DNA from: Mobula hypostoma
Taxonomy: Eukaryota
Direction of reading: 5' to 3'
Assembly (NCBI RefSeq): GCF_963921235.1
Contig: NC_086097.1
Location: forward strand, 132,558,001 to 132,622,000
Length of the DNA: 64,000 nucleotides
The notes below the pieces were generated by a model. That model was not told where the DNA came from. It was given only the letters and a program-made list of their open reading frames with translations, and did not search any database. Made by a program: the position numbers and the translations under genes. How positions within the stretch are numbered: the stretch's first letter is position 1; the number at the start of each line of letters is the position of its first letter. Shown here piece after piece: positions 1 to 64,000 of this stretch.

Positions 1-472
1 GTCTATTGTCTGTTGATCCCTTCTTTGCAGAAGTGGGCCACAGCAGGAGTGATTGATAAGTTCGTGGCCCAGGGTAGAAAGAGGTGACTTATTAACTTCA
101 AACCTTCTGCATTATCACTCAAAGAGTTAAACTGCACGTGCATGTAACAAGAGTGTCTTGGACCTCCAGGTGGTCCACAGCAGGGGTGATTTATAAGTTT
201 GTGGCCTAAGGTAGAAGGAGCTGAGTTATACAGCTCTTGTTACATGCACGTGCAGTTGAACTCTTTCAGTGAAAATGCAGAACGTTTGAAGTTAATAACT
301 CATCTCCTTCTACCCTAGGCCATGAACTTATCAATCACCCCTGCTGTGGACCACTTCTGGAGGTCCAAGACGCCAACTTCTACAAAGAGGGGATCCGTAT
401 GCTCCACGACCGCTGGACTAAGTGTGTAAATGTAGGAAAAATAAATGTGCCAGGTTTTCTAAAATTGATTCC

Positions 473-1746
473 TACTGCCCTCTACCCTGAAGCCCCATCA
501 ATTTGCCTATCATACTAACAGGTCAACAGAGGATGCCATCTCCACAGCACTTCACTCTGCCCTGACCCACCTGGACAGCCCTAATTTTTACGTCAGAATG
601 CTGTTCATTGACTTTAGTTCGGTATTCAATACTGTGATCTCCTCCAAGCTGATCACCAAATTTTGCCAGCTTGGTATCAGCATATCCCTCTGCAATTGGA
701 CTTTGGACTTTCTGATTAACAGACCCCAATCAGTTAAGTTAGACAACCTCTCCTCCTCCACTCTCACCCTGAACACCGGCGTGCCTCAAGGCTGTGTACT
801 GAGCTCTCTTCTGTACTCCCTTTTCACCTATGACTGCGTTCCTGTACATGGTTCTAACTCCATAATCAAGTTCGCAGACGACACCACGGTGGTTGGTCTG
901 ATCAGAGGGGATGACGAGACAGCCTACAGGGACGAGGTCCAGCACCTGGCTGCGTGGTGTGCCGACAACAATCTAACCCTTAACACCCAGAAGACCAAGG
1001 AGATCATTGTGGACTTCAGGCATGCTAGGAGCCACACTCTCGTCCCCATCTACATCAACGGAACTATAGTGGAGCGTATATCAAACTTTAAATTCCTTGG
1101 TGTCCACATTTCCGAGGATCTCACCTGGTCCCTGAACTCCTCCATCCTGATCAAAAAGGCGCAACAGCGCCTTTATTTCCTGTGGAGCATCAAGAAAGCT
1201 CACCTCTGTCCCAGGATACTGACGGACTTTTACCACTGTACCATTGAGAGCATACTCACCAACTGCATCTCAGTGTGGTATGGCAATTGTCCCATATCAG
1301 ACTGCAAAACACTCCAGCGTGCGGTGAAAATTGCCCAGTGGATTATCGGCACCCAATTGCCCACCATTGTGAACATCTACCATAAACGCTGCCTGGGCAG
1401 GGTGAAAAGCATTATCAGGGATGCATCAAACCCAAACCATGGACTTCTTACTCTCCTCCCATCCGGTAGATGCTATAAGAGCCTCCACTCCCGCACCAGC
1501 AGGCACAGGAAGAGCTCCTTCCCTGAGGCTGTGACACTGCTGAACCTCTCATCACAGCGCTAAGCAGTATTGCATCTGTATTGTACTGTCTCAGTACTTT
1601 TATATTTGTGTGCTGTAGCACTTTTTTTATTTGCAGTTATTTTGTAAATAACACTATTCTTTGCATTTCTGGTCAGATGCTAAATGCATTTCATTGGCTT
1701 TGTATCTGTACTCGGCACAATGACAATAAAGTTGAATCTAATCTAA
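473..1746 (+). mobile_element. 5'-truncated Rex1/Babar-like LINE
   Basis: RT ORF with [26 protein letters not shown] and KAQQRLYFL motifs; 3' UTR ends in AATAAA plus (AATCT)n tail. Confidence 0.85.
598..1563 (+). CDS. Reverse transcriptase, C-terminal part of Rex1-like LINE ORF2 (frame also open upstream to the truncation point)
   Basis: 321-aa open frame with non-LTR RT motifs (PQG, FADD, FLG). Confidence 0.8.
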
Positions 1747-2254
1747 TTCTACCTTAGGCCACAAACTTATCAATCACCCCTCTTACATTATAAACATTCT
1801 TTCTAAGAAACAACACAATTAGAATGGAAAAAGTCCATCTTAGATCAAAGTAATTAAATTCATATAATGTTGCTAAACTGTGGTGATTTGGGTGATGCAG
1901 CTAGATTCAAGAACCAAATGGTTGAAGAGAAGTAGCTGTTCTTGAACCTGGTGATGTGGGATATCTGATGTCTGTACCTCCTCCTCGATGGTAGTGGCAA
2001 GAAGATGGCAGAACCCAGAAAGTGGGGATCTTTAATCTTATAGTAGTTGGTCCATAGCCTTCTATGCCTAGATGACTTACATGTGTGTCTAGATATCAAG
2101 CAAGCATATAGATTATATAGGCAAGTAATAAACAATAAAATTGAGGCTTTTGCTTAATCAGAACCATTGTGGGTCTGTGAGTACAGGGAGATGGGTAAAT
2201 ATGATGGGCAAATTAGGGCACATGGCTTGGATTACAATTTGATAGAGCAAAGGA

Positions 2255-2445
2255 AGCTGAGTTGGACCCTCAAAGCGTGGAGGAAGCATGGGAGACCAAA
2301 AGCAATTTGACACCATACTGCAGAGGCAGAACTGAGGACCCTGAACCACACTTGGGACACATTAAAGAAGATGGCCAAGGACAGACAAAGATGGAGGACA
2401 TTCATTGCTGTCCTAAATACCAGCAGCATAACAGGCAGTAACAAT
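2255..2445 (+). mobile_element. 3' fragment of an RTE-clade LINE
   Basis: Translates RKHGRPK..*...TWDTLKKMAKDRQRWRTFIAVL, the typical RTE ORF C-terminus. Confidence 0.65.
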
Positions 2446-2454
2446 AGACAACCC

Positions 2455-4985
2455 AGTTTTTGTAGACCACCCAATAGTAACAGGGACATCGAGGAGCAGA
2501 TAGGAAGACAGATTCTGGAAAGGAGTAATAATAACAGGGTTGTTGTGGTGGGAGATTTTAATTTCCCAAATATTGATTGGCATCTCCCTAGAGTGAGGGG
2601 GTTAGATGGGGTGGAGATTGTTAGGTGAGTTCAGGAAGGTTTCTTGAAAGCCTACAAGAGGAGAAGCTGTACTTGATCTGGTATTGGGAAATGAACCTGG
2701 TCAGGTGTCAAGTCTCTCAGTGAGAGAGCATTTTAGAGATAATGATCACAATTCTATCTCCCGTACCATAGCATTGGAGAGGGATAGGAACAAACTAGTT
2801 AGGGAAATGTTTAACTGGAGTAAGGAGAAATATGAGGCTATCAGGCAGGAACTTGGAAGCATAAATTGGAAACAGATGTTCTCAGGGAAACGTATGGAAG
2901 AAATGTGACAAATGTTCAGGGGATATTTGCGTAGGGTTTTGAGTAGATACGTTCCAATGAGACAGGGGAAGGATGGTAGGTTACATGAACAGTGGTGTAC
3001 AAGGTTTTTGTAAATCTTGTCAAGAAGAAAAGAAGAGCTTACGAAAGGTTCAAAAAACCAGGTAATGATAGAGATCTAGAAGATTTTAAGGCTAGCAGGA
3101 AGGAGCTTAAGAATGAAATTAGGAGAATCAGAAAGGGCCATGAGAAGGTCTTGACGGACAAGATTAAGGAAAATCCCAAGGCATTCTACAAGTATGTGAA
3201 GAGCAAGAGGATAAGACGTGAGAAAATAGGACCAATTAAGTGTGACAGTGGAAAAGTGTGTATGGAATCGGAGGAGATGGAAGAGGTACGTAATAAATTC
3301 TTTACTTTAGTATTCACTATGGAAAAGGATCTTGGCGATTGTAGGGATGAGTTGCAGCGGACTGAAAAGCTTGAACACGTAGATATTAAGAAAGAGTTTG
3401 TGCTGGAGCTTTTGGAAAGCATCAAGTTGGATAAGTCACCGGGACTGGACAGGATGTACCCCAGGCTACTGTGGGAAGCGAGGGAGGAGATTGCTGAGCC
3501 TCTGGCAATGATCTTTGTATCATCAATGAGGATGGGAGAGGTTCCAGAGGATTGGCGGGTTGCGGAAGTTGTTCCCTTATTCAAGAAAGGGAGGAGGGAT
3601 AGCCCAGGAAATTATAGACCAGTAAGTCTTAATTCAGTGGTTGGTAAGTTGATGGAGAAGATCCTGAGAGTCAGGATTTATGAACATTTGGAGAGGCATA
3701 ATATGATTAGGAATAGTCAGCATGGCTTTGTCAAAGGCAGATCATGCCTTACAAGCCTGATTGAAATTTTGAGGATGTGACTAAACACATTGATGAAGGT
3801 AGAGCCGTAGATCTAGTGTATATGGATTTTAGCAAGGCATTTGATAAGGTACCCTATGCAAGGCTTATTGAGAAAGTAAGGAGGCATGAGATCCAAGGGG
3901 ACATTGCTTTGTGGATCCAGGACTGGCTTGCCCACAGAAGGCAAAGAGTGGTTGTAGATGGGTCATATTCTGCATGGAGGTCGGTGACCAGTGGTGTGCC
4001 TCAGGGATCTGTTCTGGGACCCCTACTTTTTGTGAATTTTATAAATGACCTGGATGAGGAAGTGGAGGGATGGGTTAGTAAATCTGCTGATGACACAAAG
4101 GTTGAGGGTGTTGTGGATAGCGTGAAGGGCTGTTTACAGAAATTACAACGGGACATTGATAGGATGCAAAACTGGGCTGAGAAGTGGCAGATGGAGATCA
4201 ACCCAGATAAGTGTGAAGTGGTTCATTTTGGTAGGTCAAATATGATGGCAGAATATAGCATTAATGGCAAGACTCTTGGTAGCGTGGATCAGAGGGATTG
4301 TGGTGTCTGAGTCCCTAAGACACTCAAAGCTGCTGCGCAGGTTGACTCTGTGGTTAAGAAGGCATATGGTCTTCCTCATCGTGGGATTGAGTTTAAGAGC
4401 TGAGAGGTAATGTTGTAGCTATATAGGACCCCAGTCAGACCCCACTTGGAGTACTGTGCTCAGTTCTGGTCATCTCACTGCAGGAACGACGTGGAAACCA
4501 CGGAAAGGGTGCAGAGGAGATTTACAAGGATGTTGCCTGGATTGGGGAACAGGCCTTATGAGAACAGGTTGAGTGAACTCAGCGTTTTTTCCTTAGAGCA
4601 ACGGAGGATGAGAGGTGACCTGATAGAGGTGTACAAGATAATGAGAGGCATAGATCATGTGGATAGTCAGAGGCTTTTTCCCAGGGCTGAAATGGCTAGC
4701 ATGAGAGGGCATAGTTTTAAGGTGATTAGAAGTAGGTACAGAGGAGATGTCAGGAGTACGTTTTTTAAGCAGAGAGTGGCGACTGCGTGGAATGGGCTGC
4801 TGACAGCAGTGGTGGAGGCAGAAATGATAGGATCTTTTCGGAGACTCCTGGATGGATACATGGAGCTTAGAAAATAGAGGGCTTTGGGTAAGCCTCGGTA
4901 GTTCTAAGATAAGGACATGTTCGGCACAGCTTTGTGAGCCAAAGAGTCTGTATTGTGCTGTAAATTTTCTATGTTTGTGTTTCTA
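2455..4985 (+). mobile_element. CR1 LINE, 5'-truncated, ORF2 (APE + RT) broken by stops and frameshifts
   Basis: ORFs 2371-2628 (GDFNFPNIDW), 2992-3780 (KSPG, NYRPVSL, QHGF), 3777-4310 (GVPQGSVLGP, ADD), 4446-4877 (EYCAQFWS, RGDLIEVYK); TTCTATGT-type tail. Confidence 0.92.
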
Positions 4986-6489
4986 ACTAACTAATTCAGG
5001 AAGATGGAAGTGTTGAACAGAGAACACAGCTGGTCCTGAGAGCAAATGACAGTATGACTTTCCCAATATTTTACTGGCAGTTGCATCTCCAGTACTAAAG
5101 CAATTATTATGTGAGCCAATTTGTATGCTTTTCACTTGCCATTGGGATAAAGAAATTAAAACAAAGACCTTTACTTATGTATCCTGATGCAGGGCTTTGA
5201 CTGAAACATTTTGACAATTCCTTTTCCCTCACAGATGCTGCTCGATCCATTGAGTTCCTTCAACAGATTGCTTGTTCTCCAGAAAATATAATTATTTAGC
5301 TGCTTAAAAGGAAATTCATTCTCCTTCAGTTACAAAAAGAAGAATTTCTGATCATTTTTGTCCAATAAATAATAGGATAGCATCAGGTCTCTTCAATACT
5401 CAGAAGATCTGGGTACGCAAAAGATGGATATATCCCATAGAAATACTTTAGTTTTAATAAATGAAGAAAAGCTTGGCTAAAGGCATTGATACTCCATCAA
5501 TAGCAAATGGTACTCTGTTATCAAAAATAATATTCCAAAGAGGTTTCATTTCCAGCATCGGGGATACAGAATATGTTATCACTCCCTCCACCAGTTTGAC
5601 TTGCTCCAGGACTTTATGCAAAGATATGCCAACAAAGCAACAAATTTTAGTCCACCAGGCAAACATAGAGATTTCTCATTTTCTCCCAGGATGTTAATAA
5701 GCATCAACTCACTTACCCAAACAATTAGTCTGATTTCTGGTAACTGTCTACTAGTTAAATACTGTTAACCCTCTCACTATTCCTTGTGGAATTACTCGTT
5801 AATTTCACTACAGTTTTTGCTACGGGTACAGATATGTTTTGGCCTTGCATGTCGAGTCTAATAAATGTTTAATTGCATTCTTTGAAGTATAATTTTATTT
5901 ACACTCTAGCTTCAATTGTTTCCATCTGCTTAAGATTCCGACAGCCTGTGCCATTTGGAGGTTTGAGAGAAAGGCATGCCTTTTCAGAAAGCAAATTCAG
6001 CTTTTACAAGTCAAATCCTCTTCCAAGCAGTTTGAACCACAGGACTGCATTTTACCAAAGTGCATCTTTGAATGTTCAATGCCTTTATAATGAGGGAGAT
6101 GGTGATACCTGCCTCAAAATAAGAAGTCTACAAAAAATGTTGTCAATAAGACCACAGAACAATAAGACATAGTGGAAGACTTAGTCCATACAACCCATTG
6201 AGTCCGTAATTCTCATTGTAACTTCAGGCTAACATGCTAAAGAATGCTATGGTCATGTTCTCATCTACGTTACTGAATTTGAGCATGGAGCAGAGTCTTG
6301 ACCTCTAATTCCCCTCATCACTATCCCTAAATCCTAACCTGACCTCTTGCTCCCTTTTCGATCCTCAAACCCATCCCTAGGAACTTAAAAAACAACTAAA
6401 CCTGAACCAGGATATTGATGGAGACTGCAGCTCGGTGCTATCTTAACCAGAATTGACCACCATCTTGATTGTTTAAATGTTGCTAACCT

Positions 6490-7047
6490 GCCCACCTCAA
6501 TCTCTATTTCTGCCAACTCATTCCAAATACCCATCACCTTTTGCATGAAGAAGGTGCCTCTTATATCCCTTTTAAATCTCTCGCCTCTGATCCAAAATCT
6601 ATGTCCCTTTGTCTTTGGCCTCCTCCCTTGGAAAAAAACTATGTGCTTTCACCTCATCTATGCACCTCATGATCTTACATACCTCTGCAAGGTCACCTTC
6701 TCCATCTCTTATGTTCTAGGGAATAAAGTCCTGGCCTGCACAATCTCTCCTTGTAAGTCAAGCCTCCAAATCCAGGCAACATACTGTTAGATCTTTGCTG
6801 TATTGTATCTGGTTTAATAAAATCTCTCCTATAACAGGGTGACCAAAATTGTACACAATATTCCAAGAGTGATGATATATAACTACAACATGATGTCCCA
6901 ACTCCTATATTCAATATCCTGACACACCTACTGTACCATTCAATCTACATGTGATGGTACTTCCAATCAACTACGCACTTGCACACCTACGTCCCTCTGT
7001 TTTATAACACTCCCCAGGGTCTTACCATTCATTGTATAAGTCCTACC
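6490..7047 (-). mobile_element. CR1 LINE 3' fragment, host of the Gypsy insertion (resumes at 12158)
   Basis: Minus ORFs contain LEYCVQFWSPCYR and GRTYTMNGKTL; sequence continues after the 3' TSD. Confidence 0.75.
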
Positions 7048-8149
7048 TGTCACAGTCCCGACCGTTAATTCCCCATTGTCTCCTAATTCCCTTTGATGGC
7101 GGCACACCTGGTTCTCATCAAGATCTGCAGCATAAAAACGTCGGCTTTGCATCCCCTTGTTGCCAGTTCGTTGTTTTAGCCAGTGTGGTGATTAACACTC
7201 CCGGCCGCTTAGGATTATGAATTCTAAGTTTTTCTTCAGTACCGAGGTTTACCTGTGTAACTCTGTCTCTCCGTATCAAGATCGCTTTCATTTTTCATTT
7301 GTTCATTTCTTTTTTCATTTTTGCGAGATCTGAGTCTGTACTCATTGGTGATGGGAGGAGATTTTAATTGTTGTTTAGATCCAGCCTTAGATTGTTCATC
7401 TTCTAATCTAGTGATACCAAATAAATCAGCTTTGTTTATTAAATCTTTTCTATTGAAATGTGGTATTGTTGATGATTAGCATTTTTTCATCCAGTAGACA
7501 GGGAATATTCGTTTTTCTCTCATGTCCATCATATATATTCCAGGATTGATTACTTTTTTATTGATAGCCAAATGATTCCATTAGTTCGATCCTGTGAATA
7601 TAAAGAGATTGTTGTCTCAGATCATGCTCCTGTGCTCTTATCTTAAAATCTCCCTGGTCTTCTTCAAACAAACAGGTTTCAGCATTTTAATCAAACTTAT
7701 CTGGTAAAGATTTTTTAAAGTTTATGGAGAGACAAATTACTCTTTCTTTTGAAGAGAATACATTAGAGGAGACTTCTAGTCTTATCAGATGGGATGCCTT
7801 TAAGGCGTATACTAGAGGACAAATTATTTCTTATACTGGAAGAAAAGGATTCTAGGATTTACTTCAGTACTGAGATTACCTGTGTAACTCTGTCTCTCCG
7901 TGTCAAGATAAGTATTCTAAGTTTTACTTCAGTACTAAGGTTTACCTGTGTCTCTCTGTGTCAAGAAAAGTATTGTCTCCGGCTTGCCTTTCTATGCTCC
8001 GTGTCAAGATAAGTTCTGCCTGCCTCCTGCTTTCCTTTTCACCCTCCTGTTTGCCGTTCAGTTCCAGCCAATCTCACACCCTTGTCTGCATCCTAACTCA
8101 ATCTCCGTGCCAGTGTCTTACATTTGGGTTCTCCCCGTTCCTTGCAAAA
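7048..8149 (+). repeat. 5' LTR, containing an L1 insert and three ~60-bp internal repeats
   Basis: Starts TGTCAC; 8044-8149 matches 12051-12157; unit ATTCTAAGTTTTACTTCAGTAC...GTCAAGA at ~7221, ~7851, ~7914. Confidence 0.8.
7300..7840 (+). mobile_element. L1/Tx1-type ORF2 endonuclease fragment lying inside the 5' LTR
   Basis: Translates GGDFNCCLDPALD, YSFFSHVHHIYSRIDYF, SDHAPV and WDAFKAYTRGQIISY, with stops and frameshifts. Confidence 0.8.
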
Positions 8150-8165
8150 GAACGATCTGGCCATC

Positions 8166-9201
8166 TTGGACCCAGCAGATACAAATACCCTTCAACAAGC
8201 CCTCGCCAGCCAAGGTTTTCTACTGGGACAGCACGACCAACTCCTCCGGGAGGTCATGGAGAACCTTCATTCCCTGTCTGCTCACATCGCACAGATCAGT
8301 AATCAGGTAGACCGTGTCTCCACTCATTTCACTCAACCCACTCCTGGAACCCTGTCTAACCTGCCCAGACAGCCTGTAGTGGCAATCCCCCATGCCTCAC
8401 CAACACCTCCGCCCAGAGAGCCTCACGTACCTGAGCCTCTCCTACACTGGAGACCTGGGGAATTACCGGGCCTTCCTCCTTCAGTGCTCCCTGGTGTTTG
8501 AACAGTGGTCGTCAATTTACTCCACGGATAAGTCAAAGATTGCTTATATCATGGGGTTGTTACAGTGAAGTGTATTAGATTGGGCCACAGCAGTTTGGGA
8601 TAACCAATCAGATATCTGCTCCTCTTTCGCCACTTTTATCACAGAAATGAGAAAAATCTTTGAACACCCCGTCCATGGTGAAGACGCCGCCAAGTGTCTA
8701 CTCATTCTCTGCCAGGGATCACGCAGTCTTGCTGAATATTCCGTGGAGTTTCGGATGTTAGTGGCTGGCTTGGGGCGGAACGATGAGTCACTCCAGGGCG
8801 TTTTTCAGAATGGACTCAGCGACATGGTGAAAGACGAGTTAGTGGCAAGAGACAACAAAGACAGCCTGGATTCCTTGATCTCCTTAGCCACCTGGTTGGA
8901 CAATCACCTCCGAGAACACCATAGAGAAAGAACAGGTTGTCCACCACCTTTGGCCACTTCTCAGGACTCATTTCTGCCTTCCGCCAGAACAAGCCTCTCT
9001 CCTCCTCCTGCTCCGAGATTAGCTCCCAGCCCGGCTGTTTCCACCGCCCTGGGAGAGGAACCCATGCAGCTGGGACAGAACTGCCTTTCTCCCACTGAAC
9101 AACTCTGGAGATTGAGAGCGGGTGAGTGTTTATATTGTGGCCAATCCAGCCACTTCTTTGCCACCTGTCCCCTTCAGCCAAAAGAGAAGGCTCACCAGTA
9201 G
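8166..9201 (+). pseudogene. Gypsy gag (frameshifted, stops)
   Basis: (M)DPAD start, QGSRSLAEYSVEF, EEPMQLG and zinc knuckle CLYCGQSSHFFATC. Confidence 0.85.
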
Positions 9202-12047
9202 CAAGAGGGACCCTGGTGAACCAAACAACATTCCCATCTGTCCCTCGACCCCTGATGCAGCTTCAAGCCACTTTGTGTTACAACCAACAGTCCTTGCCAC
9301 TGTTAGCACTAGTGGACTCTGGCGCTGAGGGAAACTTTTTGGATGAAGACTTAGCTTTCTGGGCCAGAACTCCTCGTGAGCCATTGTGTACCCCCCTGGA
9401 AGTCCGGGTACTGGACGGTAGACTCCTGGCCCGAGTTACACACTGCACACCACCCCTGTAGACTCCTGGCCCGAGTTACACACTGCACACCACCCCTGTC
9501 TCTCTTTCTCTCTGGAAGCCATCGGGAACAGGTATGATTCAATTTAATTTCCTCTTCTCAAGCCCCTATAGTTCTTGGTTATCCCTGGTTAAGCCGTCAT
9601 AATCCCCACATCGACTGGTCCACTGGGAAGATGGTCAGCTGGAGTTCGTTCTGCCATTCTACTTGTCTGCAATCAGCCCTTTCCACAGTGGAGGTCACCG
9701 TGACCTCGCCCGCCTCTGAACCCCCTGACTTGTCCAAAGTTCCTGTAGAGTATCATGATCTGGGAGAAGTGTTTAGCAAGCAACGGGCCCTTTCTCTGCC
9801 TCCACATCACCGTTACAATTGCACAATTGACCTTCTCCCCGGAGCCTCTCTACCCACCAGTTGGCTGTACAACCTGTCCCGACCAGAAAGAGGAACAATG
9901 GAGGCTTGCCTAAATGACTCTCTCATGGCTGGCATTATCCAACCCTCAGCTTCCCCTGTAGGCGTAGGTTTCTTCTTTGTGGGGAAGAAAGGTGGCTCAC
10001 TGTGTCCCTGCATTGACTACCGTAGCCTGAACAATATCACCATAAAGAATAAGTATCCCCTGCCCCTTATCGATTCAGCATTCAAGCCCCTTCACGGAGC
10101 CACAATTTTCTCTAAGTTGGACCTGCGGAGTGCCTATCACCTGGTCAGGATAAGTGAGGGGGATGAATGGAAAACAGCTTTTAACACCCCCCTCAGTCAT
10201 TTCGAATATCTGGTCATGCCGTTCAGTCTCACCAATGCCCCTGCCGTCTTCCAAGCCCTGGTAAACGATGTCCGTAGGGACTTTATTAATCATTTTGTTT
10301 TTGTTTATTTGGACGTCATCTTAATCTTCTCTAGTAATCTTCAGGAACATACCCGCCACGTCCATCAGGTCCTTCAGAGGCTTTTGGAGAACAAGCTATT
10401 TGTTAAGGCAGAGAAGTGCGAGTTCCATGCCTGTTCCGTCAGTTTCCTGGGGTACATCATTGAGAGCGGGCAAGTGAGGGCGGATCCTGAAAAGACCCGG
10501 GCAGTGGCGGAGTGGCCAAAACCCACAACGCTCAAACAACTCCAGCGATTTCTGGGATTCGCAAACTTCTACCGTCGCTTCATTAGGAACTACAGTCAGG
10601 TGGTAGCACCCCTTACTCAGCTCACCTCTCTTGTGACCCCTTTTCACTGGACCCCCGAAGCAGACTCAGTCTTCTCGGAGCTGAAGAAGCGTTTCACCTC
10701 CGCTCCCATCCTGGTCCAAACCGACCCCTCTCGCCAATTCATTGTGGAAGTCGATGCCTCTGACTCTGGGGTGGGAGCGGTCCACTCCCAACACTCCATC
10801 CCAGACCTAAAGCTCCATCCCTGCACCTTCTTCTCTCGCCGTCTATCCCCCACTGAATAGAACAACGACGTTGGGAACTGGGAGTTGCTGGCCGTCAAAC
10901 TCACCTTGGAGGAGTGGAGGCACTGGCTGGAGGGAGCAGAACATTCATTCATTGTCTGGATGGACCATAGGAATCTGGTATACATCCAAACAACTAAATG
11001 CCTTAACTCCCGACAAGCCCATTGGGCACTATTTTTTGGCCGTTTCAAATTCACCCTCACCTATCATCCTGGTTCCAAGAATGGGAAGCCAGATGCTCTC
11101 TCTTGTCAATACGTCTCCAAGAAGGGTCCTTCCAACCCTGCCCTCACTTGGGAGATCGAATCCATAGTCAAAGAGGCCCAACGGACTCAACCAGATCCAG
11201 GCAATGGACCTTCCAATCACCTCTTCGTGCCTGACTCTGTCCAGTCTTAGATTCTCCAGTGGGGGAAAACTTCCCGTTTTGCCTGCCATCCTGGAATCGA
11301 TCAAACTCTGTCCCTTCTGAAGTGACATTTCTGGTGGCCCACCATAGATGCTGACACTCGCTCCTTCGTCTCTGCCTGTTCTGTGTGTGCCCGCGGAAAA
11401 GCCTCCCATTGGCCACCTGCTGAGCTGCTTCGTCCCCTACCTGTCTCTGGCCGCCCTTGGCCCTACATAGCTCTCTATTTCATCACTAGTCTACCCCTTT
11501 CACATGGTAACACAACTGTACTCACCGTTGTGGACCGTTTTTCCAAAGCTATGCACTTCATAGCCCTTCCCAAACTCCCTACAGCCCATGAAACAGCCGA
11601 CCTCCTTGTCCAACACACCTTCCACCTTCATGGAATTCCCTCTGACATTGTTTCTGACCGGGGCCCCCATTTCATCTCCCAAGTCTGGAAATCCTTCTGT
11701 CACACCCTCAGAGCTTCAGTAAGTCTGTCTTCTGGTTTCCATCCATAGACTAACGGTCAAACGGAGCGAGCAAATCAGTATTTAGAAGCAGCACTGCGCT
11801 GCATATCCACCAACAACCCGTCATCCTGGAGCACCCATCTCACTTGGGTGGAGTACGCCCACAACTCCCTGGTCAGCACCGCCACTGGAATGTCTCCTTT
11901 TGAATGCTCCCTTGGTTATCAACCTCCTCCGTTTCCTGCTCATGAAGACAACATCGCTGTGCTTTCAGTTCAGGCCCATCTCCGCCGGTGCCGCAAGGTC
12001 TGGAAGGACACATGCACGGACCTGCTCCGCTCCGCTGACCGTAACCG
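9180..12047 (+). pseudogene. Gypsy pol (PR-RT-RH-IN), disabled
   Basis: DSGA protease; RT 9631-10860 with YLDD mutated to YLDV; integrase HHCC (CHPG..CSVC), SDRGPHF and TNGQTER; several stops. Confidence 0.9.
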
Positions 12048-12050
12048 TAC

Positions 12051-12157
12051 TCTCCTGTTTGCCGTTCAGCTCCTGCCACTCTCACACCCTTGTCTGCACC
12101 CTAACTCAATCTCCATGCCAGTGTCCTGCTTTTGGGTTCACCCCGTTCCTTGCAACA
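12051..12157 (+). repeat. Remnant 3' LTR (distal ~107 bp only)
   Basis: Aligns to 8044-8149; integrase sequence joins directly, so the pol end, PPT and proximal LTR are deleted. Confidence 0.85.
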
Positions 12158-12965
12158 CTACCCTGGTTTGATCTATTTGATTATTGATTGATAAAATGTG
12201 TATTTATGCAAAGCATTTAAAAACATTCTTCAAACAAAGAATCTGACTGATCTATTATTCTATCACTCTGGTGCTGAGCTGCAATTTGGAGCTGGATGGG
12301 GTTCAGAAGACAGTCTGGATAATGTCTGCTAGCAGGCAGTTTCCCTACTAATTCAAAGAGGTGTCTAAATCTTCTCTTTCTTTGACAGCCATGCACACAC
12401 GTCTCCACCAGCAGTCCTGGAAAGCAGTCAGGAACAAGACATTTGGCTGAATTCTCCCTCAATACCACAGGAGCATCGATGCCAAACATAACACCTCTAA
12501 TGTTCTGTACCTCTAGCCTAAAACAGTTTACTTCCTCAGTCTGTTCGCACATAGGGCAGCTTACCAAGTGAGTTAAAGGTGATTCAATTGACAACTGTGA
12601 ATCCACAATTCAAGTTCAAAGGGAGGAGGAGAGGGCAGGTGGATGTGAAATAGAAAAAAACTGCAGATGTTGGGATCTGGAGCAACAAACCACCTGCTGG
12701 AGGAATTCAGTAAGTCAGGCAGCATCTGTGGAAGGAAATGCATGGTCAGAATTTCAAACCTGAAAAAATCCTTCAGCATTTTGTGTGCAATTGTGTTGTT
12801 AGTATTTGCAACAATCATCACAGTGATTTATACATTCCACACAATGAAGGTCACTTGAACCTCTGGTAAATGTCTGAACACACAATTTGTAATACCATAG
12901 TAGCCCAAATATAATATAAATGTGTCAAGATATTTCACAGAAGTGACTTCAGATGAAATTACACA

Positions 12966-13311
12966 GGGGCAGTACAGTGACAGAACTGGTAGAGCCTCTG
13001 CTGCACAGCTCCATGAGTTCAATCCTGCCCTCTGATATTGTCTCTGTGGAGTTTACATGTTTTTCTTGTGATCACACAGGCTTCCCCCAGGTGCTTCAAT
13101 TTTCTCCCACATTTCAAACACATAAAAGTTGGTAGGTTAATTGGTTACTGTAAATTATCCCGAGTACGTAGGCTAAGTGATAGATATTGGAGAAGTTAAT
13201 GAGAATGTATGGAAAATGGGTTACAGGGAAAATTAATGGGGGAATAGATTTGCTCTATGTGACAGAACAGACTTGATGGGCTGACTGGCCTCCTTTGTTG
13301 TAAGGAAATAT
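12966..13311 (+). mobile_element. tRNA-derived V-SINE (HE1-like), decayed
   Basis: tRNA-like head with GAGTTCAATCC B-box; V-domain-like TGTGGAGTTTACATGTTTTTCTTGTG; CR1-like tail. Confidence 0.7.
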
Positions 13312-13639
13312 GAAATATGACACCTTTTACATTTCCTCTCAGGGAGAAAGAAGGATGATGAAGGAAAGAAAGACAGAGGAGGAGAGAGAAAAGACTGTGA
13401 CAACTCAAGAAAAAGCAGGTGTGATGGGCATCCTGGCATTGTACAGCAAAGCATGTGGATCATTCCTGTCTTTTATGAAGAGGAAGGTGATATTTCTCAT
13501 GTCCAATAGTTTGTTAGATGTGGGAGACATGTACAAACATTGACAGTGAGGGAAGAAAATGTAATAATTTCACCACAGAAGCTTACACCACACTCAGTAA
13601 CAAAGCAGCTCGGCAAAATCCTGAAGATGTCTCGTTTGC

Positions 13640-15800
13640 AACAGTAATTCAAAAGTAGAACAATTATGTCAGCCTGCAGTTGGTTGAGATGGTGAAGAAC
13701 TACAAATTCTGTGCACGTGATCAGAAAATAGGGAAACGATTGAAGGATTATATTTCATGGAAACACATTAGAACATTGTAACTTTACAGAGTTTTTAAAT
13801 TGCACAATGAGAAGTAGGTTTGCTGTTGAAAAATTCCAAACCTTCTTGTTCAATACAGCAAACCTCACATTGGTTTGGCCCATAGGATTCAAACTTCCAT
13901 TGGAATAGCAGCCAAAAATGCAAAATCATTCTATCCACCAACCACAAGTGTAATGGTAGTCTGCGATTTCAGGGCAATTCCCAAAACAAGGCAACACCAT
14001 GTGATTCCAAGTAGTCCCAAATCAAAGTTACGTTTGTTCTCTCAACCATTTCCTACACAATTGCACTTTTATAGTAGCAAAGAGCTACTCAGGCAGAAGA
14101 AAGAACAGCAGTTTGTACTTATAAATACAAGGCAACATATAGTGAATTTCTAAAACAAGATGAGCTCAGGGGAAAACTTCTCAGAAAAAGAATTGGCACA
14201 ATATTGCAGTCACTGTAGTTGACACAAAATTTATTCTGTTTAGCAACCATGCTGTAAGCCACAGTGGCATTAGACAACAAGTGTTTAAGGGCACAGTCCT
14301 GACTGATAGCTAATCATTTGTGATGGTTCCAGTAATGGAAAGGACAGTTTTGCCAAGAAGCTTGGTCACATGCCTTTATTAAGGTGTGTAGTCTGTTAAG
14401 GATCCAGCCTGAACAATGGATCGAAGGGCCTCTGCTGGTAGCTCTGGATCACGACAGTTCTGTTTTCTTTCACCTGGCCATGTGGGTTCTAGCCCAGCCC
14501 CTTTCCTTTTTTGGACTTCCTCCAATTACCTGCTTGTCTCCTCATTTGCACCCACCTGTTTCTAATTTTCACTCATTACTCTGTCCATTTAAACCCCGCC
14601 TTGACGAGCATTCTCTGCTAGTTTGTCTAAGTTCTGACCTGTGTTGTTCTAGCCTGTCATTGTGACCTCTGTCAACTGATTTTGCCTGATTCTGTGTTTT
14701 GGATTTTGCCCGTTCTTGGACCTGATTTTTGCCTCTGTGCTCTGGATTGTCTACCCTCACCTGACTGCCTTTCCTGGTAAGACCTCTGCCTGCCATTTCG
14801 GATTCATGCCTGCCTTCTGTTTTTGAAAGACTGTCGCCTTTGTGCTCCCTAATAAATCCTGGTGAAAAAGTATTCATTGGTCTGCACTTGAGTCCCACCG
14901 AAACCTGATAGTCAATCTCAAAGAATTATTCAGGAGAAGATTCTGGGGCAGATCCATTGCTTGGTATGCTACAAGCACTGAAGTCTTAAGTTATCAATAG
15001 TTGTGGTTGGATCATACTGAATGTCTAACTATATTGGGAAGGATTGGCTTGCAAAAGTGAAACTTAGCTGAAAGGACATGTTCCCTGTCAATACAGGTGT
15101 ATCAATGTCATTTTTAGATACACCATTGTCAAATATAATGACATCTTATATGCCTATGAAGGAACTATTAAATGCAAGATAAATGCATGGATTAAACCTG
15201 CTATTAAACCAATCTGTATAAAATAAAAAGTGAAATCACTAGAATAGCTCTGTGGAAAGAGAAACAATCAATATTTTGGGACTGTAACCCTTCACCAGTC
15301 TTATACAATCCTTGGTTTGTTCTTTATTCCTTGAAGAATGAAGTGAAAGAAGAGGTTAAGAAATTGGAAAGAAATAGAGCTTCAGTCAAAGTAACTCAGC
15401 AGTTGGACAAATCCATCAACATGCATAACAAAGGCAGGTAAAATCTGAAGGTTGTGTGGTGACTTGATAAGGTAACTTTAAATCAGTCAGTGAATAACAT
15501 TCCTTGCTGAAATACAATGACCTGTTAGTGAATTTGATATGTCAGACTTGTACACAGTTGGCTATGGATGAGACAGTAAGTAGCACCTCACTAACAAAAC
15601 AGAGGCTATACTCTGACACTAAGGTTGCTGTTCAGAGTCATGCTACTAAAAAAGAGCACTCTATCTAACATGGACAAAGTTTTTAAATGCATAGACATTT
15701 TGCAATCAAAAGGGTATTTTTTCCAATACTACAAATGAAGAAAATAATCCATGCATTTTGGTGGAAGGACACACGTCTCCTATCAGAACATGAAACTGAA
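13640..15800 (+). mobile_element. Very old Gypsy gag-pol relic, interrupted by a solo LTR
   Basis: Frameshifted remnants resembling DQKIGETI.DYI (gag), LLGRDWL (protease), VPY.LK.EV.EE..KLE and CGD.KVTLNQ (RT). Confidence 0.5.
14394..14908 (+). repeat. Solo LTR (~515 bp)
   Basis: TGTTAAGG...CCTGA ends flanked by 5-bp direct repeat TAGTC (14389-14393, 14909-14913); TTTAAA box ~14588 and AATAAA ~14851. Confidence 0.75.
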
Positions 15801-16219
15801 GCATGCTTTTATACAATTAGAAGTGATGTATCTCCATCTGGAGGTAGATGGCATTGGATTGACATCTGTTTGAGACAAGGCCTCTATGGAAATCTATATA
15901 CACCACACCTACTGGCCTTGCTTTGTCGATTCTGCTTGTTTCATCCACTTGATTAATATAAGCATGGTTTAAGTACAGAATCTCCAATGGTTTGCTACAA
16001 CACAGCAAGAACCCTCAAGGTGCCTGTTCACTTCAAGTTACAGTGAATATAATGGGGCAAATTTTCTTTGCTTTGCAGGCTTTCAATAACACTGAGCCCA
16101 AGGGGATAATAAATGGGATTAGTATTAGGTGTGTTTGATGATCAGTGTGGGCTTCAGGACCTCAGTGTGTCCTTACATCCAGTAAGATGCCTCAGTAATG
16201 CGGATAGTGAGCCAGCTCG

Positions 16220-16425
16220 ATTATGCACAGCAAGTTCCCACCAGTATTAAAGCGGTAATAGGCAGATTACCCATTTATAGTTTTAAATTCTTGGGTCAAA
16301 TAATAAGGGGGATAAGTCATCAATATACCCTCATGGATCTTGTCACATCCAGCTGAGCAGGATAGTTTTGAGATCTCATCAGAAATAGTGCACATCCAAC
16401 AATGCAACTCTCCTTCAATACTGAT
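16220..16425 (-). mobile_element. Deu-domain SINE (SacSINE1/AmnSINE1-like) relic
   Basis: GGATCTTGTCACATCCAGCTGAG...TCTCATCAGAAA...CAATGCAACTCTCCTTCAATACTG resembles the reverse complement of the Deu domain as recalled. Confidence 0.55.
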
Positions 16426-17149
16426 ACCTTAAATGTTGTAATTCAGAAGCCAAACCAATAGAGCATACAAAAATCCTTAAGTTATATTTCTGATATCTGT
16501 AGTTTTAATGAGGCAGGTATCAGAGCATTTACTTCTGGTAATTCAGAGATGCGGGCTCTAGTCTCTAGATCAAACACCTCAGTGTCTGATCATATTCAAC
16601 TGATCCCAATACCAATTTCAGTGTAAAATTAATTAACTGTCTTCAGGAATTGACAGCTGCCTTGTAAACTGACATGATGGGAATGGTTGTCCTGATACAA
16701 AAGCAGATTACCAATTAACTTTTATCATATGCTATCTTCCCAAATGCACCCCCACTTCCACCCCTCCCCCCTCCTTTGTCAGTCCAATTTCATTCCATTT
16801 CAGTGGTCTGATGAAATATATTATTTAAAACTCAGCAGCTTTACCCAATTAATCTGAAGTGCGCCTGCCTAACAAATGTATTTATCAATAAAACTGCAAA
16901 GAATACGATAAATCATCAGGTAAAAGTGTCGTTCTTCAGACAATAAAAAGCAGCCTTATTGACACGTAATAGCATCAATAGCTATAATTTGGTGATCAAA
17001 ACAATAACTTCAATTACCTCATTCTGACAAGCACCAGTAGTTCATCATGATTTTGTCAGTGAGAGCACTGTGGCTAAGTTGTATCCAACTTGAGAACATG
17101 AAATAAATGCTCCAACTTCAAGCAAACTACTTCCTCTTTCTGTCCCCTT

Positions 17150-17646
17150 TCTCTCTCTTTCCCCCCCCCGATCTATCCAGCTCTTCCTACACCCTGACAG
17201 CCGCACACCCCATCACTCTGTCTGTTTCCCCTCCTCTGACCAGCTCCATCTGTCCATCATCCACATGTTCCTCCTACTGAATCCCCTCCCCCACTGTTTC
17301 CACCTGCCTTCCCCATCTGCCTTATTTGGTTCTGCTCATCACCCATCAGATTCCGTCATAGCCTTTTTGTTTGCTTCACATATTACCTCGCAGCTTCTGT
17401 TGCTATTTCCACTTTTCCAGCCTCCATCTGCCTATCCCCCCTCCACTTATTGCTTGCCATCTCTTGCTTCATTCTTTCTCTTCCTCCCTTTATACTGGGT
17501 ATCTCCATCTTTTAATCTGGATGAGGGATCTCAACCTGAAACATCAACTACCCATTTCCCTCCATAGCTGTTGCCCAGCCAGCTGAGTTTCTTCAGCATT
17601 TTCTTTCAAGCTCCAAATTCCAGCATCTGCAGTCTTTTGCATCTCT
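17150..17646 (+). mobile_element. Old Penelope-related 3' terminal repeat fragment
   Basis: Pyrimidine-rich tract, decayed hammerhead motif (~17516-17549) and CCAGCATCTGCAG end shared with the Penelope copies. Confidence 0.65.
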
Positions 17647-17965
17647 TTGCCTGTGCAGTGCCAAGTGTCGTTTTGAACAAGATTCTCCATTGAAAAGAGT
17701 GATTAAGGAGTGATTTGGTAGGGAGTAAATGGGGGTTAAGTGGTGGTACAGAAGTAAACAGAAACTGCTTTCACTGGCTGGATGAGAGGTACCTAGAGGA
17801 AACTCAGAATAAGCTGACTGAGGAAAGAACTCAGGCTGGGTAAACAGAGGAAAATCCATTTCTTAATATCAATGGTTATTAATAATAAATGAACACTTCT
17901 ACAAGGTTCTACTTGACTATTAGTTCTCCTTTCCAAACAGAAGTATAATCCCTAGGAAGAGGTGC

Positions 17966-18001
17966 AGTTGACGTTTCAGGCCGAGACCCTTCGTCAGGAC
18001 T
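17966..18001 (-). ncRNA. Minimal type-I hammerhead ribozyme motif (stem I has one mismatch)
   Basis: AGTC CTGACGA AGGGTCTCGGCCT GAAA CG TC AACT on the minus strand. Confidence 0.65.
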
Positions 18002-19683
18002 AACTGAAGGAAGAGTGAGTAAGGGATTTGAAAGTTGGAGGGGGAGGGGGAGATCCAAAATGATAGGAGAAGACAGGAGGGGGAGGGATGGAGCCAAGAG
18101 CTGGACAGGTGATTGGCAAAGGGGATATGAGAGGATCATGGGACAGGAGGCCCAGGGAGAAAGACAAGGGGGGGGGGACCCAGAGGATGGGCAAGGGGTA
18201 TATTCAGAGGGACAGAGGGAGAAAAAGGAGAGTGAGAGAAAGAATGTGTATATAAAAATAAGTAACAGATGGGATACGAGGGGGAGGTGGGGCATTAGCG
18301 GAAGTTAGAGAAGTCGATGTTCATGCCATCAGGTTGGAGGCTACCCAGACGGAATATAAGGTGTTGTTCCTCCAACCTGAGTGTGGCTTCATCTTTACAG
18401 CAGAGGAGGCCGTGGATAGACATGTCAGAATGGGAATGGGATGTGGAATTAAAATGTGTGGCCACTGGGAGATCCTGCTTTCTCTGGCGGACAGAGCGTA
18501 GATGTTCAGCAAAGCGGTCTCCCAGTCTGTGTCGGGTCTCACCAACATATAAAAGGCCACATCGGGAGCACCGGACGCAGTATATCACCCCAGTCGACTC
18601 GCAGGTGAAGTGTTGCCTCACCTGGAAGGACTGTTTGGGGCCCTGAATGGTGGTAAGGGAGGAAGTGTAAGGGCATATGTAGCACTTGTTCTGCTTACAC
18701 GGATAAGTGCCAGGAGAGAGGTCAGTGGGGAGGAATAGGGGGGACAAATGGATAAGGGAGTTGCGTAGGGAGCGATCCCTGCGGAATGCAGAGAGAGGGG
18801 GGAAGGGAAAGATGTGCTTAGTGGTGGGATCCCGTTGGAGGTGGCGGAAGTTACGGAGAATAATATGTTGGACCCGGAGGCTGGTGGGCATTCCGCAGGG
18901 ATTGCTCCCTACGCAACTCCCTTGTCCATTCGTCCCCTCCATCCCTCCCCACTGATCTCCCTCCTGGCACTTATCCGTGTAAGCGGAACAAGTGCTACAC
19001 ATGCCCTTACACTTCCTCCTTTACCACCATTCAGGGCCCCAAACAGTCCTTCCAGGTGAGGCAACACTTCACCTGTGAGTCGACTGGGGTGATATACTGC
19101 GTCCGGTGCTCCCGATGTGGCCTTTTATATACTGGCGAGACCCGACGCAGACTGGGAGACTGCTTTGCTGAACATCTACGCTCTGTCCGCCAGAGAAAGC
19201 AGGATCTCCCAGTGGCCACACATTTTAATTCCACATCCCATTTCCATTCTGACATGTCTATCCACAGCCTCCTCTACTGTAAAGATGAAGCCACACGCAG
19301 GTTGGAGGAACAACACCTTATATTCCGTCTGGGTAGCCTCCAACCTGATGGCATAAACATTGACTTCTCTAACTTCCGTTAATGCCCTACCTCCCCCTCG
19401 TACCCCATCTGTTACTTATTTTTATACACACATTCTTTCTCTCACTCTCCTTTTTCTCCCTCTGTTCCTCTGAATATACCCCTTGCCCATCCTCTGGGTC
19501 CTCCCCTCTCCCCCCCCCTTGTCTTTCTTCCCGGACCTCCTGTCCCATGATCCTCTCGTATCCCTTTTGCCTATCACCTGTCCAGCTCTCGGCTCCATCC
19601 CTCCCCCTCCTGTCTTCTCCTATCATTTTGGATCTCCCCCTCCCCCTCCAACTTTAAATCCCTTGCTCACTCTTCCTTCAGTT

Positions 19684-19719
19684 AGTCCTGACGAAGGGTC
19701 TCGGCCTGAAATGTCGACT
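19684..19719 (+). ncRNA. Minimal type-I hammerhead ribozyme motif (stem III C>T)
   Basis: AGTC CTGACGA AGGGTCTCGGCCT GAAA TG TC GACT. Confidence 0.65.
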
Positions 19720-22341
19720 GCACCTCTTCCTACAGATGCTGCCTGGCCTGCTGCGTTCACCAGCAACTTTGATGTATGTTGCTTGAATTTCCAGCATCTG
19801 CAGAATTCCTGTTGTTTGAGAAGTATAATCCCTAGTGGTTCCCACTGTGAGCGAGGGTAGCAGAATGGGTGAAAAGAATGGGAAGTCGTGAAGAGATTTT
19901 ACTCCAAAATCTGCTTTTATTCCATTTTAACTACAACTAGGCTGACAATCTGTAATCCTGAAATGGGCCACATCGCCAGGTTACTTGTCATTTATTTGTT
20001 GGCATTGACTCCCACAGTCAGGAGCAAATGGACAATCAATGCTTTGGTCGAGAACTTTCATCTAGACTGGACTAAAGTTCCATGAGGATGAAGGGTCGGG
20101 ACCTGAAATGTTGACTGTCCATTTCCCTCCACATGCTTCCTGACCCAGTGATTTCCTCCAGTAATTTCTTGTTTATTCCAGATTCCGGTGTCTGCAGTCC
20201 CTTGTGTCCCAATATTTTTTCTCTCCTTTACAGCTTCAGACCAAGATAATTCTTTAAAAATATGGAGCCTACTCCTCAGCCTTGTTCCAGTCTCCCAGTC
20301 CTACACAATTTTCCTTGGGATGAAAATATATACTTGACCAGCTCTAGATTGAACCTTGTAGAGTCCTGTAAAGCCGTGTCCATTTCTGACCTACAACAAT
20401 TTGGACTCAACTGAGAACTTCCCTAGTGAGCTGGCCCCAATGCCACACCAGTCGTAGGCTCTAACTAAGGAGAAACGAGAATAGGCGGGAACAGCAGAGG
20501 GAAATGCTTAACTTGAGTGCACAGATCTGCATCCAGTTGTGCAGATATAGGCTTAGTATTCCCTGAGACACAGAATTTCCAAAACTTAGCAAGACTGTGT
20601 CAAGCACCTTCTTTGTGTACAAACATACTGCCCCAAGCACCACCCTCTACTTCATTTTTACAAGAAACCAATCTTCAAAGGTGGCTCATGGTTTCTGAAG
20701 TATTTTGAAAGATCCTGAAGTTATGAAAAATGACAGAAACATTGGTTAACTTCAAGAACCCCAAAATCTATGTGCTACACAGAAAAGCCCAATAAATGGT
20801 GGGAGGAGCACCCACTCCTGACTTACCTGCTGATTCTGTCAGGCACTTCCTGTTCCACCTGTGGCTGTCTCATATTCTACTCATCATAACTCACAGAACT
20901 GGAGTGGAAGCAACTCATTTTTGATCCTGACAGTCAAAGAGGAAGATATCAACCTGCACCTTGAGATAACAACAGACCCCAAAAGCAAGTAGCAAATAAA
21001 TAATTTGACTCCAAGCTCCACGAGGAAAATTCTTTGAGGAGAAAGTACTGTGTGTTCTTTGAAAGGGCAGCTAGAATTGTAGTGAATCAGAGAGGATTAC
21101 AGAAGGAATCTCAAAAATAGAGCTAAGCATACTGGGAATAAAGTGATTTACAAAGTCACAGGACATAGAGAACTCAAGAAATGAATTAGGAAAGTTAGGA
21201 GGGGCCATGAAAAGTCCTTGGCAAGTAGGATCAAAGAGAATCCAAAGGCATTCTATACATGCATCAAGAGCAAGAGAATAACTAAGCAGAGGTTATGACT
21301 ACTCAAGGGTAAAAGGGGGAACATTAGCTTCAAGACAGAGGATGTAGGTAAGGTCCTTAATAAGTATTTTATATCAGTATTTACCAAAGACAAGGATGTG
21401 AAGGATAGGAAGATCAGTGCTGAGCACATTGATATGCGCGGGTGAATGGGTCCCCAGGATCCGATGGGATATCTACAAGTTATTGAGACAGGTAAGAGAG
21501 GAGATTGCTGGGGCCTTGACCAATATCTTTATGTCCTCTCTCACCAAGCCAAGATCCCAAAGGACTGACAAGTAGCTAATGTTGTGCCATTATTCAGGTA
21601 TAATCCAGGAAAATATAGACTGGTGTGTCTCATGTGACTGGTAGAGAAGTTATACTTAAGGATAGGATTTATGAGCATTTGGAGCCTACATAGAGAAAGC
21701 CATCATGGCTTTGGGTGGGACAAGTCATGCCTTAATAACTTGATTGTGTTTTTTAATGAAGTGGTGAAGATGATTGATGAAAGTAGAGCTATGGATGTTA
21801 TCTACATGGATTCCAGTGAGGCGTTTGACAATGTCCCCCATGGGAGGCTCATCAAAAGATTAAGATGCATGGAATCCATGGTGAATTGGCTGTTTGGATT
21901 CAGAACTGGTTTGCTTATAGAAGACAGATGGTAGGGGTCGAAGGGATTTATTTTAGATAGAAGTTTGTGAATAGTGGTGTTTCACAGGGATCAGTATTGG
22001 GACCTCTGTTGCTTGTGATGTATATAAATTACAAGGATATAAATGTATGCAGATGGGTGGATTAGTAAGTTTGAAGATGATGCAAAGATTGTAAGGTTGT
22101 GGATAGCGTAGAAGACTGCTAAAGAATGGAGCAGGATATAGATCTGTTCCGGATAAAGATCTGTTCCAGATATAGGTGGAGTAATGGTAGAATTGGTTTA
22201 ACCCAGCCAGATGTGAAGTGTTGCACATCTTGGTAGGTCAAATGTGAAAAGACAAGGACAACACTTCTTAAGAGTGTTGAAGAGCAGCAGGATCTTGGGG
22301 TCCAAGTCCATAGCTATCTGAAAGTAGCTACACAAGCTGAT

Positions 22342-22703
22342 GTTGTTCATCCATCGTCATCGTCGATGAAGACCTCGACACCATTATGATGATGATGATG
22401 TCGAGACTAGCACGTGATTTGGATTTAAGTGAGGGAGAGTTGTGCAGCGTCAGCCTCACTCTCCCTTCCCAATTCCCATCTGGATCCAGTGGCAAGAGAG
22501 TGTCGAGATGGCTGGAGATGGGACTAGGCGTAATGGATGACCAGGACGTCTTCTGTGTCTTGTCCTGCTCTACATGTTCCACGTCGCTTGCAGAGACCAC
22601 CTTCTTGACCATTGGACCTTCCATTGGTCTCATCCGCTCAGTCCACCGGAGACTGTCTTCACACGCTGGGATGGACAACTCCCTGTATCACCGAGGGTTT
22701 GAG
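22342..22703 (-). mobile_element. RTE-related short retroposon
   Basis: 10-bp TSD ACAAGCTGAT (22332-22341, 22704-22713); (CAA)n-type tail on the minus strand. Confidence 0.7.
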
Positions 22704-22789
22704 ACAAGCTGATAGTGTGATTAAGAAGGCATATGGCATGCTTGCCTTTATTAATCAAGGTATTGGGTTCAAAAGTCAGGAAATTAAGT

Positions 22790-22992
22790 GAATTGAATTG
22801 ACTTTATTACTTACATCCTTCATATACATGAGGAGTAAAAATCTTTGTTACGTCTCTGTTCAAATGTGCAATTATAGTAATTTATAAATATTATGTACAA
22901 CAGGATAGTTAATATAACATAGAAATACAGTTGCATCAGCATGAATTAAGTAGTGTGATGGCCTGGTGGAAGAAGCTGTCCCAGAGCCTGTT
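22790..22992 (-). mobile_element. Short LINE 3'-end insertion (Rex1-like)
   Basis: AATAAA plus (CAATT)n tail on the minus strand; interrupts the CR1 frame. Confidence 0.55.
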
Positions 22993-23350
22993 ACAACTTT
23001 ATAAAATGCTCATTAGGCTGCATCCGGAGTTGTACATACAGGTTTGGACACCCTATTTTAGGAAGGATCTTGAGGCTTTGGAGAGTGTGCAGAAGAGGTT
23101 TGCAAGGATACTGCCTAGATTAGAGAGAAAGTTCTATAAGAAGAGGTTGGATAAACTTAGGTCATTTCCTCTGGAGTGGCAGAGGCTGAGGAGAGATCTG
23201 ATAGAAGATTATGAGATCATGAGAGGCATAGATAGTCTACACAGACAGTACCTTTTCGCCAGGGTTGAATTGTCTAATACCAGAAGGCATGCATTTAAGG
23301 TAAGAGGTGGTAATTTCAAAGGAGATGTGAAGAGCAAGTTTTCTATACTG

Positions 23351-26300
23351 AGACCATAAGACCATAAGATATAGGAGCAGAAGTAGGCTATTCGGCCCAG
23401 CGAGTCTGCTCTGCCATTCAATCATGGGCTAATCCTATTCTTCCAGTCATCCCCACTCCCCTGCCTTCACCCCATACCCTTTGATGCCCTGGCTAATCAA
23501 GAACCTATTTATCTCTGCCTTAAATACACCCAATGACTTGGACTCCACAGCTGCTTATGGCGACAAATTCCACAGATTTACCACCCTCTGACTAAAGTAA
23601 TTTCTCCACATGTCTGTTCTAAATGGACGTTCTTCAATCCTGAAGTTGTGCGCTCTTGTCCTAGAATCCCCTACCATGGGAAGTAACTTTGCCATATCTA
23701 ATCCGTTCAGGCCTTTTAACATTTGGAATGTTTCTATAAGATCCCCCCTCATTCTCCTTAACTCCAGGGAATACAGCCCAAGAGCTGCCAGATGTCCCTC
23801 ATACGGTAACCTTCTCATTCCTGGAATCATTCTTGTGAATCTTCTCTAAACCCTCTCCAATGTCAGTATATCTTTCTAAAATAAGGAGCCCAAAACTGCA
23901 CACAATACTCCGTGTGGTCTCACAAATGTCTTATAGAGCCTCAACATCACCTCTGCCCTTATATTCTATACCTCTAGAAATGAATGCCAACATCTCATTC
24001 GCCTTCTTCACAACTGACTCAACCTGAAGGTTAACCTTTAGGATATCTTGCACAAGGACTCCCAAGTCCCTTTGCATCTCTGCATTTTGAATTCTCTCCC
24101 CATCTAAATAATAGTCTGCCTGTTTATTTCTTCCACCTAAGTGCATGACCATGCACTTTCCAACATTGTATTTCATTTGCCACTTCTTTGCCCATTCCCC
24201 TGAACTATCTAAGTCTCTCTGCAGGCTCTCTGTTTCCTCAACACTACCCACTCCTTCACCTGTCTTTGTACCATCATCAAATTTAGCCACAAATCCATTA
24301 ATACTATAGTCCAAATCATTGACATACATTGTAAAAAGCAGTGGTCCCAACACCGATCCCTATGGAACTCCACTGGTAACCAACAGCCAGCCAGAATAGG
24401 ATCCCTTTATTCCAACTCTGTTTTCTGCCGAACAGCCAATGCTCCACCCATGCTAATAAATTCCGTGTAATTCCATGGGGTCTTAACTTGCTAAGCAGCC
24501 TCGTGCGGCACCTTGTCAAAGGCCTTCTGAAAATCTAAGTACATCACACTTACTACATCTCCTTTGTCTACCCTGCTTGTAATTTCCTTAAAGAATTGCA
24601 GTAGGTTTGTCAGACAGGATTTTCCTTTCAAGAAACCATGCTGGCTTTGGACTATCTTGTCATGTGCCTCTAGTTATTCCATAATCTCATCTCCAACAAT
24701 TGATTCCAACAACATCCCAACCACTGATGTCAGGCTAACAGGTCTATAGTTCCCTTTCTGCTGCCTTCCACCCTTCTTAAATAACGGAGTAACATTTCTA
24801 ATTTTCCAGTCATCCGGTACAATGCCAGAATCTATCGATTCTTGAAAAATCATTGTAAGTGCCTCCCCAATCTCTCCAGCTACTTTCTTCAGAACCCAAG
24901 GGTGCATTCCATCAGGTCCAGGAGATTTATCCACCCTCAGACCATTAAGCTTCCGGAGCACCTTCTCAGTCGTAACTTTCACTGCACAAACTTCACTTCC
25001 CCGACACTTTTGAGTGTCCGGTATACTGCAGACGTCTTCCACTGTGAAGACTGATGCAAAATACACATTCAGTTCCTCTGCCATCTCTGCATCTCTCATT
25101 ACAATATCTCCAGCGTCAATTTGTATTGGTCCTATATCTACCCTCGACTCTTTTTTACCTTTTTTATACTTAAAGCTTTTAGTATCTTCTTTGATATTAA
25201 TCACCAGCTTCTTTTCATAATTCATCTTTTCCTTCCTAATGAACTTCTTAGTTTCATTCTGCAAGTTTTTAAAAGCTTCCCAATCCTCTGTCTTCCCACT
25301 AGCTCTGGCTTCCTTGTATGTCCTCTCTTTTGCTTTTACTTTGGCTCTGACTTCACTTGTCAGCCACAGTCGTGTCCTTCTTCCCTTTGAAAATTTCTTC
25401 TTCTTTGGGATATATCTGTCTTGCACTTCCCTCATTTTTCGCAGAAACTCCAGCCATTGCTGCTCTGCTGTCTCTCCTGCAAATGTCCCTTTCCAATCAA
25501 CTTTGGCCAGTTTCCCCCTCATGCCATTGTAATTTCCTTTATTACACTGAAATACTGACACATTGGATTTTATTTTTTCTCTCTCAAATTTCAATGTGAA
25601 CTTGATCATATTGTGATCTCTGTTCCCTAAGGGTTCCTTAACCTTAAGCTCTCTTATCACCTCCAGATCATTGCACAACACCCAGTCCAGCATAGCCAAT
25701 TCCCTAGTGGGCTCAACAACAAGCTGTTCTAAAAATCCATCCCTTAGACATTCTACAAATTCTCTCTCTTGATATCCAGTACAGAACTGGTTTTCCCAAT
25801 CTATTTTCATGTTAAAATCCCCAACGATTATCATGACATTGCATTTCCGACACACCTTTTCTATCTCCTGCTGTAATTTGTAATCCACATTTTGACTGCT
25901 GTTTGGAGGCCTGTATACAACTGACATTAGGGTCCTTTTACCTTTGCCATTTCTTAACTCAACTTATAGAGACTCTACACCTTCTAATGCTATGTCATCT
26001 CTTTCCAATGATTTAATATTATTTCTTATACACAGAGCCACACCACCCCCTCTGCCTACTAACCTATATTTCCGAAACATCGTATATCCTTGGACTTTCA
26101 GCTCCCAATGGCAGCCATCCTTTAGCCAAGTTTTAGAGATGGCCACAACATCATATTTGCCAATCTGTAGCTGAATTTCAAGATCGTCCATTTTATTCCT
26201 TATGTTGCATGCATTCAAATATAACACTTTTAGTCCAGTATTTGTTGCTTTTTGTTTTAACTGCACCATGCCTCTATTGCCCTGTAACTCATCCCACTGG

Positions 26301-27030
26301 CTGTGATCAAGCCTCATCTCCTGCCTGTTCTTTCTATAATCTCTGTTGCACACCATCTTTGATTTATTTCTGTTTTTCCCTTCCTCAACCCTATCACTCC
26401 GGTTCCCATCCCCCTGCCAAATTAGTTTAAACCCTCCCTAACAGCTCTATTAAATGTGCCCGCTAGGATATTGGGTTCAGGTGTAAACCATCCTTTTTTT
26501 ACAGGTCATACCTCCTCCAGAAGAGGCCCCAGTGATCCAGGAATCTGAAGCCCTGCCCGCTACACCAGTCTCTCAGTCACACATTAATACACCTGATCAT
26601 GTTATTCTTGCACTCGCTAGCACGTGGCACAGGCAGCAATCCTGAGATTACTACCCTGGAGGTCCTGTTTTTCAGCTTCCTACCTAACTCCCTGAATTCT
26701 CTCTTCAGGACCTCCTCCCTTTTTCTACCTATATCATTGGTAGCAATGTATACCTTCAGAATACACTGCACCCGATCTGAGACATCCCACACCCAGGCAA
26801 CTGGGAGGCAACACACCAGGTGGGTATCTCTATCAGGCTGACAGAACCTCCCGTCTGTTGCCGTCACTATGGAATCCCCTGTGACTACCACATTCTTCAT
26901 CTTCCTCTTTCCCTTCTGCACCATGGAACCAGGCTCAGTGTCAGAGACCCAATAGCCGTGGTCGTCCTCTGTCGGGTCATCCCCCTTCATCAGCAACCAA
27001 AATGAGATAACCATCTCGTGATAACTGAAA
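23351..27030 (-). mobile_element. Near full-length CR1 LINE (ORF1 SGNH-esterase part + ORF2), disabled
   Basis: ORF1 26577-27095 (VTGDSIV, TNDIG, VVISGLLP); APE 25964-26356; ORF 24674-25927 (GDFN, KSPGPDG, NYRPVSL); RT 23931-24353; (TCTTATGG)n tail. Confidence 0.93.
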
Positions 27031-28239
27031 ACGAGGTAATGGAGTGGTGGGTGCCTTGAATATGCTGCCTGGGATTGTGGTACAGGCAGAAACAATAGAG
27101 ACTTTTAAGAGACATTTGGGTAGATATATCAATGTGAGGAAAATTAAAGGATATGGAAATTGTAGAGGCAGGAGAGATTATTTTAGTTCACCATTTAATT
27201 ACTAATTTAATTTGTTTGGTACAATATTCTGGGCTGAAGGGCCTTTTCCTATGTTGTTCTATGCTCTATGAGAGTTGCTAAGACTCAGAACCCCTGAGAA
27301 AAAGAGAATACCTGCCTTGTGGTCTTTTTAACTGGTGATATTTTTAATATTTAGGGATCCCTAGATCTGGATCATGGAGTTGAATCTTTAAGTATGTTCA
27401 ATAGCTTGTGAGCCGCAGGGGAGTCTGGTGTTATGGGCTAAAACCGTGATGTTTTGTATAACAGTATAGACTTGAGTGGTCGTATGGACAACCTTAGTTC
27501 ACCAAATTACTGTGTTGAAGTGGTTTTTCTGGGGATATTCTATATAGTCTGTGTACTATTGCTTCCTTATACTAAAAGTTTAAAGCTACACCACAATGAA
27601 GCATGAATCACACCTGCCAATGGCCTTCCTACATGAAGTTAGTTTACATTCGATGATTACAGATTCTCAGAAGGTGTGAGAACATTGTCACCTTGCCAAA
27701 GACCACCCCTCTCCATAAAGGGAAATGAACACCCAGCTGGTTAACAAGGTCAAGTGCTGGAAGATAGGGTCTTCACTGGGTGTCAATCCTTTCTGCAAAG
27801 AAGCAGCTGAAGGAATTGACATGTGTTTTGTAATCACACCAGCTGGCTTGGTTAGGATCTCCTGAGCTTGTTGTGAAGTGATTGTTTGTTCCATAGCCCA
27901 AAGGCAACATTTTGCAGCTAATTCCAGCCCTGTTGTACTTGCTTTCATGTAAAAGAAACAAGTCACATTAATTAAAATGAAATCGAGTTTCACAAAACTG
28001 AAACAGGAATTGATCTTGACAGCTTACCAATGAGTTCAGTTTTTGAGCCATCTTTCCAAGAGAGATGGGGATGGGTTTAATATACCTCCCCCAAATTTAA
28101 CAGTCAATCCTTCCCCCAGACATTTTAGAAATGGAAATGACTGGAAGTTTAGATAGTTAAAATAACTTGAGTTACTTGCTGACTGACTGCATGCCCTTCC
28201 TGTTCTGTTAACCTGCTCTTTAGCACAGGAGAGAAAAAC

Positions 28240-28410
28240 ATGCATTTTCACAGTATCTTCCACAACCTCAGGATGCGGGACAATACTTTCACAGCCGATG
28301 ATGTACACATGATGTGTGATCAACATTGTAAATAAGGAGGTATAGCATCAAGTTGGTACACAGTAAGATCCCAGCAACAATGTTAGAATAATTTGTAATC
28401 TAGTCATTGA
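28240..28410 (-). mobile_element. Deu-domain SINE 3' relic
   Basis: CACAACCTCAGGATG...TTTCACAGCCGATGA...CACAGTAAGATCCCA resembles the reverse complement of a SacSINE1-type tail. Confidence 0.5.
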
Positions 28411-29106
28411 CATCAGGAAGCAGGGTGGAATGTCTCTATATGTATCAATGGTGCTGAGGCAGAGATGGTTGAGAACTTCAAGCTCCGAGATATTAACATC
28501 ACCAATTCACTTGTGCTAGTCCAGCATGTAAACATCATGGCCAAGAAATTATACCAGCACCTCTACTTTCTCAGAAGGCTAACAAAATGTGACATGTCCC
28601 TATTGACCCTCATCAATTTTTAGAGAGGCATCATAGACAGAATCCTAGCAGATGCATCACAGCATGGTATGATAACTGCTCAGTCAAGGACCACAAGAAA
28701 TTGTGGAGAGCTGTAGGCACAGTTCAGTCGATCAGAAAAATCAGCTTTCCCACTATGGGCTCTGTTTACACTTCAAAATAATCAGATTCCACCCATTCCA
28801 AATATTCTCTCTTTGCCCTCTCTCATCAGGTTGAACATACAAATGCCTGAGAACATGCATCACCAAGTTCAAGGACACATTTTATTCTGCTGTTATAACA
28901 CTATTGAATGAATTTGTATGAAAAAGATGATTACTTGATCTTATAATCTACATCATCATGGCCTTGCAACTTATTGTCTGCCTGCGTTGTACTTTCTATG
29001 TAACTGTAACACTGCGTTTTTCATTCTAGAATTGTCTTTCCCTTGTGCTACATCAATGTGTGAAATAATCTGTATGGATGGCATAGAAAACTGTTTTCTA
29101 CAGTGT
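28410..29106 (+). mobile_element. Decayed Rex1-like LINE 3' part (last ~30 bp resume at 32651)
   Basis: INGAEAEMVENFKL and QHLYFLRRL remnants; 3' UTR ...TCGGTACATGTGA continues after the Penelope TSD. Confidence 0.7.
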
Positions 29107-29204
29107 AAACACAAGGAATTCTGAAGATGCTGGAAATTCAAGCAACACACATCAAAGTTGCTGGTGAACGCAGCGGGCCAGGCAGCATCTATAGGAAGAG
29201 GCAC

Positions 29205-29240
29205 AGTCAACGTTTCGGGCCGAGACCCTTCGTCAGGACT
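29205..29240 (-). ncRNA. Minimal type-I hammerhead ribozyme motif
   Basis: AGTC CTGACGA AGGGTCTCGGCCC GAAA CG TT GACT on the minus strand. Confidence 0.7.
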
Positions 29241-32200
29241 AACTGAAAAAAGAGCTAGTAAGACATTTGAGAGGGGGAGGGGAGATCCAAAATGATAGGA
29301 GAAGACAGGAGGGGAAGGGATGGAGCCAAGAGCCGGACAGGTGATTGGCAAAAGGTATATGAGAGGATCATGGGACAGAATGCCCAGGGAGAAAGAAAAG
29401 GGAGGGGGGGGGAAACCCAAAGGTTGGGCAAGGGGTATAGTGAGAGGGACAGAGGGAGAAAAATGAGAGAGAGAAAAAGAATGTGTGTATATAAATACAT
29501 AACAGATGGAGTACAAGGGGGAGGTGGGGCATTAGCGGAAGTTTGAGAAGTCAGTTTTCATGCCATCGGGTTGGAGGCTAACCAGATGGAATATAAGGTG
29601 TTGTTCCTCCAACCTGAGTGTGGCTTCATCTTTACAGTAGAGGAGGCCGTGGATAGACATGTCAGAATGGGAATGGGACGTGGAATTAAAATGTGTGGCC
29701 ACTGGGAGACCCTGCTTTCTCTGGCAGACAAAGCGTAGGTGTTCAGTGAAACGATTTCCTAGTCTGCGTCGGATCTCGCTGACATATAGAAGGCCACATT
29801 GGGAGCAACGGACGCAGTATATCACCCCAGCCGACTCACAGGTGAAGTGTCACCTCACCTGGAAGGACTGTCTGGGGCCCTGAATGGTGGTAAGGGAGGA
29901 AGTGTAAGGGCATGTGTAGCACTTGTTCCGCTTACAAGGATAAGTGCCAGGAGGGAGATCAGTGGGGAGGTATGGGGGGGACGAATGGACAAGAGAATCG
30001 CGTAGGGAGCGATCCCTGCGGAAAACAGAGAGGGGGGGAGGGAAAGATGTGCTTAGTGGTGGGATCCTGTTGGAGGTGGCGGAAGTTATGGAGAATGATA
30101 TGTTGGACCCGGAGGCTGGTGGGTGGCGGGAGGATGGAGTGAGAGCAGATGTGCGTGAAATGGGGGAGATGTGTTTGAGAGCAGAGTTGATGGTGGAGGA
30201 AGGGAAGCCCCTTTCTTTAAAAAAGGAGGACATCTCCCTCGTCCTGGAATGAAAAGCCTCATCCTGAGACCAGATGGGCGGAGACGGAGGAATTGTGAGA
30301 AGGGGATAGCATTTTTGCTAGAGACAGGGTGAGAAGAGGAATAGTCCAGATAGCTGTGAGAGTCAGTAGGCTTACAGTAGACATCAGTAGATAAGCTGTC
30401 TCCAGAGACAGAGACAGAAAGATCTAGAAAGGGTAAGGAGGTGTTGGAAATGGACCAGGTAAACTTGAGGGCAGGATGAAAGTTGGAGGCAAAGTTAATG
30501 AAGTCAACGAGCTCAGCATGCGTGCAGGAAGCAGCACCAATGCAGTCGTCGATGTAGCGAAGGAAAAGTGGGGGACAGATACCAGAATAGGTTTGGAACA
30601 TAGATTGTTCCACAAAGCCAACAAAAAGGCAGGCATAGCTAGGACCCATACGGGTGCCCATAGCTACACCTTTAGTTTGGAGGAAGTGGGAGGAGCCAAA
30701 GGAGAAATTATTAAGAGTAAGGACTAATTCCGCCAGACGGATGAGAGTGGTGGTAGAGGGGAACTGGTTAGGTCTGGAATCCAAAAAGAAGCGGAGAGCT
30801 TGGAGACCTTCCTGATGGGGGATGGAAGTATATAGGGACTGGACATCCATGGTGAAAATAAAGTGGTGGGGGCCAGGGAACTTAAAATCATCGAAAAGTT
30901 TAAGAGCGTGAGAAGTGTCACGAACATAGGTAGGAAGGGATTGAACAAGGGGGGATAAAACCGTGTTGAGGTATGCAGAAACGAGTTCGGTGGGGCAGGA
31001 GCAAGCTGAGACAATAGGTCAGCCAGGACAGGCAGGTTTGTGGATCTTGGGTAGGAGATAGAAACGGGAAGTGTGAGGTGTGGGAACTATAAGGTTGGTA
31101 GCAGTGGATGGGAGACCCCCAGAGCTGATAAAGTCGGTGATGGTGTGGGAGACAATGGCCTGGTGCTCCTTAGTGGGGTCACGATCGAGGGGCTGCTTCC
31201 TGCACACATGCTGAGCTCGTTGACTTCATTAACTTTGCCTCCAACTTTCACCCCCCTCAAGTTTACCTGGTCCATTTCCAATTCCTCCCTACCCTTTCTA
31301 GATCTTTCTGTCTCTACCTCTGGAGACAGCTTATCTACTGATGTCTACTATAAGCCTACTGACTCTCACAGCTATCTGGACTATTTCTCTTCTCACCCTG
31401 TCTCTTGCAAAAATGCCATCCCCTTCTCACAATTCCTCCGTCTCCGCCGCATCTGCTCTCAGGATGAGTCTTTTCATTCCAGGACGAGGGAGATGTCCTC
31501 CTTTTTAAAAGAAAGGGGCTTCCCTTTCTCCACCATCAACTCTGCTCTCAAACGCATCTCCCCCATTTCACGCACATCTGCTCTCACTCCATCCTCCTGC
31601 CACCCCACTAGCCTCCGGGTCCAACATATAATTCTCCGTAACTTCTGCCACTTCCAACGGGATCCCACCGCTAAGCACATCTTTCCCTCCCCCCCCCGCC
31701 CTGCTTTCCGCAGGGATCGCTCCCTACACGATTCCCTTGTCCATTCGTCCCCCCCCATACCTCCCCACTGATCTCCCTCCTGGCACTTATCCTTGTAAGC
31801 AGAACAAGTGCTACACATGCCCTTACACTTCCTCCCTTACCACCATTCAGGGCCCCAGACAGTCCTTCCGGGTGAGGAGACACTTCACGTGCGAGTCGGC
31901 TGGGGTGATATACTGCGTCCGTTGCTCCCGATGTGGCCTTCTATATATTGGCGAGACCCGACGCAGACTGGGAGACCGCTTTGCTGAACACCTACGCTCT
32001 GTCCGCCAGAGAAAGCAGGGTCTCCCAGTGGCCACACATTTTAATTCCACATCCCATTCCCATTCTGATATGTCTATCCACAGCCTCCTCTGCTGTAAAG
32101 ATGAAGCCACACTCAGGTTGGAGGAACAACACCTTATATTCCGTCTGGGTAGCCTCCAACCTGATGGCATGAACATTGACTTCTCTAACTTCCGCTAATG

Positions 32201-32409
32201 CCCCACCTCCCCCTCGTACTCCATCCGTTAGTTATTTATATACACACATTCTTTTTCTCTCTCTCGTTTTTCTCCCTCTGTCCCTCTCACTATACCCCTT
32301 GCCCATCCTCTGGGTTTTCCCCCCTCCCCCTTTTCTTTCTCCCTGGGCCTCCTGTCCCATGATCCTCTCATATACCTTTGCCAATCACCTGTCCAGCTCT
32401 TAGACTCCA

Positions 32410-32531
32410 TCCCTCCCCCTCCCCCTCCCCCTCCCCCTCCCCCTCCCCCTCCCCCTCCCCCTCCCCCTCCCCCTCCCCCTCCCCCTCCCCCTCCCCCTCC
32501 CCCTCCCCCTCCCCCTCCCCCTCCCCCTCCC
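32410..32531 (+). repeat. (CCCCCT)n microsatellite, ~20 units
   Basis: Perfect hexamer run within the Penelope 3' UTR. Confidence 0.95.
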
Positions 32532-32559
32532 AAATCTCTTACTAGCTCTTCTTTCAGTT

Positions 32560-32595
32560 AGTCCTGAAGAAGGGTCTCGGCCCGAAACGTCGACT
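32560..32595 (+). ncRNA. Minimal type-I hammerhead ribozyme motif
   Basis: AGTC CTGAAGA AGGGTCTCGGCCC GAAA CG TC GACT. Confidence 0.75.
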
Positions 32596-33319
32596 GTGCC
32601 TCTTCCTATAGATGCTGCCTGGCCTGCTGCATTCACCTTTTCTACAGTGTCTCGGTACATGTGAAAACAGTAATTTACAAAGGCCTCAGGGGTGGGGCTG
32701 GGATGATTTCATCACCTGGAAGGTGATATTCTAACTGGCCAATATCAAGATTGGTACCGACCCACCATGAAAACAGTCATTGTGTAGCTGCTGCTAGTGT
32801 GATTAAGATCTTGTTCTTGTCATCACAGCGTAGTCAACACCCCCTAGCCTTTGGTCAACTTAGTCGCCCTTTTAAGTAGCTCCATCTGAAGGATGAAGTT
32901 CTATTGCCTGGCAACAGCTGACATGTTTTAGATGCAGAGCCTCGTGCCTCATTACATCTGACCATTTTGCCCGTCCTGTCTATATACTAGCTTTAGTTGT
33001 CTAGATGTGTCACTTGCCATCTTTTCTGTCCCTGCACCTCCTCCCTAATTACATCTCTGCAATACTCTCTGAGGGAGTGTTCTCCATTCCTTAAGAAATT
33101 CCTGCTGGGTTTATTGAATTTTTGTGCGTTAAGTTACGTTCCAAGGTCCAATCCCCACCTAGCTGGATCCACTTGGATCCGGTGAAGAACTGAGACCACC
33201 CTAGGTAGCATGTATTTTTGGGCAGTAGCATAACAGGGCAGAAGAAAGAATGTGCCTCATATTGTGAGGTATGAGATTACAGGAATCCCAGATTTATTGT
33301 GACATCCATTGAACACTGG

Positions 33320-33720
33320 AACATAGAACGTATAACAATCCAGCACAGAAACATTGCCTTTGGTCCACGATGTCTATGCTAATAATGATATCAATTTAAG
33401 CTAATCCCACCTGCCTGCATATGGTTTATGTCACTCTATCCTCAGCCAATTCATGTGCTGATAACAATGCTTCTTAGACATTGCTGTTCTATCTGTTTCC
33501 ACCACTCCCTTTGGCAGCAACTACTACTCTCTGTAAAAGATTTGCCACGTAAATCTCCTTTAAACATTCCCCCTCTCACCTTAAACCTATGCTGTCTGGT
33601 ATTTAACATTTCCACCTTGCGATAAAGACTCTGACTAATTACCTTAACTGTACCACTCATAAATTTATATACGATTATCACATCTTTCATCAGCCTTCGA
33701 CATTCCAGGGAAAACAGTCC
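33320..33720 (-). mobile_element. CR1 3' fragment
   Basis: TRQHRFKVRGGMFKGDLRGKSFT on the minus strand; GAACATAGAA tail. Confidence 0.75.
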
Positions 33721-33839
33721 ATGTTTGATTGGTGAGTACCTTGTCTATCTTCATATTTAAAGTTCATTCAAGGCTGAAAACTTTAAGAACTTCATAAATT
33801 ATGTGGTTCTGGTGAAGAATTTCTTTATTAAGAGCAACA

Positions 33840-34372
33840 CATAAACACGGGAGATTCTGCAGATGCTGGAAGTCCGAGGCAACACACAAAATTCTGGAGG
33901 AACTCGGCAGGCCAGGCAGCATCAATGGAAAAGAGTAAACACTCAACATTTTGGGTTAAGACCCCTCATCAGAACTGGAAAAAAAGAAGAAAAGTTAAAG
34001 CAGGAAGGTGGGGGGGGGGTAGGGGAGGAAGAAGTACAAGATGGTAGATGATAGGTGAAACTGGGAGAGGAGAAGTGGTGAAGTTAAGAACTGGGAAGCT
34101 GCTAGGTTAAAAAGATAAAGGGCTGGAGAAAGGGGAATCTGATAGGGCAGGGTAGAAGACCATGGAAGAAAAGGAAGGGGAAGGGGCACCAGAGGGAGGT
34201 AATGGCCAGGTAAGGAGATGAGGTGAGAGAGGAAAATGGTAATGGTGAAGGGGTAGACCATTACCATGAGGATTATTGTATAAATCAGTGGATTTGTGAT
34301 AGATATCAGTAGGTAAACTTTCTCCAGAGATTAGAGACAGAGTTCGAGAAAGGGGAGGGAGGCAGTTCCTGC
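33840..34372 (-). mobile_element. Older, internally deleted Penelope-like copy
   Basis: Same terminal module, decayed hammerhead at ~33942-33976, and RT remnant (LPFLE..SGESLPTDIYHKSTD) at 34270-34372. Confidence 0.7.
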
Positions 34373-35419
34373 CTCAGCCTTTCTTCTCACCATGTTATAC
34401 TGGTTACCTCCCCTCTACACTCTCAGTCTTGACACTCTGTCCCAACACAAAATGTCAACTACGCGGTTCCTTACACAGATGCTGCCTGAGTTCCTGCAGC
34501 AGTCTTTTTTGTGTTCCAAATCCAATCTCCTGAATTTTTTTTAAGAACTTGCTGGATTTGTATCTCATTTAATTTTTGGTAGTACTAGTAGAATCATTAA
34601 GAGGGATGACTGCAGGCACATAAGAATGCCTGGTTCTGCAGGCTTCCCTGGAAGTCACATATCATCCTGACTCGGAAAGGAAAGTTCTCCATGATCACTG
34701 TTTGAATCACTAGTCTAGGTCCTGGAACTCCCTTCACAATAGCATTGTGGGAGCACTTTTACCAGATGGACTGCAGCAGCTCGATACCATTTTCCCCAGG
34801 GCAATTGGAGATGGGCAACAAAAGCTACCCTTTCCAGCAACTACCACGGCCTGAAATTGAAATATGTTTTTAATAAAAACCTCATTAAACTCAACCTTAA
34901 GAATTAATAATAAAAAAATGAAGCACATGTTTCTCTAAACGTGACAAATCTAAGTGCAGATCTAACAGTCAGCTTCAGTGAAGGTTTGATGAATTTTTGT
35001 TTATTTTTCTGCATTTCATAGATGCTTACTGTTTTTTTTACTTTATAACCAGGAAACTGATGAGCTTTTTCATGAATTATCTCATCTTCTAAAAAATGGT
35101 TTTTAGTTTTAAATTTTTTTGTTTCTATGTGTCTCTGATTATTGTTCATTTGGAAAGGTTGAAAGCATAATGGTGGGGGTGTGGAACCACTGTGAGGAGA
35201 TACAATAGACTGCAGACACAGCTTGAAACATCGACTGTCCTTCTCTCTCCATAGACGCTGCCTGGCCTGCTGAGTTCCTCCTGCGTTTTGTGTGTTGTTC
35301 CAGTTCCACTGCAACCCTAGATTCTTGAAGAACAACCACAGCAGCATAACTGCTAGTGCATTGGGAGTTCATCATATTTAACCTCTCCATGAGTGAAGTA
35401 AATTGCGAAAAGCATAAAA

Positions 35420-35770
35420 AATCCTGAGGGGTCATGGCAGGATAGTTGTCATGATATTTCCACTAATGGGAGAATCTCGAATGAGGGCACGTGGTCATAA
35501 GATTAGCGATGATCATTTAAAATTGAATGCATGGGAAATTTTTCATGGGAGTTTGTTGCCTTTCTGGAAATCTGTACCCCAGAGGGTTGAGGAGGCAAGA
35601 GACCTTGAGGTATTTAAAGAAGAAATAGATAATATTTTTGAAAAGTCTATTGAGTGCTATAGGAAATTGACTCAGATGAGGAAACAAGGGTTGGAGTAGT
35701 TCAACCATGAATAGTGGGGCAGGTTAGATGGGCTAAATGGCCAACTTGTGTTCCTATTTTCTTATGTACC
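35420..35770 (+). mobile_element. CR1 3' fragment
   Basis: IFPLMGESRMRARGHK...WKSVPQRVEEA; CR1 3' UTR. Confidence 0.7.
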
Positions 35771-38351
35771 TTCTGTGCTGCCCTGAATTCATTTATTGGC
35801 TAGTATGAACAAATGGTCCATGAAGGGTCATTCTTTGCTGTAAGTTTCCATGATTATATACAGCTCCAAGGGAGGCAAATTCGAGAGGCAGCCATAGAAA
35901 TGCTTTGTGTTACCAGCTTGTAGATGTTGCTCAGCTTAAGAGTTGCAAGCAAAGACGACCTTAAAACCTGGCCAACTTGTAGTTAAATTCTTACCTTTTG
36001 AAACATTTATTTTTATGATAGAACTAAGCCTTTGCTTGTGCTAACACATCCCGATATCTTGAAGCTTTCAAAGGTTTCAGACACACCGCTGGCCCTACAC
36101 TTAAACACAGGAACGGACGTGACTGGCAAGTCACTTTCACAAATGTTTCTCTTGAAGACGTTACATGTGAATTGAAGCAAAGCAAAATTCACTGAGGTTA
36201 AAAATTGAGGTGAAATATGTCTTTCCACAAGAAGATTAAAAATGGATAGCTTGCTTGATGTGGAGGAGGGTGAAAGGAAATATGAAAAAAGCAACTTGGG
36301 ATAACAAGCGAGTGAGATATGCTTTCTCTCAGTGCTGCTCTTTAGTCGTAATAGGATAACCCTTTAACAAGCTGGTGGCCTATCAAGCTGCCCCTCAGAA
36401 ATGACCCCAGGGTGAAACAGGGAAGTCATCTCTGCTTAAAGCAATTCCGTCTCAGTTGCCAGCCAATAATGAAGTGACCTAGAATAATAAAAAACCCTTT
36501 TCAGCCATGTGATGATTTTTGTCTAGGATAAGAGTGGGAATCCTGATTCGGAGTCACAGTTCATTTCATTTTTCACTCCTGATGAGATCTGAAGTCGTTA
36601 TCTGATAAAATTGAACAACTATTACTAGGCTTTGCTGAGTAAAGCCCTCTTGACTGTTCTTAACAGAAATCCTATACACTGCAGTTTGTCAGTAGTTTTG
36701 AATTCATCGTCGCAGTGCGATGATAGGAATAATCTTACCAACCAAGATTGGCAGTTCATTTCAAAAATCAATATTTACAATTTACTTCTTTCAAAGTTCA
36801 TTCAAGAGAAGATTCCATATTATCCCTCTCCAAATAAGCTGATCATATCTGCAGTGTCCCTTGGAATGAGTTTTCCCAAAATGTGAATTTTTGGTAAAAA
36901 TCAATGTCAGCATTGTGCGCTTTAATCTTGCCTCTGATGACAGTAAATCTTTATCTTTTTATAGGTAAAAGCCAGTGGCTGCTGACACCATTTCCTCTCA
37001 GAACAAAGCCTAGTCCATGTGGGCTCTGGTAGATACATGGAACCCTAATGTAGCTGGACATGTTTCACTGGGGTCATTAATCAGATGCACTGACAGCCAC
37101 TTTCCAACAGCTCACTGGTCTGCAGTATACTTCATCCAAAAATAAAATAAAGGCAATGCATCTGATGCGATTGTATTTTAAACCTTTCTAATTATTTACA
37201 CTATAAAAGCATGTTTGAATTTTCCTTTGCTAGTGCAATAATAATCAATATTCACAAACTAAAGCTTAAGCTGTGCCCTGCCCTTCCTTTTGAAAGGAAA
37301 ACCAAGCTAATATGCTTTCAAAACCTCCTGACTTTACATAGAATATCTCTATTCAGAGGTAGATTCCTGTGCTACGGTGGCAGGGGTAAGACATTTACCT
37401 GTAAAACCATGGTTCATATTGAAGCGTCCCAGTACCAATGTACTTGCGTTAAAGCAGCATGTTTTGAGTTGAAAGTCCCAAGAATTATAAACATCACCTG
37501 AGCCAAATACAGTAAGCAATAACAATCAGTTAAACGGACATTATTCTTGGAAGATAAAGAAAAATAATACAGGACATAAAAATTATGAGTTATCAACAAT
37601 CCTCCATGCCTACTAAAATTTGACATTAAATTTTAGACTACCCAGTTTCCAAGCATTTTGGTTTGACATAATATCTTTTTAAATTTCTCAAAAAAAATAT
37701 ACAGAAACTATTTACCTTTGTGCACCTTTTATGGCCAATTCACAACCAATAAAAAACAGGGACTGGAAACGTCCTGCAATTGGCATGTTGCTTTAAAAAG
37801 GACTCCCCTTCACCCTTGGAGACCTCAATTTGAACCTTGCACACTCACTCACACACAAAAAAGATTTCACGATCGCTGCCTGCTATTTAGGGTCAAGAAC
37901 TGTGCTGAATTTGCCTTAATCACCTGTGTCTGAAGCACAAACCTTCACTTCCTGCTGTTTATATTTGAAGTGTTTTTATTGTATGTCCTTTTGTAACCAT
38001 CAGCATGAAGCTGTCAACACACAAAGGAATGAATGTTGTTTTTTCACCTTTTTCAAAAGCATGATGCATTTTGAGATGACATCGATTCACCAAGTGTCGG
38101 CGGCGTATCAGTGCTTGCTGTGCCTGTAGTAAGGGTACAATTATTAATCAAATAAACACGCACAGTTCTTAAAAGCAACATTGGAAAAATCATGTAACTG
38201 TTGTACACTCTGTGACAGGCTGAGTTGCTGCAAGGGGAAACTGAAAAGCCAAGGGAAAAAAGCAACTAGAAATTAACTGCTGTGTTAAGATGAGTTTCAC
38301 AACATTTAAGAAAGCCATGTTGTCAATGAGGGAACCACCAACCACCTCCAA

Positions 38352-38545
38352 GCATAGGGAGAGAGCTCCAAAAGCGTCTTTCGGATGAGACATTATCCTA
38401 AAGCACCACTTGTCTTCTCAGGTGAATATATATCATGGCATGATTTCACAAAGATCTGTGTGGAACGTTATGGTCCATTCTAGTGTCCTGTCCCTTATTT
38501 ATCCTTTCATCATTAAGGCAGATTTTCTCCTTATCATCATGAAAC
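38352..38545 (+). mobile_element. Deu-domain SINE (SacSINE1/AmnSINE1-like) relic
   Basis: GTCTTTCGGATGAGACATTA...TCTCAGGTG...CATGGCA...GTGTCCTG...TATTTATCC matches the recalled Deu core. Confidence 0.65.
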
Positions 38546-38583
38546 TTAAATGCTTTGGAATTAAGCTGAGGGAACATGGCTAA

Positions 38584-38792
38584 AGCTGGCCAGTGGTGTA
38601 GTTGAATCAGCACCGGACTTCAAGGCAAATGGTCCTGGGTTCGAGTCCGGCTGACTCCCTGCACGCTTTCCATCTGTGTTGGGTTGAGCGTCGAGCTAGC
38701 AACTCGGCATCATAAATAACAGACAAATGCTAAGCAAATGGGAACAAAATGCCCCCCAGTGCACCACAAGGCATGAAATACAACAACATAAC
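38584..38792 (+). mobile_element. tRNA-headed SINE with RTE-derived body and (CAA)n tail
   Basis: A-box TGGTGTAGTTG, B-box GGTTCGAGTCC, motif GGGTTGAGCGTCGAGCTAGCAACTCGGC and ACAACAAC end. Confidence 0.7.
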
Positions 38793-38829
38793 TATAACAG
38801 TTGACCATGAAGACCCGTTGAAGGAAGTG

Positions 38830-39285
38830 GAAAGCATGTTGACAGGATCTGCGGGCCAGAGTTCAGGATGAGGCTGAGCAAGCTAAGAGTTTATTCCTTA
38901 CAGGCTTGGAGAGTGAGATGTGACCTTATAGAGGTTTATAAAATCCTGACTGGTATAGATGGAGGGAATGTCCATTACCTTTTTTACCCCAGGGAGAGGG
39001 AATCAAAAGCTAGTGGGCATAGGTTCAAAGTGTAAGGGCAAATATCTTATGGGGACCTGAGGGGCAATTTTTCACCCAGAGGACAGTCTGTATATGCAAT
39101 GAGCTGCCAGATGAAGTGGTTGAGGCAGGTACAATAATGACATTTAAAAGACATATGGATAGGAAAAGTTCAGAGGGGTATGGACCTAATGCAGGCAGAT
39201 GTCTTGAGCATGAATGGATTTCTTGGTCAGTATGATCTGACTAGTCCAAAGGGCCTTTCCTACGCTGTATGATTCTGGCTCTACG
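38830..39285 (+). mobile_element. CR1 3' fragment
   Basis: DLIEVYKIL, GHRFKV and GDLRGNFFTQR remnants. Confidence 0.75.
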
Positions 39286-39661
39286 ATGTTCAAGTGGATG
39301 ATATATAACCCATCTCCACACTTCCTGCTGAAGAAATTCCCATTGAAAGCTTTGATTGGCAATAATCTATCAGATTCAGAATTTAAAGGTGATCAAGCAC
39401 CAATTACCACTGAACTAGAATGGATAGAGCAGTTGGAAGAATTGTTACATCACCTCAGTTTTTCTCTCTCCACGAATGCTGCCTGACCTGCTTGGTATTT
39501 CCAGTATTCTCTTTTGTTTTGGATTCCCAACGGGTGCTGTGCATTTCCCTTTTGCTCTCTGTATTCTCCCCAAATGCTGTTAATGAAATGGTACCAAAAG
39601 CAAAATGTAATCTGGAGAACACCGTATCGCTGAATTGCACAGCTCTGATGTGAGACTTTTT

Positions 39662-40690
39662 AAAGGTTCAAAGGTTCATTTTGTGATCAAGGTATACACG
39701 CAGAATACAGCTCTGAGTTTCCTCTTCTCCAGATAGCCATAAAATACAGAAAAACCATGAAAGACAAAGAGAAGACATCAACCGCCCCCACCACACATAA
39801 ATGATAAAGAAACAAAGCTCGCAAACCCAACCCAAGACCCCCAAACCCTCATTCACACGAAAACTAACAGATCGCCCACCCAGAAAGTAGCAGCTAGAAC
39901 ATCGGACCTCTAACTCCCAACCCCCCCACGTAAAAGAAAGCAACGGTAACATCAAACCCTCAGCCCAACCACCTCGCCAACACATGCACACACAAAAACT
40001 AACAGATTAACCGCTCAGAAAAACAGCAGACCCCAAGTCCCCAACTCATCCCTCGCACAAACACTAACATATCGCCCACCCGGAAAACAGCAACAAGAAA
40101 GAAAACACAGACAGCTGAAGGAGACCAGATAAACTACAGTCCACACCAATCATCATATGTCTCAGTATTTTGAAAACATCCTCCATCAGCATCAAGGAGA
40201 GCGATAGCTTGAATTCAGTCCTTCCATGGGGAGCAACTGCCAAACCTGCAGCCTCCATCTGCTGACCCGTGGCCTCCCAATCACTGGCCTGACGTGGTCT
40301 TCGTAGAGAGCGTCCACTGACCCAGCCTCCTCTGCATTCACTCATTCACCTCCACCTTCCTCAATTCACCCGCATTCATTTCCACCTTCCTCAATGCTTT
40401 GATCAGCGAGAAACGGAGTCGATCGTAGCCCTGCGTTCCATCTCTGGTCTTCTGCCTGAGGCAGCTCTTGCTTGTGGACCTCTCCTAGAATTTTCTTGGG
40501 GACAACAAAACACTGTATCACTCGATCAAACTCCAAACAGTACGTCACAGGCTCCAACAGTTTCTGAAACACAATTAAGATAAAAAGAGTAAGTAGAAGG
40601 TGTAGAAGAAGTAAAATATTTGAAATAAATGACTATTTGGAAGATGTCACCTGAGAAATCATTGTTCACTTGCATCATCTTGACCAGAAG
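39662..40690 (-). mobile_element. Probable non-autonomous LINE derivative (non-coding, internal repeats)
   Basis: (TTTGAACC)n tail on the minus strand; AAGATGRYG-like 5' start; three AACTAACAGATCGCCC-type repeats (~39862, 39997, 40063). Confidence 0.5.
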
Positions 40691-40699
40691 GAACCTTCT

Positions 40700-41430
40700 A
40701 CCCATTGTGTCCATACTGACCTTTACTGCCCATCCTCAATAATTCTATTGTCTATATTAAGACTGTATCCTTTATGCCCTGCCAATTAAGGTGTTTAACT
40801 AAGTGTCTCTTCAACATAGTGACAGTATCTGATTCACCATTGTTTCTGGTAGTCAACTCCAGATATCAATGACTCTTTGTGTAAAAAAATCTACCCCTTC
40901 GATCCATTTTTAAACTCCTTCCTCTCACCTTAAACCAATGTCCGATTAATTTGAAATCTTTACCATAGGGAAAATATTTTGACTATCTACTCAACCAGTT
41001 ACTTGTTTTTACCCTCTTCTCTTCGTAGTAGCTTTCTTCCCACTTCATTTCAGATCTGATGTGTGATTTCAAGTTCAAATATTGTTAGTTACTTCTTCAC
41101 CCCCAAAGATGCAGTCAACATGTTGAGTTGCATCAGCAGGTTGTTTGTTACCCTATCCATGCCTCTCAATACCTTATATACTTATTTCAGGTCATCCATT
41201 AGCCTCTTTTGCTTCAGGGAAAAGTTTAGCCCATCCAGTCTCTCCCAATAATGAAAATCTTCTAACCCAGGCAACATCCTGGTGAATCTTATCTACTCTT
41301 TCCAATACAATCACATTCTTTCCATTATTTGATGATTTGAACTCCAAGTGTGGCCGAAACATTACTTTTGAATATTGCATCATAATTTACCAGCTCCTTT
41401 ATTCTGTCCTCTGAGCACTGAAGGCAAGCA
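40700..41430 (-). mobile_element. Decayed CR1 3' part
   Basis: RPHLE..VLERV remnants and CR1 3' UTR on the minus strand. Confidence 0.65.
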
Positions 41431-41436
41431 TACAAT

Positions 41437-41905
41437 TTACACAAGAAATTCTGCAGATGCTGGAAATCCAGAGCAACACACACAAAACGTTGGAGAAAAT
41501 CAATGGGTTAGGAGGCATCCATGGAAATGAAGAAACAGGACTGGAAAGGGAGGGGGGAGATGTCAGAATAAAAAGGTGGGGGGATGAGAAGGAGGATAGC
41601 TAAAAAGTGAAGCCAGGTGTGTAGGAAAGGTAGAGGACTAGAGAAGAAGGAATCTGATAGGAGAGGAGAAAGAGAAGGAAGAGGGGACCCAAGGGGACAT
41701 GATAGGCAGCTGAGAAGAGGTAAGAGGCCAAAGTAGGGATTAGAAGAAGAGGGGAGGGGAAGGAATTTTTTTACTGGAAGGAGAAATCGATATTCATGCC
41801 ATCAGGTTGGAGGCTACCCAGACGGAATATAAAATGTTGCGCCTCCACCCTGAGGGTGGCACAAGAGGGGGCCATAGACCAACATGTCGGAACAGGAATG
41901 GGGAA
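41437..41905 (-). mobile_element. Older Penelope-like 3' fragment
   Basis: FRLGSLQPDGMNIDFS C-terminus plus terminal module. Confidence 0.75.
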
Positions 41906-42561
41906 ACTTCATCACCCTATTGGCCTGTGCTGCTACTTTCAGAAGACAATGGGCTTGATGATGAGGCTTCTGTGTCATCAACATTCTTTAATACCCTACC
42001 ATTTACTATATATGTCTTTCCACCATTTCTTACACCAAGGCCTTGCACTTGCATAGTCTTTTTTTTCACTGCATGGTATAATTTTATGTATAATTTATGT
42101 TCAGTGTGTTCCTTGCACTAACGTGCCTGTGATGTTGCTGCAAGCAAATTTTTCATTGTACCTGCACATCTCTGTACTTGCGAGCATGACAATAGCACCA
42201 TAAGACCATAAGATCTAGGAGCAGAATTACTCCATTTGGCCCATTGAGTCTGCTCCTCCATTTCAACATAGCTGATCTAATTTTCCTCTCAGCCCCAATC
42301 TCCTGCATTCTTCCCATATCCCTTCATATCTAGACCTATCAAGAACCTATCAATCTCTGCCTTAAATACTGTGTACATAAAGATTTGGCCTCCACAGCTG
42401 CATGTGGTAGAGAACCTCTCTGGCTAAGGAAATTCCTCCTCATCTCTGTTCTAAAAGGATGCCCTTCTATTCTGAGGCAGTGTCCTCTGGTCTTAGACTC
42501 TACCAACATAGGAAATATCCTCGTCACATCCGCTCGATCAAGACATTTCTCCATTTAATAG

Positions 42562-45500
42562 CGTAGCATGCTGTAGCAGCAATGTTTGGGTTATGACTGT
42601 AGATAATGGGGTTTGGAATGCGGGGAATATCCAATGAGAGAAATGTTGTTCTTTCTTGTGAGTCTGGAAGGGAAATTTTCACAGTCTTATGCCAGGGAGA
42701 GATGAGGAGAGAAGACACGAATGGAGAGTTGGTAGACTGCCGGACGGAGTGGACTTGGAGTGAGGGTCTGAAGGTTAGCGACAGTCAGAGGAGGTCGATG
42801 GTGGATGAACGGCCTTATCAGTGAGCTCCAACGTTTGTACATTAGACCATTTCATGAGAATGGGCCCTTTCTCTTTTTTTTTGGTTTCCTTTACTAACCA
42901 TATAGTCAAATTAAGAATTAAAAAGCTCAATCATTTAATCGCGTATTGTGTACTGTTTGTTATTTCAGGGTACTGATTTGTAACAGGGAACACATGGCAC
43001 AGCATCCACCCAAACGAGATTTCTTAGGTTTGGCCGGGCCGGGTTCTATCACCCCCTATGTTAAGCCACTAGCCGAAGTGACAGTTACAATTGTGGGGGC
43101 TCATACGGGATGAGGAGTAGGAGAGTGTTCCTGCCCTGGGGGGGAAGGCCATGTGTCAGTTTGCCATCACTGAAGGAGGGGCAGGAGCGAGCGGTGGATC
43201 AATTGGCGGCTTCTGATGGTGCCATCCCTCAAGTTTATTGTAACCTGACTGTTCTGAAGACAAACCAGCTGCCGAAATTGAGTTCTGAGGAAGTGGCTGC
43301 TGCTCAGTGAGATGATCCAGGCATTGGTACCATTTGGGTGGCGGTCAAAAAGGGAGAGATGTCTCAGGTGGAGAGGACGAAACACGCCTTGGTGCCTCCA
43401 TTACTGCGAGAATGGCCTCGGTTGGAGTTGGAGAATCAGACCTAATATTGGATCACATCACCCCCAGACCGACCCCGGCGTTGCCAGCTGCTTCTGCCCG
43501 AGAAGTATCGGAGGATGGCGTTGAAATCACTTCATGATGATTCTGGACATTTGGGGGTGGAAAAGACCTGTGGATTGCTCAGAGACTAGTTTTACTGGCC
43601 CCGAATGAAGTTGGAGGTCGAAGAATACTGCAAGTCGTGCATTTGATGCATACTGCGGAAGACACTGCCTGCGCGGGCAGCTCCCTTGTCCCACTTGCAG
43701 ACTGCGGGGCGTCTAGACCTGGTGTGTATGAATTTCCTGTCAATAGAACTCGATACCAGCAACACAGCGAATGTTTTAGTCATCATGGACCACTGCACCA
43801 GATATGCTTAGGCTTTTCCTACCAAGGACCAGAGGACGTCTACAGTGGCAAAAAAGTGTAACGGGAGAAGTATTTAATTTATTATGGCCTTCCCAGGTGA
43901 ATACATAGTGATCACGGACAGAATTTCGAGAGCAGACCCATCCGCGAGTTACTGGGCATGCTTGGAGTCGAGAAGTCGAGGACCACGCCCTATAACCCAC
44001 ATGCTCAGTACCCTGGAGATCAGCAAGAAAACCAGGTGGAGTCAACATATTGGGCATCTGGTTCACAGTTATAACTGTACACAAAATGAAGCTACTGGAT
44101 ACTCCCATATTATCTGATGTTTGGGCACGCGGCAAGGTTGCCCAGTGATCTTTGTTTTTGGACTGATGAGGGTGACTTACCACCAAAGGCTTATCTGAAG
44201 TATGTGTCTGACATGGGAAGAGAGTTGAAAAGGGCTTATGAATTAGCCGGGGTCGTGGCTGCCAAGCAGAATCAGGGGATTAAGAGGAGGTATAATCAAA
44301 AGGTGAGGTTCTCCCAACTCCTGCCAGGAGAGAGAGTCCTCATCAGGAATTTGGGGCTACCTGGAAAACATAAGTTGGCTGACCACTGGGCAGCTACACC
44401 CTATGTGGCGGAGAGTCAGATGCCAAACCTACCAGTTTTCCGGGTGAAACCAGAGGATGGAAATGGGCCTGTCAAGATTCTCCATTGAAACCACCTGTTG
44501 CCTCTTGGTCAAGAGGTGCAGGTAGACCCAGAGCCTGACTTGGAGCCTACAACTAGTAAGAGGACTCTGCGGAAACATGGGGCGACTACTGGGTCCCCAA
44601 CAGGCGAGGTTAGGCCGGCCCCCACCCCTGAGAGGGATACTGATTTGGAGGATGAGGACCTGGATGTGTGGTATATGCTGCCTTTTGCGAACTCCCCATT
44701 GATTGAGGAAGAGACTCCCGGCCCTCCTCCCATTGTGACAGGTGAAGTGGGAGGGTGCTATCTGCAGGCAGCCTGGGTTGCAGTGGGACTCTGCAGGGCA
44801 GGAAGTGGGGTTTGGCCATGGGATAGAGGGCCTTGAGCTGCAGGTGGGCACGAGTGATAGAACAGGTGAGGCCTTACCAGGTAGACCGAAAGTATCCCCA
44901 GTAGTGTCGGAACCTGAAGAGTTAGATGAGGGGGTGCAGAGGTCTCGGAGAATTAGGACACCACCGGATAGGCTGGCCTACGTAACGCCAGAACAGAGTA
45001 TGACTCCTACCGTGTTGGGGAGCTACGCCACTGCCATTTGTACCTAGATTGGGCTTTGTGTTTTGCAGGAAGGGTTGGCGAATTATCTCACCATCATTAG
45101 GATATGATTAAATTTGGTGGGGGGAGAGTGTAACATGCTGTAATGTTTCACTGCTAATGTGATGCTTTCTCTGTAGCAGCAATATTTGGGTTATGACTAG
45201 AGATCACGGGGTTTGGAATACGGGGGGTATCCAATGAGAGAAATGTTGTTCTCTCTTGTGAGATTTTTGCGGTCTTTTGCTGGGGAGAGATGAGAAGAGA
45301 AGATGCAAATGGACAGAACTGGTAGACCACTGGACGGAGTGGACTTGAAGCGAGGGTCCGAAGATAAGCGACAATCGGAGAAGTTCAATGGTGGACGACC
45401 TGCTTATCAGTGGCTCCAACATTTGCGCATTAGACTGTTTCATGAGAATGGATCCTTTTTCTTTTTTGTTTCTTTACTAACCATATAGCCAAATTAAGAA

Positions 45501-45675
45501 TTATAAAAGTCAATCGTTTAAGCACATATTGTGTACTGTTTGATATTTCGGGGTACAGTACTGATTTGTAACAGGTCACATCGCACAGCATCCACCCAAA
45601 CAAGATTTCTTAAGTTTGGCCGGGCCGGGGACTATCGCTCCCTATATTAAGCCACTAGCTGAAGCGAGAGTTACA
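42562..45675 (+). mobile_element. Internally deleted Ty3/Gypsy LTR element (integrase remnants only)
   Basis: LTRs at 42562-43089 and 45129-45675; 4-bp TSD ATAG/ATCG; PPT before 45129; integrase remnants LHDDSGHLG..FYWPRMK..C..C and HSYNCT..EATGYS. Confidence 0.9.
43094..43111 (+). promoter_or_regulatory. tRNA-Pro primer-binding site
   Basis: TGGGGGCTCATACGGGAT vs canonical PBS-Pro TGGGGGCTCGTCCGGGAT (2 mismatches), 4 nt after the 5' LTR. Confidence 0.85.
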
Positions 45676-47109
45676 ATCGGTTTCAATGACGTCACCCTTC
45701 ATTCTTCTGAATTTTAGTGAATACGGGCCCAGAGCCATCAAATGCTTTTCATATGACAAGCCATTAAATGCTAGAATCATTTTCATGAACCTCCTTTGAA
45801 CCATCTCCAGTTTTAGTAGATCCCTTCTAAGATAAGGGCCAAAACTGCTCACAATACTCCAAGTGAGGCCTCACCAGTGCTTTATGAAGTCTCAACATTA
45901 CATCCTTGCTTTTATATTCTAGTCCTCTTGAAATGAATGCTAACATTGCATTTGCCTAATTCACCACAGATTCAAACTGCAAAGTAACCCTTAAGGAATC
46001 CTGCACAAGGACTACCAAGTCCCTTTGCGCCTCAGTTTTTCATATTTTCTCTCCATCTAGAAAATAGTCAACTCTTTCATGTTTTCTACCAAAGTGTATG
46101 ACCATACACTTCCCAACACTGTATTCCATCTGCCACTTCTTTGCCCGTTCTCCTAATCTGTCTAAGTCCTCTGTAGTCTCTGCTTCCTCAAAACTACCTG
46201 CTCCTGCACCTATCTTCATATCACCTGCAAACTTTGCGTCAATTCCATCATCCAAATCACTGACATATAACGTAAAAAGAATTGATCCCAACACAAACCT
46301 CTGTGCAGCACTGCTAGTCACTGGAAACCAACCAGAAAAGGCTTCCATTATTCCCACTCTTTGTCTCCTGCCAATTAGCCACTGCTTTATCCATGTTAGA
46401 ATCTTTCCTGTAATACCACGGGCTCATATCTTGTTAAGCAGTCTCATGTGTGGCAGCTTGTCAATGGCCTTCTAAAAATCCAAGTACAGAACATCTACCG
46501 ATTTTCCTTTGTCTATCCTGCTTGTTATTTCTTCAAAGAATTCCAACAGATTTGTCAGAAACCACTCAGACTAGAAGAAACCACTCTGTCTACAGACTAT
46601 TGTATCATGTGCCTCCAAGTACCCTGAAACTGCATCCTTAACAATCGACTCCAACATCTTCCCAACCACTGAGGTCAGACTAACTGGCCTACAATTTCCA
46701 TTCTTCTGCCTCTCTCCCTTCATGAGGAGCGCAGTGACATTTGCAATTTTCCAGTCTTCCGGAACCATTCCAGAATCTAATGATTCTTGAAAGATCATTA
46801 TTAATGCTTCCACAGTCTCTTCAGACAGGTTTTTCAGAATCCTGGGGTGTACACCATTTCGTTCAAATGACTTATCTATCTTCAGACCTTTCAGTTTCCC
46901 AAGAACCTTTTCCTTAGTAATGGTAACTTCATACATTTCATGACCCCTGACTCCTGGAACTTCCCCATACTGCTAGTGTTTTCCACAGTAAAGACTGATG
47001 CAAACTACTCATTCAGTTTGTCCATTATTTCCAATATAATTTTCCAGCAGTCCAATATCCACTCTTACCTCTATTTTACACTTTATGTATCTGAGAAATT
47101 TTTCATATA

Positions 47110-47735
47110 CATGAGGCGGGAGGAGGCAATGGCAGTGCGCCGCACGCGCGCAGCTCTCCGTTGGAAATGATATCATATCCGTTAAATAGGGGCCGTGGAC
47201 AATTCTGATTTGATGGAGACAGACGTGAAAGCACAGAGGAACATCTGGAGAAATTTCTGAAACGCTGGTTCACTGCTGCTGTTACTGCGTGATCGAGAAT
47301 CTTCTGGAGGGAAGGCCTCAAAATCCTTGGCTTTGCCTGCTGCTGGCGAGTGAGATTGAGGTTGAATCATTCGGATAGAGTCGGTACTCGGTGTCGGAGG
47401 GCTGATCGGAGGCTCGAAGTTTTCGGACAACTCAGAGTCGGACTGTGGTCGGGCATCGCAGGGAGAGTTCTTCCTTCTCCTGTCTATGTGAGCTGTGGGA
47501 CTTTCAAGAAACTTTGAACTCTTTTACTGTGCCATGGATTGTTCTTCATCAAGTTATGGTGTTGTTGCACTGTTGTAACTATATGTTATGACTATGTGGT
47601 TTTGTTAGTTTTTTCCGTCTCGGTCTGTCCTGTGTTTTGTGATATCACACCGGAGGAATATTGTATCATTTCTTAATGCATGCATTACTAAATGACAATA
47701 AAAGTGGACTGCATGTCCTCATAATCTAATCTAAT
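47110..47735 (+). mobile_element. Non-autonomous Rex1-like retroposon
   Basis: GC-rich 5' end, no RT, and TGACAATAAA...(AATCT)n tail as in 473-1746; interrupts CR1. Confidence 0.6.
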
Positions 47736-48675
47736 ATCCTCTAACATTATTGGTTAGCTTACTTTTGGATTCCATCTTTACCTTCTGGCTTTTATGTTGG
47801 CTTTGACTTCTCTTGTTAGCCTCGGCTGTGTCAATTTGCCTTTAGAATAAATCTTTCTCCTTGGGATGTATATATCCTGTGCCTTTCAAATCGCTTCCTG
47901 AAGTTTCACCCATTGCTGCTCTGTCATCATCCCTGCTAATGTTCTTTTCTGATCAATTCTGGCTAACTCCTCTCTCATGCCTCTCTAATTTCCCTTTATT
48001 CCACTGTAACACTGACACATCTGATTTTAGTTTCTCCTCAAATTTCAAGGTGAATTTGATGATATTATGATCACTTCCCCTAAAGATTCTTTAACCTTAA
48101 GCTCTCTAATCAATTTCTCTTCATTGCATAACACCCAATCCAGGATACCTTATCTCCTCTTGGGCTCAACCACGAGTGCTCTAAAAAGTCATCTCATAGG
48201 CATTCTAGAAATTCCTTCTCTTGGAATCCAGCACCAACCTGATTTTCTCAATCTACCTGCATATTTAAATCCCCCATGACTATCATAACATTGCCCTTTT
48301 GGCATGCATTTTCTATCTCCCATTGTAATTTGTAGACCACATTCTTACTACTGTTTGGGGGTCCGTATACAACTCCATTCAGGGTCTTGCAGTTCCTTAG
48401 CTCTATCCACAATTATTCAACACATCCTGACCCTATGTCATCTCTTTCTAAAGGTTTCATTTCATTTTTTACCAACAGAGCAACACCGTCTCCTCTGCCT
48501 TCCTCCCTGTCCTTTCAATACAATGTGTATCCTTGAATATTAAGCTCCCAGCTATAATCTTCTTTCAGCCATGATTCAGTGATGCGTAGAACGTAACACA
48601 TGTCAATCTGCAACTGTGCTACAAATTCATCTATTATATTCTATATACTGCACACATTTAAATATAATATCTTCT

Positions 48676-49635
48676 TCTGGTAATGCCCCCTCCCCCTTCT
48701 CTATTCCCCATCCCCTTTTCCCTATCTCACCTTTTCTCCTTGCCTGCCATCGCCTCCCTCGGGTGCTCCTCTCCTTTTTTCTTTCTCCCATGGTCCTCTG
48801 TCCTCTTCCATTAGATTCCCCCTTCTCCAGCCCTGTATCTCTTCCACCAATCAACTTCCCAGCTCTTTACTTCAACCCTCCCCCCTCCCAATTTCACATA
48901 TCACCTTCTGTTTCTTCCTCCCCACTCTTCTAACTCTGTCTCCTCATCTATTTTTCTCCAGTTCTGCTGAAGGGTTTTGGTCCGAAATGTTGACTGTACT
49001 TTTCCAGAGATACTGTTTGGCCTGCTGAGTTCCTCCAGCATTTATAGTCATAGTCATAGTCATACTTTATTGATCCCGGGGGAAACTGGTTTTTGTTACA
49101 GTTGCACCATAAATAATAAATAGTAATAAAACCATAAATAGTTAAATAGTAATATGCAAATTATGCCAGTAAATTATGAAATAAGTCCAGGACCAGCCTA
49201 TTGGCTCAGGGTGTCTGACCTTCCAAGGGAGGAGTTGTAAAGTTTGATGGCCACAGGCAGGAATTACTTCCTATGACACTCCATGTTGCATCTCGGTGGA
49301 ACATTACATTATGTAGAGGATGGGAGACATTGTCCAAGATGGCATGCAACTTAGACAGCATCCTCTTTTCAGACACCACAGTGAGAGAGTCCAGTTCCAT
49401 CCCCACAACATCACTGGCCTTACGAATGAGTTTGTTGATTCTGTTGGTGTCTGCTACCCTCAGCCTGCTGTCCCAGCACACAACAGCAAACATGATAGCA
49501 CTGGCCACCACAGACTCGTAGAACATCCTCAGCATCGTCCGGCAGATGTTAAAGGACCTCAGTCTCCTCAGGAAATAGAGACTGCTGTGTGTGTTGCTCG
49601 GATTTCCAGCACCTGCAGATTTTCTCTTGTTTGTG
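48676..49635 (+). mobile_element. Older Penelope-like terminal repeat, split by a LINE at 49044-49582
   Basis: Pyrimidine tract, decayed hammerhead at 48960-48995; module resumes GTGTGTGTTGCTCGGATTTCCAGCACCTGCAG at ~49587. Confidence 0.7.
49044..49582 (-). mobile_element. Rex1-like LINE 3' fragment
   Basis: LYFLRRLRSF..MLRMFYESVVAS; (ATGACT)n tail. Confidence 0.8.
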
Positions 49636-50355
49636 ATTGGTTAAGACCTTCGGTCCTGTATTCAGTCTTTTAGATTTTGTCCACATTTTAGATTGCAACT
49701 TATCTTGTTCACTGCAATTTTGCCTTAACAATAGCCACTCCTCACTACAAATTGCCTCTGTTTATAAACCAGCTAGCTCATCTTCACCATTATCATCCGC
49801 CTTTTCTGTAATACTTCTTGAATTAAATATAGGGAATTCAGGACATGAGTTGCAACATGTTCAACCTTTTGATTCCTAGCTTTGTCTGAGGTCTTACCAA
49901 TGCCTCCATAATTTCTCCACTAACTGTCTAGCAATCTGGTTCTCATTCCCCCGCAATACTAGTTTAAACCCCACCATGTAGCAGGAAATCTTCCTGCTAG
50001 GATATTAGTCCCCTTCCAGTTTAGGCGCAAACTGTCCCTTCAGTACAGGTTCCACTTCCCTGGAAGAGAGCCCAAGATACAAAAATCTTATGACCTCCCT
50101 CCAACACCAACTCTTTAGCCACATATTAAACTATATAATCTTTTTAGTTCTGGCCTCACTAACACGTGGCACAGGCTGCAATTCTGAGATCACAACCATG
50201 GAGGTCTTGGCCTTTAACCGCACCTAACTCCCTGAACTCCCTATGCAGAACTTTGTCATTCCTCCTACCCATGTCATTGGTAAATTCATGGACCATGACC
50301 TCTGGCTGTTCACCCTCCCAGTGCAGAATGCTGAGGACTCAATCTGAGATGCCCC

Positions 50356-52973
50356 AGGCCTTTGTCATGTTAGGCAAAGATCGTAAGATCTTACATCTAC
50401 GGACTCCAGAGCCTGCCGGCCCCGACGCTAGCAGGCATGAACTTTCAATTGCGGCGCATGCCATTGATCTCGGCGGCTCCAACACCTCAGGGCATATTCA
50501 AAACCCGGACTCCAGCAACGACCATGGACACATTCGAAATGATTACGCAACCACCAACTGCGACTCCAGCCTTGAACTCCAGGCCGGGTCTTTATGTGTT
50601 GCTGTTGTGACTCCCGTCTCCCCTTCCCCCACCACCACTCCGCAGCCCCGTCTTCCTCAGATCCCACCGTCAGCTCCTGGGCCCTCAGAGGCTCCATCTT
50701 CCTCTCACCCCAACCCTCCCCTCTCCATTGACACCCCCAGCCTCCCCCCTCCCCCCTCTGATCCCAGCTCTCATCCGTGCCGGGTCTTTACCATCCCCTC
50801 CGACCTTCAACTGTCGGAGGCAGAACGCTCTGTTCTCAGTAAGGGCCTCACCTTTGTCCCCCTTCGCCCACACCTCAGTGAGTTCCGTGTTCGCCATGAT
50901 GCGGAACTTTTCTTCTGCCGTCTCCGTCTCCGAGCCTACTTCTTCGGCAAGGACTCTTCCACCCCCACCGATGACCCCTTCTCCCGTCTTCAACCCTCCT
51001 CTTCTTCATGGACACCCTGCTCTGGTCTTCTGCCTGCTCTGGATCTCTTTATTGCCAACTGCCGACGGGACATCAACCGTCTCGACTTCACCGCATCTTG
51101 TCCCCATTCCAACCTCACTCCTTTGGAACGCTCTGCTCTCCACTCCCTCTGCACTAATCCTAACCTTATTATTAAACCCCCTGATAAGGGGGGTGCTGTT
51201 GTAGTCTGGCGTACTGACCTCTACCTTGCCGAGGCACAGCGACAACTCGCGGATACCTCCTCTTATTTACCCCTCGATCGTGACCCCACCAAGGAGCACC
51301 AGGCCATTGTCTCCCACACTATCACCGACTTTATCCGCTCAGGGGATCTCCCATCCACTGCTACCAACCTTATAGTTCCCACACCCCGCACTTCCCGTTT
51401 CTACCTCCTACCCAAGATCCACAAACCTGCCTGTCCTGGCCGACCTATTGTCTCAGCTTGCTCCTGCCCCACCGAACTCGTTTCTGCATACCTCGACACT
51501 GTTTTATCACCCCTTGTTCAATCCCTTCCGACCAATGTTCGTGACACTTCTCACGCTCTTAAACTTTTCGATGATTTTAAGTTCCCTGGCCCCCACCGCT
51601 TTATTTTCACCATGGATGTCCAGTCCTTATATACTTCCATCCCCCATCAGGAAGGTCTCAAAGCTCTACGCTTCTTTTTGGATTCCAGACCTAATCAGTT
51701 CCCCTCTACCACCACTCTGCTCCGTCTAGCGGAATTAGTCCTTACTCTTAATAATTTCTCCTTTTGCTCCTCCCATTTCCTCCAAACTAAAGGTGTAGCT
51801 ATGGGCACCCGTATGGGTCCTAGCTATGCCTGCCTTTTTGTTGGGTTTGTGGAACAATCTATGTTCCGTGCCTATTCTGGTATCTGTCCCCCACTTTTCC
51901 TTCGCTATATCGACGACTGCATTGGCGCTGCTTCCTGCACGCATGCAGAACTCGTTGACTTTATTAACTTTGCCTCCAACTTTCACCCTGCCCTCAAGTT
52001 TACCTGGTCTATTTCCGACACCTCCCTCCCCTTTCTAGATCTTTCTGTCTCTGTCTCTGGAGACAGCTTATCCACTGATATCTACTATAAGCCTACTGAC
52101 TCTCACAGCTATCTGGACTATTCCTCTTCTCACCCTGTCTCTTGCAAAAACGCCATCCCCTTCTCGCAATTCCTCCGTCTCCGCCGCATCTGCTCTCAGG
52201 ATGAAGCTTTTCATTCTAGGACGAGGGAGATGTCTTCATTTTTTAAAGAAAGGGGCTTCCCTTCCTCCACTATCAACTCTGCTCTTAAACGCATCTCCTC
52301 CATTTCACGTACATCTGCTCTCACTCCATCCTCCCACCACCCCACTAGGAATAGGGTTCCCCTGGTCCTCACCTACCACCCCACCAGCCTCCGGGTCCAA
52401 CATATTATTCTCCGTAACTTCCGCCACCTCCAACGGGATCCCACCACTAAGCACATCTTTCCCTCCCCCCCTCTCTCTGCATTCTGCAGGGATCGCTCCC
52501 TACACAACTCCCTTGTCCATTCGTCCCCCCCATCCCTCCCCACTGATCTCCCTCCTGGCACTTATCCGTGTAAGCGGAACAAGTGCTACACATGCCCTTA
52601 CACTTCCTCCCTTACCACCATTCAGGGCCCCAAACAGTCCTTCCAGGTGAGGCATCACTTCACCTGTGAGTCGACTGGGGTGATATACTGCGTCCGGTGC
52701 TCCCGATGTGGCCTTTTATATATTGGTGAGACCCGACGCAGACTGGGAGACCGCTTTGCTGAACATCTACGCTCTGTCCGCCAGAGAAAGCAGGATCTCC
52801 CAGTGGCCACACATTTTAATTCCACATCCCATTCCCATTCTGACATGTCTATCCACGGCCTCCTCTACTGTAAAGATGAAGCCACACTCAGGTTGGAGGA
52901 ACAACACCTTATATTCCATCTGGGTAGCCTCCAACCTGATGGCATGAACATTGACTTCTCTAACTTCCGCTAG
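50356..52973 (+). CDS. Penelope-like RT + GIY-YIG endonuclease polyprotein (open ~870 codons; true start uncertain)
   Basis: DKGG, FYLLPKIHK, GRPIVS, MDVQSLYTSIP, GVAMG, FLRYIDD, LPFLD, CKRNKCYTC linker, GVIYCVRCSRCGLLYIGET, RFAEH and GMN. Confidence 0.9.
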
Positions 52974-53265
52974 GCCCCACCTCCCCCTCGTACCCCAGCT
53001 GTTACTCCTTTTTATGCACACATTCTTTCTCTCACTCTCCTTTTTCTCCCTCTGTCCCTCTGAATATACCTCTTGCCCATCCTCTGGGTCACCCCCCCCC
53101 GTCTTTCTCCCTAGGCCTCCTGTCCCATGATCCTCTCGTATCCCCTTTTGCCTATCACCTGTCCAGCTCTCGGCTCTATCCCTCCCCCTCCTGTCTTCTC
53201 CTATCATTTTGCATCTCCCCCTCCCCCTCCAGCTTTCAAATCCCTTACTCACTCTTCCTTCAGTT

Positions 53266-53301
53266 AGTCCTGACGAAGGGTCTCGGCCTGAAACGTCGAC
53301 T
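53266..53301 (+). ncRNA. Minimal type-I hammerhead ribozyme motif
   Basis: AGTC CTGACGA AGGGTCTCGGCCT GAAA CG TC GACT. Confidence 0.75.
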
Positions 53302-53669
53302 GCGCCTCTTCCTATAGATGCTGCCTGGCCTGCTGCGTTCACCAGCAACTTTGATGTATGTTGCTTGAATTTCCAGCATCTGCAGAATTCCTGTTGTATA
53401 CCATCGGGGAATCTCATTCTCGCCTACAGAACCTCCTATCCATTCCTCTAACTAATGAACTCCCTCAATTTGACTTGAAAGCTGTAAATTTTGATGAATA
53501 AGTTATTCTGCATCACATTCATTACCAACCATAAAGGAAAGAGAAGTCCTCACTTGCCTGTGTTATTTGATTGGGGCTAAGACAGATCTAAACATCCCTA
53601 GACAGGTCTTTGATGACTCAAGAGGTTACAGATGCTGGATCCTTGATTTCTTCTCTTGCTGACCCCAGT

Positions 53670-56555
53670 CAGTTCATAAAGGCAACAACATCTCCTTTAC
53701 GATCTCTATCAGCACAGGTGATCCACAAGGCTGTGAGCTTAGCCCCCTGCTCTACTTACAGCAGAGTGGCTAAGCACAGCTCTGATACCATATTCAAATT
53801 TGCTGATGACATTATTGCTGTAGGCTGAATCAAAGGTGGTGATGAATCAGCGTATGAGGAAGTTTGAAAATCTGGCTAAATGGTGCCATAATAACAACCT
53901 GTCACTCAGTGTTCGCAAAACCGAGAAGCAAGGAGTTTGCGAAGATTCAGCATGACATCTAAAACTTTGACAAACTTCTATATATGTGTAGTGGTGTAGT
54001 GGAGACTATATTGACTGGCTGTATCATAGCCTGTTATGGAAACATCAATGCCCTTGAATGGGAAATCCTACAAAAGTAGTGAATACATCCTAGTCCAACA
54101 TGTACAAGGTCCTCCCCACCACTGAGCACAACTACAGGAAGCAATTTTGCAGAAAAGCAACATCCATCATCAGGGACTTCCGCCACCCAGGACATGCTCT
54201 CTTCTCACTGCTGCCATCAGGAAGAAGGTACAGGAGTCTTAGTACTCACACCACCAGGTTCAGGAACAGCTATTGCCCCCTCAACCATCAGGCTCTTGAA
54301 CCAAAGGGGATAACTTTCCTCGACTTCACTTGCCAGTTTAAGATGGCACTGGTGAAGCACAACAACTATTTGGTGGTAGCAAACAAAGCAGCTAACTACT
54401 TTATTAATCACACTCTTTGAGGTAAGTGATCACTACAATCAATAGCTTATAACCTTCCTTTCAGGGTCGAACATTTGAACCACCTGTACGATCTGGCATT
54501 TTTGCAGTGTGAACTGAAGTCACAAAGGTGCAGGATTGTTGCGGCATAGTGTGTATGAGCTGATTCAATGCATTGGGGCCGAGGCGTGACAGTGAGGAAT
54601 CAGCCAATGTACGGCCATTGCTGGAGCATACTTGGAGGTGATTCAAGTTCAAAGTGCATTTATTATTAAAGTACGTATACTTTATACACCCTTGAGGCTT
54701 GTCTTCTTACAGGCAGCTACAAAACAAAGAAACCAAATAGAACCTATTAAAACAAAAGACCATCAAACTCCCAGCGTGCAGAGAAAAAAATCACGCAAAT
54801 AATAGAAGTAAGCAAATCGCATTCAGAACTGAAGTTCACAAAAGTGAGTCCACGCTCTTTGATAGTTGCAGGCCACATACAGTTCAGTGAAGAGATGAGG
54901 AAACCTCCCAGAGCAACAAGATGAAGTTCAGTGCAGAGCTGAGTAAAACATGTGGAGCTGCGAATGATCCAGCCTATCCCTTGCCTCTGGCCCTGACACC
55001 CTAACCTTGATGTTTTCAATCTGGCCCGGCACTTAAATCACTCAAATCTCAAGTCATTCCTTGTCCTCAGTTCTGGGACCTGTCGCCTCGATACACTCTC
55101 GGGTTGGTGCTCCGCTACTTCAATTCAACCCGCACCCAACTTTTCCATCTCGGCTTGATGCTTGAATCAATCATACCTAGTGTTCTTCCTTGCCCTCAAT
55201 CCCGGGTCCGGGCTCCGTCTCCTCGACTCTGCATCATCTCTGCTCTCCACGTCTCGGTTCTGCCGAATTGAATTGCCTCCAGGTCCACACCAGCCAAACA
55301 TTGGCTTGTTCCCTGCTCTCTGGCCCAGACATCACCAGCTCGATTCAGCCTGTATACACCTCGCTACAACTGTCCCGCACCTTTGAGACTTCAGTTCCAA
55401 CCTCAATAACGCCAGGTCTTGCAGGTGGTTCAAAAGCTCAACTCTGATAAGGAAGTTCCAGACTATTGTTTGCCTAGATTGTTTACCAGAAAAGGTGTGA
55501 TTAATAAAGTATTTAGGTGTTTTGCTTTTTTATTTGGCACTAGCAGGTAGTCGCTGAGCTTCACCAGTGCCATCTTAAACTGGCAGAACTGAGGCGAGCG
55601 GAGGTGAGGCAAAGTTGCAGCAGTGGGGCTCAGGCCTGGGATTGAGAATGAGGAAAGATCTGATGTTTATCCAATTTAAGTGCTGGGCCAAATAGCAAAG
55701 GTCAGATCTGGGCCAAATCGTGGTGGCAGAGCCGAGGCCCGAGTGCGTACTGAAGTAGCAGGGCCCAAGTCCAAGAGCAAGTAACGACCCAAGGTTTGAT
55801 CGATTTAAGCACCTGGCCGAAATAGAAAGGTTAGGTACAGGCCGCATATAGGCAGCGGGGACTTGACTCAAGAGCATAGCGAAGCAGCAGGGCCTAGCTC
55901 TGAGAGTGAGGAACGGCCTAAGGTTTGGATGATTTAAACACTGGGCCAGACTGAGGAACAGGCCTGTCCAGCTCACTGCTTCACGAGGTTTACTCATCTC
56001 TGTGTTGAATTGAAGCTGTGGCTTGCAAATACTACATCTGCTGCAGTGATGACAGGCGGCACGAACTTCAATTTATTGCTTGCTTTTTGTTGTTTGCACA
56101 ATTTTTTTTTGTTTCTGCACACTGGGTGTTTGATGGTCTCTGTTTTTTAATGGGTTCTATTGCATCTCTTATTTGTGGCTGCCTGTAAGGAGACAATTCT
56201 CAAGGTTACAGATGGTATAAATACTTAGATAATAAATGTAGTTTAAACTTTGAACTTTGCCCGATCAGTGAAATGTTCCCACAACCTAAGGATTCTCTTG
56301 CAAGGAGTCATCTCATGTTCTCAAGATTTGTGTCTTATTTATTTATCATGATTATTTCTTCCTTTTTGTATTTGCACAGTTTGTTGTCTTCTGCACTCTG
56401 GTTGAATGTCCAAGTAGGTGTGGTCTTTCACTGATTCTATTATGGTTCTTATTGCATTATGGATTTATTGAGTATGCCTACAAGAAAATGAATCTCAGAG
56501 TTGTATATGATGATATACATGTACTTTGATAATAAATTTGCTTTGAACTTTGAAC
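53670..56555 (+). mobile_element. Decayed Rex1-like LINE with a nested insert at 54331-56258
   Basis: IFKFADD and HPGHALFSLLPSGRRYRS; 3' UTR resumes at ~56259 and ends (TTTGAAC)n. Confidence 0.75.
54331..56258. mobile_element. Two related non-coding retroposons nested in opposite orientation (outer +, inner - at ~54642-55585)
   Basis: Identical 28-bp 5' ends at 54331-54358(+) and 55558-55585(-); each has its own AATAAA/(TTTGAAC)-type tail. Confidence 0.6.
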
Positions 56556-57679
56556 CTGGAGCAACCATCTATCTGCTGTAGGAACTCAGCAAGTTGAGCA
56601 GCATCTTTGGGGGTTATGGAATCGTCAATATTTCGGGTCGAAATATTGCATCAGGTTATTGATGAAGTACTTTATCTGGGTCTGCAGAAAATCCAGCTTT
56701 CACATCACCAGTTGCTGATTCTTTGAACTAATAAAAGTGTTTTGGTCCAGAATGGTCTACAGGATGCCCCCTATTCTGAGAGTGTGTTGCTGATCTCATA
56801 TTTTGCTGTTGGGATCTGAGCAGAGTAGTCCTAGAACATCACGCCATCTCACTGCATGTTCAATGTCAAAGTTCAAGGTAAATTTATTATCAAAGTACAT
56901 ATATGTTACCATATACCATGTTCACCAGGCGGAGTCTGGTGGGAACGTGGAATTAAGGCAGCGGAGAAAGTTCTAGGAGAATATGATTCAGAAACCTACA
57001 AGAACAACTCCTGAATTACTCCAGGAATCAACACAAACACTGCTCCTGTCAACAGAAGAATATCCCTTAACAGTCTGGAGTGGTATGGAGTTAACACAGT
57101 TAACTCCAGACCACTTTCACACTGACTGCATAAAAACATAGCGGAACACTTAGATGCAAATTAGATTGAAACCAAGGGTACAGTGTTCCACAGGTATCTC
57201 TAACTAGGATAGATTATCCCAGTCAAATGGAATCCAGGTGCAGAACTCAAGACATGTCCCTAGAAGATCCAGACAAAATTACAGTGCATTAAATATTAAG
57301 TGTGAAGTACTGGGTTTCTGCTGTGTTTCAAGAATTGCCAGGTATCAGAATAGTAAGGTTAATTACAGTAATGGTATGGTTTCAGGTGTGGAACCGTATA
57401 GAGTAACACGGGGTTTGAGTTTAAAGATGTCTATATCGTCAAGGCTTTCGACACAACACATTCTGCCAATGTGAGTGCTTGTTGAGAGTGCCAAACTTTA
57501 TCCTCAGTCTTCACATGTGAATTGGTTTTAAAAGTGGTGAAGCTGTCAGTTGACTCCTGTCAACTATCAGCTCACGTCAGATACAGGTCTCTATAAATAA
57601 CGAAGCAATAAGGCTTTTCTGCAACTGCTGCACTCTCAAAACATCGGCACAAATTCCATCAAGTAACTCCATGGAATAA

Positions 57680-57812
57680 GGGGCCAAAGTGTTTCAGCTA
57701 ATCGAGCTGCTGCCTTACAGCATCAGAGACGCGGGTTAAATCCTGACCTGGGTTACACATTTTCCGTGTGACCATGGCGGCTTTCCTCTGGGTTCTCCAT
57801 GTTCATCCCACG
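57680..57812 (+). mobile_element. V-SINE fragment
   Basis: GAGCTGCTGCCTTACAGC..GGGTTAAATCCTGACC head and GTGACC...TTTCCTCTGG core. Confidence 0.55.
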
Positions 57813-59559
57813 TTGCAGGATGTGGAAAGGCAGGGAGACCTTGCAGTTTTCCCTGACGAATACAATTGCAAGAAGTGCATCCACCTGCACCTGCTTTCAG
57901 GCCACGTTAAGAAATTGGAGTGGAACTGGATGAACTCAGATCATTCAGAAGGCTGGGGGGGGTGATAGACAGGACATACAGGGAGGTAGTTACACCCAAG
58001 GTGCAGGACCCAGTTAACCAGATGACTGTCAGGAGGGGGCAAGGGGAAAGGCAGCTAATGCAGACTACTGCTATTGCTGTATCCCTTAAGAACAGTTATA
58101 CCGGTTTGGATATTGTAGGGGAAATATCCTAGTGGAGGAAAGCCACAGATGTCAGGTCTTTGGCACTCAGTCTGGCTCTGGGCTCAGAAAGGAAGATGGG
58201 AGAAGAAGTGATCTGTAGTGAAAGGGGATTTAATAATTAGGAAAACAGAGAGCAAGTTCTGTGGGCAGGAACACAATTCCTGGATGGTATGTTGCCACCC
58301 AGGTTTCAAGGTCAGAAACATCTCCACTTGAGTCCACATCATTCTTAACTGGGAGGAGTAAACAGCTAGAGGTCATGGTCCACTTTGTTACTCATGACAT
58401 AGGTAGGTAGGATGATGAGGTCCTGCAAAGTATTCAGGGAGTTAGATGCTAAGCTGAAGGCATAGGGTTGTGATCTCAAGATTGCTACCTGTGCCACATG
58501 CTATTGAGGCCAGAAATATGAAGATCATACAGTTTAACATGTGGCTAAGGAGATGGCACAGGATTGAGGGCTTTAGATTTTGGATCATTCGGCTCTTTTC
58601 CTGGGAAGGTGAGATCTGTATGGAATAGACTGTTTATACCTGAACTGGATGGGGACTAGTATCCTTTTGTGAAGGTTTGTTAGTGATACATGAGAAGTGG
58701 GAGCGGGGGGTTGGAGGGGAGAATTTTAGGGTGGTGGGAGCCAGAGTGCCAGAGTGGAGTAGTTGATGTTGTTAAGCCTACATACGAAGTCATGAATCAA
58801 AAGGTTGAGCATGGTGGGGCTAATGTTCTAAGTGGTGTATATTTCAAAACAAGGAACATTATAGGAAAGGCAGATAAGATTAGAGCATGGATCAGCACAT
58901 AGAATTATGACATTGTAGCCACTAGTGAGGAAGGCTAGGACAGGAAGCTCATTGTTTTGGGATATTGTTATTTTAGATGTGATAGAACAAGATGGATTAA
59001 AGGGAGAATGTTGGCTTTGGTAGTCATGGAAAATGTCATGGCAGTGTTCAGACAGAATAGATAGACAACTCGTTTAGTGAGACTTTACATGTGGATTTGA
59101 GGAATAAAGAATGGATGACCATATTAATGGGATTATATCATAGACCATCCAACAGTCCTCCAGATTTAGAGGAGCAAATTTGTAGACAGATGGCAGACTA
59201 TTGCAAGAAACTTAAGATTGTGATAGTAGGTGATTTTAACTTTCCTCATATAAACTGGGATAACAAACTGTAAAAGGCCTGGATGGGGAAGTGGTTGTCA
59301 AATGTGTTCTGGAAAGTTTCCTTAATCAGTACATAGAGTTCTCAACCAGAAAGTGTGTGATGCTAGATCTACTATTAGGAATGAGACAGACAGGTAACCG
59401 AAGTTTGTGTAGGGGAACACTTTGCATCTAGTGATCATAGTGCAATTAGTTTCAATATGTTTATGGAGAAGGATAGGTCTGGTCCTCAGTCAAGATTCTA
59501 AATTTGAGGAAGGCAAATTTCAGTCATATCAGATAGGATCTGGCAAGTATGGACTAGGA

Positions 59560-60720
59560 TTTCTCTTTTTTTAAAGAAAGGGGCTTCCCTTCCTCCACTA
59601 TCAACTCTGCTCTTAAACGCATCTCCCCCATTTCACGTACATCTGCTCTCACTTCATCCTCCCGCCACCCCACTAGGAATACGGTTCCCCTGGACCTCAC
59701 CTACCACCCCACCAGCCTCCGGGTCCAACATATTATTCTGCATGACTTCCGCCACCTCCAATGGGATTCCACCACTAAGCACATCTTTCCCTCCCCCCCC
59801 CCTGCATTCAGCAGGGATCGCTCCCTACGCAACTCCCTTGTCCATTCGTCCCCCCCATCCCTCCCCACTGATCTCCCTCCTGGCACTTATCCGTGTAAGC
59901 GGAACAAATGCTACACATGCCCTTACACTTCCTCCCTTGCCACCATTCAGGGCCCCAAACAGTCCTTCCAGGTGAGGCAACACTTCACCTGTGAGTCAGC
60001 TAGGGTGATATACTGCGTCCGGTGTGGCCTTTTATATATTGGTGAGACCCAACGCAGACTGGGAGACCGCTTTACTGAACACCTACGCTCTGTCTGCCAG
60101 AGAAAGCAGGATCTCCCAGTGGCCACACATTTTAATTCCACATCCCATTCCCATTCTGACATGTCTATCCACGGCCTCCTCTACTGTAAAGATGAAGCCA
60201 CACTCAGGTTGAAGGAACAACACCTTATATTCTGTCTGGGTAGCCTCCAACCTGATGGCATGAACATCGACTTCTCTAACTTCCGCTAATGCCCCACCTC
60301 CCCCTCGTATCCCATCTGTTACTTATTTTTATACACACATTCTTTCTCTCACTCTCCTTTTTCTCCCTCTGTCCCTCTGAATATACCCCTTGCCCATCCT
60401 CTGGGTCCCCCCCTCCCCTCCTTGTCTTTCTTCCCGGACCTCCTGTCCCATGATCCTCTCGTATCCCTTTTGCCTATCACCTGTCCAGCTCTTGGCTCCA
60501 TCCCTCCCCCTCCTGTCTTCTCCTATTATTTCGGATCTCCCCCTCCCCCTCCCACTTTCAAATCCCTTACTCACTCTTCCTTCAGTTAGTCCTGACGAAG
60601 GGTCTCGGCCTGAAACGTCGACTGCACCTCTTCCTAGAGATGCTGCCTGGCCTGCTGCGTTCACCAGCAACGTTGATGTGTGTTGCTTGAATTTCCAGCA
60701 TCTGCAGAATTCCTGTTGTT
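59560..60720 (+). mobile_element. 5'-truncated Penelope-like copy
   Basis: GIY-YIG plus 3' UTR; 12-bp TSD TATGGACT(A/G)GGA at 59548-59559 and 60721-60732. Confidence 0.92.
60588..60623 (+). ncRNA. Minimal type-I hammerhead ribozyme motif
   Basis: AGTC CTGACGA AGGGTCTCGGCCT GAAA CG TC GACT. Confidence 0.75.
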
Positions 60721-61497
60721 TATGGACTGGGACAAGTTGTTTTCTGACAAATGTGTACTTGGTATGTGGGAGGCTTTCAAAAATGAATTTCTGAGACTAC
60801 AGAGTTTGTACAGTATGCTCCTGTCAGAATAAAAGACAAAGATATCACGTTCAGGGAACCTTGGTTTCCAAGAGATTTTGAGGTCCTGGTGCAGAAAAAG
60901 AAGGAGCTGCATAGCAGGTATGGGCAGGAAGGAGCAAATGAAGTATTCGAGAAGTATAAGAAGTGTAAGTGAACAGTTAAAAAGGGAAATCGGGAGGGCT
61001 AAAAGAAGGCATGAGGTTGCTCTGATAGTCAAGGTGAAGGAGAATCCCAAGGGCTTCTACAGAGCAGCAGTGAGGTCATAGACCATATATAGATTACAGA
61101 TGAGGAGATGTTTGCTGTGTTGGGGAAAATTAAGGTGGATGCCAGAGGATTGAAGTATAGCTAATGAAGCTAATGATCCATTGCTTAAGAAAAACCCTAA
61201 GCATAAGCCAGGAAATTATAGGCCAGTGAGCCTGACATCTGTAGTGGGTAAGTTACTGGAAGGTATTCTAATGGACGGAACTGCTTAGGGATAGTCAATA
61301 TGACTCTGTGTGAGATAGATCATGTCTAACCAACCAGATTTGTTTGAGAAAATTACTAGGAAAGTTAACGAAAGCAAGGCTGTGGATGTTGTATACATGG
61401 ACTTTAGCATGGCTTTTAACAAGATCACGCAGGGGAGGTTGGTCAAGAAGTTTCAGTCGTGTGGCATTCAAGAAGAAATAGTAAATTGGATTAGACA

Positions 61498-61720
61498 ACA
61501 CACATCAAAGTTGCTGGTGAGTGCAGCAGGCCAGGCAGCATCTCCAGGAAGAGGTACAGTCGACCTTTCAGGCCGAGACCCTTCGTCAGGAGGGTCTCGG
61601 CCTGAAAGGTCAACTGTACCTCTTCCTAGACATGCTGCCTGGCCTGCTGCGTTCACCAGCAACTTTGATGTGTGTTGCTTGAATTTCCAGCATCTGCAGA
61701 ATTCCTGTTGTTTGTGTTTT
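61498..61720. mobile_element. Mini fold-back Penelope insertion (terminal module only)
   Basis: ~86-bp inverted arms around an 8-nt loop; 16-bp TSD TAAATTGGATTAGACA at 61482-61497 and 61721-61736. Confidence 0.9.
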
Positions 61721-63394
61721 TAAATTGGATTAGACATTGGCTTTATGGAGAAGTCAGAGGGTGGTAACAGATGGTTGCCTCTCTGACTGGAGACCTGTGA
61801 CTAGTGGAATGCTGCAGGGATCGGCGCTGGGTCTGTTGCAGTTTGTCATCTAAATCAACGATCTGGATGATGATGTGGTAAACCAGATCAGTGAATTTGC
61901 AGATGACACCATTTATGGGGATGTAGTGTTCAGCAAGGAGGAATGTCAAAGCTTGCAATGGGATCCAGACCAGGTGGAAAAATGGGCTGAAAAATTGCAG
62001 ATGGAATCTATTGCAGACAAGTGTGATGTTTTGCACTTTGGGAACACAAACTAGCGTAGGACTTATACAGTCAGTAGTGGGGTACTGAGGAATGCAGTAG
62101 AACAGAGGGGTCTGGGAATACAGATCCGTAATTGTTTAAAAGAGGTATCACAGACAGATCAGGTTGCAAAGAGAGCTTTTGGCACATCAGCCCTCATAAG
62201 TCAAAGTATTGAGTACAGGAGTTGAATGTTATGTTGAAGTTGTATAAACTTCTGGGGTTCTAACGTTTTCTGTCATTTATTCTTTGGGGTTTTTCTTCTT
62301 CTTCATGGATGCCTGCAAAGAGTAAGAATTTCAGGCTGTATACTTTATACATTCTCTGATATTAAATGGAATCATTAAGTTATTGAATATTGGTGAGGCC
62401 TAATTTGGAGTATTGTGTGTGTGCGCAGTTTTGGTCACCAAGCTATAGAAAAGATGCCAATAAGGTTGGAAGAATAAAGAAAAAAATTTATAAGGATGTT
62501 GTCATAATTTGAGGACCAAAGTTATAGGGAAATGTTAAATAGGTTAGGATTTTATTCCCCAGAGCATAGAACAATGAGGGGAGATTTGATAGAGGTATAC
62601 AACATTTTGAGGGCTATAGATAGGGTAAATGCTAGCAAGCTTTTTCCATTGACATTGGGAGCTACTAGAGCTAGAGGTCATGATTTAGGGGTGAAAGGTA
62701 AAATGTTTAAAGGGAACACGAGAGGGAATTTCTTCACTGAGGGTGATGAGAGTGTGGATCGAGCTGCGCGTGGAAGTGTTTGATTTCAGAACTTGAGGGA
62801 AATTTGGATAGATACAGGGATGGAAGGGGCATGGAGGGCTATGTTCCAAGTGTTTATTGATGTGACTAGGCAGAAAAGTAGTTTGGCACAGACTAGACGG
62901 ACCATTTCTGTGCTGCAGTGTCCTATGTGAGAGGAGGTTCTTTACAAAGAGTGGCATATGCCTGGTTTGAAAGGGAAAGAATAGTGAAAGCTAATAACCA
63001 GTAAAAAGAGATGTGTATTTTGCTAAGTTGGTAATAGGGAACCGGAGACAAAGCCTAAAATTATTGACATGAAATGCAGCAGTGACAACACTCAAATTTC
63101 AGGAACATCATCTACTATGTTATAGCATGCCCCCATTGTTGTAGTAGAAATCTAGATTTACTAAATTAGACTTGTGGACAATCATTTCATTCAGTAACCA
63201 AGACCTCATTTGTTACTTAATTGAGTATTTCTGTAACAGCCATTCTGTTATCTAAAACCTGTTAATTAGTTTCTGTGGAGTCTCGTCAATTGAGAATGTA
63301 AAAGCTCTACCAATTCATGCCCTGGTAGATCAGATTTGTCTGGTCTCCTGGAGCACAGCGGTTGTAATACTTCTCCTGTTATTTCTCTGTATGG

Positions 63395-63935
63395 CCTTTC
63401 CTATAGCCTATAGCCTGGAATGCTTTGCTGGGGGTAGTAGTAGAGGCTGGTGCATTAAGGGTGTTTAAGAGACACTTAGATTGGCACATAGACATGAGAA
63501 AAATGAAGCATTGTGGGCAGTGTAGGAGAGAAGGGATGGTTGACTGAGAGGTAGGCTTATATAGGTTGACACAACCTCAAAGACTGAAGGGCTATGTCCC
63601 ACGTTCTATGTTCATATATGTATATTGGGTGGCTAGTCAGGATCTTTATCCCATGGCAGGGCTATCAAAAACAAGGGGACATAGGTTTAAGGTAGGAGGA
63701 AGGAATTTTAAAGGAGAATTGAGGGAAAAGTTTGTTTTTTCACACAGAGGGTGGTTGATAACTGGAGCATGCTGCTACAGGAGGTGGTTGCATCAGATAT
63801 AATCACTATATTTAACAGATATTTGGACAAGCAGGCATAGAGAGATACAGACCAAATGTGGGTGAATGGGATTCATGTAGGTGAGCGAAAAGGTCAGCCT
63901 GGACGTAATGGGCTGGTGCCTCTGCTGATTCTACA
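63395..63935 (+). mobile_element. Two CR1 3'-end fragments
   Basis: TRGHRFKVGGRNFKGELR remnant and CR1 3' UTR motifs. Confidence 0.7.
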
Positions 63936-64000
63936 AAACTATGACCCAATTTGGTTTGGATCAAATGACACAAATCCGTGTGGAAGCTGAACTATTAAAA

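What the first reader, a model, noticed from the sequence alone, without database searches (positions are those of the whole stretch)
53266..53301. Hammerhead ribozyme motif in every Penelope 3' terminal repeat
Seen: AGTC-CTGANGA-(A)GGGTCTCGGCCY-GAAA-CG-TH-GACT recurs at 17966(-), 19684, 29205(-), 32560, 53266 and 60588. AGTC/GACT forms stem I, CUGANGA and GAAA are the catalytic core, the N position varies (C/A), and stem III is reduced to the palindrome ACGT. Known: Penelope-like elements carry minimal type-I hammerheads whose palindromic stem III is thought to need dimerisation. Inference: this family processes its RNA by self-cleavage after GUC, probably in tandem or trans dimers. The ORF track cannot show this.
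Basis: partly seen in the sequence, partly recalled or inferred. Interest (0 to 1): 0.75.

Follow-up and report, generated by a model that had tools for sequence, protein, structure and literature searches.

The report
Shark/ray Penelope retrotransposon's minimal hammerhead
This is a real copy of the tiny self-cutting RNA motif that Penelope-type jumping genes are already known to carry in their end repeats, here in tens of thousands of copies in a likely shark or ray genome; nearly all copies run straight across the predicted cut site, so it likely cuts only weakly or with a helper.

Summary
The motif is real: a minimal type I hammerhead at 53266-53301 in the pseudo-LTR of a Penelope-like element with a Neptune-type linker (RT + GIY-YIG; best named relative a bamboo-shark protein, 72%). 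The genome holds 45,476 exact copies (control 0). Full-length elements are hammerhead-ORF-hammerhead, 3.5 kb apart, so it is also a 5' element, 139 nt before the likely start codon. Relatives with 30-59% identical ORFs keep core and a palindromic stem III while the stems change. This class is published (Cervera and De la Pena 2014), and this scan has reported it in other shark/ray genomes. Corrections: the six copies are four insertions; one has a broken stem I; about a dozen older ends in the window are decayed, so 'every' overstates. There is no footprint of cutting: 85% of 105,362 downstream matches continue across the site, and 1 of 59 sampled copies (ambiguous) starts there. Copies end 67 or 102 nt past the site, one of each in 23 of 23 inverted insertions, and 18 of 59 start at the motif's 5' edge. 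That fits the anole element, whose hammerhead is protein-assisted and whose uncut RNA is the template. Ordinary; cleavage untested.

The parts
53266..53301 (+). Minimal type I hammerhead motif: stem I AGTC/GACT, core CUGACGA, extra A, stem II GGGU/GCCU with loop CUCG, GAAA, palindrome ACGU, predicted cut after C 53297
50360..52973 (+). 5'-truncated Penelope-like ORF (DKG 51183, YIDD 51906, CX4CXXC linker 52569, GIY-YIG from 52680). The frame listed from 50163 begins in unrelated flank; full-length copies have 1016 codons from the likely ATG
52974..53397 (+). 3' UTR / pseudo-LTR: stop codon 292 nt before the motif; copy ends about 100 nt past the predicted cut
53364..53397 (+). PLE 'tail' between the two 3'-end classes (+67 and +102 from the cut), likely the two reverse-transcription start sites
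   Evidence: PMC11167929
17953..19817 (.). One inverted insertion with two motifs: 17966-18001 (-), stem I broken, and 19684-19719 (+), imperfect palindrome; 17-bp target duplication
29106..32637 (.). One inverted insertion with two motifs: 29205-29240 (-), GUU site, and 32560-32595 (+), N7=A; 13-bp target duplication at 29094-29106 and 32638-32650
59567..60722 (+). 5'-truncated copy with intact motif at 60588-60623
61496..61713 (.).

Best explanation
The motif is the minimal hammerhead of a young, very abundant Penelope-like retrotransposon, and it is likely a weak, conditional ribozyme that cuts only when paired with a second copy or bound by the element's protein, likely at a step other than making the ends of the RNA that is copied. 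Shown: in full-length elements it lies in both pseudo-LTRs, 3.5 kb apart, so one copy sits 139 nt before the likely start codon and the other 292 nt after the stop. Inserted copies end 67 or 102 nt downstream of the site and read across it. Inferred: the element's protein nicks the target and starts reverse transcription internally at these two sites, one per target strand in inverted insertions, on RNA that is uncut at the motif. Alone the motif is predicted to fold into an inactive rod in which GACG of the core pairs with CGUC. Selection keeps the motif only in master lineages. The roughly 90,000 young genomic copies are mostly solitary passengers that decay at CpG sites.
For: Anatomy equals the published min-HHR: no stem III beyond a palindrome, extra base between 9 and 10.1. 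10 of 20 picked loci have two motifs 3511-3515 nt apart; 8 of 20 have an intact 1043-codon frame. 22 descriptor hits in 19 of 80 loci of related PLE ORFs (30-59% identity), 20 on the ORF strand, against 0-1 in 30 shuffles. Their stems are different sequences, and all 22 have a self-complementary insert that the descriptor did not ask for. 89,242 of 105,362 downstream matches (85%) continue across the site. 49 of 59 sampled young segments cross it and 1 begins within 3 nt of it; 0 of 36 ORF-linked 5' ends do. 3' ends: 27 at +60..74 and 27 at +95..110 of 59; 23 of 23 inverted insertions with a target duplication have one short and one long end. Monomer MFE -11.7 kcal/mol sequesters the core, against -6.8 for the stem I+II fold. 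Anole PLE: no cleavage without protein, catalytic mutants still insert, no RNA ends at the site.
Against: No cleavage assay and no RNA ends were available: all runs were contigs, none on record as RNA. Reading across the site fits equally well with efficient cutting followed by re-ligation into circles. Within this genome the stems are nearly invariant: no compensatory change was seen, only G-C/G-U at 10.1-11.1. The youngest subfamily has U11.1 (42 of 66 young copies) and an older one has A6C (20 of 159; 297 exact genome matches), so amplification did not need the textbook core. The modelled active-type dimer (-11.1) is far less stable than the dimer MFE (-31.7), though such models do not score a hammerhead core.
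Confidence: 0.65

Rival explanations
1. The two motifs of a tandem transcript cut efficiently as a dimer and the 3.5-kb unit is joined into a circle. Reverse transcription from +67/+102 round the circle would restore the motif at the joint and give more-than-unit copies.
For: Full-length copies have upstream pseudo-LTRs of variable length, up to 970 nt or more before the anchor. Two loci hold ORF starts 3515-3516 nt apart. The two repeats of one locus share subfamily states. The model is proposed in PMC4209133 and reviewed in PMC6765202.
Against: Linear cut RNA should leave some copies starting at +1: 1 ambiguous case of 59 and 0 of 36. In vitro activity of min-HHR dimers was low. In the anole element uncut RNA was the dominant substrate. 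Comparing 5' and 3' repeats did not separate circle from linear template.
Confidence: 0.2
2. In this lineage the motif no longer needs to cut. It is kept as a structural or sequence signal (protein binding, transcript start region, or a pause for the reverse transcriptase), or simply hitch-hikes with the conserved tail.
For: Subfamilies with A6C or U11.1 amplified. 5' ends pile up at -44..-19, the motif's 5' edge, not at the cut. Naiad PLEs thrive without hammerheads, and Craig et al. raise that hammerheads may parasitise PLEs. Anole catalytic mutants still insert in vitro.
Against: The catalytic core and a cleavable NUH triplet are kept across distant relatives whose stems have changed. The majority sequence of the 36-nt motif differs between young and old families only at N7, while the flanks differ at many sites. 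A natural A6C hammerhead still cleaves (abstract of PMC7151607).
Confidence: 0.13
3. The match to a hammerhead is chance, amplified by the repeat's copy number.
For: The loose core pattern alone is only modestly above chance in the window (6 against mean 1.49; 2 of 100 shuffles reached 6). Rfam found no hammerhead. Repeat copies are not independent.
Against: About 15 distinct motifs with unrelated stems at the same kind of place in related elements, all palindromic at stem III; a published class with the same idiosyncrasies.
Confidence: 0.02

Closest known systems
Minimal type I hammerheads (min-HHR) in pLTRs of metazoan Penelope-like elements (Cervera and De la Pena 2014, PMC4209133)
   Same: Type I topology, 4-bp stem I, no stem III beyond a palindromic 15.2-16.2, extra base between 9 and 10.1, place in both pLTRs, most copies solitary, opposite-strand pairs nearby.
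   Different: Stem II is 4 bp rather than the 7-8 bp of the Schistosoma motifs. The young subfamily has G10.1-U11.1. Copy number (45,476 exact) exceeds the 4,000-9,000 given for coelacanth and Xenopus, though counted differently. No shark or ray name was found in the parts read or in supplement file 2; file 1 could not be searched.
PAc, Poseidon element of Anolis carolinensis (Frangieh et al. 2024, PMC11167929)
   Same: Hammerhead near the ORF start; genomic copies end at two sites downstream of it, with the tail between them; copies made from uncut RNA.
   Different: In PAc the start codon lies inside the hammerhead and RT starts inside the ORF; here the likely ATG is 139 nt past the cut and both end sites lie before it. 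This element has a Neptune-type linker.
Neptune clade of EN+ PLEs (Craig et al. 2021, PMC8557442)
   Same: C-terminal GIY-YIG, DKG motif, CX2-5CXXC linker between RT and endonuclease, tandem and inverted insertions, 30-40-bp tail at one end.
   Different: No tree with reference clades was built; the Nematis clade shares the linker.
Non-LTR retrozymes of animals (bioRxiv 10.64898/2026.07.22.740005)
   Same: PLE-derived hammerhead repeats, reported there in one cartilaginous fish among the vertebrates sampled.
   Different: Retrozymes are short head-to-tail arrays. The copies here are dispersed truncated ends, and no array was seen in 1.6 Mb sampled; one 513-nt same-strand pair appeared.

Membership tests
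Hammerhead ribozyme (type I, minimal) | Core C3 U4 G5 A6 N7 G8 A9 and G12 A13 A14 A15.1, U16.1, H17 | tested here: met
   53270-53297
Hammerhead ribozyme (type I, minimal) | Stems I and II, supported by compensatory change | tested here: met
   Paired in the copy. All four Watson-Crick pair types occur at the first stem I pair across related PLE loci (the descriptor asked for pairing, shuffles gave 0-1 hits). No compensatory change within this genome.
PLE min-HHR | Palindromic 15.2-16.2 and an extra base between 9 and 10.1 | tested here: met
   ACGU and extra A; 22 of 22 palindromic and 20 of 22 with the extra base in relatives
PLE min-HHR | Conserved G10.1-C11.1 pair | tested here: inconclusive
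   G-U in this copy and in 42 of 66 young copies, G-C in 20: paired but not canonical
Hammerhead ribozyme (type I, minimal) | Self-cleavage 3' of H17 | not testable with these tools
   No raw RNA reads were offered; genomic ends show no footprint
Rfam hammerhead families | Match to a curated covariance model | tested here: not met
   No hammerhead family at E<=1 in the window
EN+ Penelope-like element | Single ORF with RT, DKG motif and C-terminal GIY-YIG | tested here: met
   934 homologues
EN+ Penelope-like element | Partial tandems forming pLTRs, inverted 5' copies, 30-40-bp tail at one end | tested here: met
Neptune clade | CX2-5CXXC linker between RT and endonuclease | tested here: met
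   CKRNKCYTC at 52569; criterion
Neptune clade | RT phylogeny groups with Neptune rather than Nematis or Poseidon | not tested
   No named reference PLE proteins were at hand
Non-LTR retrozyme | Short head-to-tail tandem units without ORF | tested here: not met
   Window and 1.6-Mb sample show dispersed single or inverted copies

The most novel reading that the evidence does not exclude
The copies are a genome-wide record that this hammerhead does not define the RNA's ends, and that its 5' edge, not its cut site, is the main stop of reverse transcription. About a third of the copies that get that far stop within 26 nt there. Either the transcript starts just before the motif, so priming in the first tail yields 100-135-nt dead-end minis, or the folded motif stalls the enzyme and its own stem I complementarity seeds the inversions. 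Each inverted insertion uses the +67 site on one target strand and the +102 site on the other, a strict pairing that the in vitro anole assay did not see.
Probability: 0.4. Interest if true: 0.4.

Novelty: new member of a known kind. Interest (0 to 1): 0.2.

Why it matters
The motif class is published, so finding it is not news. What hammerheads do for Penelope-like elements is still open (PMC8557442 calls it unclear). This family is young, has intact full-length copies and about 10^5 recent insertions, which makes it a good natural data set: the ends say the copied RNA is uncut at the site, locate two priming sites, and show a stop at the motif's 5' edge. That turns the open question into specific tests (RNA 5' ends, circles, protein-dependent cleavage).

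Tried and rejected
Rfam scan: no hammerhead; the mir-5681/mir-3926 hits at 61548-61625 are below gathering score and come from the inverted mini-insertion. Single-strand folding z-scores: uninformative. Sequencing runs: no RNA holder listed, all Logan contigs, no place where molecules begin or end; not used as evidence on expression or cleavage. 5' versus 3' pLTR differences as a test of circular versus linear template: no systematic difference, inconclusive. Slower decay of core than of stems or loop within the genome (young 14/587 against 40/920 and 5/132; old 192/1402 against 407/2162 and 60/310): not used, because the core is A-rich and the copies were aligned to a core-bearing reference. 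Lunse, Weinberg and Breaker (PMC5785218) is not held; I saw only its title and a review's paraphrase. Paper searches for a shark or ray report found none on this motif, but bioRxiv supplements were not seen and most subscription papers are not in the library. No earlier notes near this place. A tree against reference PLE clades was not attempted.

Full report
Observation. The window reads AGTC CTGACGA A GGGT CTCG GCCT GAAA CG TC GACT at 53266-53301: stem I, core, an extra A, a 4-bp stem II, GAAA, the palindrome ACGT and a GUC site with the predicted cut at 53297/53298. All six listed places have AGTCCTGANGA. A descriptor demanding core and stems I and II finds five of them and nothing in 100 shuffles of the window. 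17966(-) fails because its stem I begins with a mismatch; 19684 has an imperfect palindrome and 29205 a GUU site. The six are four insertions, since 17966/19684 and 29205/32560 are the two arms of inverted insertions with 17-bp and 13-bp target duplications. A profile of the downstream tail finds 18 ends in the window; 5 carry a descriptor-grade motif and the rest are broken or decayed. Rfam has no hammerhead match.

Host element. The motif lies 292 nt after the stop of a frame with RT (E 5.9e-5) and GIY-YIG (E 9e-4) matches, both under Pfam's cut-offs. The element begins at 50360 and is 5'-truncated. A full-length ORF region finds 934 homologues; the best named one is from Chiloscyllium punctatum, 72% identical, so the 3.48-Gb genome is likely a cartilaginous fish. 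The protein has DKG, YIDD and a CX4CXXC linker, the mark of the Neptune and Nematis clades in passages of PMC8557442. Of 20 loci that I picked among the 30, favouring those with upstream repeats, 10 have two motifs in the same direction 3511-3515 nt apart and 8 have an intact 1043-codon frame. The likely ATG is 139 nt past the cut (an earlier ATG is polymorphic). So the repeat is a pseudo-LTR, and the motif is as much a 5'-leader element as a 3' one.

Abundance and decay. A 34-nt pattern has 45,476 exact matches in the genome, control 0. In 120 evenly spaced 10-kb stretches the descriptor gave 30 hits; ten shuffles gave 2, then nine times 0. In 160 stretches (1.6 Mb) the tail profile gave 275 hits (reversed control 0); 273 had enough flank, and 225 of these had a recognisable motif region. 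Of 66 young copies 52 have an intact core and 33 also intact stems; of 159 old copies 12 and 1. CpG positions, including G8 and G12, decay like any CpG. The majority sequence of the motif is the same in young and old families except N7, while flanks differ at many sites; within the genome I saw no compensatory change, only G-C/G-U at 10.1-11.1. An older subfamily carries A6C (20 of 159; 297 exact genome matches); the abstract of PMC7151607 describes A6C as a natural, still active variant.

Comparative test. 80 metagenome loci with related ORFs (30-59% identity) gave 22 descriptor hits in 19 loci, 20 on the ORF strand, against 0-1 in 30 shuffles. About 15 are distinct. Their stems I and II are unrelated in sequence. 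All 22 have a self-complementary insert at stem III (CG, TA, GC, AT, CCGG, TAGCTA), which the descriptor did not ask for, and 20 have the extra base before stem II. Many of the 61 loci without a hit may not reach the untranslated regions; I did not sort this out.

Does it cut? Positions are counted from the predicted cut. Among 59 young segments in the 1.6-Mb sample (at least 88% identity, 30 nt or more, reaching past +10, contig-edge hits dropped), 3' ends fall at +60..74 (27), +95..110 (27), shorter (3), or run on into the ORF (2). In the unfiltered list for the first 1.2 Mb and the window no segment ends within 3 nt of the cut. 49 of 59 cross the site; 1 starts at +1, at an inversion joint where GACT belongs to both arms. 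Of 36 ORF-linked 5' ends none lies within 3 nt of the cut. Genome-wide, 105,362 matches of +2..+27 become 89,242 when extended to -7 (85%); much of the loss is expected from mutation at nine more positions. Instead 18 of 59 5' ends lie at -44..-19, a per-base stop rate about 5 and 8 times that of the flanking intervals (inverted arms are not independent). Patterns for -22..+12 and -45..-14 give 86,900 and 59,900 matches (not nested, so only a rough check). All 23 inverted insertions with a target duplication have one short and one long 3' end (p 2e-7 against random pairing; sample, window and the 20 picked loci pooled). Folding predicts that the lone motif pairs its own core (GACG with CGUC; -11.7 against -6.8 kcal/mol), and in 200 nt of context stems I and II are not predicted at all.

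Mechanism. These ends match PMC11167929 (passages and main text read): internal start of reverse transcription at two sites bounding the tail, a hammerhead that cleaves only with the protein, mutants that still insert, and no RNA ends at the site. That paper saw no strand difference in start site in vitro, whereas the inverted insertions here pair the two sites strictly. I therefore read the motif as a weak, conditional ribozyme (0.65). Cutting and circularisation (0.2) also explains read-through and the long upstream repeats, and could not be excluded. A non-catalytic or hitch-hiking role (0.13) is allowed by the A6C and U11.1 subfamilies. ORF-linked copies that reach far upstream need a longer or circular template, or a template jump.

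Known or new. PMC4209133 (parts 1-2 of 4 read, supplement file 2 searched, file 1 not searchable) describes this class in fish, coelacanth, frog and reptile PLEs, with low dimer activity. A 2026 preprint reports PLE-derived hammerhead repeats in one cartilaginous fish (passages only, supplements not seen). Searches showed no paper on this shark/ray family. This scan has 93 earlier findings with these words in at least 24 genomes. Verdict: a new member of a known kind, interest 0.2.

Noticed in passing
window 8569-10860 (+): Gag and RT/RNase H frames of an LTR retrotransposon (Retrotrans_gag, RVT_1, RT_RNaseH), with a 107-nt repeat pair at 8041 and 12049 that may be its LTRs.
   Followed up: no
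window 469-1563 (+): RT frame followed by a Pfam ALKBH8_N match, likely the end of a LINE.
   Followed up: no
window 24674-27104 (-), 49928-50282: LINE remnant with an endonuclease domain; the Penelope copy at 50360 sits next to a related remnant. No clear target duplication was seen for this copy.
   Followed up: partly
window 61548-61625: Sub-threshold Rfam microRNA hits are the hairpin of the inverted mini-insertion; such insertions could pass as microRNA precursors in annotation.
   Followed up: yes
window 48960-49040; L070, L106, L162, L236 and others: Older subfamily with core variant A6C (CUGCNGA): 20 of 159 old copies, 297 exact genome matches.
   Followed up: partly
window near 5230 and 56610; L135, L238, L078: A further old family reads CUGAUGCA before stem II, a different core variant.
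   Followed up: no
G000:C12:173179059-173182729 and G000:C2:157232205-157235876: ORF starts 3515-3516 nt apart: likely full head-to-tail dimers. G000:C50:94984021-94984689 has two ORF starts only 513 nt apart.
   Followed up: no
L168:5612-5815, L082, L117, L219, L105: Inversion joints often fall inside the motif; in L168 the joint is the GACT shared by the two strands of stem I.
   Followed up: partly
window 53330-53377: Predicted stem-loop covering the +67 end site (z -1.2, not significant), perhaps the counterpart of the anole RT-start stem-loop.
   Followed up: partly
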